In this document: piece after piece, positions 1-64,000 of the stretch | How positions within the stretch are numbered: the stretch's first letter is position 1 | How the letters are laid out: every line of letters begins with the position of its first letter | Assembly (NCBI GenBank): GCA_031261985.1 | Contig: JAISIR010000001.1 | Coordinates: 72,009 to 136,008 of the forward strand | DNA length: 64,000 nucleotides | DNA from: Clostridiales bacterium | Lineage (GTDB): Bacteria; Bacillota; Clostridia; Monoglobales; WRBX01 | Direction of reading: 5' to 3' | Made by a program: the position numbers and the translations under genes | The notes under the pieces: generated by a model | Database searches by the model: none | Seen by the model: the letters and a program-made list of their open reading frames with translations, nothing else | What the model was told of the DNA's origin: nothing

Positions 1-1017
1 CCGTATTATCCTCAAGCGTTTGGGATATGGTTAGCGCGTGTGTGTGGCTTAGGGCCTGCTTACATGGCATATTTCGGGCGATTCTTTAACCTGCTTACTT
101 GGGCGTTATTAATGGTTCTTGCATTGCAAATATTATATTTTGGCAAGCGCATTGTGTTTTTATTATCGCTTATGCCTATGACAATGTACACAGTTAGCAC
201 ATTATCGCCCGATGCAATTACAAACGCGCTATCGTTTTTGTTTATATCCTACGTTTTATACTTAACTTTTGGCAAAGAGCAGCGAATATCGCGCGTGCAA
301 ATAAGCTTTTTAATGTTGTTATCTGTCGGGATATCGCTATGTAAAATTGTGTATGCGCCTATGTGTTTAATTTGCTTTATGATACCTTTCCATAAACTAG
401 GCGGCAAGCGACGATACTTTAAAACAATGTTTGGCGTGGTTGCTTTATCGTTAGTGCTTAACCTTGGCTGGCTGGCAATTGCAACTAAATTTTTAGTTGA
501 TAACGTTATGCCAGGGGTAAATGCCGCCATGCAGATTTCTAATATTATATTGCATCCGTTTAATTTTTTAGAGATTATTTGGCACACGATATTTAAATTC
601 TCTAACTTTTATGTGCAAAGCTTTTTTGGCGCATCGCTTGGGTGGTTTGACACCCCTGTTTATACCTGGATAACCCTAGTGTATATGATGGTTCTTGGAT
701 TTTTAGTGGTATGCGATAATAAGTTTGGCGTTAAATTTGGCAAGCGTCGCAAGTTATTAATGCTTGGTGTTGTGGTAATTATTAGTCTGCTTATTTTTAC
801 CAGCCTTTATGTACAATGGGGCAGGGTTTCGGCTCCGTTTGTAGACGGGATACAAGGGCGATACTTTATGCCGATAATTTTATTGATGTTATATCTGTTT
901 AATAATATAAAAGTGCGGATAGATATTAAAGAAGCCCCATTTAATTTTTATTTATCTACAGGGCTTGTGTTGCTGCAGCTGCCTGTGCTTGTAACGGTTA
1001 TGATGCACCACTTGTAG
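1..1017 (+). CDS. Polytopic membrane protein, DUF2142-like; 5' end cut by window edge
   Basis: Frame is open from base 1 to the stop at 1017, so track ORF 40..1017 is only the in-window part. Many hydrophobic spans. The YYPQAFGIWLAR segment resembles DUF2142-type membrane proteins. Confidence 0.5.
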   Translation, partial: PYYPQAFGIWLARVCGLGPAYMAYFGRFFNLLTWALLMVLALQILYFGKRIVFLLSLMPMTMYTVSTLSPDAITNALSFLFISYVLYLTFGKEQRISRVQISFLMLLSVGISLCKIVYAPMCLICFMIPFHKLGGKRRYFKTMFGVVALSLVLNLGWLAIATKFLVDNVMPGVNAAMQISNIILHPFNFLEIIWHTIFKFSNFYVQSFFGASLGWFDTPVYTWITLVYMMVLGFLVVCDNKFGVKFGKRRKLLMLGVVVIISLLIFTSLYVQWGRVSAPFVDGIQGRYFMPIILLMLYLFNNIKVRIDIKEAPFNFYLSTGLVLLQLPVLVTVMMHHL

Positions 1018-1037
1018 GGATAATGTAGAATGAAGAA

Positions 1038-1778
1038 TTGAGAATGCAGAATGAAGGTAAAACATCAATGAAGACATTTTTAGAAAACAACAAAAGACTT
1101 TGTATCAACTTTATACTTTTATTTTTACTATCGGTTTTCTCGTGCGCTTTGCTATTACTCCGCTTTCATATATTGGGTGCTAATTACTTTAAATTTTTAG
1201 TGTGGAACTTATTCTTAGCTTGGATTCCATATGGTCTATCTTTAATTATCTATTTATTCGATACTCTATTTAAATTTAAGTCAAAGATATATTTTATGGT
1301 ATTTATCGGTGTTTTTTGGTTACTCTTCTTTCCGAATGCTCCCTATATGCTAACCGATTTTGTGCATTTTAGTTGGATGAATTTTTATCCCAACGGTACT
1401 GATTCAATAACTATTAATTGGTTAGATTTTTTACTATTTTCTACCTTTATACTAAACGGAATCGCCTTAGGAGTTCATTCGCTTAGCATAATGCAAAATA
1501 TTTTGATTAAGTATTGTGGGAAAATTTATTCTTGTGTAGGCATTGCTATAATTACTTTTTTAACTAGCATTGCTATATATTGGGGCAGGTTTATCCGTCT
1601 AAATAGTTGGGACGCATGGCGAAATTTCGAGGCGATTAAAGAAAATCTGGTTATTCCTCCGATTGGTTGGTTATTCATTGTCCTGCTTTGGATATTGCTA
1701 TTTGGTATGTTTGCCTTGTTTGGATTGGGTAATATTGTAGCACTGAAAGGCGGACCAAGCGTGTATAAAAACGAGTAA
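1038..1778 (+). CDS. DUF1361-family integral membrane protein
   Basis: 246-aa ORF with motifs WNLFLAWIPY and FFPNAPYMLTDFVH typical of DUF1361. The more likely start is ATG 1068 (MKTFLENN), preceded by GAAGGT. Confidence 0.6.
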   Translation: MRMQNEGKTSMKTFLENNKRLCINFILLFLLSVFSCALLLLRFHILGANYFKFLVWNLFLAWIPYGLSLIIYLFDTLFKFKSKIYFMVFIGVFWLLFFPNAPYMLTDFVHFSWMNFYPNGTDSITINWLDFLLFSTFILNGIALGVHSLSIMQNILIKYCGKIYSCVGIAIITFLTSIAIYWGRFIRLNSWDAWRNFEAIKENLVIPPIGWLFIVLLWILLFGMFALFGLGNIVALKGGPSVYKNE

Positions 1779-1809
1779 AGTTTTCCAAAGGAATTCAAAG
1801 GGGATTTTT

Positions 1810-2973
1810 ATGATATACTTAGATAACGCGGCGACAACTAAGCCTAGCCAAAGCGCAATAGATATGGCGAATGTTGCAATGAGCGATAATTTTGGCAACC
1901 CGTCATCGTTACATACAATTGGATATAATGCCGAGAAGGCTATTGATAAAGCGCGCAGGAATGTGCTTAATACTTTGCAGCTTCCGTCTGAGATTAAGGG
2001 AAAACTATATTTTACAAGCGGTGGAACAGAGGGCTCTAACCTTGCGATAATTGGTGCGTATAATGCCATGAGGGTTAAGGGTGCAATAATAACCAGCAAG
2101 CTAGAGCATAAATGTGTGCTTAACGCGGTGGCGCATTTGCAATCTAAAGGTGCCGAAGTGCGTTATTGTAATGTTACCGATGATGGCATTATTGACCTAG
2201 AACATTTTAGCCAGCTGATGGACGATAACGTCTGCCTTGTTAGTATAATGCATGTGAATAACGAGATTGGCTCGATTCAGCCGATTGATAAAGTGGCCGA
2301 AATTATAGCCGCGCGTGGTAGTAGGGCGATTTTTCATACCGATAATGTTCAAGGGTTTGGCAAGGTTCCGCTTGTGTTTGGCAGAGTTAATGGCAAGGTT
2401 GTTACGCCAGATATTATCACGGTTTCGGCACATAAAATTGGTGGATTAAAGGGCTGCGGAGCTATATTTATTAAAGATAAAGTTAAGGTAGAGCCTATTA
2501 TTTGGGGCGGCGGACAGGAGAGCGGCGTGCGCTCGGGGACGGAGAACACCGTTGGCATTTGCGCTTTTGGTGCGGCTTGCGAGGGCTTGAATCGTGATGC
2601 GATTGATGAGAATTTTAAACGTATAAGTGAGTATAAAAATTATTTATCTTCGATGATTCGAGATAATATTAAAAACGCTAGTTTTATGAACTCGCAGGTT
2701 GGCTCGCCTTATATTCTATCGGTTAGTTTGCCAAGCACACCTGCCGAGGTTATTTTGCACTCTTTAGAAGAACGCGGAGTGTATGTTTCTACCGGGAGTG
2801 CGTGTTCGTCTAACAGCCATACTTTAAGCGATACTTTATTGGCGTGCAACGTGCCGCGGGATATTATTAAATCTGCGGTTCGGATTAGTTTTTCGCCCTC
2901 TAATACTTTTGATGAAGTAAAGCAGGCAGGCGAGATTTTGATTGAAGTAATGGATAATTTGGGGAAAAGGTGA
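1810..2973 (+). CDS. Cysteine desulfurase (NifS/NifZ/IscS class V aminotransferase)
   Basis: PLP-lysine motif SAHKIGG and catalytic loop STGSACSS. Lies immediately upstream of thiI, as in Firmicutes nifZ-thiI pairs. Confidence 0.9.
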   Translation: MIYLDNAATTKPSQSAIDMANVAMSDNFGNPSSLHTIGYNAEKAIDKARRNVLNTLQLPSEIKGKLYFTSGGTEGSNLAIIGAYNAMRVKGAIITSKLEHKCVLNAVAHLQSKGAEVRYCNVTDDGIIDLEHFSQLMDDNVCLVSIMHVNNEIGSIQPIDKVAEIIAARGSRAIFHTDNVQGFGKVPLVFGRVNGKVVTPDIITVSAHKIGGLKGCGAIFIKDKVKVEPIIWGGGQESGVRSGTENTVGICAFGAACEGLNRDAIDENFKRISEYKNYLSSMIRDNIKNASFMNSQVGSPYILSVSLPSTPAEVILHSLEERGVYVSTGSACSSNSHTLSDTLLACNVPRDIIKSAVRISFSPSNTFDEVKQAGEILIEVMDNLGKR

Positions 2974-2981
2974 ATTAGTTA

Positions 2982-4151
2982 ATGATAATTTTAGTTAAAT
3001 ATGGCGAGATAATACTAAAAGGATTGAACCGCCCGAGGTTCGAGGCTAAATTGGCGGATAATATTAGGCATTCTTTAGGTAGCTTAGCAAAGATTTCGCG
3101 TGCGCAAGCGGTAATATATGTCGAGCCTATTGATGATAACGACCTGCCGATAATTGTGGAAAAACTTACAAAAGTGTTTGGGATTGTGGCTATAATTGTA
3201 GCGCGCGAGTGTGATAAAAGCATCGAGGCGATTCGTGCATTGGCGATAGAGTGTGCGGCTAACCTTTCGGGCACTTTTAAAGTTGAGGCTAAGCGTGCGG
3301 ATAAGAAGTTTCCGCTGAATTCCCCTCAAATTTGCGCGACGGTTGGTGAGGCGGTGCTTAATGCTAATTGCAACCTAACCGTTAATGTTAATCAGCCCGA
3401 CCATGTTATAAATGTAGAGGTGCGCGACTTTAACGCGTATGTTCATGTGCAAAAAACTCCTGGCGCAGGCGGGATTCCCGTTGGGACTTCGGGCAAGGCG
3501 ACGCTTCTATTAAGTGGTGGGATTGATAGCCCTGTGGCGGGGTATTCAATTGCCAAACGCGGCGTGGCGCTTAATGCGGTGCATTTTTATAGTTACCCTT
3601 ACACTAGCCCTCGCGCGCGTGATAAAGTGATTGCGCTGGCGGAGATAATTGCGCAATATAGTGGTAAAATTGATGTGCACGTGGTGCCATTTACTAATAT
3701 TCAGCTGGCTATTAACAAGCATTGTCCTGCCGAGCAGATGACTATTTTGATGCGCGTGCTTATGATGAGGATTGCCGAGAAAATAGCTATTTCCACGAAT
3801 TCTAATGCGCTTATCACGGGTGAGAGTTTGGGGCAGGTAGCGTCGCAGACTATTCATGCGTTAGGGGTTACTAACCGCGCGGTCGAAAGTCTGCCAGTTT
3901 TGCGTCCACTAATTGGAATGGATAAAGAAGAAATCGTGAAAATTTCGCGTAATATGGGCGCGTTCGAGACGTCTATTCTACCTTACGAAGATTGCTGCAC
4001 AGTTTTTACGCCCAAGCACCCGACGACTAAACCTAAGCAGGAGAAGATTGATTTATCGCTAAAGCAGCTTGATGTAGATGCCTTGATTGATGAGGCAATT
4101 GCTGGCGTTGAAGTGATAAGGACGAGCAACAAGATAGAAGCCACAAGCTAG
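2982..4151 (+). CDS. thiI: tRNA 4-thiouridine(8) synthase ThiI (no rhodanese domain)
   Basis: N-terminal THUMP-like region and PP-loop SGGIDSPVA. 389 aa, typical of Firmicutes ThiI. Confidence 0.9.
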   Translation: MIILVKYGEIILKGLNRPRFEAKLADNIRHSLGSLAKISRAQAVIYVEPIDDNDLPIIVEKLTKVFGIVAIIVARECDKSIEAIRALAIECAANLSGTFKVEAKRADKKFPLNSPQICATVGEAVLNANCNLTVNVNQPDHVINVEVRDFNAYVHVQKTPGAGGIPVGTSGKATLLLSGGIDSPVAGYSIAKRGVALNAVHFYSYPYTSPRARDKVIALAEIIAQYSGKIDVHVVPFTNIQLAINKHCPAEQMTILMRVLMMRIAEKIAISTNSNALITGESLGQVASQTIHALGVTNRAVESLPVLRPLIGMDKEEIVKISRNMGAFETSILPYEDCCTVFTPKHPTTKPKQEKIDLSLKQLDVDALIDEAIAGVEVIRTSNKIEATS

Positions 4152-4185
4152 AAATCATCATAATAATAATATAATAGCAATTAAA

Positions 4186-4210
4186 AAATCCTAGCATATA
4201 GCTAGGATTT
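4186..4210. terminator. Bidirectional hairpin between convergent thiI and gene 4243..5034
   Basis: AAATCCTAGC-atata-GCTAGGATTT, flanked by A-run and T-run. Confidence 0.65.
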
Positions 4211-4242
4211 AAATTCTTAAGTCTTAATTAATCACCGACTAA

Positions 4243-5034
4243 TTAAGGCAGGCGAACAATAGATGTGGGTATGGCTGCTGACTGTTTACCATCTACAGTT
4301 TCGATTCTGGCAATTTTATTATTAACTAAATTTCGGGCAATTATTTCTGCCGCCAACAAGTTTTTATCTGCATTTGGATTAATTCGGCTTTGGATAAATA
4401 GCGTTGCCATATATTTTTTCTGCTTAATGGCATCTGCAAACGAAGTTGCTCCCTCGCTTACCGCAAAATCTTTAGATATTTGCTGGCTTGACATAATTAC
4501 TTTCCTATTTTTAAATAAAGTATCACAAAGCAAACTCAAATTACTTGATGCTTCTTTTACCGAACAATCATTATTTAAAATGTCAAGTGCTTTTTTATTT
4601 AACTCTTCTTTTCGTTCATCAAAAACGATGCGCAATTCTTCTGATTGCCATAATACATCGCGCTTGCTATCTAATTTTGATATTTCGGATAGCCTATCAG
4701 AATAGAACTTGTTTAAACGTTCATTTTCTTTTAAAAATTCGTTGATATCGGTTTCTGTTTGTTTTTCTAGTTTTTTAGAAGAGTTTTGTAATAAATACTT
4801 AGCCGCTTTTTGAGCAGAAATGATTAAAGAAGAGTGCGTAGAATTAACACTATCATTTTGCTTAATAGTTAAAAGTTCTTGGTTTGTACTTAAAAATTCT
4901 TTCGCCTTTAATTCTAGCTCTTTAAAACTGCCTAGATATTCTCGACAACTTTTGGCAAGCGTTTTTGGCGCTTCTTTTACTTCTTGAATTGGTTCTTGAT
5001 TTGGTTCTTGATTTGGTTTCTGATTTAATGGCAT
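4243..5034 (-). CDS. Hypothetical protein, K/E-rich, with N-terminal NQ(K/E)P repeats
   Basis: 263-aa ORF with no recognisable family. Served by an extended -10 promoter (5061..5089) and the upstream TTAACA-N5-TTAACA element. Confidence 0.6.
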   Translation of the reverse strand: MPLNQKPNQEPNQEPIQEVKEAPKTLAKSCREYLGSFKELELKAKEFLSTNQELLTIKQNDSVNSTHSSLIISAQKAAKYLLQNSSKKLEKQTETDINEFLKENERLNKFYSDRLSEISKLDSKRDVLWQSEELRIVFDERKEELNKKALDILNNDCSVKEASSNLSLLCDTLFKNRKVIMSSQQISKDFAVSEGATSFADAIKQKKYMATLFIQSRINPNADKNLLAAEIIARNLVNNKIARIETVDGKQSAAIPTSIVRLP

Positions 5035-5105
5035 AATAAATGCTCCCCCTTATTCATTATATTATATCACACAATTAAGCCAATTGCAATAGTTAATTTA
5101 TGTTT

Positions 5106-5128
5106 TATGTTAAATTTGTGTTAAGTTT
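5106..5128 (-). promoter_or_regulatory. TTAACA-N5-TTAACA upstream element, site a (gene 4243..5034)
   Basis: Plus strand reads TATGTTAAATTTGTGTTAAGTTT. Lies 16 nt upstream of the -35 of TTGCAA-17-TATAAT (5061..5089). Confidence 0.55.
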
Positions 5129-5138
5129 TTATAAAACC

Positions 5139-6026
5139 TTATCCCCTTACCTTGCCCACCTTAACCCTGCTGCCTTTTTGCAAAATAGCGTCGATTATTT
5201 CTTCCTCGCTTAGGGTGTCGACCACTCTGCCACGCTCGTCTAACACATCTATTATATAATAACAATTATAGCTAAAACTTTTAAGCAGCTTGCGCGCGGG
5301 GTAGGTGTTTAGCGCGGCGATATGCCGAGATTTTTGCGCGCCACCTGTTAGCTTTCCCTTGGCGTAAATGATATCGCGCATAATAATAAGCTTGCCATAA
5401 TTACCCTCCTGAAGTATATTCCCCATTAAAAACGAAAGGATAATAAGCACTGAAAAATTATATTCAGCGTAAAAAATTATGTATATAATTGTGGCTGCAA
5501 TTGCAAGTGATATCAATATTTTTGAGAGTGTCATAGTAAAATTATAGGCGCGGATTATCCCCCATTTTTCGGTCAAATAGGCTTTAAGCGCGCGCCCACC
5601 GTCTAGTGGAAGAATGGGGATTAAGTTTATGGCTGCCAGCCCTAGGTTGACGATGACTAAAGTATCGCGTATACTAAAATTTAACGAGCTTGCAGTTTGG
5701 TCGATAATGGTTGAATCAATATTTGGCATAAAAATGATTATAGCTATTGAAAAAACTAGGTTGAAGATTGGTCCTGCCAGCGAAATTGCTATCTCTTTTA
5801 ATGGAGATTTTATATAAGTGTGCGTAAAAACTAAGCTGACACCAAAGGGGTGCAGCTTTAATTTTTGCGTGGGTACGCCAAGGAAAGAGGCGATTATTAG
5901 GTGAGCGGTTTCGTGCATCAAAACCACTATGTACGATATTGCGAATATCTGCCAATAGCCAAAAATTATGCACAAGGCTATCATTACAAAAAAGGTGAAG
6001 TCTATGGTTAAATATTTAAAATTCAT
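5139..6026 (-). CDS. spoIVFB: Site-2 (M50) intramembrane metalloprotease, SpoIVFB-like
   Basis: HETAH (HExxH) lies in a TM helix, with the NLIPILPLDGG (NxxPxxxLDG) motif. Several TM spans and a C-terminal CBS-like soluble domain. 295 aa. Confidence 0.7.
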   Translation of the reverse strand: MNFKYLTIDFTFFVMIALCIIFGYWQIFAISYIVVLMHETAHLIIASFLGVPTQKLKLHPFGVSLVFTHTYIKSPLKEIAISLAGPIFNLVFSIAIIIFMPNIDSTIIDQTASSLNFSIRDTLVIVNLGLAAINLIPILPLDGGRALKAYLTEKWGIIRAYNFTMTLSKILISLAIAATIIYIIFYAEYNFSVLIILSFLMGNILQEGNYGKLIIMRDIIYAKGKLTGGAQKSRHIAALNTYPARKLLKSFSYNCYYIIDVLDERGRVVDTLSEEEIIDAILQKGSRVKVGKVRG

Positions 6027-6033
6027 TTTTAGT

Positions 6034-6552
6034 TTAAAGCCCTACATCGGTTGCATTTTGCGTGGGCTCAGCTTGATTAATACTCTCGGTAACGGGCGCG
6101 GGAGCAGGTTCGGGCAGCGGGTTAGCCACAGAATTATCTTGTGTAGTTGGAGTAAATGTTAGGTAGTTGTTTTTGAAGTTATTTAGCGACATGCCGATAG
6201 AGTTTAATAATTGCATATAATCGGCTGAATATTTTAAGTTGTTATTTATAGATGATTTTAAAGCGGGCGTAAAGCTAGATTGAACCGATAAAAGCGCGAT
6301 TAATGCCAGCGAGATGATTACAGTGGCTATCATCTGTTGCCTAAATTTAGTGGCTAAGCGAGTTTTAAAACTTTTAGAAGCAGGTGCCGCTGTGTGCGAA
6401 CGCGTGTAAAAATCGCGTCCACTTTTAAGCCTTGAGACAGCATTAGGGCGCGCAAAACGGTCGTCGGGGCGATTAAATGTGTTGTAGTTGGCGCGTGCGA
6501 TTCTTTCGTTAAATGTATCTGGCGTGTTAAACCTAAGTCTGGTATTTTCCAT
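6034..6552 (-). CDS. Hypothetical single-pass membrane protein upstream of the spoIVFB-like gene
   Basis: 172-aa ORF with one central TM (MIATVIISLALIALLSV). AAGGAGGA SD lies 7 nt before the ATG. Sits 8 nt upstream of the M50 protease gene, the position SpoIVFA holds in Bacillus; no similarity is claimed. Confidence 0.55.
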   Translation of the reverse strand: MENTRLRFNTPDTFNERIARANYNTFNRPDDRFARPNAVSRLKSGRDFYTRSHTAAPASKSFKTRLATKFRQQMIATVIISLALIALLSVQSSFTPALKSSINNNLKYSADYMQLLNSIGMSLNNFKNNYLTFTPTTQDNSVANPLPEPAPAPVTESINQAEPTQNATDVGL

Positions 6553-6559
6553 AGTAAAA

Positions 6560-6613
6560 TCCTCCTTAAAAGAATGTATGCGGGATATGGGGGAAATATT
6601 CTTTAAAGGAGGA
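6560..6613 (-). promoter_or_regulatory. SD-sequestering hairpin in the leader of gene 6034..6552
   Basis: On the minus-strand RNA, UCCUCCUUUAAAGAAU (6613-6598) pairs 15/16 with AUUCUUUUAAGGAGGA (6575-6560). The second arm contains the SD, 7 nt before the ATG. Confidence 0.55.
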
Positions 6614-6666
6614 TAAAGGTAAGCTATAAGCCAGAAGCAAGAAATAAAGTTTCTGCTGGCAAAACT

Positions 6667-7395
6667 TCATTCTTCCATATTATGATAATAATTCATGACG
6701 TCGTCGTTATTATCTAGCAGGTCAAAAAGCTTCTCTAGCTTGGCTTGGTCGGCTTCGTTATCTACATTGGCATACGTGTTTGGCACATATTGAATCTCTG
6801 CCTGTGATATACTAAACCCCTTGCCCTCAAAGTACTCATGCACCTTTTGGAAGTCCTTTACTTCGGTCTTAATCTCGCACATATCCTCATTAAACTCGAT
6901 ATCTTGTGCGCCTGCATCTAGTGCCTCAAGCATAATATCGTCCTGCGCGCTCTCGTCGATGCCTTCTAGCATAATAACGCCAAGGCGTTGGAACATAAAC
7001 GAAACGCTGCCGCTTTGACCTAAGTTACCGCCCTGCTTATCGAAATAGTGACGCATATCTGCCGCGGTGCGATTTTTATTATCGGTAGTCGCCTCGACTA
7101 TTACCGCCACGCCTGCTGCGCCATAGCCTTCGTATACAATTTCTTCGTAATTGCCCGAGCTAGTGTCGCCCTCGCCTTTTTTGATGCTACGCGCAATATT
7201 ATCGTTTGGAACATTATTAGCTTTAGCCTTGGCGATAACTGCGCGGAGCTTGGCATTGGTTGTTGGGTCGCCACCGCCACCTGTGCGGACGGCAACTACT
7301 ATCTCACGTCCGATTTTGGTTAAAACTTTAGCGCGTTGTGCATCGTTTGCACCTTTTTTACGTTTTATTGTTGCCCATTTGCTATGTCCTGACAT
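6667..7395 (-). CDS. YebC/PmpR family DNA-binding transcriptional regulator
   Basis: Canonical N-terminus MSGHSKWATIKRKKG; 242 aa. Confidence 0.9.
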   Translation of the reverse strand: MSGHSKWATIKRKKGANDAQRAKVLTKIGREIVVAVRTGGGGDPTTNAKLRAVIAKAKANNVPNDNIARSIKKGEGDTSSGNYEEIVYEGYGAAGVAVIVEATTDNKNRTAADMRHYFDKQGGNLGQSGSVSFMFQRLGVIMLEGIDESAQDDIMLEALDAGAQDIEFNEDMCEIKTEVKDFQKVHEYFEGKGFSISQAEIQYVPNTYANVDNEADQAKLEKLFDLLDNNDDVMNYYHNMEE

Positions 7396-7443
7396 ATGGT
7401 TTAACCTCGCTTTAAAATGAATTAATTTATTTTAAATCAAGTC

Positions 7444-7472
7444 AAAAGCACTTCTACCAGCAAAGTGCTTTT
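7444..7472 (-). terminator. Intrinsic terminator after the NfeD-SPFH operon
   Basis: Minus strand reads AAAAGCACTTTGCTGGTAGAAGTGCTTTT. Confidence 0.6.
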
Positions 7473-7538
7473 AAACGTTCCGTTTAATCTAATGTGTCTT
7501 TTAACGTTATAGATATAATGGAAATTTTATATTATACA

Positions 7539-8672
7539 TTACTGTGCTGAGCTTCCGTCGCCACTTGGTGGAGCATCGTTTTTATTGCCAAAGTATTTTT
7601 CTAGCTTACCAAGCCCGCGGGCTGCTTGCCCTTCTTGGCTCTCGGCTATTTTATGCGCCACACGTGCGCTACCTGTTAGCCCTGCAGAAGCTGCCTCGGC
7701 TTGAGTTGTCGCCGCAACTTTCTCTTCGGCTTTAGGTATATTGCTATCGGTCATAAACTCTTTAAAAGTGGTGGTCATGCCTGCCATATCCTGCAAATTA
7801 GTTGGCATAATAATTTTAGTTGCCTTGCCGTCTGCCACTTTAGCCCACGTCTCCATGCTCTTAATAGCCAACGTTCCAGCAGATGGTGCAGATGCGTTTA
7901 TCTTTTTAATACCTTCGGCTTGAGCAGATTGCAATTTAATCATTGCCTCTGCCTCACCTTCGGCGACTAATATATTAGTAAGTTTTTTACCTTCGGCACT
8001 TAAAATTGCTGCCTCACGCTCGGCTTGAGCATTTAATATAGCACTTTCTTTTTTACCTTCGGCGCGTAGGACGGCAGACTTTTTCTCACCCTCGGCACGC
8101 AAGATAGCTTCACGACGTTCGCGCTCGGCTTTCATCTGACGTTCCATTGCATCTTGAATCTCACGTGGTGGAATGATATTTTTAAGCTCTAGGCGGCTAA
8201 TTTTGATACCCCATTCATCGGTGGCTTCATCTAAAGTAGTGCGCAAGCTAGAGTTGATTATATCACGAGAAGTTAAGGTTTCGTCAAGCTCCATCTCACC
8301 GATTAAGTTACGCAAGGTGGTGGCGGTTAACGTCTCGATTGCTGCCATAGGATGGTCAACGCCATAGGTGTAAAGTTTAGGGTCGGTTACCTGGAAATAC
8401 ACAACGGTATCTATGTGCATAGTAACATTGTCCTTAGTTATAACTGCCTGAGGACGAAAATCTATTACTTGCTCTTTAAGCAAGACAACCTTAGCGATGC
8501 GGTCGATAAAAGGCACTTTAAAATGCAAACCGACATCCCAAGTTGTTTTATAGGCACCCAAACGCTCGATAACAAAGGCGTATGCTTGTGGCACCGTTTT
8601 TATATTAGAAATAATAAATAGAATGAATAGGACAATTAGTAAAATAAAAATAATAATTGGTAGCATGTCCAA
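7539..8672 (-). CDS. SPFH/band-7 (stomatin/flotillin-like) membrane protein with long Ala/Glu-rich C-terminal tail
   Basis: N-terminal TM, then an SPFH core (VPQAYAFVIERLGAY.., coiled AEREAAILSAEG repeats). Paired with the upstream NfeD gene. Confidence 0.85.
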   Translation of the reverse strand: MDMLPIIIFILLIVLFILFIISNIKTVPQAYAFVIERLGAYKTTWDVGLHFKVPFIDRIAKVVLLKEQVIDFRPQAVITKDNVTMHIDTVVYFQVTDPKLYTYGVDHPMAAIETLTATTLRNLIGEMELDETLTSRDIINSSLRTTLDEATDEWGIKISRLELKNIIPPREIQDAMERQMKAERERREAILRAEGEKKSAVLRAEGKKESAILNAQAEREAAILSAEGKKLTNILVAEGEAEAMIKLQSAQAEGIKKINASAPSAGTLAIKSMETWAKVADGKATKIIMPTNLQDMAGMTTTFKEFMTDSNIPKAEEKVAATTQAEAASAGLTGSARVAHKIAESQEGQAARGLGKLEKYFGNKNDAPPSGDGSSAQ

Positions 8673-8710
8673 AACCTCCCCAAAATAACTTTTTTAAAAA
8701 ATCGTTTATA

Positions 8711-9190
8711 TTATTCAACATCGTTGTTAATTGGCGTGACTATTAGTTTTATACCTTCTATAGCTATTACTTTTGCTTTATCGCCTTTTTGCAAAGGTTG
8801 GCGTTTTTTGTCGATTTTTAATTTCTTATCATCGTCATCTAGTTTGCATCGCCAAATTTGACCGTTAGCCTTAGCCTCTGCAATATCGTCTTGTACATCT
8901 ATTATGGTAACTATCATACCTAAAAGCCTGTTTGCGTTGGTAGGTATTTTAGGCTTGCGTATAAACTTGCTAACAAATGGGCTAATGGCGATTAGTGCTA
9001 TAATAGATGAAACTATAAATACCGTTAGCTGAATGGCTAGGCTTGCGTTAAATAAAACAGATATCATCGCCAACCCCGCGCCTATGGCAAACCAAATTGT
9101 AATTAAACTTAGCGAGAAAACCTCTAGCAAAATAAAGATAATCATTACTACCAGCCATATAAAGAACATTAAAATTTGTTGCATGTACAC
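8711..9190 (-). CDS. NfeD-family membrane protein
   Basis: Three N-terminal TM spans plus a C-terminal OB-like soluble domain. Classic NfeD-SPFH operon partner. Confidence 0.75.
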   Translation of the reverse strand: MYMQQILMFFIWLVVMIIFILLEVFSLSLITIWFAIGAGLAMISVLFNASLAIQLTVFIVSSIIALIAISPFVSKFIRKPKIPTNANRLLGMIVTIIDVQDDIAEAKANGQIWRCKLDDDDKKLKIDKKRQPLQKGDKAKVIAIEGIKLIVTPINNDVE

Positions 9191-9243
9191 ACCTTCAATG
9201 GTTAAATTTGATGTACTTATTCTTTACAATATATTCTTTACAT

Positions 9244-10752
9244 TTACGATATAGGTTTCATGGTTGGGAACAATAACACATCGCGGATTGAGGGGCTATC
9301 GGTTAACAACATTGCCAAACGGTCGACACCAAAGCCCATGCCGCCTGTTGGTGGCAATCCTATCTCTAGTGCTTCGATAAAGTCCTCGTCCATCATGTTG
9401 GCTTCGTCGTCACCTGCAGCGCGCGCCTTAACCTGCTCTAAAAAACGCTCTTTTTGGTCGATAGGGTCGTTTAGCTCCGAGAATGCGTTGGCGATTTCCC
9501 TCCTGGTGATAAACAGCTCAAAGCGTTCGGTTAAGCGAGGGTCGTCCTTCTTCTTTTTAGCAAGAGGCGATACTTCTATAGGGTAATCGATTACAAAAGT
9601 TGGTTGTAATAGCTCACTTTCTACTTTTTCCTCGAAAATCTCGTTTAACACGCTGCCCCAAGTTGCATTTTTAGGTACTTCTATATGTAACTCTTTAGCG
9701 GCGGCTTGTGCTTGTTCATCGGTAGTGATATTATTAAAATCTACCCCAGAATATTTTTTAACCGCGTCTATCATTGTGATTCGTTGCCAATTAGGAGTAA
9801 GGTCGATTTCTTCGCCCTGGTAAGTAATTTTTAACCCACCACATACCTTGTTTGCAACTGTTGTTATAAGGCTTTCGGTTAAGTCCATCATGCCTTTATA
9901 ATCGGTATATGCTTGGTATAATTCCACCGTGGTGAACTCGGGATTATGCTTAACGCTCATGCCCTCGTTGCGGAAGATTCTGCCTAACTCGTACACGCGC
10001 TCGAACCCACCAACTACAAGACGTTTAAGGTGAAGCTCGGTTGCGATGCGGAGGTACATGTCGATATCTAGCGTATTATGATGCGTTATAAATGGTCTTG
10101 CAGCAGCTCCGCCTGGGATGGTGTTAAGTATAGGCGTCTCGACCTCTAAAAACCCGAGACTATCGAGGAAGTTGCGTGTTTCAGTAATAATTTTGCTGCG
10201 TTTAATAAAAGTTTGTTTAATATCCGGGTTAACGATTAAATCTATATATCTTTTACGATAGCGAATATCAACATCGGTCAGGCCGTGGAACTTCTCGGGC
10301 AATGGCTGAAGTGATTTAGAAAGAATGGTTAGCTCGAAAGTTTTAATAGAAATTTCGCCTTTATGCGTTCTAAAAACCTCGCCATTTATACCTACGATAT
10401 CGCCGATATCGAGCTTTTTAACCTCGGCATATGTATCCTCGCCAACATCGTTTATGCTTATGTAAAGCTGGATTCTGCCACTGCCATCTAATAGGTCACA
10501 AAAGCTTGCTTTACCCATGCCACGTTTGCTCATGATTCTACCAGCTAGGCTTACCTTTTTACCCTCAAAATTGTCAAAATCGTCTATAATAGTTTGAGCG
10601 TGGTCGGTTGCATCAAAGGTTGTGATATCGAATGGATATTTATTGTTCTGTTTTAAATCGTCTAATTTTTGACGCCTTGCTTGTAGAATTTCACTTATAT
10701 TTTGGATATTTTCGGAATTATTTATATTTTCGTTGTGAGTATCGGAACTCAT
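9244..10752 (-). CDS. lysS: Lysine--tRNA ligase (class II)
   Basis: 502 aa with class II motifs ([15 protein letters not shown]). In the conserved greA-lysS arrangement. Confidence 0.95.
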
Positions 10753-10781
10753 GTAAGCACCCCGTGTTAATTAATAGTATT

Positions 10782-11255
10782 TTATTTATCGATAGAAAGA
10801 ATGGTAAATGTATTGATGCCGTCGGGTGTATCGATTTTAACCTTTTGCCCAACTTTATGACCAATTAGTGCGTTGCCAACAGGTGACTCGTCAGAAATTT
10901 TGAAGTTAAAAGGGTCTGCCTCGGTAGCGCCGACGATAAAGTACTCGACATCTTCGTTATATTTTTTATCGTGAACCTTAACCTTACATCCTACAGAAAC
11001 CACGTCAGTTTTAATCTCGTCATCGTTTACAATTTTAGCGTGTTTAATTATGTTTTCTATCTCGATTATTCGGGCTTCCATCTCTGCCTGTTCGTTTTTA
11101 GCGGCATCGTACTCGGCGTTCTCTGAAAGGTCGCCAAACGAGCGTGCTTCTTTAATTTTCTCGGCAATTTCTTTGCGACCGATAGTGATTAAATCGTTTA
11201 ATTCGTCTTCTAATTTTTTAAAACCGCTTTGAGTTACCGTCATCTCTTTAGCCAA
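10782..11255 (-). CDS. greA: Transcription elongation factor GreA (TTG start)
   Basis: 157 aa with SFGDLSENAEYDAAK in the coiled-coil finger. AAGGAG SD lies 9 nt before TTG. Confidence 0.95.
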   Translation of the reverse strand: MAKEMTVTQSGFKKLEDELNDLITIGRKEIAEKIKEARSFGDLSENAEYDAAKNEQAEMEARIIEIENIIKHAKIVNDDEIKTDVVSVGCKVKVHDKKYNEDVEYFIVGATEADPFNFKISDESPVGNALIGHKVGQKVKIDTPDGINTFTILSIDK

Positions 11256-11340
11256 AATTTACAGCTCCTTATTGTATATATCTTTATTCTAACATATTTT
11301 GAAATAAAAAGCAATAGTTTTTTTTAAGTTTTTTTCGTTT

Positions 11341-11363
11341 TTTGTTAAATTTGTGTTAAATTT
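11341..11363 (-). promoter_or_regulatory. TTAACA-N5-TTAACA upstream element, site b (greA)
   Basis: Plus strand reads TTTGTTAAATTTGTGTTAAATTT. Lies 26 nt upstream of the -35 of TTGCTT-17-TAGAAT (11286..11314). Confidence 0.5.
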
Positions 11364-11387
11364 CTAAAAATAGTACAAACTCTCGCT

Positions 11388-12563
11388 TTATCCTCTTATT
11401 ATTCTTTTAACTGCTTCTTTTACATTTTCCGCATCACCAAAAGCACTTAAGCGGAAGTATCCCTCGCCAGCGTCGCCAAAGCCTGCACCAGGAGTGCCTA
11501 CTACATTAGCATTATTAAGTAGGAAGTCAAAATATTCCCACGAGCTCATGTTGTTAGGGCATTTAAGCCAGATATAAGGTGAGTTCTCGCCACCGACGAA
11601 CCATATATTATTAGCGCGCAAGCCATCTGCGATTGTTTTTGCGTTGTTTAAGTAGTAGGCAATTTGCTCCTTAATTTGCGCCATACCTTCGTCGCTAAAC
11701 ACAGCCTCGGCACCGCGTTGAACAATGTACGAAACACCGTTAAACTTAGTGCTTTGGCGGCGCAACCACATTTTACGAAGCTCGTTACCATCTTTAACTA
11801 AATCGGTTGGAACAATTGTATACCCGCAACGAGTGCCGGTGAATCCTGCAGTTTTAGATAGCGAGCAGAACTCGATTGCACATTTTTTAGCACCCTCTAT
11901 TTGGTAGATGCTTGTAGGAAGCGTGGTATCGGTAACAAAAATTTCGTAAGCGCTATCGAACAAAATAACGGCGTCGTTTTTTAGTGCATAATCGACCCAA
12001 GTTTTAAGTTGAGCCTTAGTGTACACGCTACCAGTTGGGTTATTAGGCGAGCAAAGGTAAATAATATCTGCCTTTATGCTATCGTCTGGCATGGGTAAAA
12101 AGTTGTTTTCTTGTGTGCCTTTTATATAATTAATCTGGCGACCGTCCATTATGTTTGTATCGACATACACAGGGTAGACAGGGTCTGGGATTAAAACGAT
12201 ATTATCTTTATCAAATAGGTCTAGAATATTACCTACATCGCTTTTTGCGCCGTCGGATATAAAAACCTCGTCAGTGGTAAGCTCGACACCCTTTTTAGCA
12301 TAATAATTAGCAATTGCCTGACGTAAAAATAGGTAACCTTGCTCTTCGCCATAGCCTTTAAAGGTAGAGGCATCTGCCATATCGTCGACCGCTTTGTGCA
12401 TAGCAGATATAACGGCAGGGGCAAGTGGCAGGGTAACATCGCCTATGCCAAGGCGAATGATATTTTTATCGGGATTGTTTTGTTTATACTCGTTAACTTT
12501 TTTTGCAATGGTAGAGAATAAGTAGCTTTGTTCTAGGTTGTTGTAATTGTGGTTGATTTGCAT
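11388..12563 (-). CDS. dapL: LL-diaminopimelate aminotransferase (DapL-type class I aminotransferase)
   Basis: N-terminus INHNYNNLEQSYLFSTIAKKV..IRLGIGDVT matches the DapL pattern. PLP-lysine context is SLSKTAGFTG. Adjacent to the dapF module. Confidence 0.8.
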   Translation of the reverse strand: MQINHNYNNLEQSYLFSTIAKKVNEYKQNNPDKNIIRLGIGDVTLPLAPAVISAMHKAVDDMADASTFKGYGEEQGYLFLRQAIANYYAKKGVELTTDEVFISDGAKSDVGNILDLFDKDNIVLIPDPVYPVYVDTNIMDGRQINYIKGTQENNFLPMPDDSIKADIIYLCSPNNPTGSVYTKAQLKTWVDYALKNDAVILFDSAYEIFVTDTTLPTSIYQIEGAKKCAIEFCSLSKTAGFTGTRCGYTIVPTDLVKDGNELRKMWLRRQSTKFNGVSYIVQRGAEAVFSDEGMAQIKEQIAYYLNNAKTIADGLRANNIWFVGGENSPYIWLKCPNNMSSWEYFDFLLNNANVVGTPGAGFGDAGEGYFRLSAFGDAENVKEAVKRIIRG

Positions 12564-12599
12564 ATTTTAGGTACTCCTTTTTTATATTGGTTCTGTTGT

Positions 12600-13439
12600 T
12601 TATATCTCAAGCTCGCCATTATACACAACATTGGCATCGCCTGTCATAAACACTGTCTCGTCGGTATAATTAATTTTAAGATTGCCGCCTATTAATTTAA
12701 CGGTTATGTCCTCACCTTTATTGCAATGTCCATTTAGTACAGAAGCGACAGCCGCGGCACACGCACCTGTTCCACATGCAAAAGTCTCGCCGCTTCCACG
12801 CTCCCACACGCGCATTTTAATGGTCTTGCTATCTACCACTTGAACAAACTCGGTATTAACTTGCTCGGGGAATATCTCGTTATTTTCGAACTTAGGTCCT
12901 AAAGTAGCTAAATCTAACGCATCCACATTATTGCAGAATACAACGCAATGGGGGTTACCCATAGACACACATGTGATGTTATAATCGGCATCATCTATTT
13001 GAACTTGTCTATCAACAACGCTATCGCCGCTTAAGTCGACAGGGATATCGGCAGGGTTTAAAATTGCGCTACCCATATCTACCTTAACGGTGGTAACCTT
13101 TCCATTAGTTGTAGAAAGTTCCAATGTTTTAATGCCGCTTAGAGTGTCCACTTTAATAACGTCTTTTTTGATAATTTTGTTATCGTATAAATACTTACCA
13201 ACGCAGCGGATACCATTGCCGCACATTTTACCCTCGCTACCGTCTTGGTTAAAGATTCGCATTTTAGCGTCGGCGGTGTCTGATGGCATAATCAAAATTA
13301 TCCCGTCACTGCCGACTCCTTTTCGACGGTCAGAGAAATTAACAGCTAGTGACTCGGGGCTTTCTATTTGTTGGTCGAAGCAATTTATGTATATATAATC
13401 GTTGCCGCAACCGTGCATTTTAGTGAATTTAATTTTCAT
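12600..13439 (-). other. dapF: DapF module with retained internal SD and ATG (possible independent translation)
   Basis: On the minus strand ..AATATGAGGAGCAACATGATGAAAATT.. places AGGAG 4 nt before ATG 13442 and 7 nt before ATG 13439. The product would start MKIKFTKMHGCGNDY, a normal DapF N-terminus. Confidence 0.55.
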
Positions 13440-16400
13440 CATGTTGCTCCTCATATTATTAATATCTACAAGCTCTGTAGTTTTTTCGGTATACTTAGTC
13501 AATAAACTATCGGCAATTGCGCCGGCGGTGTCGATGCTTGTAAGGCAAGGGATTCCTAAAAATACCGATTTACGCCTTAGCTTTACATCGTCTAATGTCG
13601 GGTCGCGCCCCTTTGTAGATGTCGAAATAATATAGTTAACTTTGCCTGTGTCTAGTAGATTGTCCGAATTAAGCTCGGGGTTCTCGTGAATCTTATTTAT
13701 CAAAGTAATTTTTAAGCCAGATGCCTCTAGTACCTTTTTGGTACCCTCGGTAGCGAATAATCTAAAGCCCATTCGTGCAAACTTCCTAGCTATATCAACG
13801 GTTTCTAATTTGTCGGAATCACGAACTGTTATAAACACGCCACCACTGCGACGCAATTTATACCCTGCTGCAACCAAGCCTTTGTACAATGCTTCTTGTA
13901 AGTTTTTACCGATGCCTAGCACTTCGCCTGTCGATTTCATCTCGGGACCTAAATGAGTATCTACATTAACTAATTTTTCGAAAGAGAAAACCGGGATTTT
14001 AACAGCGGTGTATGGTGGGACCTTGGCGATTCCTTCTTGCTGCAATTTCTCGCCAAGCGATGTTCGTGTAGCTAAATCGCACATTGGCACACCTGTTACC
14101 TTGCTTATATATGGTACCGTCCTAGATGCACGCGGGTTAACCTCGATAACATAAATATCGTTATGGCTTATGATATATTGGATATTAATTAGCCCTTGAA
14201 CTTTAAGCTCAAGCGAAATTCGCTTAGTCATATCATAAATCCGCTCGGCAAGCTCGTCGTTTATATGAGGCGCAGGGTAGACGGCAATGCTATCACCGCT
14301 ATGTACTCCTGTACGCTCAACATGCTCCATAATGCCAGGGATAAGAACCTTTTCGCCGTCGCAGATGCTGTCGACTTCTATTTCTAGTCCGCTTAAATAT
14401 TTATCTATTAGAACGGGGTTCTCTTGCTTTTGTCTAAAGATAATCTCCATATATTCTTTGATATCATCGTCCGAGTAAGCGATTATCATGTTTTGCCCTC
14501 CAAGCACGTAGCTAGGGCGCATTAGCACAGGGTAGCCAAGGTTATGAGCAGAATCTAACGCCTCTTGCAGAGTAAAGACGGTATAGCCTTTTGGGCGCGC
14601 TATGTTTAACTTTTCTAAGAAGGCGTCAAAACGCTCTCTATCCTCGCAAATATCTATACTATCGGCAGATGTGCCTAAAATTTTAACGCCGCGTTTTTGA
14701 AGCTCGTTAGTAAGTTTAATTGCGGTGCCACCACCAAACGATACTATAACGCCTATCGGCTTTTCAATCTCGATAACGCCCATTACGTCATCAATTGTTA
14801 GCGGCTCGAAATATAGGCGGTCGGCGGTGTCAAAATCGGTTGAGACGGTCTCGGGGTTATTATTAATAACGACGGTTTCGTAACCCATTTGTTTTAACGT
14901 CCATACACAATGCACGCATGCGTAATCGAACTCGATACCTTGGCCGATTCGGATGGGTCCGCTGCCTAGTACTACAACCGTCGGCTTTTTATTTTTATCG
15001 ATAAACTCTAGTGCTTCGTTCTCTTCCGCATTATGAATCGAGTAAAAATAAGGGGTTTGAGCGGCAAATTCCGCGCTACATGTATCTACCATTTTATACA
15101 TGAATGGTTTAGGGGTAGAATCGTAAGCGCCTGTAACAATGTTATTTATTTTGTGTAAGAACCACTTATCTATTAAGGTTAGCTCGTGGATTTTATCGAC
15201 CGATACACCACGTTTAAGCAGCTGATACACCTCGAAAAGACGCTCGTCGGTTGGGTTTTGGATATTATTTAATAATTCCTCATCGGTCTTTTGCGCTATC
15301 TTGGGTAGGTCAAGCGATTTTGCACTAATCTCTGCCCCGCGAACCGCCTTAACAATGGCTAGTTCAAAGCTATCGGCAATAGACATAACCTCGCCCGTCG
15401 CTTTCATTTGCGTGCCAAGCTCTTTTTTAGCGTACACAAATTTATCGAAAGGCCATTTAGGGAACTTAACGGCAACATAATCGAGTGTAGGCTCAAAGGC
15501 GGCATAAGTGTTTCCTGTAACGTCGTTTTTAATCTCGTCTAAGTTATAGCCGATAGCAATTTTAGTTGCAACCTTGGCAATAGGGTAGCCAGTTGCTTTA
15601 GATGCTAAGGCAGACGAACGCGAAACGCGTGGGTTAACCTCGATAACTGCGTAATCGAACGAATTAGGGTTAAGGGCAAATTGGCAATTGCAACCGCCTT
15701 CTACTTTAAGCGCCTGGATAATATCTAACGCCGCGCTGCGCAACATTTGATACTCTTTATCGGCTAACGTAACAGCGGGAGCTATAACTATGCTATCGCC
15801 TGTGTGAATGCCTACAGGGTCGAAGTTTTCCATTGAGCAAACAGCAATAGCGTTGCCGGCTTTATCGCGCATTATCTCGAACTCAATCTCTTTCCATCCT
15901 GCAATAGATTGCTCTACCAAAATTTGGTTAATGGGCGACATTGCTATACCATTACTTGCTATATGCTTAAGCTCTGCCTCGGTTTTGGCGATTCCGCCAC
16001 CGCTGCCGCCTAGGGTAAATGCAGGGCGAACTATAATAGGATAGCCAATTTCTTCAGCAAAATCTAACGCATCATCTACATGCTCGGTAACAATAGAGGG
16101 GATAGTAGGTTGACCTATAGATGCCATTGTATTTTTAAACATCTGCCTATCTTCGGATTTATCGATAGTCTCGGGGTTAGAGCCAAGTAGGCGGATATTG
16201 TGCTTGTTAAGGAATCCCTCACGCGCTAGTTGCATGCAAAGGTTAAGACCCGTTTGACCGCCTAGTCCAGATAAAATGCTATCGGGGCGTTCTTTAATTA
16301 TAATTCGTTTTATAGTGTTAAGGGTAAGCGGCTCGATATAAATTTTATCTGCCATTGCATTATCGGTCATAATTGTTGCCGGGTTAGAGTTAGCAAGTAC

Positions 16401-16532
16401 AATCTCGATACCTGCGTCTTTTAACACGCGGCAGGCTTGAGTTCCTGCATAGTCGAACTCGGCGGCTTGACCTATAACAATTGGCCCGCTACCTATAACA
16501 AGTGTTTTTTTAATAGATGTATCTAGTGGCAT
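12600..16532 (-). CDS. carB: Carbamoyl-phosphate synthase large subunit fused in frame to diaminopimelate epimerase (CarB-DapF)
   Basis: 1310-aa ORF. Residues 1-~1030 hold two ATP-grasp halves plus an MGS-like domain of CarB. The last ~280 aa are DapF (KMHGCGNDY, MCGNGIRC, FACGTGA). No stop codon separates them. Confidence 0.85.
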   Translation of the reverse strand: MPLDTSIKKTLVIGSGPIVIGQAAEFDYAGTQACRVLKDAGIEIVLANSNPATIMTDNAMADKIYIEPLTLNTIKRIIIKERPDSILSGLGGQTGLNLCMQLAREGFLNKHNIRLLGSNPETIDKSEDRQMFKNTMASIGQPTIPSIVTEHVDDALDFAEEIGYPIIVRPAFTLGGSGGGIAKTEAELKHIASNGIAMSPINQILVEQSIAGWKEIEFEIMRDKAGNAIAVCSMENFDPVGIHTGDSIVIAPAVTLADKEYQMLRSAALDIIQALKVEGGCNCQFALNPNSFDYAVIEVNPRVSRSSALASKATGYPIAKVATKIAIGYNLDEIKNDVTGNTYAAFEPTLDYVAVKFPKWPFDKFVYAKKELGTQMKATGEVMSIADSFELAIVKAVRGAEISAKSLDLPKIAQKTDEELLNNIQNPTDERLFEVYQLLKRGVSVDKIHELTLIDKWFLHKINNIVTGAYDSTPKPFMYKMVDTCSAEFAAQTPYFYSIHNAEENEALEFIDKNKKPTVVVLGSGPIRIGQGIEFDYACVHCVWTLKQMGYETVVINNNPETVSTDFDTADRLYFEPLTIDDVMGVIEIEKPIGVIVSFGGGTAIKLTNELQKRGVKILGTSADSIDICEDRERFDAFLEKLNIARPKGYTVFTLQEALDSAHNLGYPVLMRPSYVLGGQNMIIAYSDDDIKEYMEIIFRQKQENPVLIDKYLSGLEIEVDSICDGEKVLIPGIMEHVERTGVHSGDSIAVYPAPHINDELAERIYDMTKRISLELKVQGLINIQYIISHNDIYVIEVNPRASRTVPYISKVTGVPMCDLATRTSLGEKLQQEGIAKVPPYTAVKIPVFSFEKLVNVDTHLGPEMKSTGEVLGIGKNLQEALYKGLVAAGYKLRRSGGVFITVRDSDKLETVDIARKFARMGFRLFATEGTKKVLEASGLKITLINKIHENPELNSDNLLDTGKVNYIISTSTKGRDPTLDDVKLRRKSVFLGIPCLTSIDTAGAIADSLLTKYTEKTTELVDINNMRSNMMKIKFTKMHGCGNDYIYINCFDQQIESPESLAVNFSDRRKGVGSDGIILIMPSDTADAKMRIFNQDGSEGKMCGNGIRCVGKYLYDNKIIKKDVIKVDTLSGIKTLELSTTNGKVTTVKVDMGSAILNPADIPVDLSGDSVVDRQVQIDDADYNITCVSMGNPHCVVFCNNVDALDLATLGPKFENNEIFPEQVNTEFVQVVDSKTIKMRVWERGSGETFACGTGACAAAVASVLNGHCNKGEDITVKLIGGNLKINYTDETVFMTGDANVVYNGELEI

Positions 16533-16571
16533 AAAAATTTTACCCCCATGAGTGAAATATTTGAAGAAAGG

Positions 16572-17711
16572 TTAATTTGATAGCTTATCAATAAACTTAT
16601 CAAACAAAAAGCTAGTATCCTTTGGGCCGCCGCAAGCTTCGGGATGGAATTGCACCGAAAATGCGTTAGCTGTTTTATACTCTAGCCCCTCGCTTGTTTT
16701 ATCGTTTACATTTATAAATATCTCGCGAGCACGCGATTCATCAATGGATGTCCTATCCACCGCGTAACCATGATTTTGGCTAGTAATATACACGCGTCCG
16801 TCGATTAAATCTTTAACTGGCTGATTACCACCACGATGCCCATATTTAAGCTTAATAGTTTTAAACCCGTTAGCAAGTGCCAGCAGCTGATGTCCTAGGC
16901 AAATGCCAAAAATTGGTACTTGAGCTTTTACGTCGCCATTATTGTGGCAATTTTGATTATGCTCTAATACTTTAGCAATATTCTTTATAATTTCCACATT
17001 TTCTGCCGGGTCGCCAGGACCGTTAGACAGCATAATTCCGTCTGGGTTAAGCAACATAATCTCGTCGAACGAGGTATCGCCAGGGAGAACTGTTACCTTA
17101 CACCCACGACGCATAAGCTCGCGTTTTATATTATCTTTTATACCAAAATCCATTAGCGCAACATGGAATCTCTCGGGGATTTCACCACCAAAGGCTTCGG
17201 TAGGGCTCTCGGTATATGCTTGTTTGGTAGTTACATTTTCGACCGCATTTTTTATAGTAAAGGCTTTTAGCTCGGCGATATCACGCTCTAAATTATCTAG
17301 CGAAGTAGTAATTTTGCCGTTCATAACGCCATTTTCGCGGACGATTTTAGTTAGCGCGCGAGTATCGATGCCATATAGCCCGACGATTCCTTTAGATATT
17401 AAAAAAGTGTTCAAATCGCCCTCACTTCTAAAATTAGAAGGGTCTTGACACCATTCTTTAACAATATATCCACATGGGCCTACAATATCTCCCTCAAAAT
17501 CAGAAGGGATAATTCCGTAATTGCCAATTAAAGGGAAGGTCTGAACGACTATCTGCCCATGATAACTTTTATCGGTTAACGTTTCGATATACCCTGTTAT
17601 ACCTGTTGCAAAAACGGTTTCGCCAATAGTTTCACCAATTTTGCCAAACGCTTTACCTTTAAATGTTTTGCCATTTTCTAGTATTAGGTACGCATCCATT
17701 TTAGTTATCAC
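16572..17711 (-). CDS. carA: Carbamoyl-phosphate synthase small (glutaminase) subunit
   Basis: GATase triad context GICLGHQ. GTG start at 17711; the homologous N-terminus MDAYLILENGKTF begins at ATG 17699. Confidence 0.9.
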   Translation of the reverse strand: MITKMDAYLILENGKTFKGKAFGKIGETIGETVFATGITGYIETLTDKSYHGQIVVQTFPLIGNYGIIPSDFEGDIVGPCGYIVKEWCQDPSNFRSEGDLNTFLISKGIVGLYGIDTRALTKIVRENGVMNGKITTSLDNLERDIAELKAFTIKNAVENVTTKQAYTESPTEAFGGEIPERFHVALMDFGIKDNIKRELMRRGCKVTVLPGDTSFDEIMLLNPDGIMLSNGPGDPAENVEIIKNIAKVLEHNQNCHNNGDVKAQVPIFGICLGHQLLALANGFKTIKLKYGHRGGNQPVKDLIDGRVYITSQNHGYAVDRTSIDESRAREIFINVNDKTSEGLEYKTANAFSVQFHPEACGGPKDTSFLFDKFIDKLSN

Positions 17712-17712
17712 A

Positions 17713-18087
17713 CTACCTTTCGTAAGTTTTTAGTACACTTTCTGCAACTGCGCGACGAGTTCTGCGCGTGTTCATTGCTTGTTTTTCGATATATTTATGC
17801 GCCTCGTCTTCGGTCATTTTAAGGTAAGATATCAAGACAAGCTTAGCACGGTCGATAATTCTAATATCCTCTATTTTTTGGTTAAGTTTAGTGTTTTCGT
17901 CTCGCGTTTTAAGTGTGTCATCTAGCATTCCTTCAAAACTTTGAGAATCTATTAAGCAAAAATCGATATCCTCGGAGTTAATGGTTTTGCTAACTTCGGC
18001 TATGCTTTTAACCTCTAACACCCTATCAAAATTTTTTGTATAGTTATATAGGTTTTCGGTTCGTTTAGACAGAACCACACAAGTCAT
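17713..18087 (-). CDS. ANTAR-domain RNA-binding protein (short, degenerate receiver-like N-terminus)
   Basis: C-terminal IIDRAKLVLISYLKMTEDEAHKYIEKQAMNTRRTRRAVAESVL fits the ANTAR three-helix pattern. 124 aa. Confidence 0.7.
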   Translation of the reverse strand: MTCVVLSKRTENLYNYTKNFDRVLEVKSIAEVSKTINSEDIDFCLIDSQSFEGMLDDTLKTRDENTKLNQKIEDIRIIDRAKLVLISYLKMTEDEAHKYIEKQAMNTRRTRRAVAESVLKTYER

Positions 18088-18111
18088 AACTTTGTCCCCT
18101 TTATAGATTTA

Positions 18112-19389
18112 TTATTCCATCTCTATAATTTGTTCCCGTTCGGCGCCAACTGATATATAGCCCATTGGCACGCCAACCGATTCTTCTATAAACTTAATAT
18201 ACTTTTGAGCGTTTATAGGAAGGTCGGAAAATTTGCGACAACCTGTAATATCTTCTTTGAAACCGTCCATATATTCAATAATAGGTTTGCTTTGCTCTTG
18301 CTCTTCAGAGGTTCCAAAAGTTGTAATGCGCTTGCCCTGATACTCGTAAGCAACACAAACGGGAATTTTATCCATGCCAGATAGCACGTCTAGCTTAGTT
18401 AGTGCAATAGTGGTTGCGCCTTGAACTTGTGCGCCATAACGCGATGCTACAACATCAAAACCGCCTACTCTGCGCGGACGGCCTGTTGCTGCGCCATACT
18501 CGCCGCCTGCTTCACGCAAGCTTTCCGCCTCGGCACCAAACATCTCGCACACAAAAGGCCCCTCGCCTACGCAGCTAGAGTATGCTTTCATAATACCGAT
18601 GGTAGAATCTAGCCTTAAATTAGGCACGCCGCTACCGGTTGTTGCGTAAGCTGCAATAGTTTGCGACGACGATGTGTAAGGGTAAATGCCGAAATCAAGG
18701 TCGCGCAAGGCACCAAGCTGAGCCTCGAACATTATATTTTTTCCGTTTTGGGCTGCATTATTCAAAAACTCGGTTGTATCTACAATAAAACTTTTAATTG
18801 GGTCGCCATATTTTTCAAGCCATGCCATGATATCTTTATAATCGATAGCTTCTGCCTTATAACCATTGGCAATAGTTAAGTTCTTCCACTCTACAATATT
18901 TTTAACCTTCTCGGTTAACATATCGATAGGTAAGAATAAGTCGCACATGCGGATAGATTTTTTCATGTATTTATCGGCGTAAACAGGGGCTATGCCTCGG
19001 CGTGTGCTGCCAAACTTTTTATCTGCCAAACGCTCTTCTTCTAAACAATCTTGCAATTTATGATAAGGCATGCAAATAACAGCCGATTTACTAATTTTTA
19101 GGTTGTTTGGCGTAACTTTAACGCCTTTTTCTTGCAAACGCGACATCTCGCCTGCTAAATGCTCGATATCCACAACCATGCCCCCGCCCATTACGTTAAC
19201 TGTGGTTTCGCGTAAAATTCCTGAAGGAAGCAGGTTTAAAATGAACTTGCCTTTATCGTTTATAACGGTATGCCCAGCGTTATTACCACCTTGATACCTA
19301 CATATAATATCGTAATTCTCGCTTAATAGGTCGACCATTCTGCCTTTTCCTTCGTCGCCCCAATTAGTACCCACTATTGCTGTTAACAT
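18112..19389 (-). CDS. purA: Adenylosuccinate synthetase
   Basis: N-terminal GTNWGDEGKGRMVD and GGNNAGHT P-loop motifs; 425 aa. Confidence 0.95.
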   Translation of the reverse strand: MLTAIVGTNWGDEGKGRMVDLLSENYDIICRYQGGNNAGHTVINDKGKFILNLLPSGILRETTVNVMGGGMVVDIEHLAGEMSRLQEKGVKVTPNNLKISKSAVICMPYHKLQDCLEEERLADKKFGSTRRGIAPVYADKYMKKSIRMCDLFLPIDMLTEKVKNIVEWKNLTIANGYKAEAIDYKDIMAWLEKYGDPIKSFIVDTTEFLNNAAQNGKNIMFEAQLGALRDLDFGIYPYTSSSQTIAAYATTGSGVPNLRLDSTIGIMKAYSSCVGEGPFVCEMFGAEAESLREAGGEYGAATGRPRRVGGFDVVASRYGAQVQGATTIALTKLDVLSGMDKIPVCVAYEYQGKRITTFGTSEEQEQSKPIIEYMDGFKEDITGCRKFSDLPINAQKYIKFIEESVGVPMGYISVGAEREQIIEME

Positions 19390-19494
19390 CTATACTACCC
19401 CTCTCGTGCTTCTAAAATTTGCTAAACCGCCAATTATAATTGGCTTTGTTTTGTTTTTCTGTTGTTTTTCTGTTGTTTTTCTATTTCTAAATTT

Positions 19495-20922
19495 CTACAC
19501 CCTAATTTCTACCTCTGCGCCTAAAAAGTCTTTATTATCGGCGATAATTTTATCTACCTTGGTTAAAAATCTATCTACCTGAAGCGGTGCGATTCCTACA
19601 AATTTTTTAGCATCTACCAGGTCAGCAACTTCATCTTCTGTTATATTAAACCGTGGGTCGACTATAATTCTATCCAACAAATTATTATCGCTTCCGTTTT
19701 GCTTAATATCCACGCCCGTTGCCACCGAATGTTCGCGGATGGCCTCGTGAAGTTCCTGGCGGTCGCCACCTTTTTTAACACAATACATCATGATATTCTC
19801 GGTTGCCATAAAGGGGAGTTCTTCGTTTAAATGTTTATTAATTACATTCTCGTAAACTCGGCAGCCGCCGATGACATTTATGTAAAGTGAGAGAATGGCA
19901 TCGATTGCCATAAAACCTTCGGGGATGCTGATTCTCTTATTAGCAGAATCGTCTAACGTACGCTCGAACCATTGCTGGCTGGCGGTTAGAGCTGCGTTTT
20001 GGGCATCTGTAATAACATACCTTGCAAGTGAACATATACGCTCGCTTCGCATAGGGTTGCGCTTATATGCCATGGCAGAAGACCCTATTTGCTTATCTTC
20101 AAAAGGCTCGTCAAACTCTTTTAAATGAGAGAGCAGACGAAAATCGCAAGCGAACTTATGCGCGCTTTGGGCGATACTAGACAGCAAACTTAATACCGAA
20201 TAATCCACCTTGCGCGAGTAGGTTTGACCCGATACATCGTAGCAATTTTCAAACCCCATTTTACTTGCAATCATATCTTCTAGTTCAAAAACTTTATTCT
20301 CGTCGCCATCGAACAGTGCTAAAAAGCTGGCGCCTGTGCCGGTAGTGCCTTTGCAGCCAAGAAGTTTTAGACTATTTGATACAAAATTAAGTGTGTCTAA
20401 ATCTAGTAATAAATCGTTTAGCCATAAGGTAGCACGTTTGCCAACAGTGGTAGGCTGTGCGCTTTGGAAGTGCGTAAAAGCAAGAGTTGGCATATTTTTG
20501 TATTCTGCTGCAAAATCGCGTAATTTTTTAATTAAAGTGACCAGCATTTTTTTAGTATGAGTTATGGCTTGCTTCATTATAATTATATCGGCATTATCGC
20601 CCACATAGCAAGATGTAGCACCTAAATGGATAATACCCTTGGCACTTTTAGCTTGCTCGCCATAAGCGTACACGTGCGACATTACATCGTGCCTTACCTC
20701 GCGCTCGCGATTCTCGGCAACCGAGTAGTTAATATCGTTTTGATGTTTTTTAAGCTCCAAAATTTGGTCGTCGGTTATGTTCAAACCAAGTGCTTGCTCG
20801 CTTTCGGCTAGGGCTATCCATAATTTACGCCAAGTAATAAACTTGGCATCTTCGCTAAATATATGCTGAATTTCTTTTGAAGAATAGCGTTTTGCTAAAG
20901 GATTAGAATAACTTTCGTGCAT
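19495..20922 (-). CDS. purB: Adenylosuccinate lyase
   Basis: 475 aa in the fumarate-lyase superfamily, with signature SSAMAYKRNP. Confidence 0.95.
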   Translation of the reverse strand: MHESYSNPLAKRYSSKEIQHIFSEDAKFITWRKLWIALAESEQALGLNITDDQILELKKHQNDINYSVAENREREVRHDVMSHVYAYGEQAKSAKGIIHLGATSCYVGDNADIIIMKQAITHTKKMLVTLIKKLRDFAAEYKNMPTLAFTHFQSAQPTTVGKRATLWLNDLLLDLDTLNFVSNSLKLLGCKGTTGTGASFLALFDGDENKVFELEDMIASKMGFENCYDVSGQTYSRKVDYSVLSLLSSIAQSAHKFACDFRLLSHLKEFDEPFEDKQIGSSAMAYKRNPMRSERICSLARYVITDAQNAALTASQQWFERTLDDSANKRISIPEGFMAIDAILSLYINVIGGCRVYENVINKHLNEELPFMATENIMMYCVKKGGDRQELHEAIREHSVATGVDIKQNGSDNNLLDRIIVDPRFNITEDEVADLVDAKKFVGIAPLQVDRFLTKVDKIIADNKDFLGAEVEIRV

Positions 20923-20981
20923 AATATTTAATCACCTTTATAAAATTTGTTCTCTAGTTATAAGACACACTTTGCGTTTTC

Positions 20982-21010
20982 ATTATATACTAATCGGCGA
21001 ATTTTGTCAA
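20982..21010 (-). promoter_or_regulatory. Sigma-A-type promoter of purB
   Basis: Minus strand reads TTGACA (21010-21005), a 17-nt spacer, then TATAAT (20987-20982). Confidence 0.7.
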
Positions 21011-21079
21011 CATTTTTTTTGAACGTTCCGTTCAATCAAATTAGCATTAATAAGATATTTCTATTCTTTTCTTTTTAAC

Positions 21080-21108
21080 TTGACAATTGCCTGAAAATAT
21101 AGTATAAT
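21080..21108 (+). promoter_or_regulatory. Sigma-A-type promoter of tRNA-Arg
   Basis: TTGACA (21080-85), 17 nt, then TATAAT (21103-08), about 30 nt upstream of the tRNA. Confidence 0.7.
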
Positions 21109-21137
21109 ATACAAGTAAGTATAATATTTTATGGTGC

Positions 21138-21214
21138 GCGCCCGTAGCTCAGTCGGATAGAGCAACTGCCTTCTAAGCAGTAGGTCAGGCGTTCGAATCG
21201 CCTCGGGCGTACCA
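21138..21214 (+). tRNA. tRNA-Arg (anticodon TCT), CCA encoded
   Basis: Cloverleaf folded by hand: acceptor GCGCCCG/CGGGCGT, D arm GCTC..GAGC, anticodon stem ACTGC/GCAGT with loop CTTCTAA, T arm AGGCG TTCGAAT CGCCT, then ACCA. 77 nt. Confidence 0.9.
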
Positions 21215-21395
21215 AAACTTTGCCTGACGGCAAAGAGATAAAAGAGAAGAGTTAAGAGAGAAAAGTTAAGGAAGTTTTGCTATCGCAAAACAATTTAAGG
21301 CAAAGTTTTGTACTTTTCATTTTTCTCTTTTCGTTCTTCACTTTTCACTTATACTTCACTTCAATACTTACTAAAAATTTCGGGGGAGAATTAAC

Positions 21396-22496
21396 ATGAT
21401 TATTGGGATAACAGGTGGCAGCGGAAGTGGAAAGTCTACCTTGTCAAGAGAGCTTGCTAAACGTGGATTCACCGTGATTGATGCGGATAAAGAGTATCAT
21501 CATTTGCAAGAGAACGACCTTGAGTTGCGGCAAGAGCTCATAGATAATTTTGGGACGGCGGAGCGAGCGCAACTTAGGAATATTGTATTTGCTGATAAAG
21601 AAAAAGCCTCTCTTTTACGCGAGGTTACATACAAGCACATCACAAAAGCGATAGATAAAAAGCTAGCCTTAGGTGGCGACATTGTTTTAGATGCTTCGGG
21701 GTTGTTTGAATCGGGCTACGATGCTAAATGTGACAAAACTATAGCGGTGCTTGCCAACCGTGAGGTTAGGATAAACCGTCTTTTATTGCGCGATGGCTTA
21801 ACCAGACAGGCGATATTGAGCAGGTTGCAAGCTCAGCCTAGTGATGAGTTTTATACAAAAAGTGCCGATATAATTGTAAATAATAACGGAAATGGATTTA
21901 ATATTGATAGCATCCTTGGTAAACTGAATCAAAAAATTGCTATATATGGCGGAACCTTTTCGCCTCCTACTTTAGGGCATTTAGATGTCATAAAAAGAGC
22001 GGTGGCACTTTACGATAAACTGTATGTGGTAGTCCTTAAAAACCCTACTAAAGACCCTATTTTTACCGAAGAAGAGCGTTTGAATATGCTTAAAAAGATT
22101 ACCGAAGATTTGCCTAATGTAGAAGTTGAACGGTATGATGGTTTACTTGCGGAATATGCTAAAGAAAAGGGCGCAAATTTCTCGGTTCGTGGTCTTCGCG
22201 ACCAGTTCGATTTAAAGTCCGAACACGAAATGTATCAATTAAATGCTCAAATAGCAAAGGAAGAGTTTGAGTTTAGTTTAGATACTAATTTTTCACCTAC
22301 TACTTTAGAAAATTTTTACACCAGCTCTAGCATGGTGCGCGAACTATTTAAATCGGGTTCATATAAAGTTGCCTCTAAATATGTAGACGCGCGGATTTAT
22401 GACGATATTTTTAATAAGTATAGGGCAATTAATCTAGAGAAGAATAATGCTCAAAGCAGCGCGGCAATCTCTAGGATAGCGCCTCAAACCCCTTAA
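21396..22496 (+). CDS. Bifunctional dephospho-CoA kinase / phosphopantetheine adenylyltransferase fusion (CoaE-CoaD)
   Basis: The N-terminal ~180 aa carry the CoaE P-loop IIGITGGSGSGKST. The C-terminal ~180 aa carry CoaD motifs IAIYGGTFSPPTLGHLDVIKRA, RGLRD and TSSSMVRE. No start codon or SD at the junction. Confidence 0.85.
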   Translation: MIIGITGGSGSGKSTLSRELAKRGFTVIDADKEYHHLQENDLELRQELIDNFGTAERAQLRNIVFADKEKASLLREVTYKHITKAIDKKLALGGDIVLDASGLFESGYDAKCDKTIAVLANREVRINRLLLRDGLTRQAILSRLQAQPSDEFYTKSADIIVNNNGNGFNIDSILGKLNQKIAIYGGTFSPPTLGHLDVIKRAVALYDKLYVVVLKNPTKDPIFTEEERLNMLKKITEDLPNVEVERYDGLLAEYAKEKGANFSVRGLRDQFDLKSEHEMYQLNAQIAKEEFEFSLDTNFSPTTLENFYTSSSMVRELFKSGSYKVASKYVDARIYDDIFNKYRAINLEKNNAQSSAAISRIAPQTP

Positions 22497-22506
22497 TTAA
22501 TTTGGC

Positions 22507-23430
22507 TTAGTGGTTGTGGTTATGCCCAAAATGTGCGCCGCCGCCTGTGTTTTCTGCATTTACATGGCATTCGGGTCCGTCGCACTCTTCGTCTTCAAAC
22601 TCGATTTCTATGCTACTATGGCTAATGCCATGCTCGGCAAGCTCGGTTTTTATGAACGACTTTATTGCTACAATATCCTCGCGCGCGATATCCTTACTAA
22701 TAATCGCGTGAAGTGTTATATATTTGTTGACACCGTCTAGGCTCCACAAGTGTATATGATGAATATCGCGAATGTTATTATTACTTAAAATATGTTTTTT
22801 TAAATCGTCCATGTTTATATCGGTGGGCGATTTTTCTAAAAATACCTCGAATATTTTTTTGATATTTTTTAGCACATTAAACGATATAAAAATTGCTATT
22901 AGTATCGAAAGAATAGGGTCAAGGATTGGCAAATTAAATATCTTCATTACAATGCCAACCACTAAAACTGCTGCCCAGCCCAAGACATCTTCTAGCATGT
23001 GAAGGCTTATAGCGCGCTCGTTTAGGCTGTGGTTGCGCGAGGTTTTTAGCACTGCCACGCCGTTTACCATAAAGCCTAGCACCGCCAAAATTAGCACGCC
23101 GTTGTAGTCGATATCTGCCGGAGTAAACAAGCGGGGGATAGCCCCTGCCACCGCGATAATTGAGGTTGCAAGCAAAAAGATGGAACATATAAGCGCGCCT
23201 AAAACTGAGAACCTGCCATAGCCATAGGTGTAGTTTTTATTAGGTTGACGCTCGGATTTCCGTTCTAGACCCCAAGAGACTAATATCGAAATACTATCGC
23301 CAAAGTCGTGAAGTGAATCGGTAATTATGGCGATACTATTGGTGTAAAAGCCGCCGACAAGCTCGATAATTGCGAATATAAAGTTTAGCAAAAATGCCAA
23401 ACGAATATTTTTAGTAGATTTTTTTTGCAT
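22507..23430 (-). CDS. Cation diffusion facilitator (CzcD/ZitB-type) divalent-metal efflux transporter
   Basis: Six TM spans, HDFGDS and HMLEDVLG metal-site motifs, and a His-rich C-terminus GGGAHFGHNHNH. Confidence 0.9.
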   Translation of the reverse strand: MQKKSTKNIRLAFLLNFIFAIIELVGGFYTNSIAIITDSLHDFGDSISILVSWGLERKSERQPNKNYTYGYGRFSVLGALICSIFLLATSIIAVAGAIPRLFTPADIDYNGVLILAVLGFMVNGVAVLKTSRNHSLNERAISLHMLEDVLGWAAVLVVGIVMKIFNLPILDPILSILIAIFISFNVLKNIKKIFEVFLEKSPTDINMDDLKKHILSNNNIRDIHHIHLWSLDGVNKYITLHAIISKDIAREDIVAIKSFIKTELAEHGISHSSIEIEFEDEECDGPECHVNAENTGGGAHFGHNHNH

Positions 23431-23578
23431 TACGTTACCACCTTTTGGATTAATTATAATACATAAATATTAAAAGGTCAAGTATTTTAAGACAAAAAAA
23501 TAAGCGGATTGAATCCGTTTTTAAGATATTATTTATATTACAAAATAGTTAAAATATTGTTGCTATTGTTAGTTCGTG

Positions 23579-23607
23579 TTGACTTTTGTCAGTTTTTTTG
23601 ATATAAT
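23579..23607 (+). promoter_or_regulatory. Promoter of small-peptide mRNA, copy 1
   Basis: TTGACT, 17 nt, then TATAAT. Confidence 0.6.
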
Positions 23608-23684
23608 ACCTTTGGTAGTTCAACAAGGGGATATTCAGCTTGTGATGGTTGGCTTCCTTGCTCAACAGCAAGGAGGTGGTGCCG

Positions 23685-23756
23685 ATGAAGAAGTTTATAA
23701 TTGCTTTTGTAATTATACTTATTCTGATGGCGTTCTTTGCTACTCCGGTAGTTTAG
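23685..23756 (+). CDS. 23-aa hydrophobic peptide MKKFIIAFVIILILMAFFATPVV (candidate type I toxin, copy 1)
   Basis: GGAGGTG SD lies 8 nt before the ATG and there is a consensus promoter upstream. A paralogous ORF is conserved at 37713..37784. Missed by the 60-aa-minimum ORF track. Confidence 0.45.
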   Translation: MKKFIIAFVIILILMAFFATPVV

Positions 23757-23759
23757 AGT

Positions 23760-23862
23760 AAAAAAACAACCGTCTTACCCTTGTAAAGTTGACGGTTGTG
23801 ATAATAACACTATAGAAATTTGCAAGGAAGCTAGCCGTTATAATCGGTTTTCCCCTTTTGTT
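23760..23862 (-). ncRNA. Predicted ~100-nt antisense RNA (candidate antitoxin, copy 1)
   Basis: Bounded by minus-strand TTGACA-17-TATAAT (23869..23897) and a hairpin ACAACCGTC/GACGGTTGT followed by T7 on the minus strand only. Ends are inferred, not measured. Confidence 0.4.
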
Positions 23863-23868
23863 ACTAAC

Positions 23869-23897
23869 ATTATACTATATGTTTTATTATTTGTCAA
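23869..23897 (-). promoter_or_regulatory. Convergent antisense promoter, copy 1
   Basis: Minus strand reads TTGACA (23897-92), 17 nt, then TATAAT (23874-69). Confidence 0.6.
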
Positions 23898-23920
23898 TAG
23901 TTTGTTGTATAAATATTTTC

Positions 23921-24145
23921 TTAAACTCTTGGCATATTCATACCTTTTGATAGGTTTTTATTTTGGACCACGCCCTTTGCAGAAGTAGAATTTTTTGCAT
24001 AATTAATCCTCTCTGCCATTGTAGGGTCTAACATTTTATTTTTAGCTGCAAGTGAATCGGTAATTTTGACAGCTAACCCTTTACCTGCGTTTAACGCTCT
24101 TTGGCTTGCATCTATTTTTTGTGCATGTCTTTTTAATACGTTCAT
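23921..24145 (-). CDS. Hypothetical small basic protein (74 aa)
   Basis: ORF lies 30 nt downstream of the 113-aa ORF on the same strand, probably in one transcription unit. No family recognised. Confidence 0.5.
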   Translation of the reverse strand: MNVLKRHAQKIDASQRALNAGKGLAVKITDSLAAKNKMLDPTMAERINYAKNSTSAKGVVQNKNLSKGMNMPRV

Positions 24146-24175
24146 CTTATATTCACACCTTTAAAATCTAATTTT

Positions 24176-24517
24176 TTACACATCCACGCCTATTGTTGAA
24201 ATAATATCTTCAAATGCTATATCGGCATCGGTTACAATTTTGCTAAACTGTGCGCAGATATCTTCGACAAATGTGTTAACGGTTTCCTCGGTGCGCTCGC
24301 CACTTTGGATAAGAATTTTTGAATTGCGAATGATATCCAATTGCATTTTTGCAGAGATTTGAGTTAGGTTGTTAATTATGTTGTTCTTAATCGTGTAAAG
24401 GTCGGCGTCTTCTTCTATAGCATGGGCTATAATTTGGCTAGACTCGACTATTTTTTGTGCTAACTCGGCACCATTTGTGTTTATTAGTTTTTGAAAGTTA
24501 GTTGTGTTTTCTAACAT
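24176..24517 (-). CDS. Hypothetical acidic protein (113 aa)
   Basis: ORF sits behind TTGAAA-17-TATAAT (24551..24579) and the TTAACA-N5-TTAACA element. No family recognised. Confidence 0.55.
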   Translation of the reverse strand: MLENTTNFQKLINTNGAELAQKIVESSQIIAHAIEEDADLYTIKNNIINNLTQISAKMQLDIIRNSKILIQSGERTEETVNTFVEDICAQFSKIVTDADIAFEDIISTIGVDV

Positions 24518-24596
24518 AAAACAACACCCTATTCGTTTGATTATACCTTTATTATAACATATTTTGCAAACAATTTCAACCCCTAAAAAGGCTAGT

Positions 24597-24619
24597 TATG
24601 TTAAATTTGTGTTAAATTT
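24597..24619 (-). promoter_or_regulatory. TTAACA-N5-TTAACA upstream element, site c (gene 24176..24517)
   Basis: Plus strand reads TATGTTAAATTTGTGTTAAATTT. Lies 17 nt upstream of the -35 of TTGAAA-17-TATAAT (24551..24579). Confidence 0.55.
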
Positions 24620-24647
24620 TTAAAAAATCCAAAGCCAATATTAACTC

Positions 24648-24676
24648 TTGACAAAAGCAAGCTGCTATGTTATAAT
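24648..24676 (+). promoter_or_regulatory. Promoter of the acyl-CoA ligase gene
   Basis: TTGACA, 17 nt, then TATAAT; perfect consensus. Confidence 0.7.
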
Positions 24677-24739
24677 ACTTAACTATATATTCAATGTTAA
24701 AAGGATATATAAAATTTTTATTTAAAAGGAGCGATTCTA

Positions 24740-26410
24740 ATGGCTGAAGCAGAAAAAACGCCTATGGCAACACCTACTAACCAAACTAAATTTTTAAACG
24801 AGACTCTCGGCGACCTGCTCGAACGTATAGCCTCAGAGCGCCCTAACCATCAGGCAGTTAAGTATATTGAGAGCGATTTTGACCTTAGTTATGGCGAGTT
24901 TAATTCGCGCGTTGACCGTGTGGGTAAAGGCTTAATGGGTATGGGCGTAAACAAAGGCGACCACGTAGCTGTGTGGGCTACTAATTATCCTCAATGGCTG
25001 CTACTCTTCTTTGCCGTGGCTAAAATTGGTGCGGTGCTAGTTACCGTTAACACTAACTATAAAACGCGTGAGCTTGAGTATTTGCTTAAACAATCTGACG
25101 CTAAAGTTTTAGTAATGTGCGATGGTTTAAAAGATATCGACTGTGAGAGAATTATATATGACCTATGCCCAGAGCTTAACGATTGTGAGCCTGGCAAGCT
25201 TAACTCTTCTAAACTTCCTAAGCTTAAAATTTTAATTACGCTGGATAATAAGTATAAAGGCATGTTCCATTGGAGCGAAGTTTTTGAACAAGGTGAGAAT
25301 ATTACCGAAGAGGAATTTGCAGCTCGTAAAAGGTATATTCAGCCTCATGATGTAGCTAATATTCAGTACACTTCTGGCACATCGGGCTTTCCTAAAGGCG
25401 TTATGCTTACGCACTATAATATAATTAACAATGGTTTATCGATAGGCGATTGCATGAAGTTTACGCCAGAGGACCGTTTGTGTATTCCTGTTCCGTTCTT
25501 CCATTGTTTTGGCATGGTGCTGGCTATTTTGGCAGCGGTTACGCATGGGTCTACTATGCTTCCGCTATTATGGTACACACCAATGAAGGTTATGCACACA
25601 GTTACATACGAAAAATGCACAGCCGTCCATGGTGTGCCAACTATGTTTATTGCTATGCTAGAGCATCGCGATTTTGACAAGTATGACTTCTCGTCTTTAC
25701 GCACAGGGATTATGGCAGGCTCGCCTTGCCCAACCGAGATTATGAAGCAAGTTATAGAAAAAATGAACATGCGTGATATTACTATTGTGTATGGTCAAAC
25801 CGAGAGCTCGCCTGGGTGTACGCAAACGACGGTTGATGATTCGATAGAGCATAGGGTAAACACGGTTGGTAAATGTCTGCCAGGTGTAGAGGCTAAAATT
25901 GTTGACCCTGAAACCGGTGAGACGTTGCCTCCTAACCAGCCCGGAGAGTTTTGTGCGCGTGGGTATAATGTAATGAAAGGCTACTATAACATGCCAGAGA
26001 AGACTGCCGAAGTTATAGATGCCGATGGCTGGCTTCATACAGGAGATATTGCAATGGTCGATTCTGATGGGTATTATAAAATTACAGGGCGATTAAAAGA
26101 CATGATTATTCGCGGTGGAGAGAATGTTTACCCTAAAGAGATTGAAGATTTTATTTACACACATCCTAAGGTAAAAGACGTTCAGGTAGTGGGTAAAAAA
26201 GACGAGAAGTATGGTGAGGAAATCGTTGCATTTGTTATTCCTAAAGAAGGTGCCGAGCTTACCGAGAAGGAAATTAAAAACTTTGTGTATGATAATATGT
26301 CGCGGCATAAAGAGCCTGGTCATGTAGTATTTTTAAAAGAATTCCCTATGAATGCAGCGGGGAAAATACTAAAGTATCAATTGCGTGATATGGCTGATAA
26401 GCTAGCTTAA
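24740..26410 (+). CDS. AMP-dependent acyl-CoA synthetase/ligase (FadD-like)
   Basis: AMP-binding signature YTSGTSGFPKGV plus GYYNMPEKT and GWLHTGD motifs. 556 aa, with AAAGGAG SD. Confidence 0.9.
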   Translation: MAEAEKTPMATPTNQTKFLNETLGDLLERIASERPNHQAVKYIESDFDLSYGEFNSRVDRVGKGLMGMGVNKGDHVAVWATNYPQWLLLFFAVAKIGAVLVTVNTNYKTRELEYLLKQSDAKVLVMCDGLKDIDCERIIYDLCPELNDCEPGKLNSSKLPKLKILITLDNKYKGMFHWSEVFEQGENITEEEFAARKRYIQPHDVANIQYTSGTSGFPKGVMLTHYNIINNGLSIGDCMKFTPEDRLCIPVPFFHCFGMVLAILAAVTHGSTMLPLLWYTPMKVMHTVTYEKCTAVHGVPTMFIAMLEHRDFDKYDFSSLRTGIMAGSPCPTEIMKQVIEKMNMRDITIVYGQTESSPGCTQTTVDDSIEHRVNTVGKCLPGVEAKIVDPETGETLPPNQPGEFCARGYNVMKGYYNMPEKTAEVIDADGWLHTGDIAMVDSDGYYKITGRLKDMIIRGGENVYPKEIEDFIYTHPKVKDVQVVGKKDEKYGEEIVAFVIPKEGAELTEKEIKNFVYDNMSRHKEPGHVVFLKEFPMNAAGKILKYQLRDMADKLA

Positions 26411-26424
26411 AAGGACTTGATAAA

Positions 26425-26817
26425 ATGAACGCTATACTAAAGACATTATTGGTAATAGGAACTGTTTTGTTTTTAACTTTTATTGTGTACATGGTGCGTA
26501 AAAAAAAGTTAGAGCTTAAATATACCATTATTTGGCTGATAGCTTCTATTGTTTTGGTTATATTTGCGGTTTTCGATTCGCTATCTATTGCGCTATCTGC
26601 CTTATTAAATATAGCCGAACCAGTTAATGCTATATTTTTAGCAATATTTTTGTTCCTAATTTTAATGCAATTTATGCTGACTATTTACATATCTAAAAGC
26701 AACGATAGGATTCGTGTTCTTACCCAAGCTTTAGCATTAAAAGAGCTAGACTCAAAGTCCGAGGCGGGCGAGCCAAGTGAGTTAAGCGAGATTAATGAGA
26801 ATGAGAAACAGCTATAA
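26425..26817 (+). CDS. DUF2304-family small membrane protein
   Basis: 130 aa with TM, then RKKKLELKYTIIWL, then TMs, typical of DUF2304. The 3' end overlaps the convergent prmC by 26 nt. Confidence 0.6.
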   Translation: MNAILKTLLVIGTVLFLTFIVYMVRKKKLELKYTIIWLIASIVLVIFAVFDSLSIALSALLNIAEPVNAIFLAIFLFLILMQFMLTIYISKSNDRIRVLTQALALKELDSKSEAGEPSELSEINENEKQL

Positions 26818-27628
26818 CTCTTGATATATCATTAATATCTTTATTGGTGCAAATTACGTTATAGTCGTTAGACGAAAACAATTCGGTTACGCTATTTAGT
26901 TGGTCATAGCCTATCTCTAACACTATTTTTCCCTTAGGTTTAAGCCAGCTGCTGCCACGCTCGGCTATTAAACGATAGAAGTCTAGCCCATCGGCACCGC
27001 CATTTAACGCTAGATGTGGCTCGTAATTTTTCACCGTTGGGGCAAGCGTGTCTATTATATGCGTTGGGATATAAGGTGGATTAGAAACTATAATATCGTA
27101 ATCTTTATCGGGAATAAAATCAAAAACGTCGCCATGCAAAAAGTTGACAACAACGTTATTTGCATCGGCGTTTTTTTGTGCCATTTTTATTGCGTCGGTG
27201 TTTATGTCTAGCGCATCGACCTGCAGAAACTTACCATAATGTGCTAAACAGATGGCTATCACGCCGCTTCCTGTGCCTAGCTCTAAAACATCGGTGCCAG
27301 ATGAGCAAAAATTAAGCGTTGTTTCGACCAAAACCTCGGTATCGGGGCGAGGGATAAGCGTGGATTTATCTACATTAAACTTTAACCCCATAAACTCTTT
27401 TTCGCCAATAATATATGCAACTGGCTCATCGTCTGCACGACGCATAATAAGGCTGCTATAATGCTGATGTTGTTCGTTTGTTATATTGTACAAGGGATTC
27501 GTCAGCAAAAACAGTCTATCTTTGCCTAAAACAAATGACAAAATAACTTGTGCGTCTAACACGCAAGTCGAAATTTTAAACCTATTTAGTTTTTCGATAC
27601 CTTCGGTCAGTGCTTGTTTGATATTCAT
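26792..27628 (-). CDS. prmC: Release-factor glutamine N5-methyltransferase PrmC/HemK
   Basis: SAM-binding LELGTGSG and catalytic NPPY (VSNPPYIP); 278 aa. Confidence 0.85.
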   Translation of the reverse strand: MNIKQALTEGIEKLNRFKISTCVLDAQVILSFVLGKDRLFLLTNPLYNITNEQHQHYSSLIMRRADDEPVAYIIGEKEFMGLKFNVDKSTLIPRPDTEVLVETTLNFCSSGTDVLELGTGSGVIAICLAHYGKFLQVDALDINTDAIKMAQKNADANNVVVNFLHGDVFDFIPDKDYDIIVSNPPYIPTHIIDTLAPTVKNYEPHLALNGGADGLDFYRLIAERGSSWLKPKGKIVLEIGYDQLNSVTELFSSNDYNVICTNKDINDISRVIAVSHSH

Positions 27629-27646
27629 TTAATAGATACGCTCCAC

Positions 27647-28324
27647 TTAAAATTCCCGCTTTTTATAATATCCTACAGATACAAAATATGATATGCAAAT
27701 TGTAGCAAAAAACGCAAATATGCTTGCTAATAAAGTATATAATGCCGAATACTCAAACGAACCTGCCCATTCGATAAACGCGACGATGCCTTCTACCCCC
27801 CACATAGTACCTATAATCGAAATGCTTGCCGATACAATAAATAATGGTATAAAACTTAGCGTGCGTGATTTTGTATATTGCATTTTAAAATGCACAGGTA
27901 ATTGAACACATAATAATACAAACATTATTAGGCTACTAAATATTGCAATCAAAATTTTTTCGCCCAGGTTTATTGGTTGTTGCATAAATATCGATACAAA
28001 TATGGCTATAAAAAGTGAGAATGCCGAGCCAATTAATAGCATTATAACTGTAAATAAATACCTGCCGCCAACTAATTCTTCGCGCGAGATTCCTAGCGTG
28101 CAATATAGTGCGTCCATATTAGTTTTTTCGCCTATTGCAAAAGGATACGATGCGTAAAAATACGCTAAAAACATGCCGACAAATATAGCCGTCGAACCGC
28201 CAGATGCCGAGCTTGATAATAGCATGATTATTGCAAAGAATATCCAGTTTTTGGGTGCAAAGTATGTTTTGATGGTTCTAAAATCTAACATTGCTATGTT
28301 CCATAATTTACTCATTGTTTGCAC
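27647..28324 (-). CDS. ABC-2-type exporter permease
   Basis: 225 aa with six hydrophobic spans. Overlaps the upstream ATPase gene by 17 nt, suggesting translational coupling. Confidence 0.6.
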   Translation of the reverse strand: MQTMSKLWNIAMLDFRTIKTYFAPKNWIFFAIIMLLSSSASGGSTAIFVGMFLAYFYASYPFAIGEKTNMDALYCTLGISREELVGGRYLFTVIMLLIGSAFSLFIAIFVSIFMQQPINLGEKILIAIFSSLIMFVLLCVQLPVHFKMQYTKSRTLSFIPLFIVSASISIIGTMWGVEGIVAFIEWAGSFEYSALYTLLASIFAFFATICISYFVSVGYYKKREF

Positions 28325-29183
28325 GCTCCTTATCTCTACTCATAAATATTATAATCTCGTCTATGCTAATAGTTTTGGGTGCATATTTGCTGAATTCGGC
28401 TTTAGCTCTACTCTCAATCATCGCCTCGAACCCTTTTCCTTGTCGACGATACCCTATTGCTTTATTACGAATATTATCGTCTGGCTTATCGCCGGATATG
28501 CGCAAATATTTCTCGACTAAACCGTCTTTTGTGCCGCTATACACAATGCTACCGTTCATTATAAACACAATATAATCGGCAATTTTTTCTAAATCCGATG
28601 TTATATGGGTAGAGAATAACACGCCCTTTTGCCCATCGTCGGTAAAATCTTGCAGGATATTACAAACTTCATCGCGCGCGACAGGGTCTAGCCCGCTTGT
28701 CGGCTCGTCTAAAATAAGTAATTTGGCATTGTGCGAAAGAGCTACCGCTAACTGAATTTTAACCTTCATTCCACGTGATAAATCTTTAATTTTTTTGGTA
28801 GTATCTAGGTCGAAATCTTTTATATGCTTATTAAAAGCATCATCGCTCCAGGAAGAATAAAATGGTTTAAGCGAGCGTGCAACATCTGCAACCGTCCAAT
28901 CTTCGGGGTAAAAAGGAGTGTCCATTACCACGCCAATATCCGATGCTTTGTTGCCACATAAATTAATCTCGCCGCGCTTGGCATTAACAATGCCCAAGAT
29001 AGCCTTTATCGTGGTAGTTTTACCCGCACCATTAGGACCGATAAACCCGCAAATATTACCTTTTTTCACATCAAAACTAATATCTTTTAGTACAAAATTA
29101 GGGTAACGCTTGCGCAGACCTTTAACGTATAAAACATTATCGTCATTTGGCTGATTCTTCTTGACACTTGTTGATATTGCCAT
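28308..29183 (-). CDS. ABC transporter ATP-binding protein
   Basis: Walker A GPNGAGKTT, signature LSRGMK and Walker B LLILDEPTSGLD. Confidence 0.9.
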   Translation of the reverse strand: MAISTSVKKNQPNDDNVLYVKGLRKRYPNFVLKDISFDVKKGNICGFIGPNGAGKTTTIKAILGIVNAKRGEINLCGNKASDIGVVMDTPFYPEDWTVADVARSLKPFYSSWSDDAFNKHIKDFDLDTTKKIKDLSRGMKVKIQLAVALSHNAKLLILDEPTSGLDPVARDEVCNILQDFTDDGQKGVLFSTHITSDLEKIADYIVFIMNGSIVYSGTKDGLVEKYLRISGDKPDDNIRNKAIGYRRQGKGFEAMIESRAKAEFSKYAPKTISIDEIIIFMSRDKERANNE

Positions 29184-29302
29184 AAAATTACGCTCCTTTT
29201 AGGTGATTTATTCCTGCATTTAATCGCACAAAATATCTATAATTTGTAAAACTATTTTTTTGATATATCGCCAAACTTGGCGATTTTAATATACTCGTTT
29301 AA

Positions 29303-29331
29303 ATTATAATCTATTTTATAAATAAAGTCAA
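29303..29331 (-). promoter_or_regulatory. Promoter inside 73-nt unit A (drives ABC ATPase/permease)
   Basis: Minus strand reads TTGACT, 17 nt, then TATAAT. Confidence 0.6.
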
Positions 29332-29337
29332 TAGTGC

Positions 29338-29370
29338 AAAAAAAGGTGCCGATTAAGCAATCGACACCTT
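29338..29370 (-). terminator. Intrinsic terminator in 73-nt unit A (ends the 558-aa gene)
   Basis: Minus strand reads AAGGTGTCGATT-GCTT-AATCGGCACCTT followed by T7. Confidence 0.7.
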
Positions 29371-29379
29371 TTAATAAAC

Positions 29380-29440
29380 ACGCTTCGACGCGAGTGAATC
29401 GTTCATAAAAATGTGAAATATTTTTGCAGTTTTTTGTTGA
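29380..29440 (+). repeat. Truncated/degenerate copy of the two-hairpin repeat
   Basis: ACGCTTCGACGCGAGTGAATCG..ATATTTTTGCAG retains hairpin 1 and the left arm of hairpin 2 only. Confidence 0.5.
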
Positions 29441-29512
29441 TTTTTTTATATTTATTTATACAATAAGTTTTAGGCTTTGTCAATATAATGTTTTAATAGG
29501 CAAGCTCATTCA

Positions 29513-31189
29513 TTAATACCACCCGCTGCTTTGAGGGTATAATTCTCTGGCAATTTTTTGCAAGATTTCTAACTTTTTATCATTGAATTTATTTTGTTCT
29601 TCATCATTTTTGTTGTAAAGCTTGGCAAACGTATTAAATCGCTCTTTAAATTCGTTGTCACAATAAATATCATAATGAATTAAATATTTAAATTCGGATA
29701 AAATTTCTTTTAGTTTTTCTTCATCTAGATTTAACGTATAAAAATAAACAAAGCATTCCTCAACAAATTCACAGTTTTGATTTACTTCTGTGATAACTTT
29801 ATCTTTATTATATTCCCGTACGTCGAATTCATCAAATAAAAACAGAAGATATTTAACCGCTTTTTCTTTAAAGTCCCCATCATTTAAAGCCTTTTCTAAT
29901 TTGTCTTTGAGGTTACTATTGGCTATTATATTATCAATAATATTTTTATAAAAAGTGGTTGTGTTTCCAATTATTGAAGCGTCAGTGGTATAGTATCCAA
30001 AATAATATGCATATATAATGAGGAATATATTAGTTAGATTAATATCTATATAATTGTTATTATATAATGAGCGATTATTTAAATCACGTTCAAATTGATT
30101 GTACCCATAAATAGATTTAATTAGATTTTTATCATTATTTTTTATGCACTCGATAATATAATAAAAATAGTTAAATTCTTTAATTTCGTATTTTGTTTTT
30201 GGTAATATTGGCATAAATGTGTGTGGTTTATAATTAACTTTACTGTAGTCTTTTTCTTCGTTAATCCAAAGATAATGAGATTCGTCTAAAACATGTTTTA
30301 ATAGATCATTTTTTTGCTTTTGATTAATCAATTTGTTTTGTGTTATTGAATTGTGTAAATCATAAGAAATATACGCTGTAGAAGCCGTTAATTTTTTTCT
30401 TCTATCAAGATTCTCAAAAATTGCTTCTAGTGCTGTATGCAATATGTGGCCGTTAAATTCGTAATCTAAATTGACAAATTCTATTAAATCAATAGTTTTA
30501 CTGATTATATCATGGTCTTCGTTTAAGTAAATTTTTTTATAATTAGATATTAAATATAATTGTTCAACTAAAAATAGCGCTTCTGATATTTCCTTTGGTT
30601 CTTTACTCTCTATAGCATCGTTTAGCATATCAACAAAGAATTCGCCAGTCTCCAAGCTATGGTTTTTAGACCTTTGTATTGTCTTTTTTATCATATAATC
30701 TCTAATTTCACCTTTGATTTTTTCTTCTGCTCCTAAAATTTCTAGCGTATCTTTTATTAGGTAAATATTGGCTATCACTAATAAAAAGAATATGTAAGCC
30801 ATTGTGTTAAAGTATTGAAACTCTAGGCAAAACCAAGAGGCTAAAACTAAAACAAGCATGACGCTTAACATTATCGCTCGTCTAAAAGGTACTATGTTTT
30901 TATATGAATAGACATATTTTGCAACGGACATTCCATAAAACTTTTTATCGTTAATACTAGAAACTAACGCCAATACACTAGGTGCTAAAACCGCAATTGT
31001 AGACATTACTTGAAAGAGCGTACCATAGATATTAAGCTTATCTTGAATATCGTAGTTGGTATAAAACTTGGCAGGCAAAGTTATAATGCTTTTGTCTACA
31101 CAAAATGGTATAATCGTAATTACAATTAAAAGTATAAAAATACTCCATTGCATAATGCTATAAATTTTTAATTTGCTGATTTTTGTCAT
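29513..31189 (-). CDS. Orphan membrane protein: four N-terminal TM helices plus ~400-aa soluble K/N/Y-rich domain
   Basis: 558-aa uninterrupted ORF, visibly more AT-rich than both flanks. Flanked by a duplicated 73-nt terminator+promoter unit. No family recognised. Confidence 0.7.
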   Translation of the reverse strand: MTKISKLKIYSIMQWSIFILLIVITIIPFCVDKSIITLPAKFYTNYDIQDKLNIYGTLFQVMSTIAVLAPSVLALVSSINDKKFYGMSVAKYVYSYKNIVPFRRAIMLSVMLVLVLASWFCLEFQYFNTMAYIFFLLVIANIYLIKDTLEILGAEEKIKGEIRDYMIKKTIQRSKNHSLETGEFFVDMLNDAIESKEPKEISEALFLVEQLYLISNYKKIYLNEDHDIISKTIDLIEFVNLDYEFNGHILHTALEAIFENLDRRKKLTASTAYISYDLHNSITQNKLINQKQKNDLLKHVLDESHYLWINEEKDYSKVNYKPHTFMPILPKTKYEIKEFNYFYYIIECIKNNDKNLIKSIYGYNQFERDLNNRSLYNNNYIDINLTNIFLIIYAYYFGYYTTDASIIGNTTTFYKNIIDNIIANSNLKDKLEKALNDGDFKEKAVKYLLFLFDEFDVREYNKDKVITEVNQNCEFVEECFVYFYTLNLDEEKLKEILSEFKYLIHYDIYCDNEFKERFNTFAKLYNKNDEEQNKFNDKKLEILQKIARELYPQSSGWY

Positions 31190-31256
31190 TTAATTACCTC
31201 TTTTTTAATGTCGTTGCTAAAATTCTACAATTTTTAGCATAATATACCTTTTTTAA

Positions 31257-31285
31257 ATTATAATCTATTTAATAAATAAAGTCAA
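31257..31285 (-). promoter_or_regulatory. Promoter inside 73-nt unit B (drives the 558-aa orphan gene)
   Basis: Minus strand reads TTGACT, 17 nt, then TATAAT; identical to unit A apart from one spacer base. Confidence 0.6.
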
Positions 31286-31291
31286 TAGTGC

Positions 31292-31324
31292 AAAAAAAGG
31301 TGCCGATTAAGCAATCGACACCTT
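31292..31324 (-). terminator. Intrinsic terminator in 73-nt unit B (ends the RR-HK operon)
   Basis: Hairpin identical to unit A, followed by T7. Confidence 0.7.
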
Positions 31325-31363
31325 GATTTTTTTCAACTTTAATAAAACTCCCTTGAAACTTTC

Positions 31364-32929
31364 TTAAAACTTTATGACCACCTTAAACAAGTCGGCGTCT
31401 ACCTTTATTTGCATCTCGCCGCCGCACGCCTCGGTATAACTTTGCGCAATTGCCAAGCCTAAGCCATTTCCACCGTCGGTGCGAGAGCTATCGCCGCGCA
31501 CAAAACGCTCGGTAATTTCCTTCTCGTCAAAATCCATATCATAGCCGGCTATATTTTTAAACTCGATTGTTTTACCGTTAACCACTATATAGCAATTAGT
31601 ACCCTTTAGGCTATATTTTGCCATGTTTGTAATTAAGTTCTCGAACACGCGAGCCATAAGCTTACCGTCTGCACGAATAGTCTCGTCTGCCACCTTAACT
31701 CTAAACACCATATCGGTATCAACCTCGGCTAAGGTTTGGTTAATCAGCTCGGCAAGCGATAGCTCTTCCATATGCAAATCGACATTCCCGCTCGTCGCCT
31801 TGCTAATCTCGAACAACCCTTCGGTCAGCTCTTTTAGCTTAAGGCTTTTGCTATTGATAATTTGAACCTTCTCGTTATCGGGCAGTTCTTGCAAAAGCAG
31901 GCTAGAGTAGTTGATTATAGCAGTTAGAGGTGTTTTAAGGTCGTGCGATACATTAGTAACCAGCTCGGATTTCATACGCTCGGCTTTAACTTTATCGGCG
32001 GTTGCTACATCTAATCTATCTAGATTAAACACCTTGCGCACAGTTTTATAGCACCAGCGATATATCGCATAGCAAAAACTTGCTTTTAAGAACTGATGAT
32101 TCTTAATTTTACGAACTATAGATAAATATAATCCTAGCCATAATAGATATATTAACTCGATGCAGGCAAACATGGACAATTGAGTTTGAGCCGCGTAATA
32201 TGGTGCTACAAAGGCAGCTCCCGCTAACGCTGCGCACGCCAGCCATAACAATAGGTTGAATTCCGTCCATAGCTTATCGAATTTTGGATTTCCGCTGGCT
32301 AAATAGCTTAGGAATATGATTAGAATAAGCCATGCAATTGTGTACCAAGCTATAGTATTTATACGCTGCGAGAATATATCAAACTTACCCTGCCACTCGT
32401 CATTTTTTTCTGCCCATACCTGGTTATCATAGCCCGATGCAAATACAATATCTTTCTCGATAAAGTGCGAATTATAATTATAAGTTTTAGACATATCTAA
32501 GGCTAAAACTCCGTTATAATCGAGCTCGGAATTCTTTAACACCTCGCCTGTCGCCTTATTTTCGAAGTAATAGTAAATGCCAAACCTATTAGCATTTGAA
32601 TCTAGACGTTTTTTTAAGCCTTCCAAACGCTGCTCGGAGGTAATAGTCTCTTCACCTCTGCCACTATTATAATAATCTTGCCGCGCATATTCTTCTAGAT
32701 TAATCTCACGGTTGGCAATATCGTTCATCTGAGCATTTATACTATCGAGGTAATGGTAATATTCCTCATAGTTTCGCCCAGTAATGCTAAATCCAGCATA
32801 ATCATCGCTATCGGCGATACGCAATAAAACTAACCCCTGCGACATAATTTGCCACACAAGAACCATGGTTAGTACAATTAAACTAGCCTTTAAAATTTTA
32901 GAGTTTCTCCAACTTGTAGCCAATTCCAT
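31364..32929 (-). CDS. Sensor histidine kinase
   Basis: H-box VSHDLKTPLT and the G-box region GGNGLGLAIA. N-terminal TM, extracytoplasmic region and further TMs. Overlaps the RR gene by 32 nt. Confidence 0.85.
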   Translation of the reverse strand: MELATSWRNSKILKASLIVLTMVLVWQIMSQGLVLLRIADSDDYAGFSITGRNYEEYYHYLDSINAQMNDIANREINLEEYARQDYYNSGRGEETITSEQRLEGLKKRLDSNANRFGIYYYFENKATGEVLKNSELDYNGVLALDMSKTYNYNSHFIEKDIVFASGYDNQVWAEKNDEWQGKFDIFSQRINTIAWYTIAWLILIIFLSYLASGNPKFDKLWTEFNLLLWLACAALAGAAFVAPYYAAQTQLSMFACIELIYLLWLGLYLSIVRKIKNHQFLKASFCYAIYRWCYKTVRKVFNLDRLDVATADKVKAERMKSELVTNVSHDLKTPLTAIINYSSLLLQELPDNEKVQIINSKSLKLKELTEGLFEISKATSGNVDLHMEELSLAELINQTLAEVDTDMVFRVKVADETIRADGKLMARVFENLITNMAKYSLKGTNCYIVVNGKTIEFKNIAGYDMDFDEKEITERFVRGDSSRTDGGNGLGLAIAQSYTEACGGEMQIKVDADLFKVVIKF

Positions 32930-33587
32930 ACACCACCTTTAAAAGTTTAGGGTTTTTAGGGTCAATCTCTATTTTCTCGCGAATCCGCCTGATATGAACC
33001 GCAATTGTGTTGTCATTAACAAACACATCCTCGTTCCACACCGCGCGATAAATCTCTTCTGCCGAAAAAATTCGATTAGGGTGCTTGCAAAAAAGTTCCA
33101 AAATGCGATACTCTAGGTTAGTAAGCTTAACCTGCTCTCCATCGACGGTTACTTTTTTATTAAGCCCGTCAAAGGCAAGTGAGCCGATAATAATCTCGCC
33201 CATTGCAGGTGTTTGGTTAAAAACAATGCTACGACGCAACGCCGATTTAACCCTTGCTAAAAGCTCGGTAGGAGAGAATGGCTTGGTTATGTAATCGTCG
33301 GCACCGCTTAATAATCCATAAACCTTGTCGCTTTCTTCACTTTTTGCAGTTAAAAGAATAATGGGAATATTAGATGTTTTGCGAATCCGCTCCATAGTTT
33401 TAATGCCGTCTAGCTTGGGCATCATAATATCCATAAGCACTAGGTTAATGGTGTCCCGCTGCAAAATATCTAGCGCGGTAATGCCATCGGGTGCTATGCG
33501 CACTTCATACCCATCGTTGTTTAGATAAATGGCTGTGGAATCGGCTATCGCTTTATCATCATCTACTACCAAGATTTTATTTGTCAC
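32898..33587 (-). CDS. OmpR/PhoB-family response regulator
   Basis: Receiver domain (ILVVDDD, LVLMDIMMP, LTAK) plus a winged-helix C-terminus (LTNLEYRILELF..VYGIGYKL). Confidence 0.9.
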   Translation of the reverse strand: MTNKILVVDDDKAIADSTAIYLNNDGYEVRIAPDGITALDILQRDTINLVLMDIMMPKLDGIKTMERIRKTSNIPIILLTAKSEESDKVYGLLSGADDYITKPFSPTELLARVKSALRRSIVFNQTPAMGEIIIGSLAFDGLNKKVTVDGEQVKLTNLEYRILELFCKHPNRIFSAEEIYRAVWNEDVFVNDNTIAVHIRRIREKIEIDPKNPKLLKVVYGIGYKLEKL

Positions 33588-33713
33588 CCTAAAATTGCCC
33601 CCTTTGTCTACCCTTTTATTGCTAAGTGTATGATATCATTTAAATGTTACAAAAATGTTTACTTAAATATTAAGAATTTATTAAGATTGTTTTTGGAACC
33701 GCTAATTAACCAT

Positions 33714-34217
33714 TCATTTATACTTCTCCATTATCGTCCTAACTTTCCCATCCATGGCTAATATAAATGCAAAAGTTGATAATGAATGCGTAATATCGAA
33801 AGGCAAGCCAGATATGCAAAAGGCAAGGATTTTCGCAAGGCTCATCTCATTTTGGAACATATATACGCTGCCAATATTCATAATGGTTCCGTAAACAAGC
33901 CAGGTTAACAAAGCACCTATCACTGCAAAGGCAAGTCGATTTTTGCGTGGTATAAAGCTAGATGCAAAGCCCACGACGGCAGCGGCTATAATTTGCCATA
34001 TTGTCCATATACCCTGACCCATAAACATATTAGAGCAAAACATAGTAATTGCGCCAACCGCTGCGCCACTTAGCGAGCCATAAACCGAGCCTGCAAGAAT
34101 GATGATTGCCAAAACAGGCTTAACTTGTGGCACACTAATTAAAGCTATGCGTCCAGCAACCGCCAACGCCGATAGCATTGCGATTATTAAGATTTTTTTG
34201 GTGGCTTTATTGCTCAT
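33714..34217 (-). CDS. ECF-transporter S-component-like membrane protein
   Basis: 167 aa with ~6 TM spans. The start overlaps the stop of the DUF4430 lipoprotein gene, a recurrent pairing in gut Firmicutes. Confidence 0.5.
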   Translation of the reverse strand: MSNKATKKILIIAMLSALAVAGRIALISVPQVKPVLAIIILAGSVYGSLSGAAVGAITMFCSNMFMGQGIWTIWQIIAAAVVGFASSFIPRKNRLAFAVIGALLTWLVYGTIMNIGSVYMFQNEMSLAKILAFCISGLPFDITHSLSTFAFILAMDGKVRTIMEKYK

Positions 34218-34630
34218 TAAAACGAGGTCGTGTATTCGACGGCTATATTTTCACCACCCGTTACTTTATACTCGCCCATTCCAACGTTAGGGCTTTGGTC
34301 ATTTACCTTATAAATCCAGCCAGACATTTGGCCATTATCGCCAGAGTTTAAACCATTAATACCTGTAACATATTCTCCAAAGCCAGACATTTCGTCAACC
34401 GAAACTTCAATATTATTTTGTGCCGCAACATTTTTTAATATAGCAAGTGCATTTTCGCCCTCGTTTACATTTGTTTTTGTGTTGGGCAATATCGTTTGTC
34501 CGTCTAATCCAATTATGCTGATTGAAACTTCAATTTGATTTGAAGGTGTAGTTTGCTGATTGTTACCCCCGCAGCCTACCAAGCTAATTACTAAAAATAA
34601 TGCAAGTGTTGCTGATAAAAATTTTTTCAT
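34217..34630 (-). CDS. DUF4430-like secreted lipoprotein
   Basis: Signal peptide with lipobox LVGC. The GWIYKVNDQSPNVG segment is typical of DUF4430. Confidence 0.6.
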   Translation of the reverse strand: MKKFLSATLALFLVISLVGCGGNNQQTTPSNQIEVSISIIGLDGQTILPNTKTNVNEGENALAILKNVAAQNNIEVSVDEMSGFGEYVTGINGLNSGDNGQMSGWIYKVNDQSPNVGMGEYKVTGGENIAVEYTTSF

Positions 34631-34736
34631 TTGTTTCCTCCTATTTTATAATTAATCACATTATTTGCTAACGAACTAAAGAAAACCCCTTAATCGCCTG
34701 CGTTTCTCGCATTGATTATTTGGGGTTTTTACGAAT

Positions 34737-34827
34737 TGGCGGAGAAGGAGAGATTTGAACTCTCGCGCCGGTTACCCGACCTATACCCTTAGCAGGGGCA
34801 CCTCTTCGGCCTCTTGAGTACTTCTCC
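34737..34827 (-). tRNA. tRNA-Ser (anticodon GCT), type II, CCA encoded
   Basis: The reverse complement folds with acceptor GGAGAAG/CTTCTCC, anticodon loop CTGCTAA, a long variable arm, T arm GAGAG TTCAAAT CTCTC, then G-CCA. Confidence 0.9.
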
Positions 34828-34985
34828 GAATTTATTTTAATTTTTAAGCGCAGCAGCAAATGCTACCAACAATTAGTATTATACACCATTTTAAATTTAA
34901 AGTCAATACTTTTATAAAAATTTTTTAGTTCCGCAAAAAAGCAAGGGCTTATCATAAGATAAGTCCTCGCGTTTTATCAATAATA

Positions 34986-35606
34986 TTAATGGATCATAGG
35001 CAAGTTGCCTCTTTGAGTAGGCTTAATAGTATTAGCATTTATATTGTTATTTTTAAACTGAGGATAGGCAGCTTTTAGCGCAGCCTTCATACTCTTGCTC
35101 TTACCAACTAGCCCTTGAACAGAAGTTGTTTCGCGCGTGCCATCTGCAACTTCTTGCATAGCCTTGGCGATAGCTTTTGTTTTATCTTTTACACTTTTGC
35201 CTTTTAATGCCTCTTTCTCGGCATCGGTTAGGTAAGGAACCATATTAGGCAATTTTGCAGCATCATCAATAGCAATTTCATTAAAAAATAATCTTGATTT
35301 TTCTTGTTGTAAATCAGCGACTTTTTGACGCGCTTGCCTATCTTCATTTACAACAGAAATATTCTCGGCTATTATAGAAACTTTCTGCCTAATGCTTGAT
35401 AAATCTTCTAAATCGTTCATCCGCGCCTCGGCTTCGGCAACTTTTTGAGGTTGAGAAATCTTTGCAGATTCTGTCAAGATATCTTCATTTAATTTCTTAA
35501 TCATCTCAGGCGTTTCAGCCGAAAGCGATACGCTTTTTTCTAACTTTTCTGCCTCATATTTTCGTATTCTTTTACCTATAACAACTTTTTTAATATCTTT
35601 AGACAT
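34986..35606 (-). CDS. Hypothetical K/E/A-rich protein (206 aa)
   Basis: ORF with AAAGGGG SD. Its promoter spacer contains (AT)10 and the TTAACA-N5-TTAACA element lies upstream. No family recognised. Confidence 0.55.
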   Translation of the reverse strand: MSKDIKKVVIGKRIRKYEAEKLEKSVSLSAETPEMIKKLNEDILTESAKISQPQKVAEAEARMNDLEDLSSIRQKVSIIAENISVVNEDRQARQKVADLQQEKSRLFFNEIAIDDAAKLPNMVPYLTDAEKEALKGKSVKDKTKAIAKAMQEVADGTRETTSVQGLVGKSKSMKAALKAAYPQFKNNNINANTIKPTQRGNLPMIH

Positions 35607-35651
35607 TTAAATGCACCCCTTTTAGGAATTAATAACTTATCTTATAATCCT

Positions 35652-35682
35652 ATTATACCATATATATATATATATATATCAA
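35652..35682 (-). promoter_or_regulatory. Promoter of gene 34986..35606 with (AT)10 in the spacer
   Basis: Minus strand reads TTGATA (35682-77), a 19-nt spacer made almost entirely of the AT dinucleotide tract 35660..35679, then TGG-TATAAT (35657-52). Confidence 0.5.
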
Positions 35683-35699
35683 GCCCTATTTGGGGGTTT

Positions 35700-35722
35700 T
35701 ATGTTAAATTTGTGTTAAATTT
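35700..35722 (-). promoter_or_regulatory. TTAACA-N5-TTAACA upstream element, site d (gene 34986..35606)
   Basis: Plus strand reads TATGTTAAATTTGTGTTAAATTT. Lies 17 nt upstream of TTGATA (35682-77). Confidence 0.55.
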
Positions 35723-35816
35723 TTAAAATAATAGGGTAAATTATCAAAAACAGGGCGGTTTACATATTTATAAATAGTGGGGATAATGCGGAAATTACAT
35801 AGAGGTGTAGAGTGAT

Positions 35817-37475
35817 ATGAATATAAAACATTGCAATTGGCACAGTCATAAAAAATGTTGTAAATGTTGTGTGTGTTGCGCAGGCGGAGGTTCGGGTAGT
35901 GTGGGTCCGACAGGACCGACAGGACCGATGGGACCGACAGGGGCTACAGGCGCGATGGGGCCTAAAGGTGACACAGGTGCGACGGGCGAAACGGGTATAC
36001 AAGGTGTAGAAGGCGAGCAGGGGGTGCAAGGAATCGCTGGTAGCACGGGGCCGACAGGCGAGCGTGGCGAAAAGGGCGACACAGGGGCGAGTGGTGCGAC
36101 AGGGGCTACAGGCGAGCAAGGACTTCAAGGGATTCAGGGCATTCAGGGGATTCAAGGGGTAAAAGGGGACACAGGTGCGTCGGGCGAACGTGGGGAAACA
36201 GGAGCGACGGGAGCAACTGGGCTTCAGGGGATTCAAGGCGAGCAAGGTGTGGCAGGCGCGACGGGTGCTACAGGCGAGCGTGGAGAGAAAGGTGACACAG
36301 GCGACACAGGTCCGCAGGGATTACAAGGAGCCCAGGGTGAGACAGGTCCGCAAGGTATTCAAGGCGTACCGGGCGCGGCGGGCGAAGTTGGCTCGTTAAA
36401 AGGTGCATATGACACTTTAGAAGATTTACAGGCAGCACACCCGACAGGGAATGCTGGCGATGCGTATTATATTCAACCAGACCTATACATATGGGACACG
36501 ACGACGAACTCGTGGCTTAACATTGGCGAAATTGCAGGGCCGCAGGGTGTGACAGGTCCGCAGGGGGTACAAGGCCCGCAAGGTGATACAGGGGCGACGG
36601 GACCTAAAGGCGACACAGGTGCAACTGGGGCGACTGGCAGCACTGGAGCAGCGGGATCGACAGGGGCAACAGGTGCGACGGGGTTGCAGGGCGTTCAGGG
36701 GATTCAAGGTGACACAGGAGCGACAGGCGAGCGTGGCGAGAAGGGGGATACCGGTGACACAGGTGCGCAAGGGGTTCAGGGGGAGCAAGGGATTCAAGGT
36801 ATACCAGGTGCGACGGGGGCGACTGGGGGCATTGGAGCAACAGGTGCGACGGGCGAGAAAGGTGACACAGGCGACACAGGTCCGCAGGGCATTCAGGGTG
36901 TGCAAGGAGTGCAGGGGGTTCAAGGCGTAGTAGGTCCGACGGGACCGACAGGAGCGGCTGGCGAGGCAGGGCCAATGGGACCGACGGGGGATACAGGACC
37001 GATGGGGTCGACAGGTCCGACGGGGACTTGTGATTGTTCGGCTTTAGAAGAGAGAATAACGAATCTGGAAACAGAAATAAGGACAATAGTATCGGAAATT
37101 ACGCCGTCGACAGTGCGGACGGCATTAACTGAGGAGCCGACACTTAGCGGGATAGGGACTAGCGTTATAAACACAGGCGACACCTTTAATTTTTGGGGGA
37201 CGAATGAACTGACTCAGGCGGCTTCGCTTAATAATGGGCAGACATACTATATTGCGACGTCTGACCAATTCCCTGAACTAAAGAACTACCAAGGCTCGCC
37301 GACTATTACCACCATGTGGATAGAGAAGCCCGACGGAACGACTCAGACGGTGCCTGTGTATTTTGATTCGAATGGGATATATTTTACGCCGTCGTCTTCG
37401 ATTAATAATTTGCCAATAGGCACATCGTTTAAGTTTACGCAGGCGTTGATTTTGGATAGCGGGGATATAAGTTAG
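35817..37475 (+). CDS. Collagen-like triple-helix repeat protein (BclA/exosporium-type) with Cys-rich N-terminus and globular C-terminal domain
   Basis: Two long G-X-T/G-X-Q triplet arrays are separated by a ~50-aa non-collagen insert. N-terminus is [13 protein letters not shown]-terminal heptad segment [16 protein letters not shown] precedes a ~130-aa beta-rich domain. Confidence 0.85.
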
Positions 37476-37605
37476 GAAAAATAATTGAGAATTGAGAATG
37501 CAGAATGCAGAAATAATGTAATAAATTTTCACTAACGCTCAAATTTACAAACATGCAAAAAATATTACAAAATAGTTAAATTATTGTTACTTTTGTTGGT
37601 TTATG

Positions 37606-37634
37606 TTGATTTTTATCGAAATATTAGATATAAT
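37606..37634 (+). promoter_or_regulatory. Promoter of small-peptide mRNA, copy 2
   Basis: TTGATT, 17 nt, then TATAAT. Confidence 0.6.
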
Positions 37635-37712
37635 ACTCTCGGTAGTATAATGAAGGGGATATTCAGCTTGTGACGGATTGCTTCCTTGCTCAACAGCAGG
37701 GAGGTGGTGCCG

Positions 37713-37784
37713 ATGAAGAAATTTATGATTGCTTTTGTAATTATACTTATTCTCGCGGCAATCTTTGCTACTCCTGTAATTTAG
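37713..37784 (+). CDS. 23-aa hydrophobic peptide MKKFMIAFVIILILAAIFATPVI (candidate type I toxin, copy 2)
   Basis: Paralog of 23685..23756 with the same SD context (GGGAGGTG), same length and only conservative substitutions. Confidence 0.45.
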   Translation: MKKFMIAFVIILILAAIFATPVI

Positions 37785-37789
37785 AGTAA

Positions 37790-37886
37790 CAAAAACAACC
37801 GTCGCATCTTTGGAAAGGGACGACGGTTGATATATTCACAATAATCCAAGGAAGCTAACCGAAACATTCGGTCTTCCCCTTTTGTT
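37790..37886 (-). ncRNA. Predicted ~100-nt antisense RNA (candidate antitoxin, copy 2)
   Basis: Minus-strand TTGACA-17-TATAAT (37893..37921), and a hairpin CAACCGTCG/CGACGGTTG followed by a T-run on the minus strand. Ends are inferred. Confidence 0.4.
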
Positions 37887-37892
37887 ACTACC

Positions 37893-37921
37893 ATTATACT
37901 ACATAATTAATCATTTGTCAA
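37893..37921 (-). promoter_or_regulatory. Convergent antisense promoter, copy 2
   Basis: Minus strand reads TTGACA (37921-16), 17 nt, then TATAAT (37898-93). Confidence 0.6.
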
Positions 37922-37927
37922 TATTTT

Positions 37928-39022
37928 TTATCTAGGCGCGACCATATAGAGCATTTTAGCAGTCGCAAGCCTCATTATATGTTCTAGCACTTCAGGATTA
38001 TTCGTGTTTTCGATTGCAGCTACAATTTCTGGCGCAATCTTTACCTCTGGTTTATTGTTTGGCTTATCCTCGCGTGCCTTTTCTAAAACAGCGGCGACAC
38101 TTTTTCGCGTAACGCGTTTTTTGCTTTCAAGAATCGGCTTAATTTCCTCTAGTTTTTTAGGACTAATCCAATACTTATTGCTATTATCTTTAGCGTAAGC
38201 GTCTTTTAATGCCTCAACACTTTTTATTCCCGCTTTATACAAATGGAATTCGGTAATATCACCAAGTTTTAAAGTAGTAAGAGGGGTCTTCTTTTGCTGA
38301 ATCGCCTCGACGTAAGCCTCGATATCTTTTAAGCCGTCAGAATTAAATATCTCGCTTAATATTTCAGGCTTATTTTGATATGTTTTTACTAAATCTTTTT
38401 CTTTAAATATTCCGTTATAATTCAAGTAGTAGATATTACCAGAGCCTAGCACATTGACGTCTAAAAAACCTTTAGGTGTCATGTCATTTTTGTACATACA
38501 TTCCACTATTTTTGTAATCAGACTTTTTTCTACTTTTGCTTTACGCAACTTTGATATAATACTAGATGTTTTGGCTGCATCTTTAAAATCGTTCATATTC
38601 TTAATACCTATAGAATGCAACGCAGCAACAACATCATCAGCGCGAACATCATTTTTGAAGTAAGTTCTTAGACGAAGGTCGCGAGGTTGATATTGTGATA
38701 ACTCTGGAAGTTCTTCTAACACGTTAAAAGCACCGTGAATTCTGCGAGCAATACGATTTGCATCATAATCTTTAAAAATCTCTTTATGCTCGCTGGCTTT
38801 TAAGAATTCTTCTATTTCTTCTTCACACTTTGGTTTACCGTCGTTAAGACCATAACGCTCTTGCAATGGCAGGCGATATTCAATATCTAGCTCAGATATT
38901 TTGTCTTTTATAAACTGGATCACATCAAAATTGTAATCGGTTAAAGACACACCACCTTCTTTAACTAAATGTTTGAATAAATTTTCGTAATTTTTCTCGT
39001 ACATAAGTTTTAATCTCCCCAT
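37928..39022 (-). CDS. Hypothetical protein (364 aa) with a sigma-region-4-like RYGLNDGKP segment
   Basis: Long ORF. The ATG at 39004 (MYEKNY), preceded by GGGGAGA, is an equally good start. Served by promoter TTGACT-17-TATAAT at 39046..39074. Confidence 0.6.
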   Translation of the reverse strand: MGRLKLMYEKNYENLFKHLVKEGGVSLTDYNFDVIQFIKDKISELDIEYRLPLQERYGLNDGKPKCEEEIEEFLKASEHKEIFKDYDANRIARRIHGAFNVLEELPELSQYQPRDLRLRTYFKNDVRADDVVAALHSIGIKNMNDFKDAAKTSSIISKLRKAKVEKSLITKIVECMYKNDMTPKGFLDVNVLGSGNIYYLNYNGIFKEKDLVKTYQNKPEILSEIFNSDGLKDIEAYVEAIQQKKTPLTTLKLGDITEFHLYKAGIKSVEALKDAYAKDNSNKYWISPKKLEEIKPILESKKRVTRKSVAAVLEKAREDKPNNKPEVKIAPEIVAAIENTNNPEVLEHIMRLATAKMLYMVAPR

Positions 39023-39081
39023 TAAAAAGTTTTAAATTCCTTAACATTATACCACATAATACCTAACAAGTCAATAGATTT

Positions 39082-39101
39082 TATGTTAAGTTTGTGTAAA
39101 G
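39082..39101 (-). promoter_or_regulatory. Degenerate TTAACA-N5-TTxACA element, site e (gene 37928..39022)
   Basis: Plus strand reads TATGTTAAGTTTGTGTAAAG. Lies only 7 nt upstream of the -35 of TTGACT-17-TATAAT (39046..39074). Confidence 0.4.
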
Positions 39102-39180
39102 TATATGGGTGCATCCTCAAATTTGTATAAATCCGCCTTTGATTGTAAATAATACTACTACAAATTGAGGAGGTTTTTTT

Positions 39181-41583
39181 ATGCCCCAAGGCGCGACGCA
39201 AACTAACGAGAATCATGATAACTCTGAAATTAAGGCGGTTATAATGTGTGGAGGTGGCGGGACTAGGCTGCGCCCCCTTACTTGTGATATCCCTAAACCC
39301 ATGTTACCTATTATGGGCAAACCTGCGCTGTTGCATATAATAAACCTGCTTAAAAAGCATGGAATTACCAATATAATTATTACTTTGCAATATCTGCCCC
39401 AAGTAGTTATAGATTATTTTGGTGACGGTCGTGATTTTGGCGTGAACATCGAATATTTTATCGAGCGTGTGCCGCTTGGGACGGCTGGCTCGGTTAAGAA
39501 TGCCCAAAGCTCGCTTAGTGATACATTTTTAGTTATAAGTGGCGATAGTGTGACAGATATCGATTTAACGCGCGCGTTAGATTATCATTCTACTAAAAAT
39601 GCCGATGCCACCCTTGTGCTTACCACCGTTGATAAGCCTTATGAGTATGGCGTGGTCGAGACCGAGAGCGATGGGCATATTAATAAGTTCTTAGAGAAGC
39701 CCGATTGGACGGAAGTGTGGACTAACACCGTTAATACAGGAACATATATACTTAAAAAAAGTGTGCTTAATAAGTTCTCGGCTAACGAGATGTTCGATTT
39801 CGCATCCGACCTCTTCCCTATGATGCTTAGTGATGGTGATGAGATTTATGGGTACACAGCCGCTGGATATTGGTGCGATATTGGCGATGCTAAAGCGTAC
39901 GCTATGTGTCATAACGATATATTAGACGGTAAAATTGTGTTGGATATTGATGCCGATTACACTTCGGTTGATTCATCTAAAGCTAATATTCACAAAGATG
40001 CTATAGTAGGCAGCCCGTGTTATATTGGCGAGGGCGTAAAAGTTGGTGCAGGTGCGTATGTATCTGCCTATAGTGTGTTAGGCGATAATTGCAAGGTAGG
40101 CGATAACGCTCGGGTTAACAGCTCTATTTTTCATGATAGGGTAACAGTTGGCGCGTCGACGAGTATAAGTAATTCTATTGTGTGTCAAAATAGCAAGATA
40201 GGAGATTTTACCACGCTGCACGATGCTAGCATTATAGGCGCTAACTGTGTTGTAGATGATATGGTAACGGTTCACCCTTCAATTAAAATTTGGTCGAACA
40301 AGCATATCGAACAAGGGGCGAATGTGCACTCTAACCTTGTATGGGGCGACCATTACACGCGCAAGCTATTTGGCGATGATGCAATTGTAGGCGAGGTTAA
40401 TGTAGATATAACTCCCGAATTTGCCACGCGGCTTGGGACTACCTTTAGCGCGTTATTCAAAGGTGGGCATATAGGTATAGGGTATGGCAGCGGCGGGGCT
40501 TTGTTAATGCTTAAAAATGCCTTTATAGCTGGCTTACTATCTAGTGGTGCCGAAGTGTACGATTTTGATGTGCAAACGCTGCCGACGGCGCGGAATGCTA
40601 TCGCCTTTTACAAGCTAGATGGCGGGGTGCATTTAGCATATAATCCCGATGATGAAAAACCTAAGCTAACCATTAGTTTTTTAGATTCAAACGGTGGTAA
40701 TATAGTTAGGGCTAAAGAGCGAAAGCTAGAGCAAATGTTTAATCGTGAGGATTACACTCGTGCCGAAGCAGAAGAGATTGCCAATGTAAATAAACTGACA
40801 GATTATAATCTGTTTTATCTGCACAGGTTGCTTAATTACGATGACACAGCCAAGCAAATAGACCGCATGCGTATGCCAATTAGTGTAGAGTGTAATAATA
40901 AGGTAGCGTGCGAGCTGGCTAACACCGTCCTTAAAAAGATAGGCGCGGGCGTGTATACATCTGCCGATGAAGTGAATAATATGGTAACAGCGCACATTGA
41001 TGATTTAGGTGAGAATGTTGTTTTATATGACGAAAAAGGGCATAAACTAACGTCGCAGCAATATTTGTATTTGCAATGTAAAATGATACTAGAGTGGGAT
41101 AAAGCTCAAAAAATAGTCGTGCCTATGACGGCGAGCAATTGGATAGACGATTTAGCAGCTAGGCATGGGGCCGAAGTGTTGCGGAGTAAAATTACTAAGT
41201 CAGACATTCAGCAAACGCTATTGCAAAACAAGCTGGATTATCAGTTTAAGCTAATGTTTGATGCTAACTTTATGTTGCTTCAATTGTGCCGATATATGAA
41301 TATAAATCGCATGAAGCTGTGGGATATTGTATCCACCCTGCCGACTATGTATTTTGCAAGCAAGGAGATTGAAGTGGACGACGAAGTGAAATCGCAAGTT
41401 CTAGGTAATTTAGCGCGCAGAGTAGACGGGATATTTGATTCTAGCGAGCTAAACGGTGGGCTTAAACTAGCGCGAGATAACGGTTGGGTAATGGTTAGCC
41501 CAGTTAAGCATACTAATAAGTTTAAAGTTGTAGCCGAGGGCGCAACGCAAGAGATAGCCGATGAGTTAACAGGTATGATTTAG
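39181..41583 (+). CDS. Sugar-1-phosphate nucleotidyltransferase + left-handed beta-helix + phosphohexomutase-like domain fusion
   Basis: N-terminal GGGGTRLRPLT..PKPMLP signature. Hexapeptide-repeat region near aa 270-370. The C-terminal ~400 aa resemble PGM/PMM domains. GAGGAGG SD. Confidence 0.8.
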   Translation: MPQGATQTNENHDNSEIKAVIMCGGGGTRLRPLTCDIPKPMLPIMGKPALLHIINLLKKHGITNIIITLQYLPQVVIDYFGDGRDFGVNIEYFIERVPLGTAGSVKNAQSSLSDTFLVISGDSVTDIDLTRALDYHSTKNADATLVLTTVDKPYEYGVVETESDGHINKFLEKPDWTEVWTNTVNTGTYILKKSVLNKFSANEMFDFASDLFPMMLSDGDEIYGYTAAGYWCDIGDAKAYAMCHNDILDGKIVLDIDADYTSVDSSKANIHKDAIVGSPCYIGEGVKVGAGAYVSAYSVLGDNCKVGDNARVNSSIFHDRVTVGASTSISNSIVCQNSKIGDFTTLHDASIIGANCVVDDMVTVHPSIKIWSNKHIEQGANVHSNLVWGDHYTRKLFGDDAIVGEVNVDITPEFATRLGTTFSALFKGGHIGIGYGSGGALLMLKNAFIAGLLSSGAEVYDFDVQTLPTARNAIAFYKLDGGVHLAYNPDDEKPKLTISFLDSNGGNIVRAKERKLEQMFNREDYTRAEAEEIANVNKLTDYNLFYLHRLLNYDDTAKQIDRMRMPISVECNNKVACELANTVLKKIGAGVYTSADEVNNMVTAHIDDLGENVVLYDEKGHKLTSQQYLYLQCKMILEWDKAQKIVVPMTASNWIDDLAARHGAEVLRSKITKSDIQQTLLQNKLDYQFKLMFDANFMLLQLCRYMNINRMKLWDIVSTLPTMYFASKEIEVDDEVKSQVLGNLARRVDGIFDSSELNGGLKLARDNGWVMVSPVKHTNKFKVVAEGATQEIADELTGMI

Positions 41584-41633
41584 ATTTTGAGTTGTAATAT
41601 GCAAAAAATTTTATTATTAATATTAACAGGCTA

Positions 41634-41710
41634 ACGCGCGAATGAATCGCACCTTAGCTTCTAAAGTTATTTGGATATTTTCGGCGACAAGCTGCCGAAA
41701 ATTTGTTTTT
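41634..41710 (+). repeat. Two-hairpin intergenic repeat, copy R1
   Basis: ..GCGAATGAATCGC..GCTTCTAAAGTTATTTGGAT-ATTTTCGGC-GACAAGCT-GCCGAAAAT-TTGTTTTT. Lies downstream of gene 39181..41583. Confidence 0.8.
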
Positions 41711-41735
41711 ATGATAATTATTTTTGCCAAAAGTA

Positions 41736-41764
41736 TTGACAAAAAAGATAAAATGTGTTAAAAT
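41736..41764 (+). promoter_or_regulatory. Promoter of tRNA-Ser(TGA)
   Basis: TTGACA, 17 nt, then TAAAAT with a TGT extended -10. Confidence 0.55.
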
Positions 41765-41830
41765 TAAAAAAGTGACGGGCGAGTGTTTTTTGCTTTGTGT
41801 CACTTAAAATTATTACAAAAAATTCAATTC

Positions 41831-41917
41831 GGAGAGATGGCCGAGTGGTTTAAGGCGCTAGTCTTGAAAACTAGTGATGCGAAAGCACCGTGGGTTCAAA
41901 TCCTACTCTCTCCGCCA
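41831..41917 (+). tRNA. tRNA-Ser (anticodon TGA), type II, CCA encoded
   Basis: Acceptor GGAGAGA/TCTCTCC, anticodon stem CTAGT/ACTAG with loop CTTGAAA, a long variable arm, T loop TTCAAAT, then G-CCA. Confidence 0.9.
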
Positions 41918-42010
41918 GTCGAGATAGCGTTATAGGAGTTTTTTATTAAGCTCAAATAACGCTCTTTTTTATTTAATTTTTTATATTTTTGCGTAAAATG
42001 TAAAATGTAC

Positions 42011-42039
42011 TTGACATTAAATGTAAAGTATGCTATACT
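42011..42039 (+). promoter_or_regulatory. Promoter of the XRE regulator operon
   Basis: TTGACA, 17 nt, then TATACT. Confidence 0.55.
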
Positions 42040-42057
42040 ATAATTGGAGGTGGATAA

Positions 42058-42273
42058 ATGAAGATAACAAATCAAATTGCGCGTTTTAGAAAAGAGACGA
42101 AGACATCGCAGGCGGAGTTGGCGGCGGCGGTTGGCGTTACGCGGCAGACGATAATTAGCCTTGAGGGCGGAAAATATATTGCGAGCTTGCCGCTAGCGTA
42201 TAAAATTGCGCGGAATTTTGGTAGGACTATTGAAGAAACATTTAATTTGGAAGGAGTTTTTAACAATGAATGA
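42058..42273 (+). CDS. XRE-family helix-turn-helix transcriptional regulator (71 aa)
   Basis: The SQAELAAAVGVTRQTIISLEGGK HTH pattern, with GGAGGTG SD. Confidence 0.85.
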   Translation: MKITNQIARFRKETKTSQAELAAAVGVTRQTIISLEGGKYIASLPLAYKIARNFGRTIEETFNLEGVFNNE

Positions 42274-42706
42274 AGAAAAATTTAGAGTAAAAGTAAAACA
42301 AAAAGCGACGATGTCGTTCGTAATAGCTGCATTGGGGCTGCTTTTGCTAAACGCATCAAGGCTAGATGGCTATTTTGTGCCAGAGAATTTCGGGTATGTG
42401 TCAGGGTATTACCTCGGCGTATCACTCGGGTTTATATTCGGCGGAGTAATACATGGGATAATACTGCTACGCCTGCTTAAAAACGAGACAAAAGTAAAAA
42501 CAAAATTTTTAGAAGCAACTGACGAAAGAAATATCGCAATAAACGAAAAATCGGCAGTTTTAACGCTGTATGTGGGTGTAATCGGTTTGCTTTTCGCAAC
42601 ATTTTTTATGAAAACCGAGCAGGAAATACAAATGCTGCTATATACCGCCTTCGGTCTAGTTTTGGTGTATTTATTTGCTAAAATGTTTTATAATAATAAG
42701 ATGTAA
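42266..42706 (+). CDS. Small membrane protein co-transcribed with the XRE regulator
   Basis: ATG 42266 (MNEEKFRV) is preceded by GGAAGGAG and overlaps the XRE stop by 8 nt. Four hydrophobic spans. The track start at 42206 lies inside the XRE gene and is unlikely. Confidence 0.6.
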   Translation: MNEEKFRVKVKQKATMSFVIAALGLLLLNASRLDGYFVPENFGYVSGYYLGVSLGFIFGGVIHGIILLRLLKNETKVKTKFLEATDERNIAINEKSAVLTLYVGVIGLLFATFFMKTEQEIQMLLYTAFGLVLVYLFAKMFYNNKM

Positions 42707-42796
42707 CGCTAATTGTGGCTAAATATTCACTTTCTCATAAACGTATGATGGCAACGTAGCTCGAGATTTCGCATCGAATATTTGTATTGTATAAAT

Positions 42797-42875
42797 ACAC
42801 TTCGGCGAGTGAATCCGCCGAAGCTTCTAAAGGAAATATGATATTTTCGGCGACAAGCTGCCAAAAATCTGTTTC
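42797..42875 (+). repeat. Two-hairpin intergenic repeat, copy R2
   Basis: CTTCGGCG-AGTGAATC-CGCCGAAG, linker GCTTCTAAAG.., then ATTTTCGGC-GACAAGCT-GCCAAAAAT. Lies between convergent genes. Confidence 0.8.
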
Positions 42876-42937
42876 TATAATAAATTTCTTAAAATCTAAG
42901 TTCTTAATTGAATTTAGTTTTTTTGTTTAGCTTGGCT

Positions 42938-45574
42938 TCACTCTATAACTATTCTTTTGTTAGAATCCCAATTTTTATCATACAAACTAATGCGCATTTT
43001 TTTAATATCGCTAAGTTTAGTAATATTCATATCAGATAACTCAATTCTATATTCATAACCATCTGTTTCTGACACAGAATATTTATAAGTAACAGGTAAT
43101 GATGTAAATTCACTATTTTCGTTGAATCTACCAAAGAACCCGCGATTTTCGTATCTAAAAGTATAATATCTATCATATTTATATGGTTCGTCTAATCCTG
43201 TATCAAAAAGCAAATTTATATAAGGGGTATTCTCATTAGTTGGTTTTAAAATGTCATCGATAACAAAAATATGTAAATATTTACTCTTTATCTTAGCATA
43301 TACTTTTAGACCCGATTCATCATAAATTATATCTTGTAAACCCCATTCCTCATTCCATCTATCACTCGATAATTTTCCATCTATAAGAAGGTAATCTTGA
43401 AAACCATTTTCTTCAAAAGTTGGAAGTGTAAAATTGTTTCGAGAATTTTCTTTAAACTCGTCACTTGATTTTTGAACATTTATACTACCTATATAGTTAC
43501 CTCTTATATTACTGTTATATAAATCATAATTAGCAAATTTAACAAATTTTATATCAGGGTCATCTATGGCACTTTCATTGCTACTCATTTGAATATACAC
43601 ATTCCATTCACTTGGATTTAAATCAAATGGAATCCTTGCGACTAAATTATAAGTTTTTGTAGAGCCACATTTTATTTCTTCAGGATTAATATTAAGAGGC
43701 ATTCTATAATACATACCATCTTTTTCTAGCAACAAATAAGTATTATTAATACCAAGTGGATTACCAAAGCCTGTGTTTTCTACACTAAAACTAAGATGAA
43801 GAGCATCTCCTTGCTTAACGGTGTCAGTCAAGCGGCTTTCTTTTAAAACAAAACGGTAACCTAAACGATTAAAGATATAATCGAAGCCATTATGATTCGC
43901 AAATACTTCATCAATTTCTTCAGTAACAGTTTGCCCTTTCCAATATTCAAGCATGGCTAAATCATGAGTTGTATTCAAATAATTAGTGTGCAACAAGCGC
44001 ATTTCTTTATTAACATTAGTTAAATTAGAATATGTCTCACTGCTATACACTGCCTCGCCACCAAAGAAAGTATTAACGGTAAACGGGCTCATATACTCAA
44101 TATCTTCTTCTCTATTATCGTAAGTTCCCATATCACTAGCAGTGCTTAAAAAGGCATCGTTATATTGACCAAAACGCTTAATCACTTCTTCGTTATTATT
44201 AACATGTAAAAGATAATTTCTATAATCCTTCGGCTCTCTAACAGCTATTTCGGTTAAGGGTGAAGAATTTTCAAACATCGCGTCTAAAATTTGGTTTTCA
44301 TAAGTAACATCATTATATTTACTTGTATGCCATTCGCCATAAGCCCCAATATATCCTGCTTGGTAAACAGATATGACGTCATCGTAATTTTTTAATGTGG
44401 GACCAACTTGTTCGATATGCTCTAGCATGGTGCTAAAATTTCCTGGTTCAGTACCTTCACCTCGCCCATATCTAAATCTGATGATGGTTCTAAAGCCATG
44501 TTTTCTATGCACTTCTAGAATATCATTTAAGGCTTCTATACTATCGTTATTAAGAGCGTTATTTAACGATTGGTCTAAGGTTATTATCAATAAAGACAAA
44601 GTCAAATTATCTTGCTCGGCAGCCCCAAGATTAGAATTAACCCTTGTTAGCAAAGCGTTTTTTTCTTCCTCGTTATAAGTGTTGGGCAACGAAAAAGATA
44701 AGTGTACAAAAAAACCTCTGTTCGGATTAGCATATTTTAAAGTGGATTCGTTATAGTTTAAATCTACTAATTGTGTTTTTGATATATCATAGTCTATTTC
44801 TTTGATTTCTGGTGTTGGAGTTATTGTTGGCCCAGACGATGAACCCCCTTTAAGTGCTGGTGTTGTAGTAGGTGTTGGCAACGGTGTCGGGGTCAGCTCG
44901 GGTTCTGGATACTTCTCACGAATATAGGTATTATTGTCTTCTTTCCAATTATCTTCAATATTTTTAAAAATAACAGCGGCTTCTGCACGTCTAAGATTTT
45001 CACTTGGATTGAAATTGCCCCAGTCGTCGCCCTTCATATATCCAGCCTTAACGCACTTTGCAATATCATATTCTGCCCAGTTAGGTATAAAATTTGCATC
45101 GCTAAATCCGCCTAAAATTTCGTCTTTTTCTGCGTTATTATCAATGCTATTATCATTTTTAGAACAATAAGTAATATAATCAAGCATAACCGCTATCTCT
45201 GCTCTAGTTATCGGCTGTTCCGGACGGAATGTACCATCCTCATATCCTGATAAACTAAGCCAATTGGCAACATAACCTATTGCATCATAATAATAAGCAC
45301 TTTGTGGCACATCCAAAAAATATTTTCTTGTTGTAGCAGCACCCTCGAAATTTATAAGCCTATAAATTAGCAAACAAAAATCGCCACGTCTGATGTTTAG
45401 CTGTGGAGAAAACTCGTTCCAGCCTGTGCCTGTGATAATACCACGGTCGGCATAATCCTCGATGGCATTTTCCGCCCAAGGAAAGTTATGTGTATCGGAA
45501 AATGTTGCAGCATATCCCACGGTATTGCAGGAAATTGCCAAGGCAAGCAGGCTTGAGGTTAAAAGTTTTTTCAA
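42938..45574 (-). CDS. SLH-anchored surface protein with DUF4874/DUF4832-like (glycoside-hydrolase-like) core
   Basis: TTG start at 45574 follows AAGGAGG. A signal peptide is followed by three SLH repeats (FSDTHNFPWAENAI.., FLDVPQSAYYYDAI.., FSDANFIPNWAEYD..), a TPTP linker and a large C-terminal region (ANPNRGFF, GYIGAYGEWH). The gene is AT-rich by eye. Confidence 0.75.
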   Translation of the reverse strand: MKKLLTSSLLALAISCNTVGYAATFSDTHNFPWAENAIEDYADRGIITGTGWNEFSPQLNIRRGDFCLLIYRLINFEGAATTRKYFLDVPQSAYYYDAIGYVANWLSLSGYEDGTFRPEQPITRAEIAVMLDYITYCSKNDNSIDNNAEKDEILGGFSDANFIPNWAEYDIAKCVKAGYMKGDDWGNFNPSENLRRAEAAVIFKNIEDNWKEDNNTYIREKYPEPELTPTPLPTPTTTPALKGGSSSGPTITPTPEIKEIDYDISKTQLVDLNYNESTLKYANPNRGFFVHLSFSLPNTYNEEEKNALLTRVNSNLGAAEQDNLTLSLLIITLDQSLNNALNNDSIEALNDILEVHRKHGFRTIIRFRYGRGEGTEPGNFSTMLEHIEQVGPTLKNYDDVISVYQAGYIGAYGEWHTSKYNDVTYENQILDAMFENSSPLTEIAVREPKDYRNYLLHVNNNEEVIKRFGQYNDAFLSTASDMGTYDNREEDIEYMSPFTVNTFFGGEAVYSSETYSNLTNVNKEMRLLHTNYLNTTHDLAMLEYWKGQTVTEEIDEVFANHNGFDYIFNRLGYRFVLKESRLTDTVKQGDALHLSFSVENTGFGNPLGINNTYLLLEKDGMYYRMPLNINPEEIKCGSTKTYNLVARIPFDLNPSEWNVYIQMSSNESAIDDPDIKFVKFANYDLYNSNIRGNYIGSINVQKSSDEFKENSRNNFTLPTFEENGFQDYLLIDGKLSSDRWNEEWGLQDIIYDESGLKVYAKIKSKYLHIFVIDDILKPTNENTPYINLLFDTGLDEPYKYDRYYTFRYENRGFFGRFNENSEFTSLPVTYKYSVSETDGYEYRIELSDMNITKLSDIKKMRISLYDKNWDSNKRIVIE

Positions 45575-45622
45575 AAAAAGTCCTCCTTTATTCGAGGGGT
45601 AAAAAGTGTGGGGAATCATCTT

Positions 45623-46513
45623 TTACGCAAACATCAAAAGAAAAATGCTTGCGACGGCAAGGATTATGCCAAGAGAAAGCCTTAGCCAATTACTTTTGAA
45701 ATCTATTTCTTTAAAGATGAATATACCTATTAAAACCGTCCACACACCGTTGAACTGGATTATTGTTTGAGCCACCGAGCCGGGGATGATTTTGTTTGCA
45801 ATAATCGAGAATAATTGACCGCTAGTGTATATTGCGCCTGCAATTAAGCCCAAGAGATTATCGCGAGCGAAGGGCTTTGCGAGCTGAGATAAATTCTTAT
45901 TCTGAGCTAAAACGAAAATTGACATTGTTATAAAAGCAAACACGCTAAAGCAAATTTGCTGAGTTGATATAACATCATTATTAATAGTTACTATTTTTTC
46001 GAGTAAGCCACAAGTTCCAAAAATCAGTGAAGATGAGGCGGCAAGCATGACCCCTCGCTTTATAAACTTAACTTCGCTCTCACTCTTTTTGATAGTAAAT
46101 AATGTTGCAGATAGTAAAATTGTAATAGCGGCGGCGATTATAAAAAGGTAGTTAGAAGTTTTGTATTCGGCGAGGAAAATCAGGCAAAGCATAGCACCGA
46201 TAACACCTTGCAGATTCTTCCATTGGTTGCATCTAGATAGCCCGATATCGTCTATGCTTTTGTTGAACATAACTATCCCGAGCGACCATAAACAGCCCAC
46301 CAGGCAGGATAAAAGCAAATATGGGTTGGCAAAACTTTGGAACGCTCCGCTTAACAGGCTCTCGCAAAGGTAAAACATTATCGAAACAACGCTTGCGCCT
46401 AGGGCGATAAACATTGTGTAAACGGCGGGCGGAGTTTTGGCAAACTTGCGAGGGATAGCGTAAAAACTTCTAAATAGTGATGTTATTAGAACAAATATGT
46501 ATCCTATTGGCAT
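45623..46513 (-). CDS. DMT-superfamily (GRP/RhaT-like) sugar transporter
   Basis: 296 aa with ten hydrophobic spans in two EamA-like halves. Confidence 0.55.
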   Translation of the reverse strand: MPIGYIFVLITSLFRSFYAIPRKFAKTPPAVYTMFIALGASVVSIMFYLCESLLSGAFQSFANPYLLLSCLVGCLWSLGIVMFNKSIDDIGLSRCNQWKNLQGVIGAMLCLIFLAEYKTSNYLFIIAAAITILLSATLFTIKKSESEVKFIKRGVMLAASSSLIFGTCGLLEKIVTINNDVISTQQICFSVFAFITMSIFVLAQNKNLSQLAKPFARDNLLGLIAGAIYTSGQLFSIIANKIIPGSVAQTIIQFNGVWTVLIGIFIFKEIDFKSNWLRLSLGIILAVASIFLLMFA

Positions 46514-46515
46514 AA

Positions 46516-47064
46516 TTATTTCTCCTCGCTTTCTTTTTTAATATCAAACCTATAAATCGAAATTGCCATCATAATATCTTGAATAATTAGCGAAATCCCG
46601 TCGACAATCGCGCCCACAGGGAAGCAATATATCGCCCAAAGTGCGTCGCTTATGAAGAAGCAAATCCTCGTAATTTTAGCGTTTTGCTGCCAGAGGGCGT
46701 ATGTCGCAAACAGCCCGCCAACGATTGCGCCGAGCGTGATATATCCCGTCCAAGTCGCGATGCCGTTAGCAATTATTATCGCAAAAAATATTATTAGTAT
46801 TGAAATATTTGGCTTTTTCTTTTTAATTAGGAATATGTAAAAAACAAGGCAGCGGATAATGTGGTAAACCGCCATAAAAGTGCCCGTCCAAGCCGATAGT
46901 AATATAAATTGCAAGAGATTGAAAATGTTAGAAATCGTGTTATAGAATATGATGTTTTTCTGCAATTTCTTCTGAGTTGCGATAATCTCAAACGCAAAAG
47001 TTAACGCACCAAAAACTTGCGCTAATATAAATAATGGGTTTGTAAATATCTCTTGTATGTTCAT
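46516..47064 (-). CDS. YgjV-like inner membrane protein
   Basis: 182 aa with 5-6 TM spans. Paralogous in pattern to 49122..49646. Confidence 0.5.
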   Translation of the reverse strand: MNIQEIFTNPLFILAQVFGALTFAFEIIATQKKLQKNIIFYNTISNIFNLLQFILLSAWTGTFMAVYHIIRCLVFYIFLIKKKKPNISILIIFFAIIIANGIATWTGYITLGAIVGGLFATYALWQQNAKITRICFFISDALWAIYCFPVGAIVDGISLIIQDIMMAISIYRFDIKKESEEK

Positions 47065-47071
47065 ATTTCTC

Positions 47072-47833
47072 CTATATTATATCTATTATAAGCTTAATAA
47101 AGAGCCCTGCAAATACTATAATAAACAGAGGCTTCATAATTTTTTCGCTAGTTTTTAGTGCAACACTCGCGCCGACTATATTTCCAAGTATCGAGCAAAC
47201 AGCGGCAGGGGCGGCTATCCATAAAATTACGTTGCCAGAGATTAAAAAGTTAATCATTGCCGTTAAATCAATAAGGCAGTTAAATATGCGAGAGTTGCCG
47301 ATGGCAGATTTTGTTGAGATTTTGAAAATGCTAGTTAAGGCTAGAATTAAAAAACTTGCAACACCTGCACCTAAAACTCCGCCATAAACGCCAAGCATAA
47401 GCCCAAAAATTATCGATAAAATACTAAAGCGTGTTTTAGATATTTCTGAATTTTCCGTTGGTTTTTCTTTAAAATCGCCTTTTATAACAAGAAAAATTAT
47501 AAGTATAGGCAGGGCGGCAATTAGCAAATATTTTAAGTAAGTTTCGTTTATGGCGAGCGATAATCTTGCCCCTAAATGCGAGCCGATTATTGCGAACGCT
47601 CCAAAAATAGGGATAATCCGCCAATCGACAGCTTTGTTTTTTATGTACTTAATGGCTCCTGCAAACGAGCCGACGAAGCTGGAAAATTTGTTCGTGCCAT
47701 AAGCTGCGTGAGCAGGAATCCCGACGGCAAGGTATGTAGGTAGCGTAATTAACGCACCGCTCCCGACTATTGCGTCAAGAACTCCGCCGATAAATATCAG
47801 CGGACATATTATAAAAAGCATATCATAAGGCAT
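47072..47833 (-). CDS. TauE/SafE-family anion (sulfite) exporter
   Basis: 253 aa with a two-fold repeat of 4 TM and glycine-rich VGSGALITLP / GGVLGAGVASF motifs. Confidence 0.7.
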   Translation of the reverse strand: MPYDMLFIICPLIFIGGVLDAIVGSGALITLPTYLAVGIPAHAAYGTNKFSSFVGSFAGAIKYIKNKAVDWRIIPIFGAFAIIGSHLGARLSLAINETYLKYLLIAALPILIIFLVIKGDFKEKPTENSEISKTRFSILSIIFGLMLGVYGGVLGAGVASFLILALTSIFKISTKSAIGNSRIFNCLIDLTAMINFLISGNVILWIAAPAAVCSILGNIVGASVALKTSEKIMKPLFIIVFAGLFIKLIIDII

Positions 47834-47879
47834 AGTTCCTGCTCACTTTCTATCTGGTTTATTTTTTGACAAACCATAC

Positions 47880-48437
47880 TTACTTTACTTCAATATCATA
47901 CTCTACAACCTTGCAATTCGGCGTCCTATGCACTTGAGTTTTCTGATGTTCGTTTCCTTCAAAATAAATTTTCAAACACCTAGCAATTCCACCATGTGCT
48001 ACAACTAACACATTTTTGCCTTGATATTTCGCCTTTACATCGTCAAGAAAAGCTTCGACCCTTGACATTACATCGTCAAAAGTTTCGCCATTAGGAACAG
48101 GTGTCGGGTTTTCCTTATAAACCCTCAGCTGCAGCTTGTCAGCTTCTTCGTAAGATATCCCCTCCCAGTCGCCATAGCTACGCTCGATAATTCTCTCGTC
48201 TTCGATAATTTTAATATCTCTATCGCCAATAACAATTTTGGCTCTATCTTTTGCGCGTGATAGCGGAGAAGTTATGCAGATATCAATATCAAGCTTGTCT
48301 ACCTCTAATTTTTCCTCCTCTGCTTGCTTAATGCCAGTTGCGTTTAAAGGATTATCTACACACCCTTGAATTTTCCCAAGAGCGTTCCAGTCTGTTTGCC
48401 CATGCCTTAAAAAGTATATTTTATTCATTTCGTTCAC
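47880..48437 (-). CDS. Histidine phosphatase (phosphoglycerate-mutase-like) family protein
   Basis: Catalytic RHGQTDWN near the N-terminus and VVAHGG near the C-terminus. Confidence 0.85.
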   Translation of the reverse strand: MNEMNKIYFLRHGQTDWNALGKIQGCVDNPLNATGIKQAEEEKLEVDKLDIDICITSPLSRAKDRAKIVIGDRDIKIIEDERIIERSYGDWEGISYEEADKLQLRVYKENPTPVPNGETFDDVMSRVEAFLDDVKAKYQGKNVLVVAHGGIARCLKIYFEGNEHQKTQVHRTPNCKVVEYDIEVK

Positions 48438-48647
48438 CTTTTTTTAATATGTAGTGTGTTCAAATTGCCGACCCGCCCGGCAATTTCTTTGGTTATATCT
48501 TTATTGTATCACAGCATCTATTTTTAGTCAATAGCGGGGTGCTGTTCGTTTTTAAGACTGGTTTTAATTAAATTTGCTATAACTATTGCAATTTATATTG
48601 TTATGTGATAAAATGTAAAAGTATATTGGTATGAAAGGATAATTGAT

Positions 48648-49109
48648 ATGGACGGAGCGATAAAACTCATACACACAAACGGAGCAGATATTGATTTTGT
48701 CGAGCTGACCAATCAATTAGATGATGACCTAAACGAATTGATAGGAGCAAAAAAGCGTCGGCAATTTCATAGATATAATCAATTAGATGTTATCAAAGAT
48801 GTTTTTATAGCTTATGTGGATAATATTCCAGCTGCATGTGGTGGGTTTAAAAAATATAGCGAGGGCGTCGCCGAAATTAAACGTGTGTTTACCAAGCCAG
48901 AATATAGAGGAATGGGCTTGAGTAAAAGGATAATGCAGGAAATTGAAAGACTTGCGCGTGCAAGCGGTTATGACTCTTTAATTTTAGAAACAGGGGATAT
49001 GCTAAAATCGGCTGTTAAAATGTATGAAAACTTAGGATACATAAGAATGCCGAATTATCCGCCTTACGAAAGCTCGACAATATCTATATGTATGAAAAAA
49101 GAGATATAA
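48648..49109 (+). CDS. GNAT-family N-acetyltransferase
   Basis: Acetyl-CoA motif A region VFTKPEYRGMGLSKRIMQEIE; 153 aa. Confidence 0.85.
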   Translation: MDGAIKLIHTNGADIDFVELTNQLDDDLNELIGAKKRRQFHRYNQLDVIKDVFIAYVDNIPAACGGFKKYSEGVAEIKRVFTKPEYRGMGLSKRIMQEIERLARASGYDSLILETGDMLKSAVKMYENLGYIRMPNYPPYESSTISICMKKEI

Positions 49110-49121
49110 GAGGAGTTTTAA

Positions 49122-49646
49122 ATGATGGGCATTAATCAAATTATAGCACAAATTGTCGGCGTAATTTTAACTATACTTTGTATAATACTTCCGCACTTTA
49201 AAAAGAAATCGACGCTTATGTTTTGGAATATTGTGGCTAATTTATTGTGGGCGTTGCAATTCTTCTTGGTAGGTGGAGCAATTGCAGGAGGGCTTACAGG
49301 GTTGGTTGCAACGGCTCGCTCGATTACTTTTTACCATTATTCTACTAAAGATAAAAGAGCTCCGTTTTGGGTTATGATTTTGTTTGTAGCTTTGCAATTA
49401 ATATTTGTGGCTATAACTTGGAACGGTTGGCTGTGCATATTTATGATAACATCTGCTTGTAATGCTTATGGGCAATGGCAAAAAGATTTGAAAATTTTGC
49501 GGATAATGCTGATAATCGCCACGTTATCAAACGGATTTTATTGCTTACTAACAGGGGCATACGCAGGCGTGGTGAACGAATGGTTGCAAACGGTTTCGTG
49601 CTTTATTGCGCTATGGAGATTTAGGAAAGTAAAAAATATAACTTAA
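49122..49646 (+). CDS. YgjV-like inner membrane protein
   Basis: 174 aa with 5 TM spans and a pattern similar to 46516..47064. Confidence 0.5.
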   Translation: MMGINQIIAQIVGVILTILCIILPHFKKKSTLMFWNIVANLLWALQFFLVGGAIAGGLTGLVATARSITFYHYSTKDKRAPFWVMILFVALQLIFVAITWNGWLCIFMITSACNAYGQWQKDLKILRIMLIIATLSNGFYCLLTGAYAGVVNEWLQTVSCFIALWRFRKVKNIT

Positions 49647-49678
49647 AATTACTCTTATTACATTTGCGGCAGCAATAT

Positions 49679-49720
49679 AAAAACGCTTCGGCTCGAAGAA
49701 ATCGGCTAAAGCGTTTTTAT
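49679..49720 (+). terminator. Terminator after the YgjV-like gene 49122..49646
   Basis: AAAAACGCTT...AAGCGTTTTT gives a 10-bp outer stem followed by a T-run. Confidence 0.55.
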
Positions 49721-49729
49721 TATATAAAT

Positions 49730-49918
49730 ACGCTGCGCGCGAATAAATCGCGCTTCGCTCGTCGCAACTGCTTCACGCGGCTAGTTTTTTGCAAAAATCG
49801 CAAAAACGTCGCTTTTGTTCCGCGTTGCTCCTCTTATCCCACAAAACGGAACTCGCGTTTTGTAGGAGCCCTTTTGTTATTTGGATATTTTTGCGGACAA
49901 GCTCGCAAAAATCTGTTT
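49730..49918 (+). repeat. Two-hairpin repeat, copy R3a, carrying a ~110-nt insertion in its linker
   Basis: The 5' half ACGCTGCGCGCGAATAAATCGCGCTTCGCT and the 3' half TTATTTGGAT-ATTTTTGCG-GACAAGCT-CGCAAAAAT are separated by extra structured sequence. Confidence 0.7.
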
Positions 49919-49931
49919 GCATTATACACAC

Positions 49932-50010
49932 ACGCTGCGCGCGAATAAATCGCGCTTCGCTTCTAAAGTAATTTGGATATTTTTGCAGACAAGCTCGCAA
50001 AAATCTGTTT
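49932..50010 (+). repeat. Two-hairpin repeat, copy R3b
   Basis: ACGCTGCGCGCGAATAAATCGCGCTTCGCTTCTAAAGTAATTTGGAT-ATTTTTGCA-GACAAGCT-CGCAAAAAT-CTGTTT. Confidence 0.8.
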
Positions 50011-50043
50011 CTATATATACATATTTAACTATTAACCAAACGC

Positions 50044-53000
50044 TTAATTCTCTAGCACTTCACCTGAGGGAGAGGTTATGTTATACGCTGGTGTGATGTT
50101 ATAAAACGGTACAGAAACTGTCTTGTAATACAAGTAACTTGCTCTTGTTAAGTCTTCTACACCTGTATAAATTGTACCATCAGATTTATACACGCCGCCT
50201 AGTTTATTAAGGTCGCCACTTAAAACGCCAAAGAATGCAGGGGTATCGGTTATATGGGCAAGGGTAGAAGTAGAGCTATCGGCACCTATGATACTTAATT
50301 GAGGGGTAGTTGCAAAACCAACATATCTACCTTCTTTTGCAGCGACGGAAGAAATGTTGCCGCTGACAGTTGAGCTGGTAATGTCAATTGCTCCTGCCTC
50401 GGTTGTCTCTGCCATGCTGATAAGCCCGCCCGCAAACTCTTCATCTGTTTGCGTTACGTCGCCTTCGTACGAAGAATCGGTTATTGATATATTATTTGCG
50501 TACACTTTATTGATAAACCCAGCAGCTTTTGTATTACCAACAACGTGAACGTCATTTAAGATAATATCGCCTAGCGTTGTAAGCTTGTCAAAAAGCCCTG
50601 CTGTTGTTTCTTGGCTAAAGGTTTGAGTGAAGCCATTTAGGGTTATATCCCCAGCTGTTTTTTCGCCAGTGAACATTGCACCTTTACCGTTTAGGATATT
50701 TAGATTGAAGTCGGTCATATTAATATCCCCATCGTACAAGTCCATAGGTGCAAAGCGTGTGTTGCGTGAGTTGTTGTTGGCTACCTCTATATCTACATTG
50801 GTTAGGTTGAATGTGCCTGTTTTAGAGTAGGTGCTGGTAAAGACTGATGCAATAATAGATGAATCAGCAAAATCGATAACTCTAGCAGGCGTTTCAGTTG
50901 TATTAACCAAGTTTTCTACTTTAATATCGCTATTAATAATGTTAAAATCGACATTGGTTTGTGCGTAAATTGAAATTAATGTAGAGCTTAAATCGCCGCC
51001 GAGGGTTGCGTTATAGCCATCAATTTCTGCTCTTGGGACGTTATAATAATATGCTAAAGCACTTTTACCTAAGAAGGCTGTAGGTGCGGAATCAATAGTG
51101 CGAGATGTTCCTCTGACGTTCACATTATTCATTATTAATTTACCAGAATTCATTACTATAATCCCTGCGAAACCGTTGGCGCCTATAGTATGCTCGTCGT
51201 AAGTTGTAGGGCCTGCTTCTGGCGTTTCGGTTTCTTCTGCCGCTTTAACAAAGCCTTTTGGTTGCATTGAATTATCTAATGACGATGCTAAAGCAAAAGT
51301 TTTTAATCTTAGCCATTTTTCGCCACCGAACAATTTATGAGAGTATTCGTGTCCGTTGGCAGCTTCCATGATATCGTAATACCCCCAAAAGTCTGGGCTT
51401 AAATCTGGGAAGGTTATAACGTCCATTTGGTCTATTGCTTCTTTATCGGCTGAGCGGTTTAAGTATACATTTATTAGGCGTGCAGCCTCTGCCCTTGTAA
51501 TGCTATTTTTAGGGCGTGCTGTGCCGTCGTCATAACCCACCATTACTTTGCGTTCGGCTAGAATATTTATACCTCTTGCGTACCATTCGTTTGCAGGCAC
51601 ATCGCTAAAATAGTCGTTGCGTGTAGGTTGATAGCTATCATCTTCGGCAAAACGAGCTAGCATGGTTGCAAATTCTGCGCGGGTTACACTTTGTTTAGGC
51701 CTAAACTCGCCGTCTTCGTAACCTTGAACAACTTTTGCATTAGATAGTGTTTCGATAGATGATGTACTCCAAATATCTGCCTCAACATCTGGGAAGGTAA
51801 CTATTTTACTATAGTAAGCAGTTCGGCTTTGTTCGGTTAAAAGGTTAAATATAATAGTAGAAAGTTCTTGGCGAGTAAGGTTGTTGTTAGGACGGATTTC
51901 ACCATCTTCGTAACCTGTTAGGTATTGAATATGCTCTACATCGTTAAGCTCGGGTGAAGGGCTAGGTTTAGGGCTTGGAACAGCACTTGGGCTAGGCGAT
52001 GGTTTTAGTGAAGGACTAGGTGATGGTCGCTTACCGCCTGAAGGTGCCTTTGCCGATGGAGAAGGGCTTGGGTCGGGCGAAGGTGATGGTGAAGGTGATG
52101 GACTTGGTGAAGGACTTGGTTCTGGTGAAGGGCTAGGTGATGGTTCTGGCGAAGGTGATGGTGAAGGACTAGGAGATGGCTCGGGCGAAGGAGATGGTTC
52201 TGGTGAAGGGCTAGGCGGTGGTGGAGGGTTGATATAAATATCGTTAAATTGCATAGTTCCACCAGACTTAGATAAATATCTTGCAAACGTTCCATCGTCG
52301 GCGAATGTGCGGCTAGAAGGGGTGCTTATATTACCGGTAATTATCATATCGTTTACTATAAAATCGCCTGTGTTGCCGCCCAAGTAAGAAGCAAAGGCAG
52401 CTGAGCCACCAAGGTTTTCACCTGTAATTGTTATGTGCTCAAAAAGGGCTGAATTAGCCTGGTTATATCCGATTAAACCTGCTGTTGCAACAAAATTTGC
52501 ATCAGGAGCAGAAACGCTTCCCATAATATCTATATTACGCGCAGTTATATTTTGGGCAGTAGTATAGTAGAATAAACCTGCCCAACCAAGGTCTCCAGTG
52601 TATTCTATATCGTCGATTTGTATATTAGTACAAACTCCGCTGCCGACAAATCCTGCAGAATAGTTAGCAGATTTCCCTGCATTACCAAAAACTCTTATGG
52701 TTTTTGCATCAAAATTATAGCAGTTTACATACTCTATAAACCCTGACCTAGCAAAGTTTTTGCCGTTCATTGTAATGTTCTCAAATTTTGGTGTGACACT
52801 TGCGCTGTTGCTGCCAAAGTAGTTATCCATAAATCCATGGGTATTTAGCGTTCCATCATTGATGGTAACGTCTACATTTTTGACGGTAAAATCGGGGCAA
52901 TTTGCATGGAATACAAAACCGCTACCAGGGATTTCGTCACTTTCGATTGTAATTTCGTTAAAATTTGCTTTATTATTACGCATTGCATATATAAATCCGC

Positions 53001-55170
53001 CATAGGCTCCACGAGCAGGGTCATAGATATTGGCTATATTTTTGCTTGTATTTTTTACATTAATATTGGTTGCTTCAAAATTACCACCGTTACCTGTATA
53101 ATACACAAACCCTGCGCCATTATCCATGCTACATTCAATATCGACTTCGGCTATAGTGATATTGTTATTAGTGCCATCAAAGGCAGATATTAACCCGGCA
53201 TTTTGCAATGCTGTAGAAGATGAAAGTATATTGCCTTTAACTGTAATGTAACTTATATTAGTATCACCGCAATTTGAAATAACATATGCAAGCCCTGCTT
53301 TACCTAAATTATTTCGATTGATATCGACATTTGATATATCTACACTTTTAAAACGTACTATTGCGTCAAAAACCCCAGCACCAGTGTGGTCAGGCGAGTC
53401 GTTCGTTGTTGTAACATTAACATCCGAAACGGTCAGCGTAGCCTCGGAGCCTTGACCTGCAAGGTAGCTAGCCACACCCATTTTACCAGAAGTTTCGCCG
53501 CTTATATCTACATCGTCAATATTAATATTCCCTGTAGCTATTGCATAATTAAAAAGTCCGGCAGATATTGCATACGAGCTATTCGGAGTTTCGGCGCTGC
53601 CTTCAACATTAATGCCTTGAATATCAAGCGAGCCTAACGTAGTGCCAAAACTGCCAGCAAGCGCAGAATTGCCATAGCTTGATGATTTAACGTTTATATC
53701 ATAAAAACTTACGCTATCTGCATTACCTATTCTATACGCAACACCATTCGATGAATTTCCATAGATTTCTGCAAAAACGTTTAAATCCGTTATTTCTACG
53801 CTCTGAAAAACTGTGTTTAATGAATTGTTTAAATCGGTAATGATTCCCGCTGCGCTGCTAGCACCAGCAATTTCGACGGTTGAAGGTTCGTCGCCAACAT
53901 CGGTGCCGACAGACGAATTTGTAATAGAAATATTGCCTTGTGCGCCGCCTAAAAATGTTCCGCCAGCAGTTATTCCGCCTGCATAATACATAGAAGCAAC
54001 CTTACCACTTGTAAAGTGGGCTGCTTGAATCTCGAGATATTCGCTTTTATCGCTAAGACCGCCAACAATACCGCCTGCAAAGCCAGAGGCTATAACATTG
54101 CCATCGGCAGAAAGAGTGTTTAGGCTAAGCGTGCCTTCTTTGCGGATATTGCCTATAATTCCGCCTGCATTTGAGGCGTATCGAGTATATTCGCTTGCAG
54201 TTTCTGGATTAACGCTTATTATATTGGCATTTGTAACGGTAGAATTTATTACATTACCAGTGCTTTGAGCCACAATACCTCCGCTAAATGCAACGGCATA
54301 AGTAGGAACGTAAGATGCTCTAAAAGTAGTGCCAGAAAGTGTGTTTTTTACGTAATACTCACTATCGGAATTATAGCTAAAGACAAAGGGAGCGGTGACT
54401 TCTAAATTTTGAATATTACCTCCAGATTTACCAAAAAGCCCGGCAAACGTTTGCCTGCCATTTAGTTTATCGGCAGCTTCTTGCCATTTTTCGTTATTCT
54501 GGCTGTTCATATATTCTAGAGGGGTTGGGTCGGTTGAACCAACTGGCATGCTAGGAAGAGCGGTAGGTGTACCCGTTGGCTTAGCTGTGACATTATCGTT
54601 CTTCTCGAAAGATACAAGACCGCTTATCTTTTTATCGTTGCCGTCGAAAGTGCCTAGGAATGGGTTGGTGTCTGTGCCGATAGGCGTCCAAATATTAGAC
54701 ACTTCGCCAGAATAGATTAATTTATGTAGGGCGGTAGTAATATCGGATTGAGCGGCGCTAACGGTGCTTACACCTGCTAGGTCAATATCTGCACCTAAAG
54801 TAATTTGCCAGCCCTCAAAGCTATTTTCGCCAGAATTTACGATTTCGGCTATTGCTCTTAGCTCTGCAGCTGTGGTAATGGTTATATTTTTAGTTGAAGC
54901 GTTGTTTAGGAGAGTAGTTTGCATTGTACTTAATGCTGTGGCATCTACCGCTAGGCGTGAGCCGACGGTGATATCGTCAGCCTCGATACCACTTAGATGT
55001 GAATGCGCAGCTTCAGTTTTTGTTGCAGTTAAGGGGTTTAGCGATGAAACTATAACCGCAATTAAAGTAAGCGCGAGAGTTCTTTTAAAAATTGCACTTG
55101 TGAAGATAGATTTTTTTGAATTGAGTTTTTTAGAATTGAGTTTTTTACAACCCGAAAAATTTGTTCTCAT
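50044..55170 (-). CDS. Giant (about 1,700 aa) surface protein: beta-helix-like repeat region, Pro/Ser linker, three central SLH domains, second repeat region
   Basis: Preferred start is ATG 55170 (MRTNFSG), 6 nt after AGGAGA; the track start at 55212 lies inside the promoter. Has a signal peptide and degenerate G/N/I-rich repeats. The (PSPSPE)n linker near 51950..52240 is followed by three SLH repeats (YLTGYEDGEIRP, FPDVEADIW, FSDVPANEWY). Confidence 0.8.
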   Translation of the reverse strand: MRTNFSGCKKLNSKKLNSKKSIFTSAIFKRTLALTLIAVIVSSLNPLTATKTEAAHSHLSGIEADDITVGSRLAVDATALSTMQTTLLNNASTKNITITTAAELRAIAEIVNSGENSFEGWQITLGADIDLAGVSTVSAAQSDITTALHKLIYSGEVSNIWTPIGTDTNPFLGTFDGNDKKISGLVSFEKNDNVTAKPTGTPTALPSMPVGSTDPTPLEYMNSQNNEKWQEAADKLNGRQTFAGLFGKSGGNIQNLEVTAPFVFSYNSDSEYYVKNTLSGTTFRASYVPTYAVAFSGGIVAQSTGNVINSTVTNANIISVNPETASEYTRYASNAGGIIGNIRKEGTLSLNTLSADGNVIASGFAGGIVGGLSDKSEYLEIQAAHFTSGKVASMYYAGGITAGGTFLGGAQGNISITNSSVGTDVGDEPSTVEIAGASSAAGIITDLNNSLNTVFQSVEITDLNVFAEIYGNSSNGVAYRIGNADSVSFYDINVKSSSYGNSALAGSFGTTLGSLDIQGINVEGSAETPNSSYAISAGLFNYAIATGNINIDDVDISGETSGKMGVASYLAGQGSEATLTVSDVNVTTTNDSPDHTGAGVFDAIVRFKSVDISNVDINRNNLGKAGLAYVISNCGDTNISYITVKGNILSSSTALQNAGLISAFDGTNNNITIAEVDIECSMDNGAGFVYYTGNGGNFEATNINVKNTSKNIANIYDPARGAYGGFIYAMRNNKANFNEITIESDEIPGSGFVFHANCPDFTVKNVDVTINDGTLNTHGFMDNYFGSNSASVTPKFENITMNGKNFARSGFIEYVNCYNFDAKTIRVFGNAGKSANYSAGFVGSGVCTNIQIDDIEYTGDLGWAGLFYYTTAQNITARNIDIMGSVSAPDANFVATAGLIGYNQANSALFEHITITGENLGGSAAFASYLGGNTGDFIVNDMIITGNISTPSSRTFADDGTFARYLSKSGGTMQFNDIYINPPPPPSPSPEPSPSPEPSPSPSPSPSPEPSPSPSPEPSPSPSPSPSPSPSPDPSPSPSAKAPSGGKRPSPSPSLKPSPSPSAVPSPKPSPSPELNDVEHIQYLTGYEDGEIRPNNNLTRQELSTIIFNLLTEQSRTAYYSKIVTFPDVEADIWSTSSIETLSNAKVVQGYEDGEFRPKQSVTRAEFATMLARFAEDDSYQPTRNDYFSDVPANEWYARGINILAERKVMVGYDDGTARPKNSITRAEAARLINVYLNRSADKEAIDQMDVITFPDLSPDFWGYYDIMEAANGHEYSHKLFGGEKWLRLKTFALASSLDNSMQPKGFVKAAEETETPEAGPTTYDEHTIGANGFAGIIVMNSGKLIMNNVNVRGTSRTIDSAPTAFLGKSALAYYYNVPRAEIDGYNATLGGDLSSTLISIYAQTNVDFNIINSDIKVENLVNTTETPARVIDFADSSIIASVFTSTYSKTGTFNLTNVDIEVANNNSRNTRFAPMDLYDGDINMTDFNLNILNGKGAMFTGEKTAGDITLNGFTQTFSQETTAGLFDKLTTLGDIILNDVHVVGNTKAAGFINKVYANNISITDSSYEGDVTQTDEEFAGGLISMAETTEAGAIDITSSTVSGNISSVAAKEGRYVGFATTPQLSIIGADSSTSTLAHITDTPAFFGVLSGDLNKLGGVYKSDGTIYTGVEDLTRASYLYYKTVSVPFYNITPAYNITSPSGEVLEN

Positions 55171-55202
55171 AGTTATTCTCCTAACCATACCATTATAAGT
55201 AT

Positions 55203-55231
55203 ATTCTAACAAAATAACTATTTAAAGTCAA
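55203..55231 (-). promoter_or_regulatory. Proximal promoter of the giant SLH protein gene
   Basis: Minus strand reads TTGACT (55231-26), 17 nt, then TAGAAT (55208-03) with a TGT extended -10. Confidence 0.6.
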
Positions 55232-55294
55232 AGAAAAATCGCCTTTTTTCACCAATTGTAACATAAATGTAAATAAAATGTAATTTTGGTGTTA

Positions 55295-55451
55295 AGTAAC
55301 CACTGAATAACTCTTGTTTGCTCTTTTTAGTTAAATTTCCCTTTTTGTTCATAACCTCACTGCGGCAGGCGTCAGCCTTGCCTTGCTCGGTTACTTCAAA
55401 AAGAAAAATTTATTCTAAAAATCCCTAAACGCGAGTTAATCAGTGGTTACT
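55295..55451. repeat. 157-bp element bounded by 19-bp inverted repeats (18/19 match)
   Basis: IR-L is AGTAACCACTGAATAACTC (55295-55313). IR-R is GAGTTAATCAGTGGTTACT (55433-55451). They enclose 119 bp. Confidence 0.7.
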
Positions 55452-55529
55452 ATAAGGCGAAATTTTAGATTTTATATAAAATTATCTAAGCCGACAAACG
55501 CAGGCAAATTCATTTACTTGTTTGTGATT

Positions 55530-55559
55530 AAAATTCCGCAAAAAAATCTTTTTTGCGGG
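55530..55559 (-). terminator. Intrinsic terminator after the GT2-GH5 operon
   Basis: Minus strand reads CCGCAAAAAA-ga-TTTTTTGCGG followed by AATTTT. Confidence 0.6.
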
Positions 55560-55598
55560 CTTAGGACACAAGCAAGGGCTAGCGGCGCAGCGGATGAA

Positions 55599-56594
55599 CT
55601 AATGCCGACCAGCCTCTTTAATAATAAGGCAATTTAATATATTTTCATCCCAAGCATTATCTTGCGTGTCATATATTCCAAAGCCTGTCGAGAACTCCCA
55701 ATATGTCCAGGCAAAACCGTTATTTTCTGCTGCTTGCCTAACGCTATTTATCCAATCTTGGCGCAAGTTTTCGGGCACAGTTTTTGCTGCACCAAACTCG
55801 TTTAAAATAATATCGCGGTTATTTTTTACCGCCCACTCTTTTACTTTTGCAAAAGAGTTGTTCAGGTATTCTTTATCATCATCGCTTCCCCAAGTTACGC
55901 CGCGAGTGTCTTTGTATCCGTTATATGGGTCACCCTGGAAGGTAAAAGGTTGAGGATTGTAATAATGGAAAGCGACAATTATGTTGTCATCCTTAGGGAG
56001 TTCCAAGTTTTCTATATGCTCCCAATTGCTCCAAAAACCTGCGTCGACTATAATTTTGCGTTGGCGATTGGTTTGGCGAACAATGTCTATTGTGTGGGCT
56101 AGCATTTTGTTCCATTTTTCGTCACTCACGGTGCCTCTAGGCTCGTTTAACAGTTCAAAAATCAAGTAATTATTATATTTTTTATAGCGGTTAGATAGTA
56201 TTTGCCAAATTTGATAAAAGTCATTTTCGTTTTTTTCTGCGTCACTATAAAGCTCGTCAAAATGATGAAAATCTAGAATAACGCTCAGTTTTTTAGAGAT
56301 AGCATAATCTATAAAACCGTCTAGCGTTTGCATAAAATTTTCGTCTAAATTGCCATCTTTAAAGTAGCTATTAAATCTAACAGGAAGGCGAACATGGTCG
56401 AAACCTGCGGATTTTATAATGTCAAAATATTCGTTTTTAATGGTAAGCCCCCAATCCTCGCCAGGCTTTGCTTCTAGCGAGTTACCTAAGTTAAGCCCTC
56501 GAGCAAGGGGCGGATAAGTAACGGAGCAACTGCTTAGAACAGTTGCTAACAGGGTTATTAAAAGCAGGCTAGCGGTAATTTTGAAAAGTTTCAA
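55599..56594 (-). CDS. GH5 endo-beta-glucanase (cellulase-family) lipoprotein
   Basis: Lipobox LSSC. GH5 acid/base motif LFELLNEP and nucleophile motif ILNEFGA. The start overlaps the GT2 stop (ATGA). Confidence 0.85.
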   Translation of the reverse strand: MKLFKITASLLLITLLATVLSSCSVTYPPLARGLNLGNSLEAKPGEDWGLTIKNEYFDIIKSAGFDHVRLPVRFNSYFKDGNLDENFMQTLDGFIDYAISKKLSVILDFHHFDELYSDAEKNENDFYQIWQILSNRYKKYNNYLIFELLNEPRGTVSDEKWNKMLAHTIDIVRQTNRQRKIIVDAGFWSNWEHIENLELPKDDNIIVAFHYYNPQPFTFQGDPYNGYKDTRGVTWGSDDDKEYLNNSFAKVKEWAVKNNRDIILNEFGAAKTVPENLRQDWINSVRQAAENNGFAWTYWEFSTGFGIYDTQDNAWDENILNCLIIKEAGRH

Positions 56595-58099
56595 GCCTTT
56601 TTAGCCCCCTTATAGATAATTTTAAGTGCGACGCTTAGGTAATAAAGGTTAAGTAATAGCCATAAAAGCACAAATAAGTTGGCAAAGAATCCGAGCGTCA
56701 CCGTTATTATTATATTGTACGCGCCAAATAGGCATAGGGCGATTAATAAAAAGTAGGTTAGTTTTAAAGATATCGCGTAATTTAGTGTTAGGTGCGCGCG
56801 GGTTTTAGATTTAGAGGTAACGTGGAAGTTCTTTTGCTTGAACCCAAAAGTTTCTGCCAAACAAGGGAAGAACAGAACGGGGGCGAAGACAGTTTCGTAA
56901 ATTCTCGTCCATTTATTTTGGCGCATGCCACTAGAGAAAAACCAGGTGGAGTAAGTGGTTAGCAGGTACATGGGTAGCCAAAAAATTAAGATAGATGCTA
57001 ACGTGCAGGTTGCAAAAGGCACGCCAAACACCGCAAAAATTATAGGGGCAAGCAAAAAGACAAACTGTTTAAGTGGGAAATACCAATTAAGGATAGATGA
57101 TATATAGTTTAGTTTTTGCCAGACGGTGAGTCCTTTTTTAAACAATAGGTTCATTTGAATTCCGCATTGTAAGTTGCCGCGGCACCAGCGTTTGCGTTGC
57201 GAGAATAGATTGTTTAAATCCGTCGGCGGAAGACCTTTTGCCAAAATTTTAGAGATTGCCATGCAGGTGTAGCCTTTGGCTTCGATTTCTACACCTGTGC
57301 CAAAATCTTCGGTTAACGATTTTTGATAAAAACCACCGACGTCTTGTATCGCCTGCCTTGAAACCACGGCATTGGTACCACAATATATAACAGAGTTGGA
57401 TTTATTTTTAGTAAGCTGGACTTTTCTGTAGAAATAATCGTGCTCGGGCGGTAGCGAAGAAGATTTAGGGGCGGATAATTGGAAGATATCGTGCTGATAA
57501 AAGGTTTGAGGAGTTTGCAAAAAACCCAAACTTGGGTTCTGTTGGAAATAAGGAACGGTTGATATTAAAAAATCGGGCGAAGGAATCATATCCGCATCGA
57601 AAGTTACAATTAAAGGAGATTTCGATTTTTTAAGGGCAGCGTTTAAATTACCTGCTTTTGCGCCTTCGTTGGTAGTGCGCGACAGATAATTAATACCTTT
57701 TTTAGTTGCAAAAGCTTTAAAATCTGCGCGGTTGCCATCGTCACAAAGGAAGATATGTATTTTAGATTTTTGGGGATATTCTAAATTCAAAACACCCTCG
57801 ATAGTTTTTGCGACAATTTCTAGAGGTTCGTTATAGGTGGTTATAAAAATATCTACGTCGAATAATTTTTTAACGTTAAGTTTAGGTGCTGGATTGGTTT
57901 TAACGTTAGAGAAATTGGCATAAGTAAGCAGAAGCTCGAGGGTAGACATAATCTCGAAAATCGCTAAAACCCAGCCTAAAACTGATGCAAGCGCGCCATG
58001 TTGATAGGGCATAGTAAAAAAGACTCGCCAGATAATATAACAAACCAGCGAAAGCGAAGATGCTATAGCCACTAAGTGAGAGTAAACATTTTTATTCAT
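56591..58099 (-). CDS. Processive family-2 glycosyltransferase (cellulose-synthase-like beta-glycan synthase), no PilZ domain
   Basis: Motifs TTYNE, CDDG, FDADM (DxD), LTEDF (TED) and QRKRW (QxxRW), flanked by multiple TM helices. Confidence 0.85.
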   Translation of the reverse strand: MNKNVYSHLVAIASSLSLVCYIIWRVFFTMPYQHGALASVLGWVLAIFEIMSTLELLLTYANFSNVKTNPAPKLNVKKLFDVDIFITTYNEPLEIVAKTIEGVLNLEYPQKSKIHIFLCDDGNRADFKAFATKKGINYLSRTTNEGAKAGNLNAALKKSKSPLIVTFDADMIPSPDFLISTVPYFQQNPSLGFLQTPQTFYQHDIFQLSAPKSSSLPPEHDYFYRKVQLTKNKSNSVIYCGTNAVVSRQAIQDVGGFYQKSLTEDFGTGVEIEAKGYTCMAISKILAKGLPPTDLNNLFSQRKRWCRGNLQCGIQMNLLFKKGLTVWQKLNYISSILNWYFPLKQFVFLLAPIIFAVFGVPFATCTLASILIFWLPMYLLTTYSTWFFSSGMRQNKWTRIYETVFAPVLFFPCLAETFGFKQKNFHVTSKSKTRAHLTLNYAISLKLTYFLLIALCLFGAYNIIITVTLGFFANLFVLLWLLLNLYYLSVALKIIYKGAKKA

Positions 58100-58154
58100 G
58101 ATATAATAATATCATTAATAATAAAAATGTCAAGTGTTTTTTTGAATGAAAACA

Positions 58155-58233
58155 ACGCAATGACGAAATGAATCCGTCATTGCTGCTAAAGATAATATGA
58201 TATTTTCGGCGACAAGCTGCCGAAAATTTATTT
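58155..58233 (+). repeat. Two-hairpin repeat, copy R4
   Basis: CAATGACG-AAATGAATC-CGTCATTG, linker GCTGCTAAAG.., then ATTTTCGGC-GACAAGCT-GCCGAAAAT. Lies between minus-strand genes 58260..59936 and 56591..58099. Confidence 0.8.
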
Positions 58234-58259
58234 GAATATTTTTATTACTTAATTACAAT

Positions 58260-59936
58260 TTAAATTATTTTTGTTTGCGGAAGGGTTGGGGGAGTGGTAG
58301 GGGTATTGTTGTCGCCGCTTATGTTTGCGCGTGTGCTTTTTAGCTGTTGTTCTTCCATAAGTTTTTGTATCTTTTCGATATTTGGGTACCCATAAAACGG
58401 GTCAGCTGCACCGCTACCGACTATGGCAATTTCTTTTAAATCGTATAACTCTTCTAACGTCAAAGCTATACAGTGGGCATTGGCAAAGTCTAGATATTTT
58501 TGTGCTTTTTGCCTATTTTGGTCTACAAAATAATTGCTGACCTCGAAATAACTCAGCTCGGGCGTTGGTATTAAGTTGGCTATTTTATTACCATTCTTAA
58601 CACCTTTTGCATATTGCACAAATTTATCGTAATTATTAAAGAATGCTCCTACTTCGTACTTAACATCGAATATTTTTTCTTCAGCTAACATATCACGCAT
58701 TTTGTCTGACATTTCGGTTTTAGAAATACGCATGAAGTCTGCCGCTGCTTTTTCATTAATCTCGCCGCCATACTTTAGCCCCTCGCTCATGTTCCAAAGG
58801 GTATCGGTATCTTTAGATTTGATAGAATTAATATATTGTTTAGCTTGAGATTTAAGGGCATTATCTTTTGAGAAAAGCCCCACATTATAGGCTATTTTAA
58901 GCAATGCAAGTGTTCTATACATGCCGGTGCTAACACCTATTGAATCGTAAAAATCTTGTGAACTTTCGATAAAGGTTTTAACATCGTTTGTTTTGGCGAT
59001 TTCGTAAAACATATACGTGTTTGGTATTATATCGGTACCTAAATCTAAATTTGCTTGTTGCCATTTATCGGCCGCCTCTAAAAAATCGGCAACTTCAAAC
59101 TCAATAAGGTCTTCACTTTTATATTCTTCAAACGAATTAATGTATCCCTTTTTGATTAAATCTTTGTAATATTTAACCTGTTCAGAAGAATTTGAAAGAA
59201 CTATCGGTCTGTCGTTTCGATACTCTCCTTTAGTTGTAACAAAAATTATTCCTTCTTTTGAAGCATCAATCGAAAACGGCTTATTATTAATTTTTACCCT
59301 ACCATAAGGCGTTATAATTTCCTGAAGATTAGAGCCTTTTATCTTGTCACTTCCGTTTAACTCTAAATTACAACGGAATGGATTTAGTATTTTTAGCTTG
59401 CGTGGCATGCGAGATGCTTCTTCTAAGACTTTTTTTAAAATTTCATCAGATGAAACATCAATAACGAGGTAATTAACATCAAATTCGCTAAGTTTTAAGT
59501 TAGCTCTTTTATCGGTTATTTTTAATTCTTCTAAAGTTACAACCGTGCCTTTTGAAGTTCGATTAATTTTAATGTCCGGGTTATTACTTTCGTTAATATA
59601 AGTCTTATCAAACGCATTAAATGCGACAAGTGTGGCTTTAGATAAATCTATTTTTCTAAGTGAAGTGTTTTTAAAAGCCGCCGCGCCTATTTGTTTTAAA
59701 TTTCCGCCTACGACCTCGCGCAACTCACCGCAATCTTCAAACACGCCTCGAGCAATTTTCTGCATGCTATCGGGCAGGATTACTTTTACTATGTCGTCTT
59801 TTACGTAATAGTCCATAGAATTGCTTGCAATGCCTACGCAGTCGTCAGGAATTTTAAGCACTCCGTTCATCCAAACATCATCACTTGTAATTTTTGTGAT
59901 TATTTTTTCGCCTTTTTTTGTTTTACTAAATTCCAT
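58260..59936 (-). CDS. Hypothetical protein with N-terminal BspA-type leucine-rich-repeat-like segment
   Basis: 558 aa. Residues ~25-110 show the IPD..IA..AF..C..L pattern of BspA-like LRRs. The remainder is unassigned, with a C-terminal PTTPPTLP tail. Confidence 0.55.
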   Translation of the reverse strand: MEFSKTKKGEKIITKITSDDVWMNGVLKIPDDCVGIASNSMDYYVKDDIVKVILPDSMQKIARGVFEDCGELREVVGGNLKQIGAAAFKNTSLRKIDLSKATLVAFNAFDKTYINESNNPDIKINRTSKGTVVTLEELKITDKRANLKLSEFDVNYLVIDVSSDEILKKVLEEASRMPRKLKILNPFRCNLELNGSDKIKGSNLQEIITPYGRVKINNKPFSIDASKEGIIFVTTKGEYRNDRPIVLSNSSEQVKYYKDLIKKGYINSFEEYKSEDLIEFEVADFLEAADKWQQANLDLGTDIIPNTYMFYEIAKTNDVKTFIESSQDFYDSIGVSTGMYRTLALLKIAYNVGLFSKDNALKSQAKQYINSIKSKDTDTLWNMSEGLKYGGEINEKAAADFMRISKTEMSDKMRDMLAEEKIFDVKYEVGAFFNNYDKFVQYAKGVKNGNKIANLIPTPELSYFEVSNYFVDQNRQKAQKYLDFANAHCIALTLEELYDLKEIAIVGSGAADPFYGYPNIEKIQKLMEEQQLKSTRANISGDNNTPTTPPTLPQTKII

Positions 59937-59962
59937 TGGATTTCTCCCCCATTATATTTGTT

Positions 59963-60565
59963 CTAAAGTGTTTTAGGTGCGGAAAACGAAGCCGCTCTAC
60001 CATTTACAAATACTAACCCCATACCATTAACATCTAGCATTGTATTACCGATGGTTACTTCATCACCGCTGATGTTTAAGCTGTTGTCTTTTACTTCGAC
60101 TGGCTTGCCTCCTAAATATGCCATTCTACCGTTCGCATATATCCTTTCATCTTTTACACATATTTTAACACCATTTAGAGTGAATTTTAGTTCCGCATCA
60201 GTATTTTCTGGTTTTTTTAACCAAGCGACTACCGAATTCAAGGTATCTTGCAAACAATTGCACCACTCGTTTGGGCAGATTCTGGCTATGCTATCGTAAA
60301 TTGCATCGAATTTTTTGCGCGGATTTATAATGATTTTTTTAATATCTTGCATAATTTGCTTAAATTCTTCATCATGTACAGAAATATCTTCGCCATTATT
60401 TACCTTTTGGCAGAGTAGTTTTGCAATATCTATTTTATAGTCAAGATGAACTTGGCTCATCGAAATACTTTTTACGCACGATTCTTCGCCTATTAGTATT
60501 AGTTCTCTTATATTTTGTTGCGAATCTTCTTGGCTTGCTTTTTTTAAATCTACATAAGCTTCCAT
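59963..60565 (-). CDS. Hypothetical protein (200 aa)
   Basis: ORF with GGGGGA SD, behind TTGACT-17-TATAAT (60597..60625) and the TTAACA-N5-TTAACA element. First gene of the string 59963..60565, 58260..59936. Confidence 0.55.
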   Translation of the reverse strand: MEAYVDLKKASQEDSQQNIRELILIGEESCVKSISMSQVHLDYKIDIAKLLCQKVNNGEDISVHDEEFKQIMQDIKKIIINPRKKFDAIYDSIARICPNEWCNCLQDTLNSVVAWLKKPENTDAELKFTLNGVKICVKDERIYANGRMAYLGGKPVEVKDNSLNISGDEVTIGNTMLDVNGMGLVFVNGRAASFSAPKTL

Positions 60566-60641
60566 TTTTCATCCCCCAATTGTATCACACTCCTATATTA
60601 TACTACTTTTTTATCAAAAAGTCAATGAATTTTAAGTGCTT

Positions 60642-60664
60642 TATGTTAAATTTGTGTTAAATTT
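60642..60664 (-). promoter_or_regulatory. TTAACA-N5-TTAACA upstream element, site f (gene 59963..60565)
   Basis: Plus strand reads TATGTTAAATTTGTGTTAAATTT. Lies 16 nt upstream of the -35 of TTGACT-17-TATAAT (60597..60625). Confidence 0.55.
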
Positions 60665-60693
60665 ACCTTAAGAATAAAAATTTTAAAAAACTC

Positions 60694-60722
60694 TTGCATT
60701 TATTTTGTTGTTATTATATAAT
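60694..60722 (+). promoter_or_regulatory. Promoter of the cvpA leader
   Basis: TTGCAT, 17 nt, then TATAAT. The predicted TSS coincides with the first base of repeat copy R5. Confidence 0.6.
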
Positions 60723-60728
60723 ATAAAT

Positions 60729-60808
60729 ACGCTTCGGCGGAATGAATCCGCCTGCGCTTCTAAAGTTATTCGGATATTTTCGGCGACAAGCTGCCGAAAA
60801 TCTGTTTT
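60729..60808 (+). repeat. Two-hairpin repeat, copy R5 (forms the cvpA 5' leader)
   Basis: ACGCTTCGGCGGAATGAATCCGCCTGCGCTTCTAAAGTTATTCGGAT-ATTTTCGGC-GACAAGCT-GCCGAAAAT-CTGTTTTAT. Confidence 0.8.
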
Positions 60809-60838
60809 ATACTATTTATATCAAGGTGGTGCAAAAAA

Positions 60839-61423
60839 ATGATAGATATAATTTTAATTTTATTCTTTATTCTGTTTTTATTTAAAGGTTATAGGCGTGG
60901 GTTTATTGCTATGCTTTTAAACTTTGCAAGCTTAATTGTCGCCATACTTTCGGCATATTTATTCCACGGTGTAGTTGCCGATAAGTTTATGGCATCTGGC
61001 TTAGGCATAAGTTTAGAGCAAAAAGTGGCGGCTGTTATGCAAGGCTCTGACCCTAGCAAGTTCCAAACGCTATTACCTACAGAGCAAATTACGCAATCGC
61101 TTAGCCATACTATAGCTTATGGGATAGCCAACGCGCTTTCGATGGTATTAATATTTTTAGTTGTTTTAATTATTGCTAAAATAGTTTGCATATTCCTTAA
61201 TTTTGCAATTAAAACTATACGTCTTGGGTTTATTAATAAATTGGCAGGCGTGTTATTAGGCGGTGTTAACGGATACATAGCTATCTACGTTGTTATAATG
61301 CTTTTGGCTGCGATTTCACCATTTAACACCTGGCTTGCGAATGGTATGAATAATTCTATAGTAGTTAAGATTATTCCTAATCCTTTTGATTTATTTATTG
61401 CTATAAGGGGAATAATAACCTAG
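60839..61423 (+). CDS. cvpA: CvpA-family (colicin V production) membrane protein
   Basis: 194 aa with four TM spans. N-terminal IDIILILFFILFLFKGYRRGFI is typical of CvpA. Confidence 0.7.
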   Translation: MIDIILILFFILFLFKGYRRGFIAMLLNFASLIVAILSAYLFHGVVADKFMASGLGISLEQKVAAVMQGSDPSKFQTLLPTEQITQSLSHTIAYGIANALSMVLIFLVVLIIAKIVCIFLNFAIKTIRLGFINKLAGVLLGGVNGYIAIYVVIMLLAAISPFNTWLANGMNNSIVVKIIPNPFDLFIAIRGIIT

Positions 61424-61463
61424 ACAAGGTTTTAGTTGTCGAATAACTTCAAAATACAAAGGA

Positions 61464-62651
61464 TTGACTATTATGCAAGATAAGAATATGTTTAAAACCA
61501 TAACCAAAACGCACTTTTTTTTAAGCCCGCTAACGCGTAAGACTGCCACGTATAACTCGCTATTAGCAGAAGTTTTGCGCCGCGCAACGCCATCATTCCC
61601 TACTACTAAAAAGCTAGAGAATAAGCTTCAGGAGTTGTATAGCGCAAAGATATCGTTTAGCACTTACAAGCGAGGCGAGACGCACGTTATAGCTGCCAGC
61701 CTAGAGCAGGTGGCGGACGAGTTTTTGCCCGAGCCTATAGCCGAAATTAGTGGTAATATACTAAACGAAGCGGTGTTTAATCAAACATCGTTTAACCATG
61801 AATATGTCGAGCAAGAGAAGGCTAATTTAAAGCTTCGCATAGCGGCTATTATAAATAACAAGGCGCAATATGCACAAAAAAGATGTATAGAAGAGATGTT
61901 CGGCGACAACCCTTATGCGATAAACTCTGATGGATATGCCGATATTATAGACGGGATTACACCCGAGGGACTGTATGACTATTACAAAAATACCTTTTTA
62001 AACCTGCCTTATGCTACTTTTACCTCGAACGACGAGACGGTATCGGTTATTCCTAACGATTTGCCACCGCTTAACTTCCCGATGCTTCCTATAGCTAAAG
62101 CAAAGAATATTACCGAAAAAGAAGATTTGAATCAGTCTAAGCTATCGATGGGGTTTACAACAGGAATCGGCTCGGACGAGGAGCATGATTACTTTATTTT
62201 AACTGTGTTTAACGCCATTTTTGGTGGCTCGCCATACTCTAAATTGTTTAATAATGTACGTGAGAAGCTATCGCTTGCTTATAGCGTATCTAGCCAAGTG
62301 GAGCGGTTTAAGGGTGCAATTTTTGTTAATGCCGGCATAGATGCAAACGGTTTTAAGCCCGCGTATGACGAGATTATTAAGCAACTAGACGAGATTAAAA
62401 ATGGTAACTTTACCGAGTCGGAAATTTCGGCTGCAAAAGAAGGGATTACCAATAACTTAAAATCGATTTGTGATATGCAATTTGCTTATCAAGATTTTTT
62501 ATTACGTCAGCATTTAGCTGGGCGTCCGACAGATGAACAGATAGAGCAAATTATTAATGGTGTAAACAACGTTACCAAAGATGAAATTTGCGATATAGCT
62601 AAAAGAATGCAGCTGCACACGGTATTCTTATTAGAAGGAAGTGTTTCTTAA
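61464..62651 (+). CDS. M16 (pitrilysin/insulinase) family protein lacking the HxxEH zinc site (YmfF/YfmF-like partner subunit)
   Basis: M16 C-terminal-domain pattern with no HxxEH. ATG 61473 is an alternative start. Paired with the active-site-bearing neighbour. Confidence 0.7.
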   Translation: MTIMQDKNMFKTITKTHFFLSPLTRKTATYNSLLAEVLRRATPSFPTTKKLENKLQELYSAKISFSTYKRGETHVIAASLEQVADEFLPEPIAEISGNILNEAVFNQTSFNHEYVEQEKANLKLRIAAIINNKAQYAQKRCIEEMFGDNPYAINSDGYADIIDGITPEGLYDYYKNTFLNLPYATFTSNDETVSVIPNDLPPLNFPMLPIAKAKNITEKEDLNQSKLSMGFTTGIGSDEEHDYFILTVFNAIFGGSPYSKLFNNVREKLSLAYSVSSQVERFKGAIFVNAGIDANGFKPAYDEIIKQLDEIKNGNFTESEISAAKEGITNNLKSICDMQFAYQDFLLRQHLAGRPTDEQIEQIINGVNNVTKDEICDIAKRMQLHTVFLLEGSVS

Positions 62652-62688
62652 GACACATTTATTTAAATCAATTAAGGAGACAAAATAT

Positions 62689-63945
62689 ATGCAATGGACT
62701 ACTAAAACTAATGATAAATTAAAAGAGACGTTAATACATGGTGTGCATAAATCGGGGCTTAAAATTTACTTAATGCCTAAAAGTTTCAACAAAACTTATG
62801 CGATAATATCTACTAAATATGGCGCGGTAGACTTAACTTTTGCTACAAAAAACGCGGCAGAAAAAACTGTTCCACATGGTATTGCACACTTTTTAGAGCA
62901 TAAATTATTCGAGCAACCAGGTGGGGGTAATGCTTTTGATTTATTTGCAACAACGGGGGCGTCTGCCAATGCGTTTACCTCGTTTTGCAACACAGCGTAT
63001 TTATTCTCGGCAACTAGTAAGGTAAGCGATAACCTGCGTATTCTGCTTGATTTTGTGTTTACACCTTACTTTACCGACGAGAACATTAACAAAGAACAGG
63101 GCATTATAGCTCAAGAAATTAAAATGTACGATGACAACCCTAATTGGCGTGTATTTTTTAATCTGCTAGAGTGCTTATATGTTAACCATCCAATTAAAAT
63201 TGATATCGCTGGGACGGTTGAATCTATTGCAAAGATAGATAAAGATTTGCTTTATCACTGCTACAATACTTTTTATAATCCTTATAATATGACGCTGTTT
63301 ATTGCTGGGAATATATCTACAAGCGAGATTGAAAAGCTAGTAGACGAGTTAGTGCCGATGCCTGAGGATAATAGTTTAGTGCGCGCTAAAATTGACGAGC
63401 CAGACGAGATTGCCGAGATTAAAAAAGTTCAGCATTTAAGTGTTGCTACGCCCCTGTTTTTAATAGGCTTTAAGGATAATAATTTTGAAGATGATATTTT
63501 AAAGAAAGAGATAATAACCGATATTTTAATGGAGCTTATTTTTGGCAAGGGAAGCAAACTATACGAAGATTTATATTCTGCAGGGCTGATTAACGAAACG
63601 TTTGCTTGCGATTTTGATAGTGAACAAAGCTATGCGTTTGCAAGTGTTGGTGGCGAAAGCCCTAACCCCGACGAAGTACTTAATCAAATAAATAATTATC
63701 TTCCAAGTGCTAATATTGCCTCGGCAGATTTTGAGCGTGTCCGCAATATGTTAATTGGCGATTATCTGCGTAAGTATAACGATGTAGAAGATATCGGGCA
63801 TGAGTTTATAGCGGCGTTAAACCGTGATGAGGATTATTTTTCGTATCTTGATGTTATAGATTCTATCACCATCGATGATATAAACCGACGAATGATTGAG
63901 CTGTTTAAGTCGCCTGCAATGTCGGTTATCTTGCCTAAAGAGTAA
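62689..63945 (+). CDS. M16 family zinc peptidase (YmfH/YfmH-like)
   Basis: Inverted zinc motif HGIAHFLEHKLFE (HxxEH). The start at ATG 62689 follows AAGGAGA; the track start at 62641 lacks an SD. Confidence 0.8.
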   Translation: MQWTTKTNDKLKETLIHGVHKSGLKIYLMPKSFNKTYAIISTKYGAVDLTFATKNAAEKTVPHGIAHFLEHKLFEQPGGGNAFDLFATTGASANAFTSFCNTAYLFSATSKVSDNLRILLDFVFTPYFTDENINKEQGIIAQEIKMYDDNPNWRVFFNLLECLYVNHPIKIDIAGTVESIAKIDKDLLYHCYNTFYNPYNMTLFIAGNISTSEIEKLVDELVPMPEDNSLVRAKIDEPDEIAEIKKVQHLSVATPLFLIGFKDNNFEDDILKKEIITDILMELIFGKGSKLYEDLYSAGLINETFACDFDSEQSYAFASVGGESPNPDEVLNQINNYLPSANIASADFERVRNMLIGDYLRKYNDVEDIGHEFIAALNRDEDYFSYLDVIDSITIDDINRRMIELFKSPAMSVILPKE

Positions 63946-64000
63946 AGGTTGGAATAAATATGAACGCGATAGATAATTTAATTGTATTCCCCTACCTTAA

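Follow-up and report, generated by a model that had tools for sequence, protein, structure and literature searches.

Two diverged copies of a compact, fully self-contained unit of ~370 bp, lying 14 kb apart on the same strand of the 64-kb window (the whole stretch of DNA analysed), are in our judgment probably a chromosomal type I toxin-antitoxin-like cassette of an undescribed family. Sequence prediction finds in the unit a small (<60 aa), hydrophobic, single-span peptide, an antisense gene with its own promoter and terminator, and a sequestered SD, all of which are type I features. A first-pass annotation of this DNA had argued for selection on a two-RNA module rather than an inert duplication, and that argument is supported by the non-uniform divergence of the copies, the 17-nt promoter spacing kept in both, the codon pattern of the small ORF, and a third family member, the JGI metagenome protein P0121.

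Extent and divergence of the two copies

Formal alignment of copy 2 (37563-37925) with copy 1 (~23535-23901) gave 371 columns at 81% identity between unrelated flanks (36-45% identical), confirming the paralogous module in the same orientation ~14 kb away that the first-pass annotation had reported; all of the elements that it had listed for copy 2 are present where it had placed them. A search with nhmmer found no further copy of the unit in the window. SRR14710920 contains a stretch identical to part of this genome. The limits of the unit and its four predicted promoters are as follows.

23535..23901, plus strand: copy 1, entire unit
37563..37605, plus strand: left end of the duplicated unit in copy 2, upstream of the plus-strand promoter; 37/43 identical to copy 1
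37606..37634, plus strand: copy 2 peptide-mRNA promoter, sigma-70-type; TTGATT (37606-11), 17 nt, TATAAT (37629-34); 10/12 to consensus, a moderate promoter
23579-23607, plus strand: copy 1 peptide-mRNA promoter; TTGACT, 17 nt, TATAAT; 11/12
37893..37921, minus strand: copy 2 antisense promoter; TTGACA, 17 nt, TATAAT; 12/12
23897..23869, minus strand: copy 1 antisense promoter; TTGACA, 17 nt, TATAAT; 12/12

Uniform divergence, for which the alignment had been proposed as a check, was not what we found: the listed elements differ in 11 of 132 columns, versus 60 of 239 in the remainder of the unit (Fisher p=5e-5). The drift of spacers between preserved promoters was likewise borne out, as the promoter hexamers are 23/24 identical versus 22/34 for the promoter spacers (Fisher p=0.009). 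By promoter, the hexamers are 11/12 identical and the spacer 10/17 for the peptide mRNA, and 12/12 and 12/17 for the antisense RNA, with the 17-nt spacing kept in both promoters of both copies despite the changed spacer sequence. The shared hairpin stem with a drifted loop also proved correct, the arms of the antisense-terminator hairpin being 16/16 identical versus 9/18 for its loop (18 nt in copy 2; Fisher p=0.001). The most conserved block of the unit consists of the SD, the 8-nt SD-ATG spacing and the anti-SD, in which the hairpin plus the SD-AUG spacer is 32/33 identical (versus spacers and loops, Fisher p=6e-6). These last three contrasts concern elements whose definition does not depend on comparing the copies with each other. 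The comparative evidence as a whole comes from the two DNA copies of a single genome and from one homologue at the protein level (P0121).

Paired and unpaired sites of the whole MFE fold differ weakly (single-sequence folds; p=0.28 and 0.03). The nucleotide test supports specific motifs only, and we rejected the global MFE structure as the unit of conservation because the conservation pattern gives it no support. No compensatory double substitutions were found between the two copies. An A-U to U-A change in the mRNA terminator was considered as compensatory and rejected, since a mismatch adjoins it in copy 1 and the pair is absent from the copy 1 predicted fold.

Sites matching the promoter consensus at 11/12 or better number 16 in 64 kb versus 0.74 expected, a ~20-fold enrichment, and the copy 2 antisense promoter is one of the five perfect sites. 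Consensus matches look predictive in this genome because, judged by position, the sites at or above 11/12 are mostly just upstream of ORFs or tRNA genes.

At both loci a minus-strand gene has its stop codon within 2-20 nt of the start of the unit, and its only terminator is the one that the unit supplies. The boundaries of the unit are sharp (the flank just beyond the left end of copy 2 is 36% identical to copy 1), and its two ends are imperfect inverted repeats of each other (37557-37579 / 37907-37929, 78% complementary). The window also holds another duplicated cassette, a 73-nt terminator-plus-promoter, and in an independent assembly the contig is broken within the unit, which is a usual effect of repeats. 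All of this would suit an intergenic repeat cassette, perhaps mobile, that provides terminators and promoters between convergent genes and in which the small ORF and its SD are incidental. We consider this quite improbable: reading the sequence revealed no target-site duplication at either copy, the block around the SD is the best conserved of the unit, and the ORF has been kept in length and hydrophobicity in the manner described below.

The peptide mRNA and its 23-codon ORF

The predicted ends of the peptide mRNA were placed from the -10 box and the T-tract. Its features are as follows.

37641..37886, plus strand: copy 2 predicted peptide mRNA, ~245 nt (72-nt 5'UTR, ORF, ~100-nt 3'UTR)
~23614-23861, plus strand: copy 1 mRNA
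37680..37705, plus strand: copy 2 SD-sequestering hairpin; anti-SD GCTTCCTTGCT (37680-90), loop CAAC, SD arm AGCAGGGAGGT (37695-705)
23652-23677, plus strand: copy 1 SD hairpin
37713-37784, plus strand: copy 2 ORF, 23 codons, MKKFMIAFVIILILAAIFATPVI; MKK, then one hydrophobic span almost to the C-terminus
23685-23756, plus strand: copy 1 ORF, MKKFIIAFVIILILMAFFATPVV
37847..37855, plus strand: copy 2 3'UTR element CAAGGAAGC, which matches the reverse complement of anti-SD GCTTCCTTG exactly
23823-23831, plus strand: copy 1 3' element
37850..37886, plus strand: copy 2 predicted mRNA terminator of moderate strength; GGAAG..ACCGAA-ACA-TTCGGT-CTTCC, then CCTTTTGTT; dG -11.3 kcal/mol

The copy 2 mRNA has an MFE of -83.5 kcal/mol (z = -5.3 vs shuffles). 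In its leader, 4 nt separate the anti-SD GCUUCCUUGCU from the SD arm downstream, with which it can form 11 bp, and the GGAGG of the SD lies 8 nt before the ATG. In the copy 2 ensemble the SD has P(unpaired) = 0.0, and in fold computations it remains paired even if the 3'UTR is made unavailable, as it would be with antisense RNA bound. The two arms of this hairpin are 21/22 identical to those of copy 1. The first-pass annotation had both differences between the copies in this region becoming G-U pairs; this stands for A to G at 37698, which gives a U-G pair, whereas G to T at 37679 falls just 5' of the arm.

The 3'UTR element CAAGGAAGC, which doubles as the 5' strand of the mRNA terminator stem, is 100% conserved between the copies amid diverged spacers, and from folding we regard it as a candidate competitor for the anti-SD. 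Pairing of the anti-SD with this element is the MFE itself in copy 1, costs +5.3 kcal/mol when forced in copy 2, and is the pairing chosen in the RNAalifold consensus; in both copies, 5' AAGGGGA also pairs with 3' UCCCCUU over long distance. However, since the MFE differs between the copies (anti-SD with 3' element in copy 1, anti-SD with SD in copy 2), the switch model is not robust, and as the 27-bp 5'-3' helix of the copy 1 MFE has no counterpart in copy 2, only a 9-bp core is kept. The mRNA terminator is weak across the copies (-8 to -11 kcal/mol), and a simple terminator scan called none of the unit's hairpins in either copy.

The encoded peptide is a candidate toxin or membrane peptide judging from its composition, with a hydrophobic fraction of 0.87 and one predicted membrane span, and apart from the two ORF copies no mini-ORF of the 64 kb is both SD-preceded and strongly hydrophobic. 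The ORF had been described as retained with equal length and with only hydrophobic-for-hydrophobic changes, and this holds for its length and hydrophobic character, although at the nucleotide level it is not especially conserved (63/72). Eight codons changed between the copies, four synonymously and four hydrophobic-for-hydrophobic. In the overlapping alternative frame, by contrast, there are six changed codons, none of them synonymous and most of them radical (D>R, V>N, G>C), a pattern that favours selection on the MKK frame and speaks against an incidental ORF within a repeat cassette.

An exhaustive profile search identified P0121, which is known from protein sequence alone and is encoded on a 14,578-bp IMG contig, as the single homologue. 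It keeps a 23-residue hydrophobic peptide of the same length with 17/23 identities, which answers favourably the question of whether homologs would lack the ORF and again counts against the repeat-cassette explanation. The called ORF of P0121 extends across the anti-SD arm and the SD arm, where its translation is TDCFLA..SKG. Charged C-terminal residues are absent from the two copies (...FATPVI / ...FATPVV), while P0121 has one Glu (FAEPVI).

These comparisons also bear on whether the true product might come from the other frame, which has an overlapping Cys-rich ORF of 39 codons beginning with GTG (37670-37789). That frame is open in both copies and has an SD-like AAGGGGA 10 nt upstream of its GTG, yet all six of its changed codons alter the amino acid, and T at second codon positions of the MKK frame keeps it stop-free by composition. 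In P0121, moreover, the loop is 1 nt shorter, fusing the TDCFLA segment in frame to the MKK peptide, so the alternative frame is not kept as a unit. We give this ORF very little credence as the product. A minus-strand 37-aa ORF (37781-37894) was also rejected as a product, because its start lies inside the -10 box and it is absent in copy 1.

Equally slight is the chance that the ORF encodes a Phr-type or AimP-type pro-peptide, secreted for signalling. NCBIfam models for the Phr N-terminal region and for AimP gave sub-threshold hits (E = 0.02-0.25, scores far under the cut-offs), which are limited to the signal-peptide-like part, MKK plus the hydrophobic stretch. The peptide ends after its hydrophobic span, so that no mature peptide is left, and neither copy has a gene for a Rap-type or AimR-type receptor beside it.

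The antisense RNA and a proposed mode of control

The features of the antisense gene are as follows.

37787..37886, minus strand: copy 2 predicted antisense RNA, ~100 nt, fully complementary to the mRNA 3'UTR
~23862..23758, minus strand: copy 1 antisense RNA
37796..37829, minus strand: copy 2 hairpin CAACCGTC(G)...(C)GACGGTTG, then UUUUUGUU on the minus strand
23767-23798: copy 1 hairpin

The antisense RNA of copy 2 (fold -33 kcal/mol, z = -4.2 vs shuffles) ends 2-5 nt short of the stop codon of the peptide ORF, with its U-tract end at 37785-37790 and the stop at 37782-37784. The hairpin CAACCGTC/GACGGTTG is predicted to act as the intrinsic terminator for the antisense RNA and to stop read-through from the 364-aa gene as well. 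It occurs exactly twice in the window versus 0 expected, and is followed by U5-U7 on the minus strand only, a T-tract being absent after it on the plus strand. Its dG is -16.9 kcal/mol in copy 2, where the outer G..C lengthens the stem to 9 bp, and -14 to -17 kcal/mol over the two copies.

The 5' leader of the antisense RNA is collinear with that of the mRNA, the two leaders being homologous, not complementary. On this basis the promoter and leader of the mRNA seem to have been duplicated in inverted orientation to give the antisense RNA, which would explain the complementarity between 5'UTR and 3'UTR. The antisense RNA also carries GCUUCCUUG, which could pair with the SD; action in trans on the SD through this anti-SD-like motif gained no clear support, the best duplex being no better than shuffles in copy 2 (p=0.28) and marginal in copy 1 (p=0.02).

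If the unit is a type I cassette, we expect that the ~245-nt mRNA would be closed to translation, since its SD can fold into the hairpin the moment it has been transcribed. The ~100-nt antisense RNA, made from the stronger promoter, would be in excess and would base-pair with the whole 3'UTR, and the duplex would be cut by a double-strand-specific RNase, as in txpA/RatA. The duplex would also keep the 3'UTR element CAAGGAAGC off the anti-SD, so that the SD would stay locked, which resembles bsrG/SR4, where 3'-end binding tightens SD sequestration. Upon a fall in antisense RNA the mRNA would persist and the 3' element could compete for the anti-SD; the 23-residue single-span peptide would then be made and insert into the membrane, with presumably harmful effect. 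The conserved triad of anti-SD, SD and anti-SD complement thus offers a testable model of a 3'-bound antisense RNA controlling a ribosome-binding site ~150 nt away.

A more elaborate joint reading, to which we attach only a small probability, would make the cassette a three-way RNA switch that was built by inverted duplication, is self-contained and is able to move. The antisense RNA would be a paralogue of the toxin promoter and leader, so that the mRNA 3'UTR would imperfectly complement the 5'UTR. CAAGGAAGC would act as an anti-anti-SD, opening the SD hairpin after transcription is completed, and the antisense RNA would repress allosterically by out-competing the 5'UTR for CAAGGAAGC, at no point making contact with the ribosome-binding site. 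With its sharp boundaries and imperfect terminal inverted repeats, the cassette would in addition be a self-contained unit movable to new sites.

The sequence evidence for a two-RNA module would fit equally well a small membrane protein gene under antisense control that encodes no toxin, its product being a harmless protein that assists or regulates a membrane complex, as an accessory subunit or a regulator, and that has its level tuned by the antisense RNA. The lack of a charged tail and of any toxin-family match would agree with this, as would the position of both copies among ordinary chromosomal genes, with no recognisable prophage or island. We nevertheless regard such a gene as unlikely, though the likeliest of the non-toxin accounts, since tight SD sequestration, a perfect convergent antisense promoter and diverged insulated copies are the reported type I pattern (PMC6733600, PMC8594479), and the two loci have no membrane-complex partner gene in common. 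Should the peptide be non-toxic, the unit would still be a clear case of a micro-protein gene that is conserved but unannotated and is controlled by an antisense RNA of its own.

Relation to known type I systems

Searches for known families gave no match to the cassette. Rfam had no hit at gathering score in the whole window and only chance-level hits at E<10 at the locus, and Pfam, NCBIfam, PHROGs and PADLOC gave nothing above cut-off for both peptides and the neighbouring proteins. There was no match for the unit (blastn) or the peptide (tblastn) in plasmid and phage records. Scans of collections with an anti-SD/SD/ATG pattern returned 0 in genomes and 0 in metagenomes, and degenerate peptide patterns returned 0 in genomes and 0 in viral contigs; the first peptide pattern, used in the genome scan, was too strict, as P0121, with Ser4 and Glu20, would be missed. 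Five metagenome matches to the degenerate patterns were rejected as spurious (signal peptides or unrelated ORFs). A word-indexed protein search found nothing for the copy 2 peptide and, with P0121 as query, only P0121 itself. By synteny, the contigs of the closest CDF-transporter relatives (65% identity) are without such a module, and exact look-ups of the module ORFs found nothing annotated and none in the public protein collection searched.

The layout of the cassette matches published type I hallmarks. Antisense RNAs of Gram-positive type I families overlap the 3' end of the mRNA (PMC4147584, PMC8594479), and a primary transcript that cannot be translated, its anti-SD no more than 11 nt from the SD, is described as a major hallmark of type I loci (PMC6733600). 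A charged C-terminal tail, which the peptide lacks, is typical of type I toxins rather than defining (PMC6563280). The cassette is probably a new family of the type I kind, and would add one from an uncultured Clostridiales lineage, whereas the published Clostridia examples are almost all from C. difficile (PMC6563280).

Fst/RNA II (par of pAD1) and SprA1/SprA1AS (Staphylococcus aureus) share with the cassette a Gram-positive host, convergent transcription, a small hydrophobic peptide, an antisense RNA located 3' of the toxin mRNA without ORF overlap (PMC8594479), and the toxin's ribosome-binding site as the controlled step (PMC4147584). However, their RNAs make contact beyond the overlapping part, by way of complementary repeats at the 5' end (DRa/DRb) or of a 5' domain that covers the initiation region, whereas the leaders of the cassette are homologous. 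Those families also have one shared terminator, in contrast to the two separate one-directional terminators of the cassette, whose 23-residue peptide further differs in having no charged tail and no Pfam, NCBIfam or Rfam match.

The txpA/RatA and bsrG/SR4 systems of Bacillus subtilis resemble the cassette in having convergent RNAs with a 75-120 nt 3'-end overlap and, as far as the shuffle comparison in copy 2 goes, an antisense RNA without complementarity to the initiation region; the ~100-nt antisense RNA and ~100-nt overlap of the cassette are of similar length. RatA acts through RNase III-dependent decay, and SR4, by attaching to the 3' end, additionally extends the SD-trapping stem (PMC4147584), which is the mode of action proposed here for the cassette. 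In these two systems, however, the antisense RNA also overlaps the ORF (PMC8594479), whereas that of the cassette stops just before the stop codon, and they reside in prophage or skin elements (PMC4147584), unlike the cassette copies. No model for TxpA/RatA, BsrG/SR4, BsrE/SR5 or YonT/SR6 matched the cassette, whose antisense RNA has no ORF overlap.

Ibs of Escherichia coli is a very short, almost purely hydrophobic peptide with no charged tail, encoded in several diverged chromosomal copies that each have their own cis-encoded antisense RNA. Ibs/Sib is like the cassette in all of these respects, although it is proteobacterial and the cassette has no Rfam Sib match. Sib covers the entire ibs ORF (PMC8594479), whereas the cassette antisense RNA covers only the 3'UTR. 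An untranslatable primary transcript, a nearby anti-SD that traps the SD and a long-distance 5'-3' interaction are shared with hok/Sok and aapA/IsoA (PMC6733600, PMC8594479), which occur in Gram-negatives (PMC8594479). The antisense RNA of those systems is placed on the 5' side or across the ORF, and they are activated by trimming at the 3' end; the antisense RNA of the cassette would instead target the 3' partner of the long-distance interaction itself.

By description, the peptide is set apart from the C. difficile type I toxins (CD0956.2 and others), which have 34-59 aa, a hydrophobic N-terminal region and a Lys-rich charged C-terminus, and at 23 residues without a tail the candidate toxin is shorter both than these and than the B. 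subtilis toxins, which have 28-60 residues and a charged C-terminus (PMC6563280).

Divergence between the two copies

The unit at 37563-37925 (copy 2) and its paralog at ~23535-23901 (copy 1) lie on the same strand, 14,028 nt apart, and are 81% identical over 371 aligned columns. The edge of similarity is abrupt on both sides, the flanks being 36% and 45% identical, which is the background level in this AT-rich DNA. A search of the 64 kb with a two-copy profile (nhmmer) revealed no third copy. All of the elements named in the first-pass annotation (promoters, anti-SD/SD hairpin, 23-codon ORF and shared hairpin) were found, and the alignment and the counts below confirm its observation of a paralogous module in which the elements were kept while the spacers drifted.

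Identical positions between copies 1 and 2
Promoter hexamers: 23/24
Plus-strand promoter spacer: 10/17
Minus-strand promoter spacer: 12/17
Anti-SD arm, loop, SD arm and SD-AUG spacer: 32/33
Antisense-terminator arms: 16/16
Antisense-terminator loop: 9/18
Spacer from hairpin to 3' element: 11/25, 7-nt indel included
3' element and T-tract: 22/22

Divergence in the formal alignment was non-uniform, being lower in the elements of the first-pass annotation than in the remainder of the unit (Fisher p = 5e-5). Because this element definition was possibly circular, we retested with elements delimited from a single copy, using consensus or pairing as the criterion, and compared hexamers with spacers (p = 0.009), hairpin arms with the loop (p = 0.001) and the SD block with spacers and loops (p = 6e-6). 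The pattern supports selection acting on specific motifs, as judged from the two sequences. Gene-conversion tracts would not be expected to yield the identical blocks of 6-26 bases that match motif boundaries. Paired and unpaired sites of the whole single-sequence MFE fold differed weakly (p = 0.28 and 0.03). RNAalifold on the two copies identified no pair with both sides changed; the one-sided changes it lists number six for the mRNA and one for the antisense RNA, each leaving the pair intact, a count that is biased by the method.

Predicted RNAs and their alternative folds

Predicted features of the cassette
Plus strand, copy 2: promoter, TTGATT-17-TATAAT, 10/12 to consensus
Plus strand, copy 1: promoter, TTGACT-17-TATAAT with TG directly before, 11/12 to consensus
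Minus strand, both copies: antisense promoter, TTGACA-17-TATAAT, 12/12 to consensus
~37641-37886, plus strand: predicted peptide mRNA of copy 2, ~245 nt
~37886..37787, minus strand: predicted antisense RNA of copy 2, ~100 nt
37850-37886, plus strand: second, weaker terminator, of the copy 2 peptide mRNA, GGAAG..ACCGAA-ACA-UUCGGU-CUUCC then CCUUUUGUU
37847-37855, plus strand: 3' element CAAGGAAGC, exact reverse complement of the anti-SD GCTTCCTTG

Consensus matches look predictive in this organism, based on the fact that sites with at most one mismatch to TTGACA-17-TATAAT are enriched in the window (16 versus 0.74 expected) and, by their positions relative to the ORF and tRNA lists, are mostly just upstream of gene starts (for example 21080, 23453, 24648, 34878, 39046 and 41736). 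Five sites are perfect, two of them being the antisense promoters. The shared hairpin (CAACCGTC/GACGGTTG) occurs at these two places only in the window, with 0 expected, and its U-tract is on the minus strand only (UUUUUGUU in copy 2, U7 in copy 1). With a dG of -17 kcal/mol in copy 2 and -14 in copy 1, it is predicted to be a one-directional terminator of the antisense RNA and of upstream minus-strand read-through, and not of the peptide mRNA, whose own terminator has values of -11 kcal/mol and -8, respectively. The predicted antisense RNA is complementary to the entire 3'UTR and ends 2-5 nt short of the stop codon.

Both RNAs fold much better than shuffles (mRNA z = -5.3, antisense RNA z = -4.2). 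Two predicted conformations of the mRNA compete, the anti-SD forming either a local helix with the SD (11 bp, 2-3 of them G-U) or a long-range one with the 3' element (9-10 Watson-Crick pairs). They are separated by 5-7 kcal/mol and the favoured form differs by copy: copy 1 favours the 3' element (-87.5 versus -80.6 for the local form), while copy 2 favours local pairing (-83.5 versus -78.2). With the 3'UTR blocked, mimicking bound antisense RNA, the probability that the SD is unpaired is 0.0 in both copies.

These folds suggest a mechanism in which the SD would be trapped co-transcriptionally and abundant antisense RNA would base-pair with the 3'UTR, giving a duplex that would be cut by a double-strand RNase and would also hold the anti-SD on the SD. 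Were the antisense RNA lost, the mRNA would persist and the 3' element would compete for the anti-SD, so that peptide could be produced and then inserted into the membrane. A separate candidate, the antisense RNA's own GCUUCCUUG acting in trans on the SD, is not supported in copy 2, where its duplex energy is no better than shuffles (p = 0.28), and is marginal in copy 1 (p = 0.02).

The 23-residue peptide and its relation to type I systems

The 23-codon ORF (37713-37784 in copy 2, 23685-23756 in copy 1) has GGAGG 8 nt from its ATG. Eight codons differ between the copies, four of them synonymously, and the remaining four changes swap one hydrophobic residue for another (I>M, M>A, F>I and V>I). 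This codon pattern, along with the conservation on specific motifs, supports the earlier proposal of selection on a two-RNA peptide/antisense module. An overlapping Cys-rich frame of 39 codons (37670-37789 in copy 2) is open in both copies and is preceded by AAGGGGA, but it has 0 synonymous changes and 6 replacements, mostly radical (D>R, V>N, G>C).

Among 1.84 billion representative proteins, searched exhaustively with a profile, there was a single match (E = 6.7e-8), the JGI metagenome protein P0121, a 37-aa "hypothetical protein" on a 14.6-kb contig (VTDCFLAISKGVLPMKKSLIAFVIIIVLMAIFAEPVI). Its C-terminal 23 residues are identical to copy 2 at 17/23 positions and share its end point. The opening residues, TDCFLA, match a translation of copy 2 ACGGATTGCTTCCTTGCT, with the anti-SD arm inside, and SKG is the counterpart of the SD arm, AGCAAGGGN; it takes a hairpin loop of 3 nt in place of 4 to bring arms and peptide into one frame. 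This third, independent member thus supports retention of peptide length and character and, as read from its protein sequence, persistence of both SD-hairpin arms while the loop changes; it also indicates that the Cys-rich frame is not conserved as a unit. The frame fusion in P0121 and the replacements noted above argue against the 39-codon frame as the product, which we consider very unlikely; that the peptide is a secreted pheromone seems equally remote. None of the cassette ORFs (23, 32, 35, 39 and 61 aa) is in the public protein collection, so the peptide gene has apparently never been called, and a full-text literature search on the peptide's motifs found nothing relevant.

The cassette probably represents a new family, type I toxin-antitoxin-like in kind, on a comparative base of three sequences. 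Its architecture is the standard one for that class. The antisense RNA of Gram-positive type I systems is 3'-sided and overlaps the mRNA 3' end (PMC4147584, PMC8594479), the layout predicted here from sequence, and a non-translatable primary transcript with an anti-SD at most 11 nt from the SD has been named as a major hallmark of such loci (PMC6733600). Fst/RNA II and SprA1/SprA1AS are closest in gene layout, their antisense RNAs also having no ORF overlap, although their 5' complementarity was not found in the cassette. For the proposed action, txpA/RatA (decay) and bsrG/SR4 (3' binding that tightens the SD stem) are the closest. The Ibs peptide is very short and purely hydrophobic, and the cassette peptide is similar to it in style. 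Sequence models of these families do not match the cassette, which also departs from each of them in at least one architectural feature. A charged C-terminus is usual for type I toxins (PMC6563280), whereas the cassette peptide has none; a benign micro-protein under antisense control is an alternative to which we give a minor share of the probability. New and testable are the sequence family, the peptide of 23 residues without a tail, and a design that combines an apparent leader duplication with a complement of the anti-SD.

Possible inverted duplication and genomic setting

Spacer identity on the two sides of the 3' element is 44% and 65%, and the element itself is 100% conserved. The copies share the 5' leader block AAGGGGATATTCAGCTTGTGA without a single difference, and AAGGGGA within it pairs with UCCCCUU at the mRNA 3' end. 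Over the first ~80 nt from the promoter, mRNA and antisense RNA are collinear (TTGAC..TATAAT..AGTA..A(A)GGGGA..19-20 nt..GCTTCCTTG), and leader-leader local-alignment scores exceed shuffles (copy 1, p = 0.0015; copy 2, p = 0.0185). This gives the cassette the look of a promoter-leader unit that was duplicated in inverted orientation around the ORF, an origin that would explain the complementarity of the 5'UTR and 3'UTR.

The ends of the unit are imperfect inverted repeats in copy 2 (37557-37579/37907-37929, 78% complementary) and copy 1 (23520-23554/23891-23925, 77% complementary), and the left end is similar to the antisense promoter region, as if it were a degraded copy of it (TATTACAAAATAG.. 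versus TATTGACAAATGA..). Neither copy showed a visible target-site duplication at its ends. Such terminal repeats may have been left by the inverted duplication, or they may point to mobility.

Both units start 2-20 nt from the stop codon of a minus-strand gene (a 364-aa ORF ending at 37928 for copy 2 and a 74-aa ORF ending at 23921 for copy 1), so transcription of those genes is expected to enter the unit. Elsewhere in the window is a second duplicated regulatory cassette, a 73-nt direct repeat (29298-29370 and 31252-31324, 99% identical) flanking a 558-aa gene (29513-31189); by eye, each copy has a minus-strand terminator-like hairpin (AAGGTG..CACCTT, T-run) adjoining a near-consensus promoter. 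That the unit follows minus-strand genes, that its ends are inverted repeats and that the window has this other terminator-promoter cassette (29298 and 31252) would all suit a repeat that supplies terminators and promoters and whose ORF is incidental; however, the ORF evidence contradicts this reading, and we regard it as improbable.

An independent assembly of the same strain (Logan SRR14710920, contig L001) is identical to window 21302-23723 and terminates within the copy 1 ORF, a break that the repeat would be expected to cause in short-read assembly. A terminator-like minus-strand hairpin (CGGATTCAATCCG and a T-run, 23517..23505) lies close to the left end of copy 1, and after it, within 23453-23517, comes the promoter of the cation-efflux gene (23481..23453, 11/12 to consensus); this gene would thus be insulated from minus-strand transcription leaving copy 1. 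The closest relatives of the cation-efflux protein, self-match aside, are only ~65% identical, indicating a poorly sampled lineage. Immediately upstream of copy 2 is the gene of a collagen-like protein of 552 aa (35817-37475), built of G-X-Y repeats and rich in Cys at its N-terminus (CCKCCVCC); this gene coincides with a local GC rise to 44% and is separated from copy 2 by a short repetitive motif (GAGAATTGAGAATGCAGAATGCAGAA, 37478-37512).

The window is ordinary chromosome, with purA, purB, lysS, carB, SLH-domain wall proteins, the collagen-like protein and three tRNAs, and no phage or defence signal was found near either copy. One tRNA, tRNA-Ser(gct) (34737-34827, minus strand), is an ARAGORN call; the Rfam gathering-score scan lists just the other two. 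Three ORFs are unusual fusions: carbamoyl-phosphate synthase large chain with diaminopimelate epimerase (12600-16532), dephospho-CoA kinase with a cytidylyltransferase-like domain (21396-22496), and nucleotidyl transferase/hexapeptide with phosphoglucomutase domain I (39181-41583).

Follow-up and report, generated by a model that had tools for sequence, protein, structure and literature searches.

The window analysed in the current work (the whole stretch of DNA, 64 kb in length) holds 35 genes on the minus strand versus 16 on the plus strand, and several of its intergenic regions carry a repeat unit of ≈80 nt composed, from 5′ to 3′, of a left boundary AAAYACGC, a first hairpin, a linker, a second hairpin and a tail YTGTTT. 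Hairpin 1 possesses a GC-rich stem whose sequence varies between copies, closed by a loop being AATGAAT, AGTGAAT or AATAAAT; this loop is conserved, as the initial annotation had proposed, but within slightly looser limits than those given there. The linker corresponds to a conserved single-stranded sequence, GCTTCTAAAGTTATTTGGAT, of the form GCT(T/G)CTAAAG followed by ~8 nt ending in (G)GAT, and hairpin 2 occurs either as ATTTTCGGC GACAAGCT GCCGAAAAT or as ATTTTTGCG GACAAGCT CGCAAAAAT. The two loops measure 7 and 8 nt, the linker ~17-18 nt and the stems 8-10 bp, and no sequence conservation is found upstream of the units past AAAYACGC.

Identification and coordinates of the copies

A search of the window with a pattern representing hairpin 2, GATATTTTYGSNGACAAGCTNSCRAAAAT, retrieved six matches (at positions 41674, 42840, 49884, 49976, 58199 and 60773), all located on the plus strand, versus 0.00 matches expected from 100 shuffles, and the same copies were grouped independently by a repeat finder. 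A covariance model encompassing both hairpins was then used, for which the five short copies (named R1, R2, R3b, R4 and R5) served as seeds. With this model, the five seeds score 88-105 bits (E-values of 1e-18 to 1e-22), R3a is recovered as two halves and an additional copy, R6, is detected outside the window, while its application with filters off to the whole 64 kb returned no further copy. The six sites originally proposed for the repeat are thereby confirmed, and the material available for study amounts to about seven copies from a single genome, within ~70 kb.

R1 (41626-41711, plus strand; covariance model score of 88 bits, E 4e-18) has a minimum free energy of -27 kcal/mol (z -3.8). Its hairpin 1 (41629-41659) consists of an outer stem GGCTAA..TTAGCT and an inner stem GCG/CGC bearing the loop AATGAAT, and is followed by the linker TCTAAAGTTATTTGGAT (41660-41676) and by hairpin 2 (41677-41702), being ATTTTCGGC GACAAGCT GCCGAAAAT with the tail TTGTTTTTA. 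R2 (42795-42877, plus strand; 90 bits) carries the hairpin 1 stem CTTCGGCG/CGCCGAAG, and its hairpin 2 contains a single C.A mismatch which becomes G.U on the reverse strand. R4 (58153-58236, plus strand; 99 bits) combines a hairpin 1 whose stem in full comprises 9 bp (GCAATGACG/CGTCATTGC) with a linker variant, GCTGCTAAAG, and a canonical hairpin 2, and in R5 (60727-60810, plus strand; 105 bits) a hairpin 1 of GGCGG/CCGCC with outer CGC/GCG precedes a canonical linker and hairpin 2. The stems cited in the initial annotation were found to be exact, namely CTTCGGCG/CGCCGAAG in R2, CAATGACG/CGTCATTG in R4, GCGCG/CGCGC in R3, and ATTTTCGGC/GCCGAAAAT versus ATTTTTGCG/CGCAAAAAT for hairpin 2.

The third locus is more elaborate. 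R3b (49930-50013, plus strand; 97.8 bits) is a regular unit with the hairpin 1 stem GCGCG/CGCGC and the hairpin 2 stem ATTTTTGCA/CGCAAAAAT. R3a (49728-49921, plus strand) had been listed as one of the copies (49730-49918) and is indeed recovered by the model, as partial matches at 49728-49790 (28.5 bits) and 49844-49921 (46.7 bits); rather than a simple copy, it is a composite in which two variant units are joined. The left unit contains a hairpin 1 identical to that of R3b, an additional hairpin and a hairpin-2-like stem TTTTTGC/GCAAAAA, and the right unit contains a variant hairpin 1, ACAAAACG/CGTTTTGT, followed by GTTATTTGGAT and by the canonical hairpin 2 ATTTTTGCG/CGCAAAAAT. In other terms, ~117 nt occupy the place of the 9-nt linker segment TCTAAAGTA, this insert holding the TTTTTGC/GCAAAAA and ACAAAACG/CGTTTTGT stems. 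A possible partial unit, ACGCTTCGGC..AAATC..GGCTAAAG (49668-49720, plus strand), is weakly suggested by 19 nt that match R5 (95%) at its left end; it sits within a conventional A-tract/T-tract terminator hairpin downstream of ygjV, and its minus strand is terminator-like. Counted with R3a and R3b, this possible unit would bring the stack to three or four units.

Two more sequences in the window are related to the repeat in part. The plus-strand sequence ACGCTTCGACGCGAGTGAATCG ... ATATTTTTGCAG at 29378-29445, previously described as a truncated copy (29380-29440), is probably a decayed remnant, the evidence for which consists of two collinear 11-12-mers, short matches to R2, R5 and R3b; it is without the linker and without the 3′ half of hairpin 2, and was missed by the covariance model, also with filters off. 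A solo hairpin, AAATTGCC GACCCGCC CGGCAATTT (48462-48486, plus strand), has neither hairpin 1 nor linker, is situated within a divergent promoter region, and has its stem and the GAC start of its loop in common with hairpin 2 of R6 (AAATTGCC GACGTGACT GGCAATTT). R6 itself is a diverged seventh copy of opposite orientation (minus strand). It lies outside the window, 5.3 kb from its edge, at the end of the Logan contig L006, which starts within R5, is identical to the window across 3,222 nt and ends within R6. Its sequence reads TTCTAAAGTTATTTTGTGC AAATTGCC GACGTGACT GGCAATTT GTTTAAT, with an intact linker and with a hairpin 2 that departs from the consensus at six of its nine pairs while every pair is still formed. 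The uniform plus orientation noted for the family therefore applies within the window and not beyond it.

Compensatory changes in the stems

When folded individually, four of five copies were more stable than their shuffled counterparts (z -3.1 to -5.0), the fifth being R3b (z -1.2). Base pairing was then counted on a model-derived alignment of nine matches, an alignment which is fitted to the structure and whose sequences are few and related. Standard pairs occupy 91.3% of its cells and 11 of the 19 pairs are altered on both sides, and none of 500 shuffles equalled any of five covariation measures. Sliding the 3′ partners by 1-3 columns reduced the proportion of paired cells to 35-45% and left 0-3 covarying pairs. 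At the level of individual copies, four of the eight hairpin 1 pairs shared by R2 and R4 are different between the two, every one of these differences being compensated, and the two main types of hairpin 2 differ at three pairs, again all compensated, so that the double compensatory switch first reported for this stem is correct as to compensation and involves three pairs rather than two. The loops and the linker are near-invariant while the stems vary. The covariation signal is large despite the small number of related sequences and the structure-fitted alignment, and it supports the view that the hairpins are under structure-preserving evolution rather than decay, in agreement with the selected structure that had been proposed from conserved loops and compensated stems.

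Several other readings of the unit were tried and rejected. A conformational switch between the 3′ arm of hairpin 1 and the 5′ arm of hairpin 2 has 7 bp in R2 and is absent in R4 and R3, and a likeness of hairpin 2 to a CodY box or a Spo0A box is not kept across the variants. The repeat does not appear to be coding, as three open frames and the ORFs across copies, compared with 5.8 billion proteins, gave nothing at E up to 10. Hexamers resembling a -10 element follow most copies, with no usable -35, which dismisses the tail as a promoter. Carriage of the repeat by gene duplication was likewise discarded, the 558-aa genes beside the remnant and beside R4 being unrelated.

Gene context and the strand on which the unit acts

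Six of the seven loci adjoin the 3′ end of a gene. R1 lies ~43 nt past the stop codon of a ManC/PMM gene (39181-41583, plus strand) and ahead of the promoter of tRNA-Ser(UGA), and R2 separates convergent genes, at 88 nt from the stop of a DUF2178 gene (plus strand, 42706) and 60 nt from that of an SLH/DUF4832 gene (minus strand, 42938). The R3 stack is also located between convergent genes, and a minus-strand gene for a 1722-aa SLH surface protein ends (stop at 50044) ~30 nt from the right end of R3b, so that a cluster of three to four units adjoins the 3′ end of this S-layer-type gene, for which a paralogue search found none from the home genome. SLH-domain surface proteins are encoded by the host genome. 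R4 is placed ~23 nt past the stop (58260) of a minus-strand LRR_5 gene and adjoins the minus-strand promoter (58133-58106) of a GT2 gene, the remnant at 29378 lies ~70 nt past the stop of the minus-strand gene 29513-31189, before the conventional terminator of that gene, and the conserved unit of the inverted copy R6 begins ~3 nt past the stop of the plus-strand gene tsaE.

R5 lies upstream of cvpA in a divergent region, and the 28 nt that separate it from the start codon of this gene (ATG, 60839) leave no room for a promoter and place R5 inside the cvpA 5′ UTR. A promoter-like sequence, TTGCAT (60694-60699), 17 nt and TATAAT (60717-60722), would place the transcription start on the first nucleotide of R5. 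Five of the seven loci (R2, the R3 cluster, R4, the remnant at 29378 and R6) are situated ~3-70 nt downstream of the stop of a gene that runs in the reverse sense of the unit. These position and orientation counts are not statistically significant, considering that the loci are too few and that most intergenic regions hold a gene end anyway.

A terminator scan flagged the plus strand of hairpin 2 in three copies (R1, R4 and R5) and the minus strand of hairpin 1 in two (R2 and R4), both hairpins of R2 being terminator-like on the minus strand; the R3 copies were not flagged. The flagged hairpins are the sole terminator-like sites in their intergenic regions, and the U-rich tails of the units are short and interrupted, in very AT-rich intergenic DNA where T-rich flanks are partly expected by chance. 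Ordinary terminators of the window have an A-tract 5′ and a T-tract 3′ of the hairpin (7444-7472, AAAAGCACTT..AAGTGCTTTT, and 4186-4210), and the tracts of hairpin 2 run in the opposite order, with a U-run in the 5′ arm and an A-run in the 3′ arm. Moreover, an efficient plus-sense terminator at R5 would silence cvpA, which argues that hairpin 2 is not efficient in this sense. The earlier comparison of hairpin 2 and its T-rich tail to an intrinsic terminator is backed by the scan in three copies and opposed by the reversed tract polarity and by the position of R5.

The RNA read from the reverse strand has the general sequence (from 5′ to 3′) AAACAG, hairpin 2′, AUAUCCAAAUAACUUUAGAAGC, hairpin 1′ and GYGUAUUUAU or GUUGUUUUC, the corresponding DNA after hairpin 1 being GYGTATTTAT or GTTGTTTTC. 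In all five copies compared, the minus-sense RNA of hairpin 1 exceeds the plus-sense form in stability, with differences of 1.8 to 7.8 kcal/mol, and the isolated mismatches of the plus sense are all A.C, which convert to G.U in the minus sense. The sole inverted copy, R6, adjoins the stop of a gene on the opposite strand. From these features of the sequence, which are drawn from few loci and are suggestive, the unit probably works mainly in the sense opposite to that in which the repeat was first described, and hairpin 1 on the reverse strand would represent a better terminator candidate than hairpin 2 in the plus sense. If the units follow the upstream gene, the plus orientation of all copies in the window is accounted for by its gene-strand bias.

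Relationship to known repeats and candidate functions

Structured intergenic repeats are common in bacteria and affect transcript ends, mRNA stability and genome plasticity, and to our knowledge they are well described in a few model groups only (REP, BOX, Correia and TRIT). REP/BIME elements of Enterobacteria and Pseudomonas are palindromes of 3′ UTRs and of regions between convergent genes, which form tandem clusters and whose stems are kept by compensatory changes; a REP is an imperfect palindrome with a GTAG-like 5′ head, is often arranged in inverted pairs (REPIN), and is associated with RAYT, a Y1 HUH transposase. The repeat described here resembles them in being a short, structured, extragenic palindromic element located at gene ends, clustered in tandem and with compensated stems, and is distinguished from them by the lack of a GTAG head, by its two unlike hairpins and by clustered units which are direct rather than inverted, with no RAYT gene in the ~70 kb at hand. 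Correia/CREE, BOX, RUP and ERIC elements, of ~80-150 bp, are co-transcribed with their neighbours and terminate or stabilise transcripts. Their size, intergenic position and stable folding are shared by the repeat, but they have terminal inverted repeats and target-site duplications and the repeat has neither. IS200/IS605-derived elements have two similar subterminal hairpins recognised by one TnpA, unlike the present hairpins 1 (AATGAAT, GC-rich) and 2 (GACAAGCT, ATTTTCGGC), which are unrelated, with no TnpA in the window. Integron attC sites were also considered; these belong to co-oriented cassettes and are imperfect palindromes with a GTTRRRY core and an adjoining integrase. They were rejected, as the intervening genes are here ordinary chromosomal genes in both orientations and up to 5 kb, the end is YTGTTT rather than GTTRRRY, and there is no integrase. 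With ordinary bidirectional terminators the repeat shares a convergent or last-gene position and a hairpin with a U-rich tail on both strands; those are single hairpins of independent origin, whereas the repeat units are homologous, have two hairpins and show the opposite tract polarity in hairpin 2.

A closer parallel of kind is provided by TRIT (Tuberculosis Rho-independent terminator) of Mycobacterium, a family of 147 copies which does not extend beyond this genus, shows conservation of both sequence and structure, occurs at gene termini and is for the most part bidirectional, and for which an extra binding factor is suspected (Gardner et al. 2011, PMC3152330). The two families have in common their restriction to a lineage, their multiple copies at gene termini, the usability of both strands and a suspected partner. 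As described in PMC3152330, TRIT is a single long GC-rich palindrome which overlaps the stop codon, its centre being ~8 nt before the latter, and this sets it apart from two unlike hairpins joined by a linker ~3-90 nt after stops, and its sequence is unrelated and belongs to another phylum. REP325 of E. coli acts as terminator and mRNA stabiliser alike (bioRxiv 10.64898/2026.03.23.713779).

Relatives of the repeat were sought in several collections. A scan of the whole window against Rfam 15 at the gathering threshold was passed by two tRNAs alone, and a search at E up to 10 across 41500-43000 (R1 and R2) gave no relevant match, so that the comparison with Rfam suggested earlier identifies the repeat as new to that database. 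Collections of genomes were scanned with the hairpin-2 pattern GATATTTTNNNNGACAAGCTNNNNAAAAT, which is too strict in that R6 would not match it. This pattern returned five matches in GTDB genomes and five in JGI metagenomes, all of them chance matches in coding sequence with non-complementary arms, and none in IMG/VR, where a linker-based pattern gave eight chance matches; plasmid and phage collections contained no match. The best homologue of the host ManC/PMM protein among 5.8 billion proteins is 47% identical, and no copy occurs in ~30 kb from these nearest relatives (47% identity). A literature search on the sample and accession identifiers returned nothing.

The initial annotation had put forward a REP/MITE-like element, a protein-recognised terminator module or a small RNA family, which proved to be the right space of candidates. 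The explanation that we favour, tentatively and at somewhat less than even confidence, is a lineage-specific, REP/TRIT-like module of transcript ends, acting as a bidirectional terminator or as a 3′ stabiliser. According to this explanation, the unit would be transcribed as part of the mRNA end of a neighbouring gene and its RNA would fold into two hairpins around the conserved single-stranded linker. In the reverse sense, hairpin 1′, which is rich in GC and followed by a U-rich tail, could constitute an intrinsic terminator or a barrier to 3′ exonucleases, and in the plus sense hairpin 2 followed by CUGUUU may provide a weaker stop, allowing the unit to serve convergent genes from both sides. 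A trans-acting factor might contact the conserved loops and linker, as their conservation hints. Two loci speak against a terminator, since the gene that precedes R1 is on the plus strand, which is the ‘wrong’ sense, and since R5 is divergent and in a 5′ UTR, and a pure terminator role does not account for loops and a linker that are conserved better than the stems.

The next explanation, which we regard as possible but rather unlikely, is a selfish non-autonomous mobile element whose single-stranded DNA hairpins are recognised by a transposase encoded elsewhere (of the RAYT/HUH type or other), its positions at gene ends being tolerated insertions. It is consistent with a multi-copy family confined to one lineage, with a tandem cluster of rearranged and composite units, with decayed remnants and a solo hairpin, with the breaking of short-read contigs in copies, and with the occurrence of six of the seven copies on the same strand, as for strand-specific HUH elements. 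The search for hallmarks of mobility points the other way. The MITE-like character was not borne out, given that no terminal inverted repeats were found in the units, whose internal inverted repeats are the two hairpins alone, and that no consistent target-site duplication flanks the conserved unit, AT-rich flank matches being present in R1 and R5 only. As to the proposed check for a RAYT/TnpA-like gene, a Pfam scan of ~50 ORFs from the window, which represents 64 kb of the genome, identified neither a transposase or RAYT nor an integrase. The two hairpins are dissimilar, in contrast to the similar ones of IS200/IS605-type ends, and the many compensated stem changes with fixed loops and linker imply long-term selection and not a recent burst. 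The inverted copy, which follows an opposite-strand gene, suits transcription better than replication. A selfish mobile origin does fit the clusters, composites and remnants, and is compatible with a host function.

The emphasis could also be placed on the fixed parts of the unit. In this variant, which we judge unlikely, the repeat would be a new class of structured RNA whose hairpins serve only to expose the invariant single-stranded linker and the loops to a dedicated partner acting in trans (an RNA-binding protein, or an RNA complementary to these parts), thereby tagging the ends of a set of mRNAs, mostly of cell-envelope genes (SLH S-layer-type, LRR, ManC/PMM and CvpA), for factor-dependent termination, stabilisation or localisation.

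It is doubtful that the copies form a family of paralogous small RNAs, or that their RNAs act as decoys for a binding protein, with functional surfaces represented by the loops and by the single-stranded linker (GCUUCUAAAG, or CUUUAGAAGC in the complementary sense) and with hairpins providing stability and a terminator. The conservation of loops and linker above that of the stems is a pattern typical of functional RNAs, the R5 promoter-like sequence with its perfect TATAAT is positioned for a start at the first base of a unit which ends with hairpin 2 and a U-rich tail, and the absence of an Rfam match would make this a new family. No comparable promoter is present at the other copies in either sense, though, and the upstream sequence is unconserved past AAAYACGC; in addition, units at tens of nt from stops, in both orientations relative to their neighbours, are better suited to UTR elements.

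A signal acting at the DNA level (a site for a chromosome-organising or replication protein, or a cruciform, oriented by replication) appears improbable. The location of six of the seven copies on one strand and the gene-strand bias of the window are compatible with a single replication direction, an orientation which is explained by the gene-strand bias if units follow the upstream gene. The half-sites of each palindrome change together into unrelated sequences (ATTTTCGGC, ATTTTTGCG and AAATTGCC), which would be incompatible with recognition by a dimeric, sequence-specific DNA-binding protein, and the strand asymmetry of A.C versus G.U points to RNA.

The dual hairpins that serve as substrates of ANTAR proteins have conserved terminal loops and variable stems; their loops are hexanucleotides with A1 and G4 in both, their stems are short, their linker is 5-12 nt (function being lost with a 14-nt linker), a terminator overlaps the second hairpin, and they are situated in 5′ leaders (PMC3369931). 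The repeat resembles these substrates in its tandem hairpins, conserved loop residues, covarying stems and several sites per genome (PMC3369931), and the window encodes an ANTAR-domain antiterminator (17713-18087, minus strand) and the first six bases of the hairpin 1 loop (AAUGAA) have A1 and G4, but the notion that the units are its targets is largely refuted by their anatomy and is very improbable, as the loops are 7 and 8 nt with loop 2 (GACAAGCU) lacking G4, the stems have 8-10 bp with a linker of ~17-18 nt between them, an alternative terminator is absent, and all units but one of the seven are at gene 3′ ends.

The repeat is regarded as new and private to its lineage; it would act in the manner of REP/BIME and TRIT and is a member of neither. 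Its host belongs to a deep-branching uncultured lineage of the Bacillota. Repeats of this type are also of practical consequence, because they break the short-read assemblies of the organism (Logan contigs break inside copies R5 and R6), and they could act as lineage markers. The combination of variable stems and fixed single-stranded parts is a less usual pattern, which may leave room for a new RNA-protein recognition module, and if a factor reads the fixed parts, the repeat would offer a simple new case of sequence-specified, factor-assisted formation of transcript ends.

Direct-repeat boxes and surface proteins

The pattern TGTWAH-N5-TGTWAH, in which hexamers are directly repeated with a period of 11 bp, was matched nine times in the window against an expectation of 0.75, with all nine matches on the + strand (5108-5124, 11343-11359, 24599-24615, 35702-35718, 39084-39100 and 60644-60660, together with three overlapping boxes at 55257-55295). 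Six of the nine sites have the longer motif TTATGTTAAATTTGTGTTAAAT in common. The sites, which we take to be boxes for a response regulator of the WalR/YycF type, lie close to cell-envelope genes. A putative response-regulator box is located approximately 100 nt upstream of a gene (35817-37475, + strand) that encodes a collagen-like protein of 552 aa composed of GXY triplet repeats, the region of this gene having a GC content of 50% as compared to approximately 39% for the window. An array of four TGTWAH hexamers is found upstream of the gene (50044-55212, minus strand) for an SLH-domain surface protein, which is 1722 aa in length and contains a long linker of the PSPS/PEPS type, and for which no close homologue was retrieved (best matches being 29-39% identical across at most 14% of the query). 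The stop codon of this gene is followed by the largest stack of two-hairpin repeats.

Duplicated elements and the carA neighbourhood

A unit of approximately 370 bp is present twice (23535-23903 and 37562-37927), with 77-90% identity between the copies. Each copy contains a + strand promoter, a GGAGG ribosome-binding site covered by a hairpin in the 5' UTR, and an ORF for a hydrophobic peptide of 23 aa (23685-23756, MKKFIIAFVIILILMAFFATPVV; and 37713-37784, MKKFMIAFVIILILAAIFATPVI), followed by a hairpin terminator common to both and opposed by a convergent minus-strand promoter (TTGACA-17-TATAAT). The layout of the unit resembles that of type I toxin-antitoxin loci; neither copy had a match in Rfam.

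A 73-nt cassette occurs downstream of two adjoining genes (29298-29370 and 31252-31324, 99% identity) and consists, on the minus strand, of a terminator hairpin and then a promoter (TTGACT-17-TATAAT). A comparison of these two genes showed them to be non-paralogues.

A gene for a small ANTAR-domain protein (17713-18087, minus strand) adjoins carA, and a nearby ORF of 1310 aa (12600-16532, minus strand) encodes the large chain of carbamoyl-phosphate synthase fused to a C-terminal diaminopimelate epimerase domain.

Tandem arrays and assembly breaks

In contig L021 of the nearest relative (JGI 3300042612), long tandem arrays with periods of 63 nt and 72 nt and an inter-unit identity of 60-92% extend across 8158-9528 and 20853-21740, in stretches holding few or no called genes. 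These arrays are probably coding sequence of repeat proteins, unconnected with the two-hairpin repeats.

In the home genome, Logan short-read contigs (SRR14710920) end exactly within two-hairpin repeats and within the TGTTAAAT-box motif, the ends of one contig (L006) being located at window positions 60779 and about 69355, and that of another (L012) at about 5129. The two-hairpin repeats and the TGTTAAAT-box motif restrict assembly of this genome.
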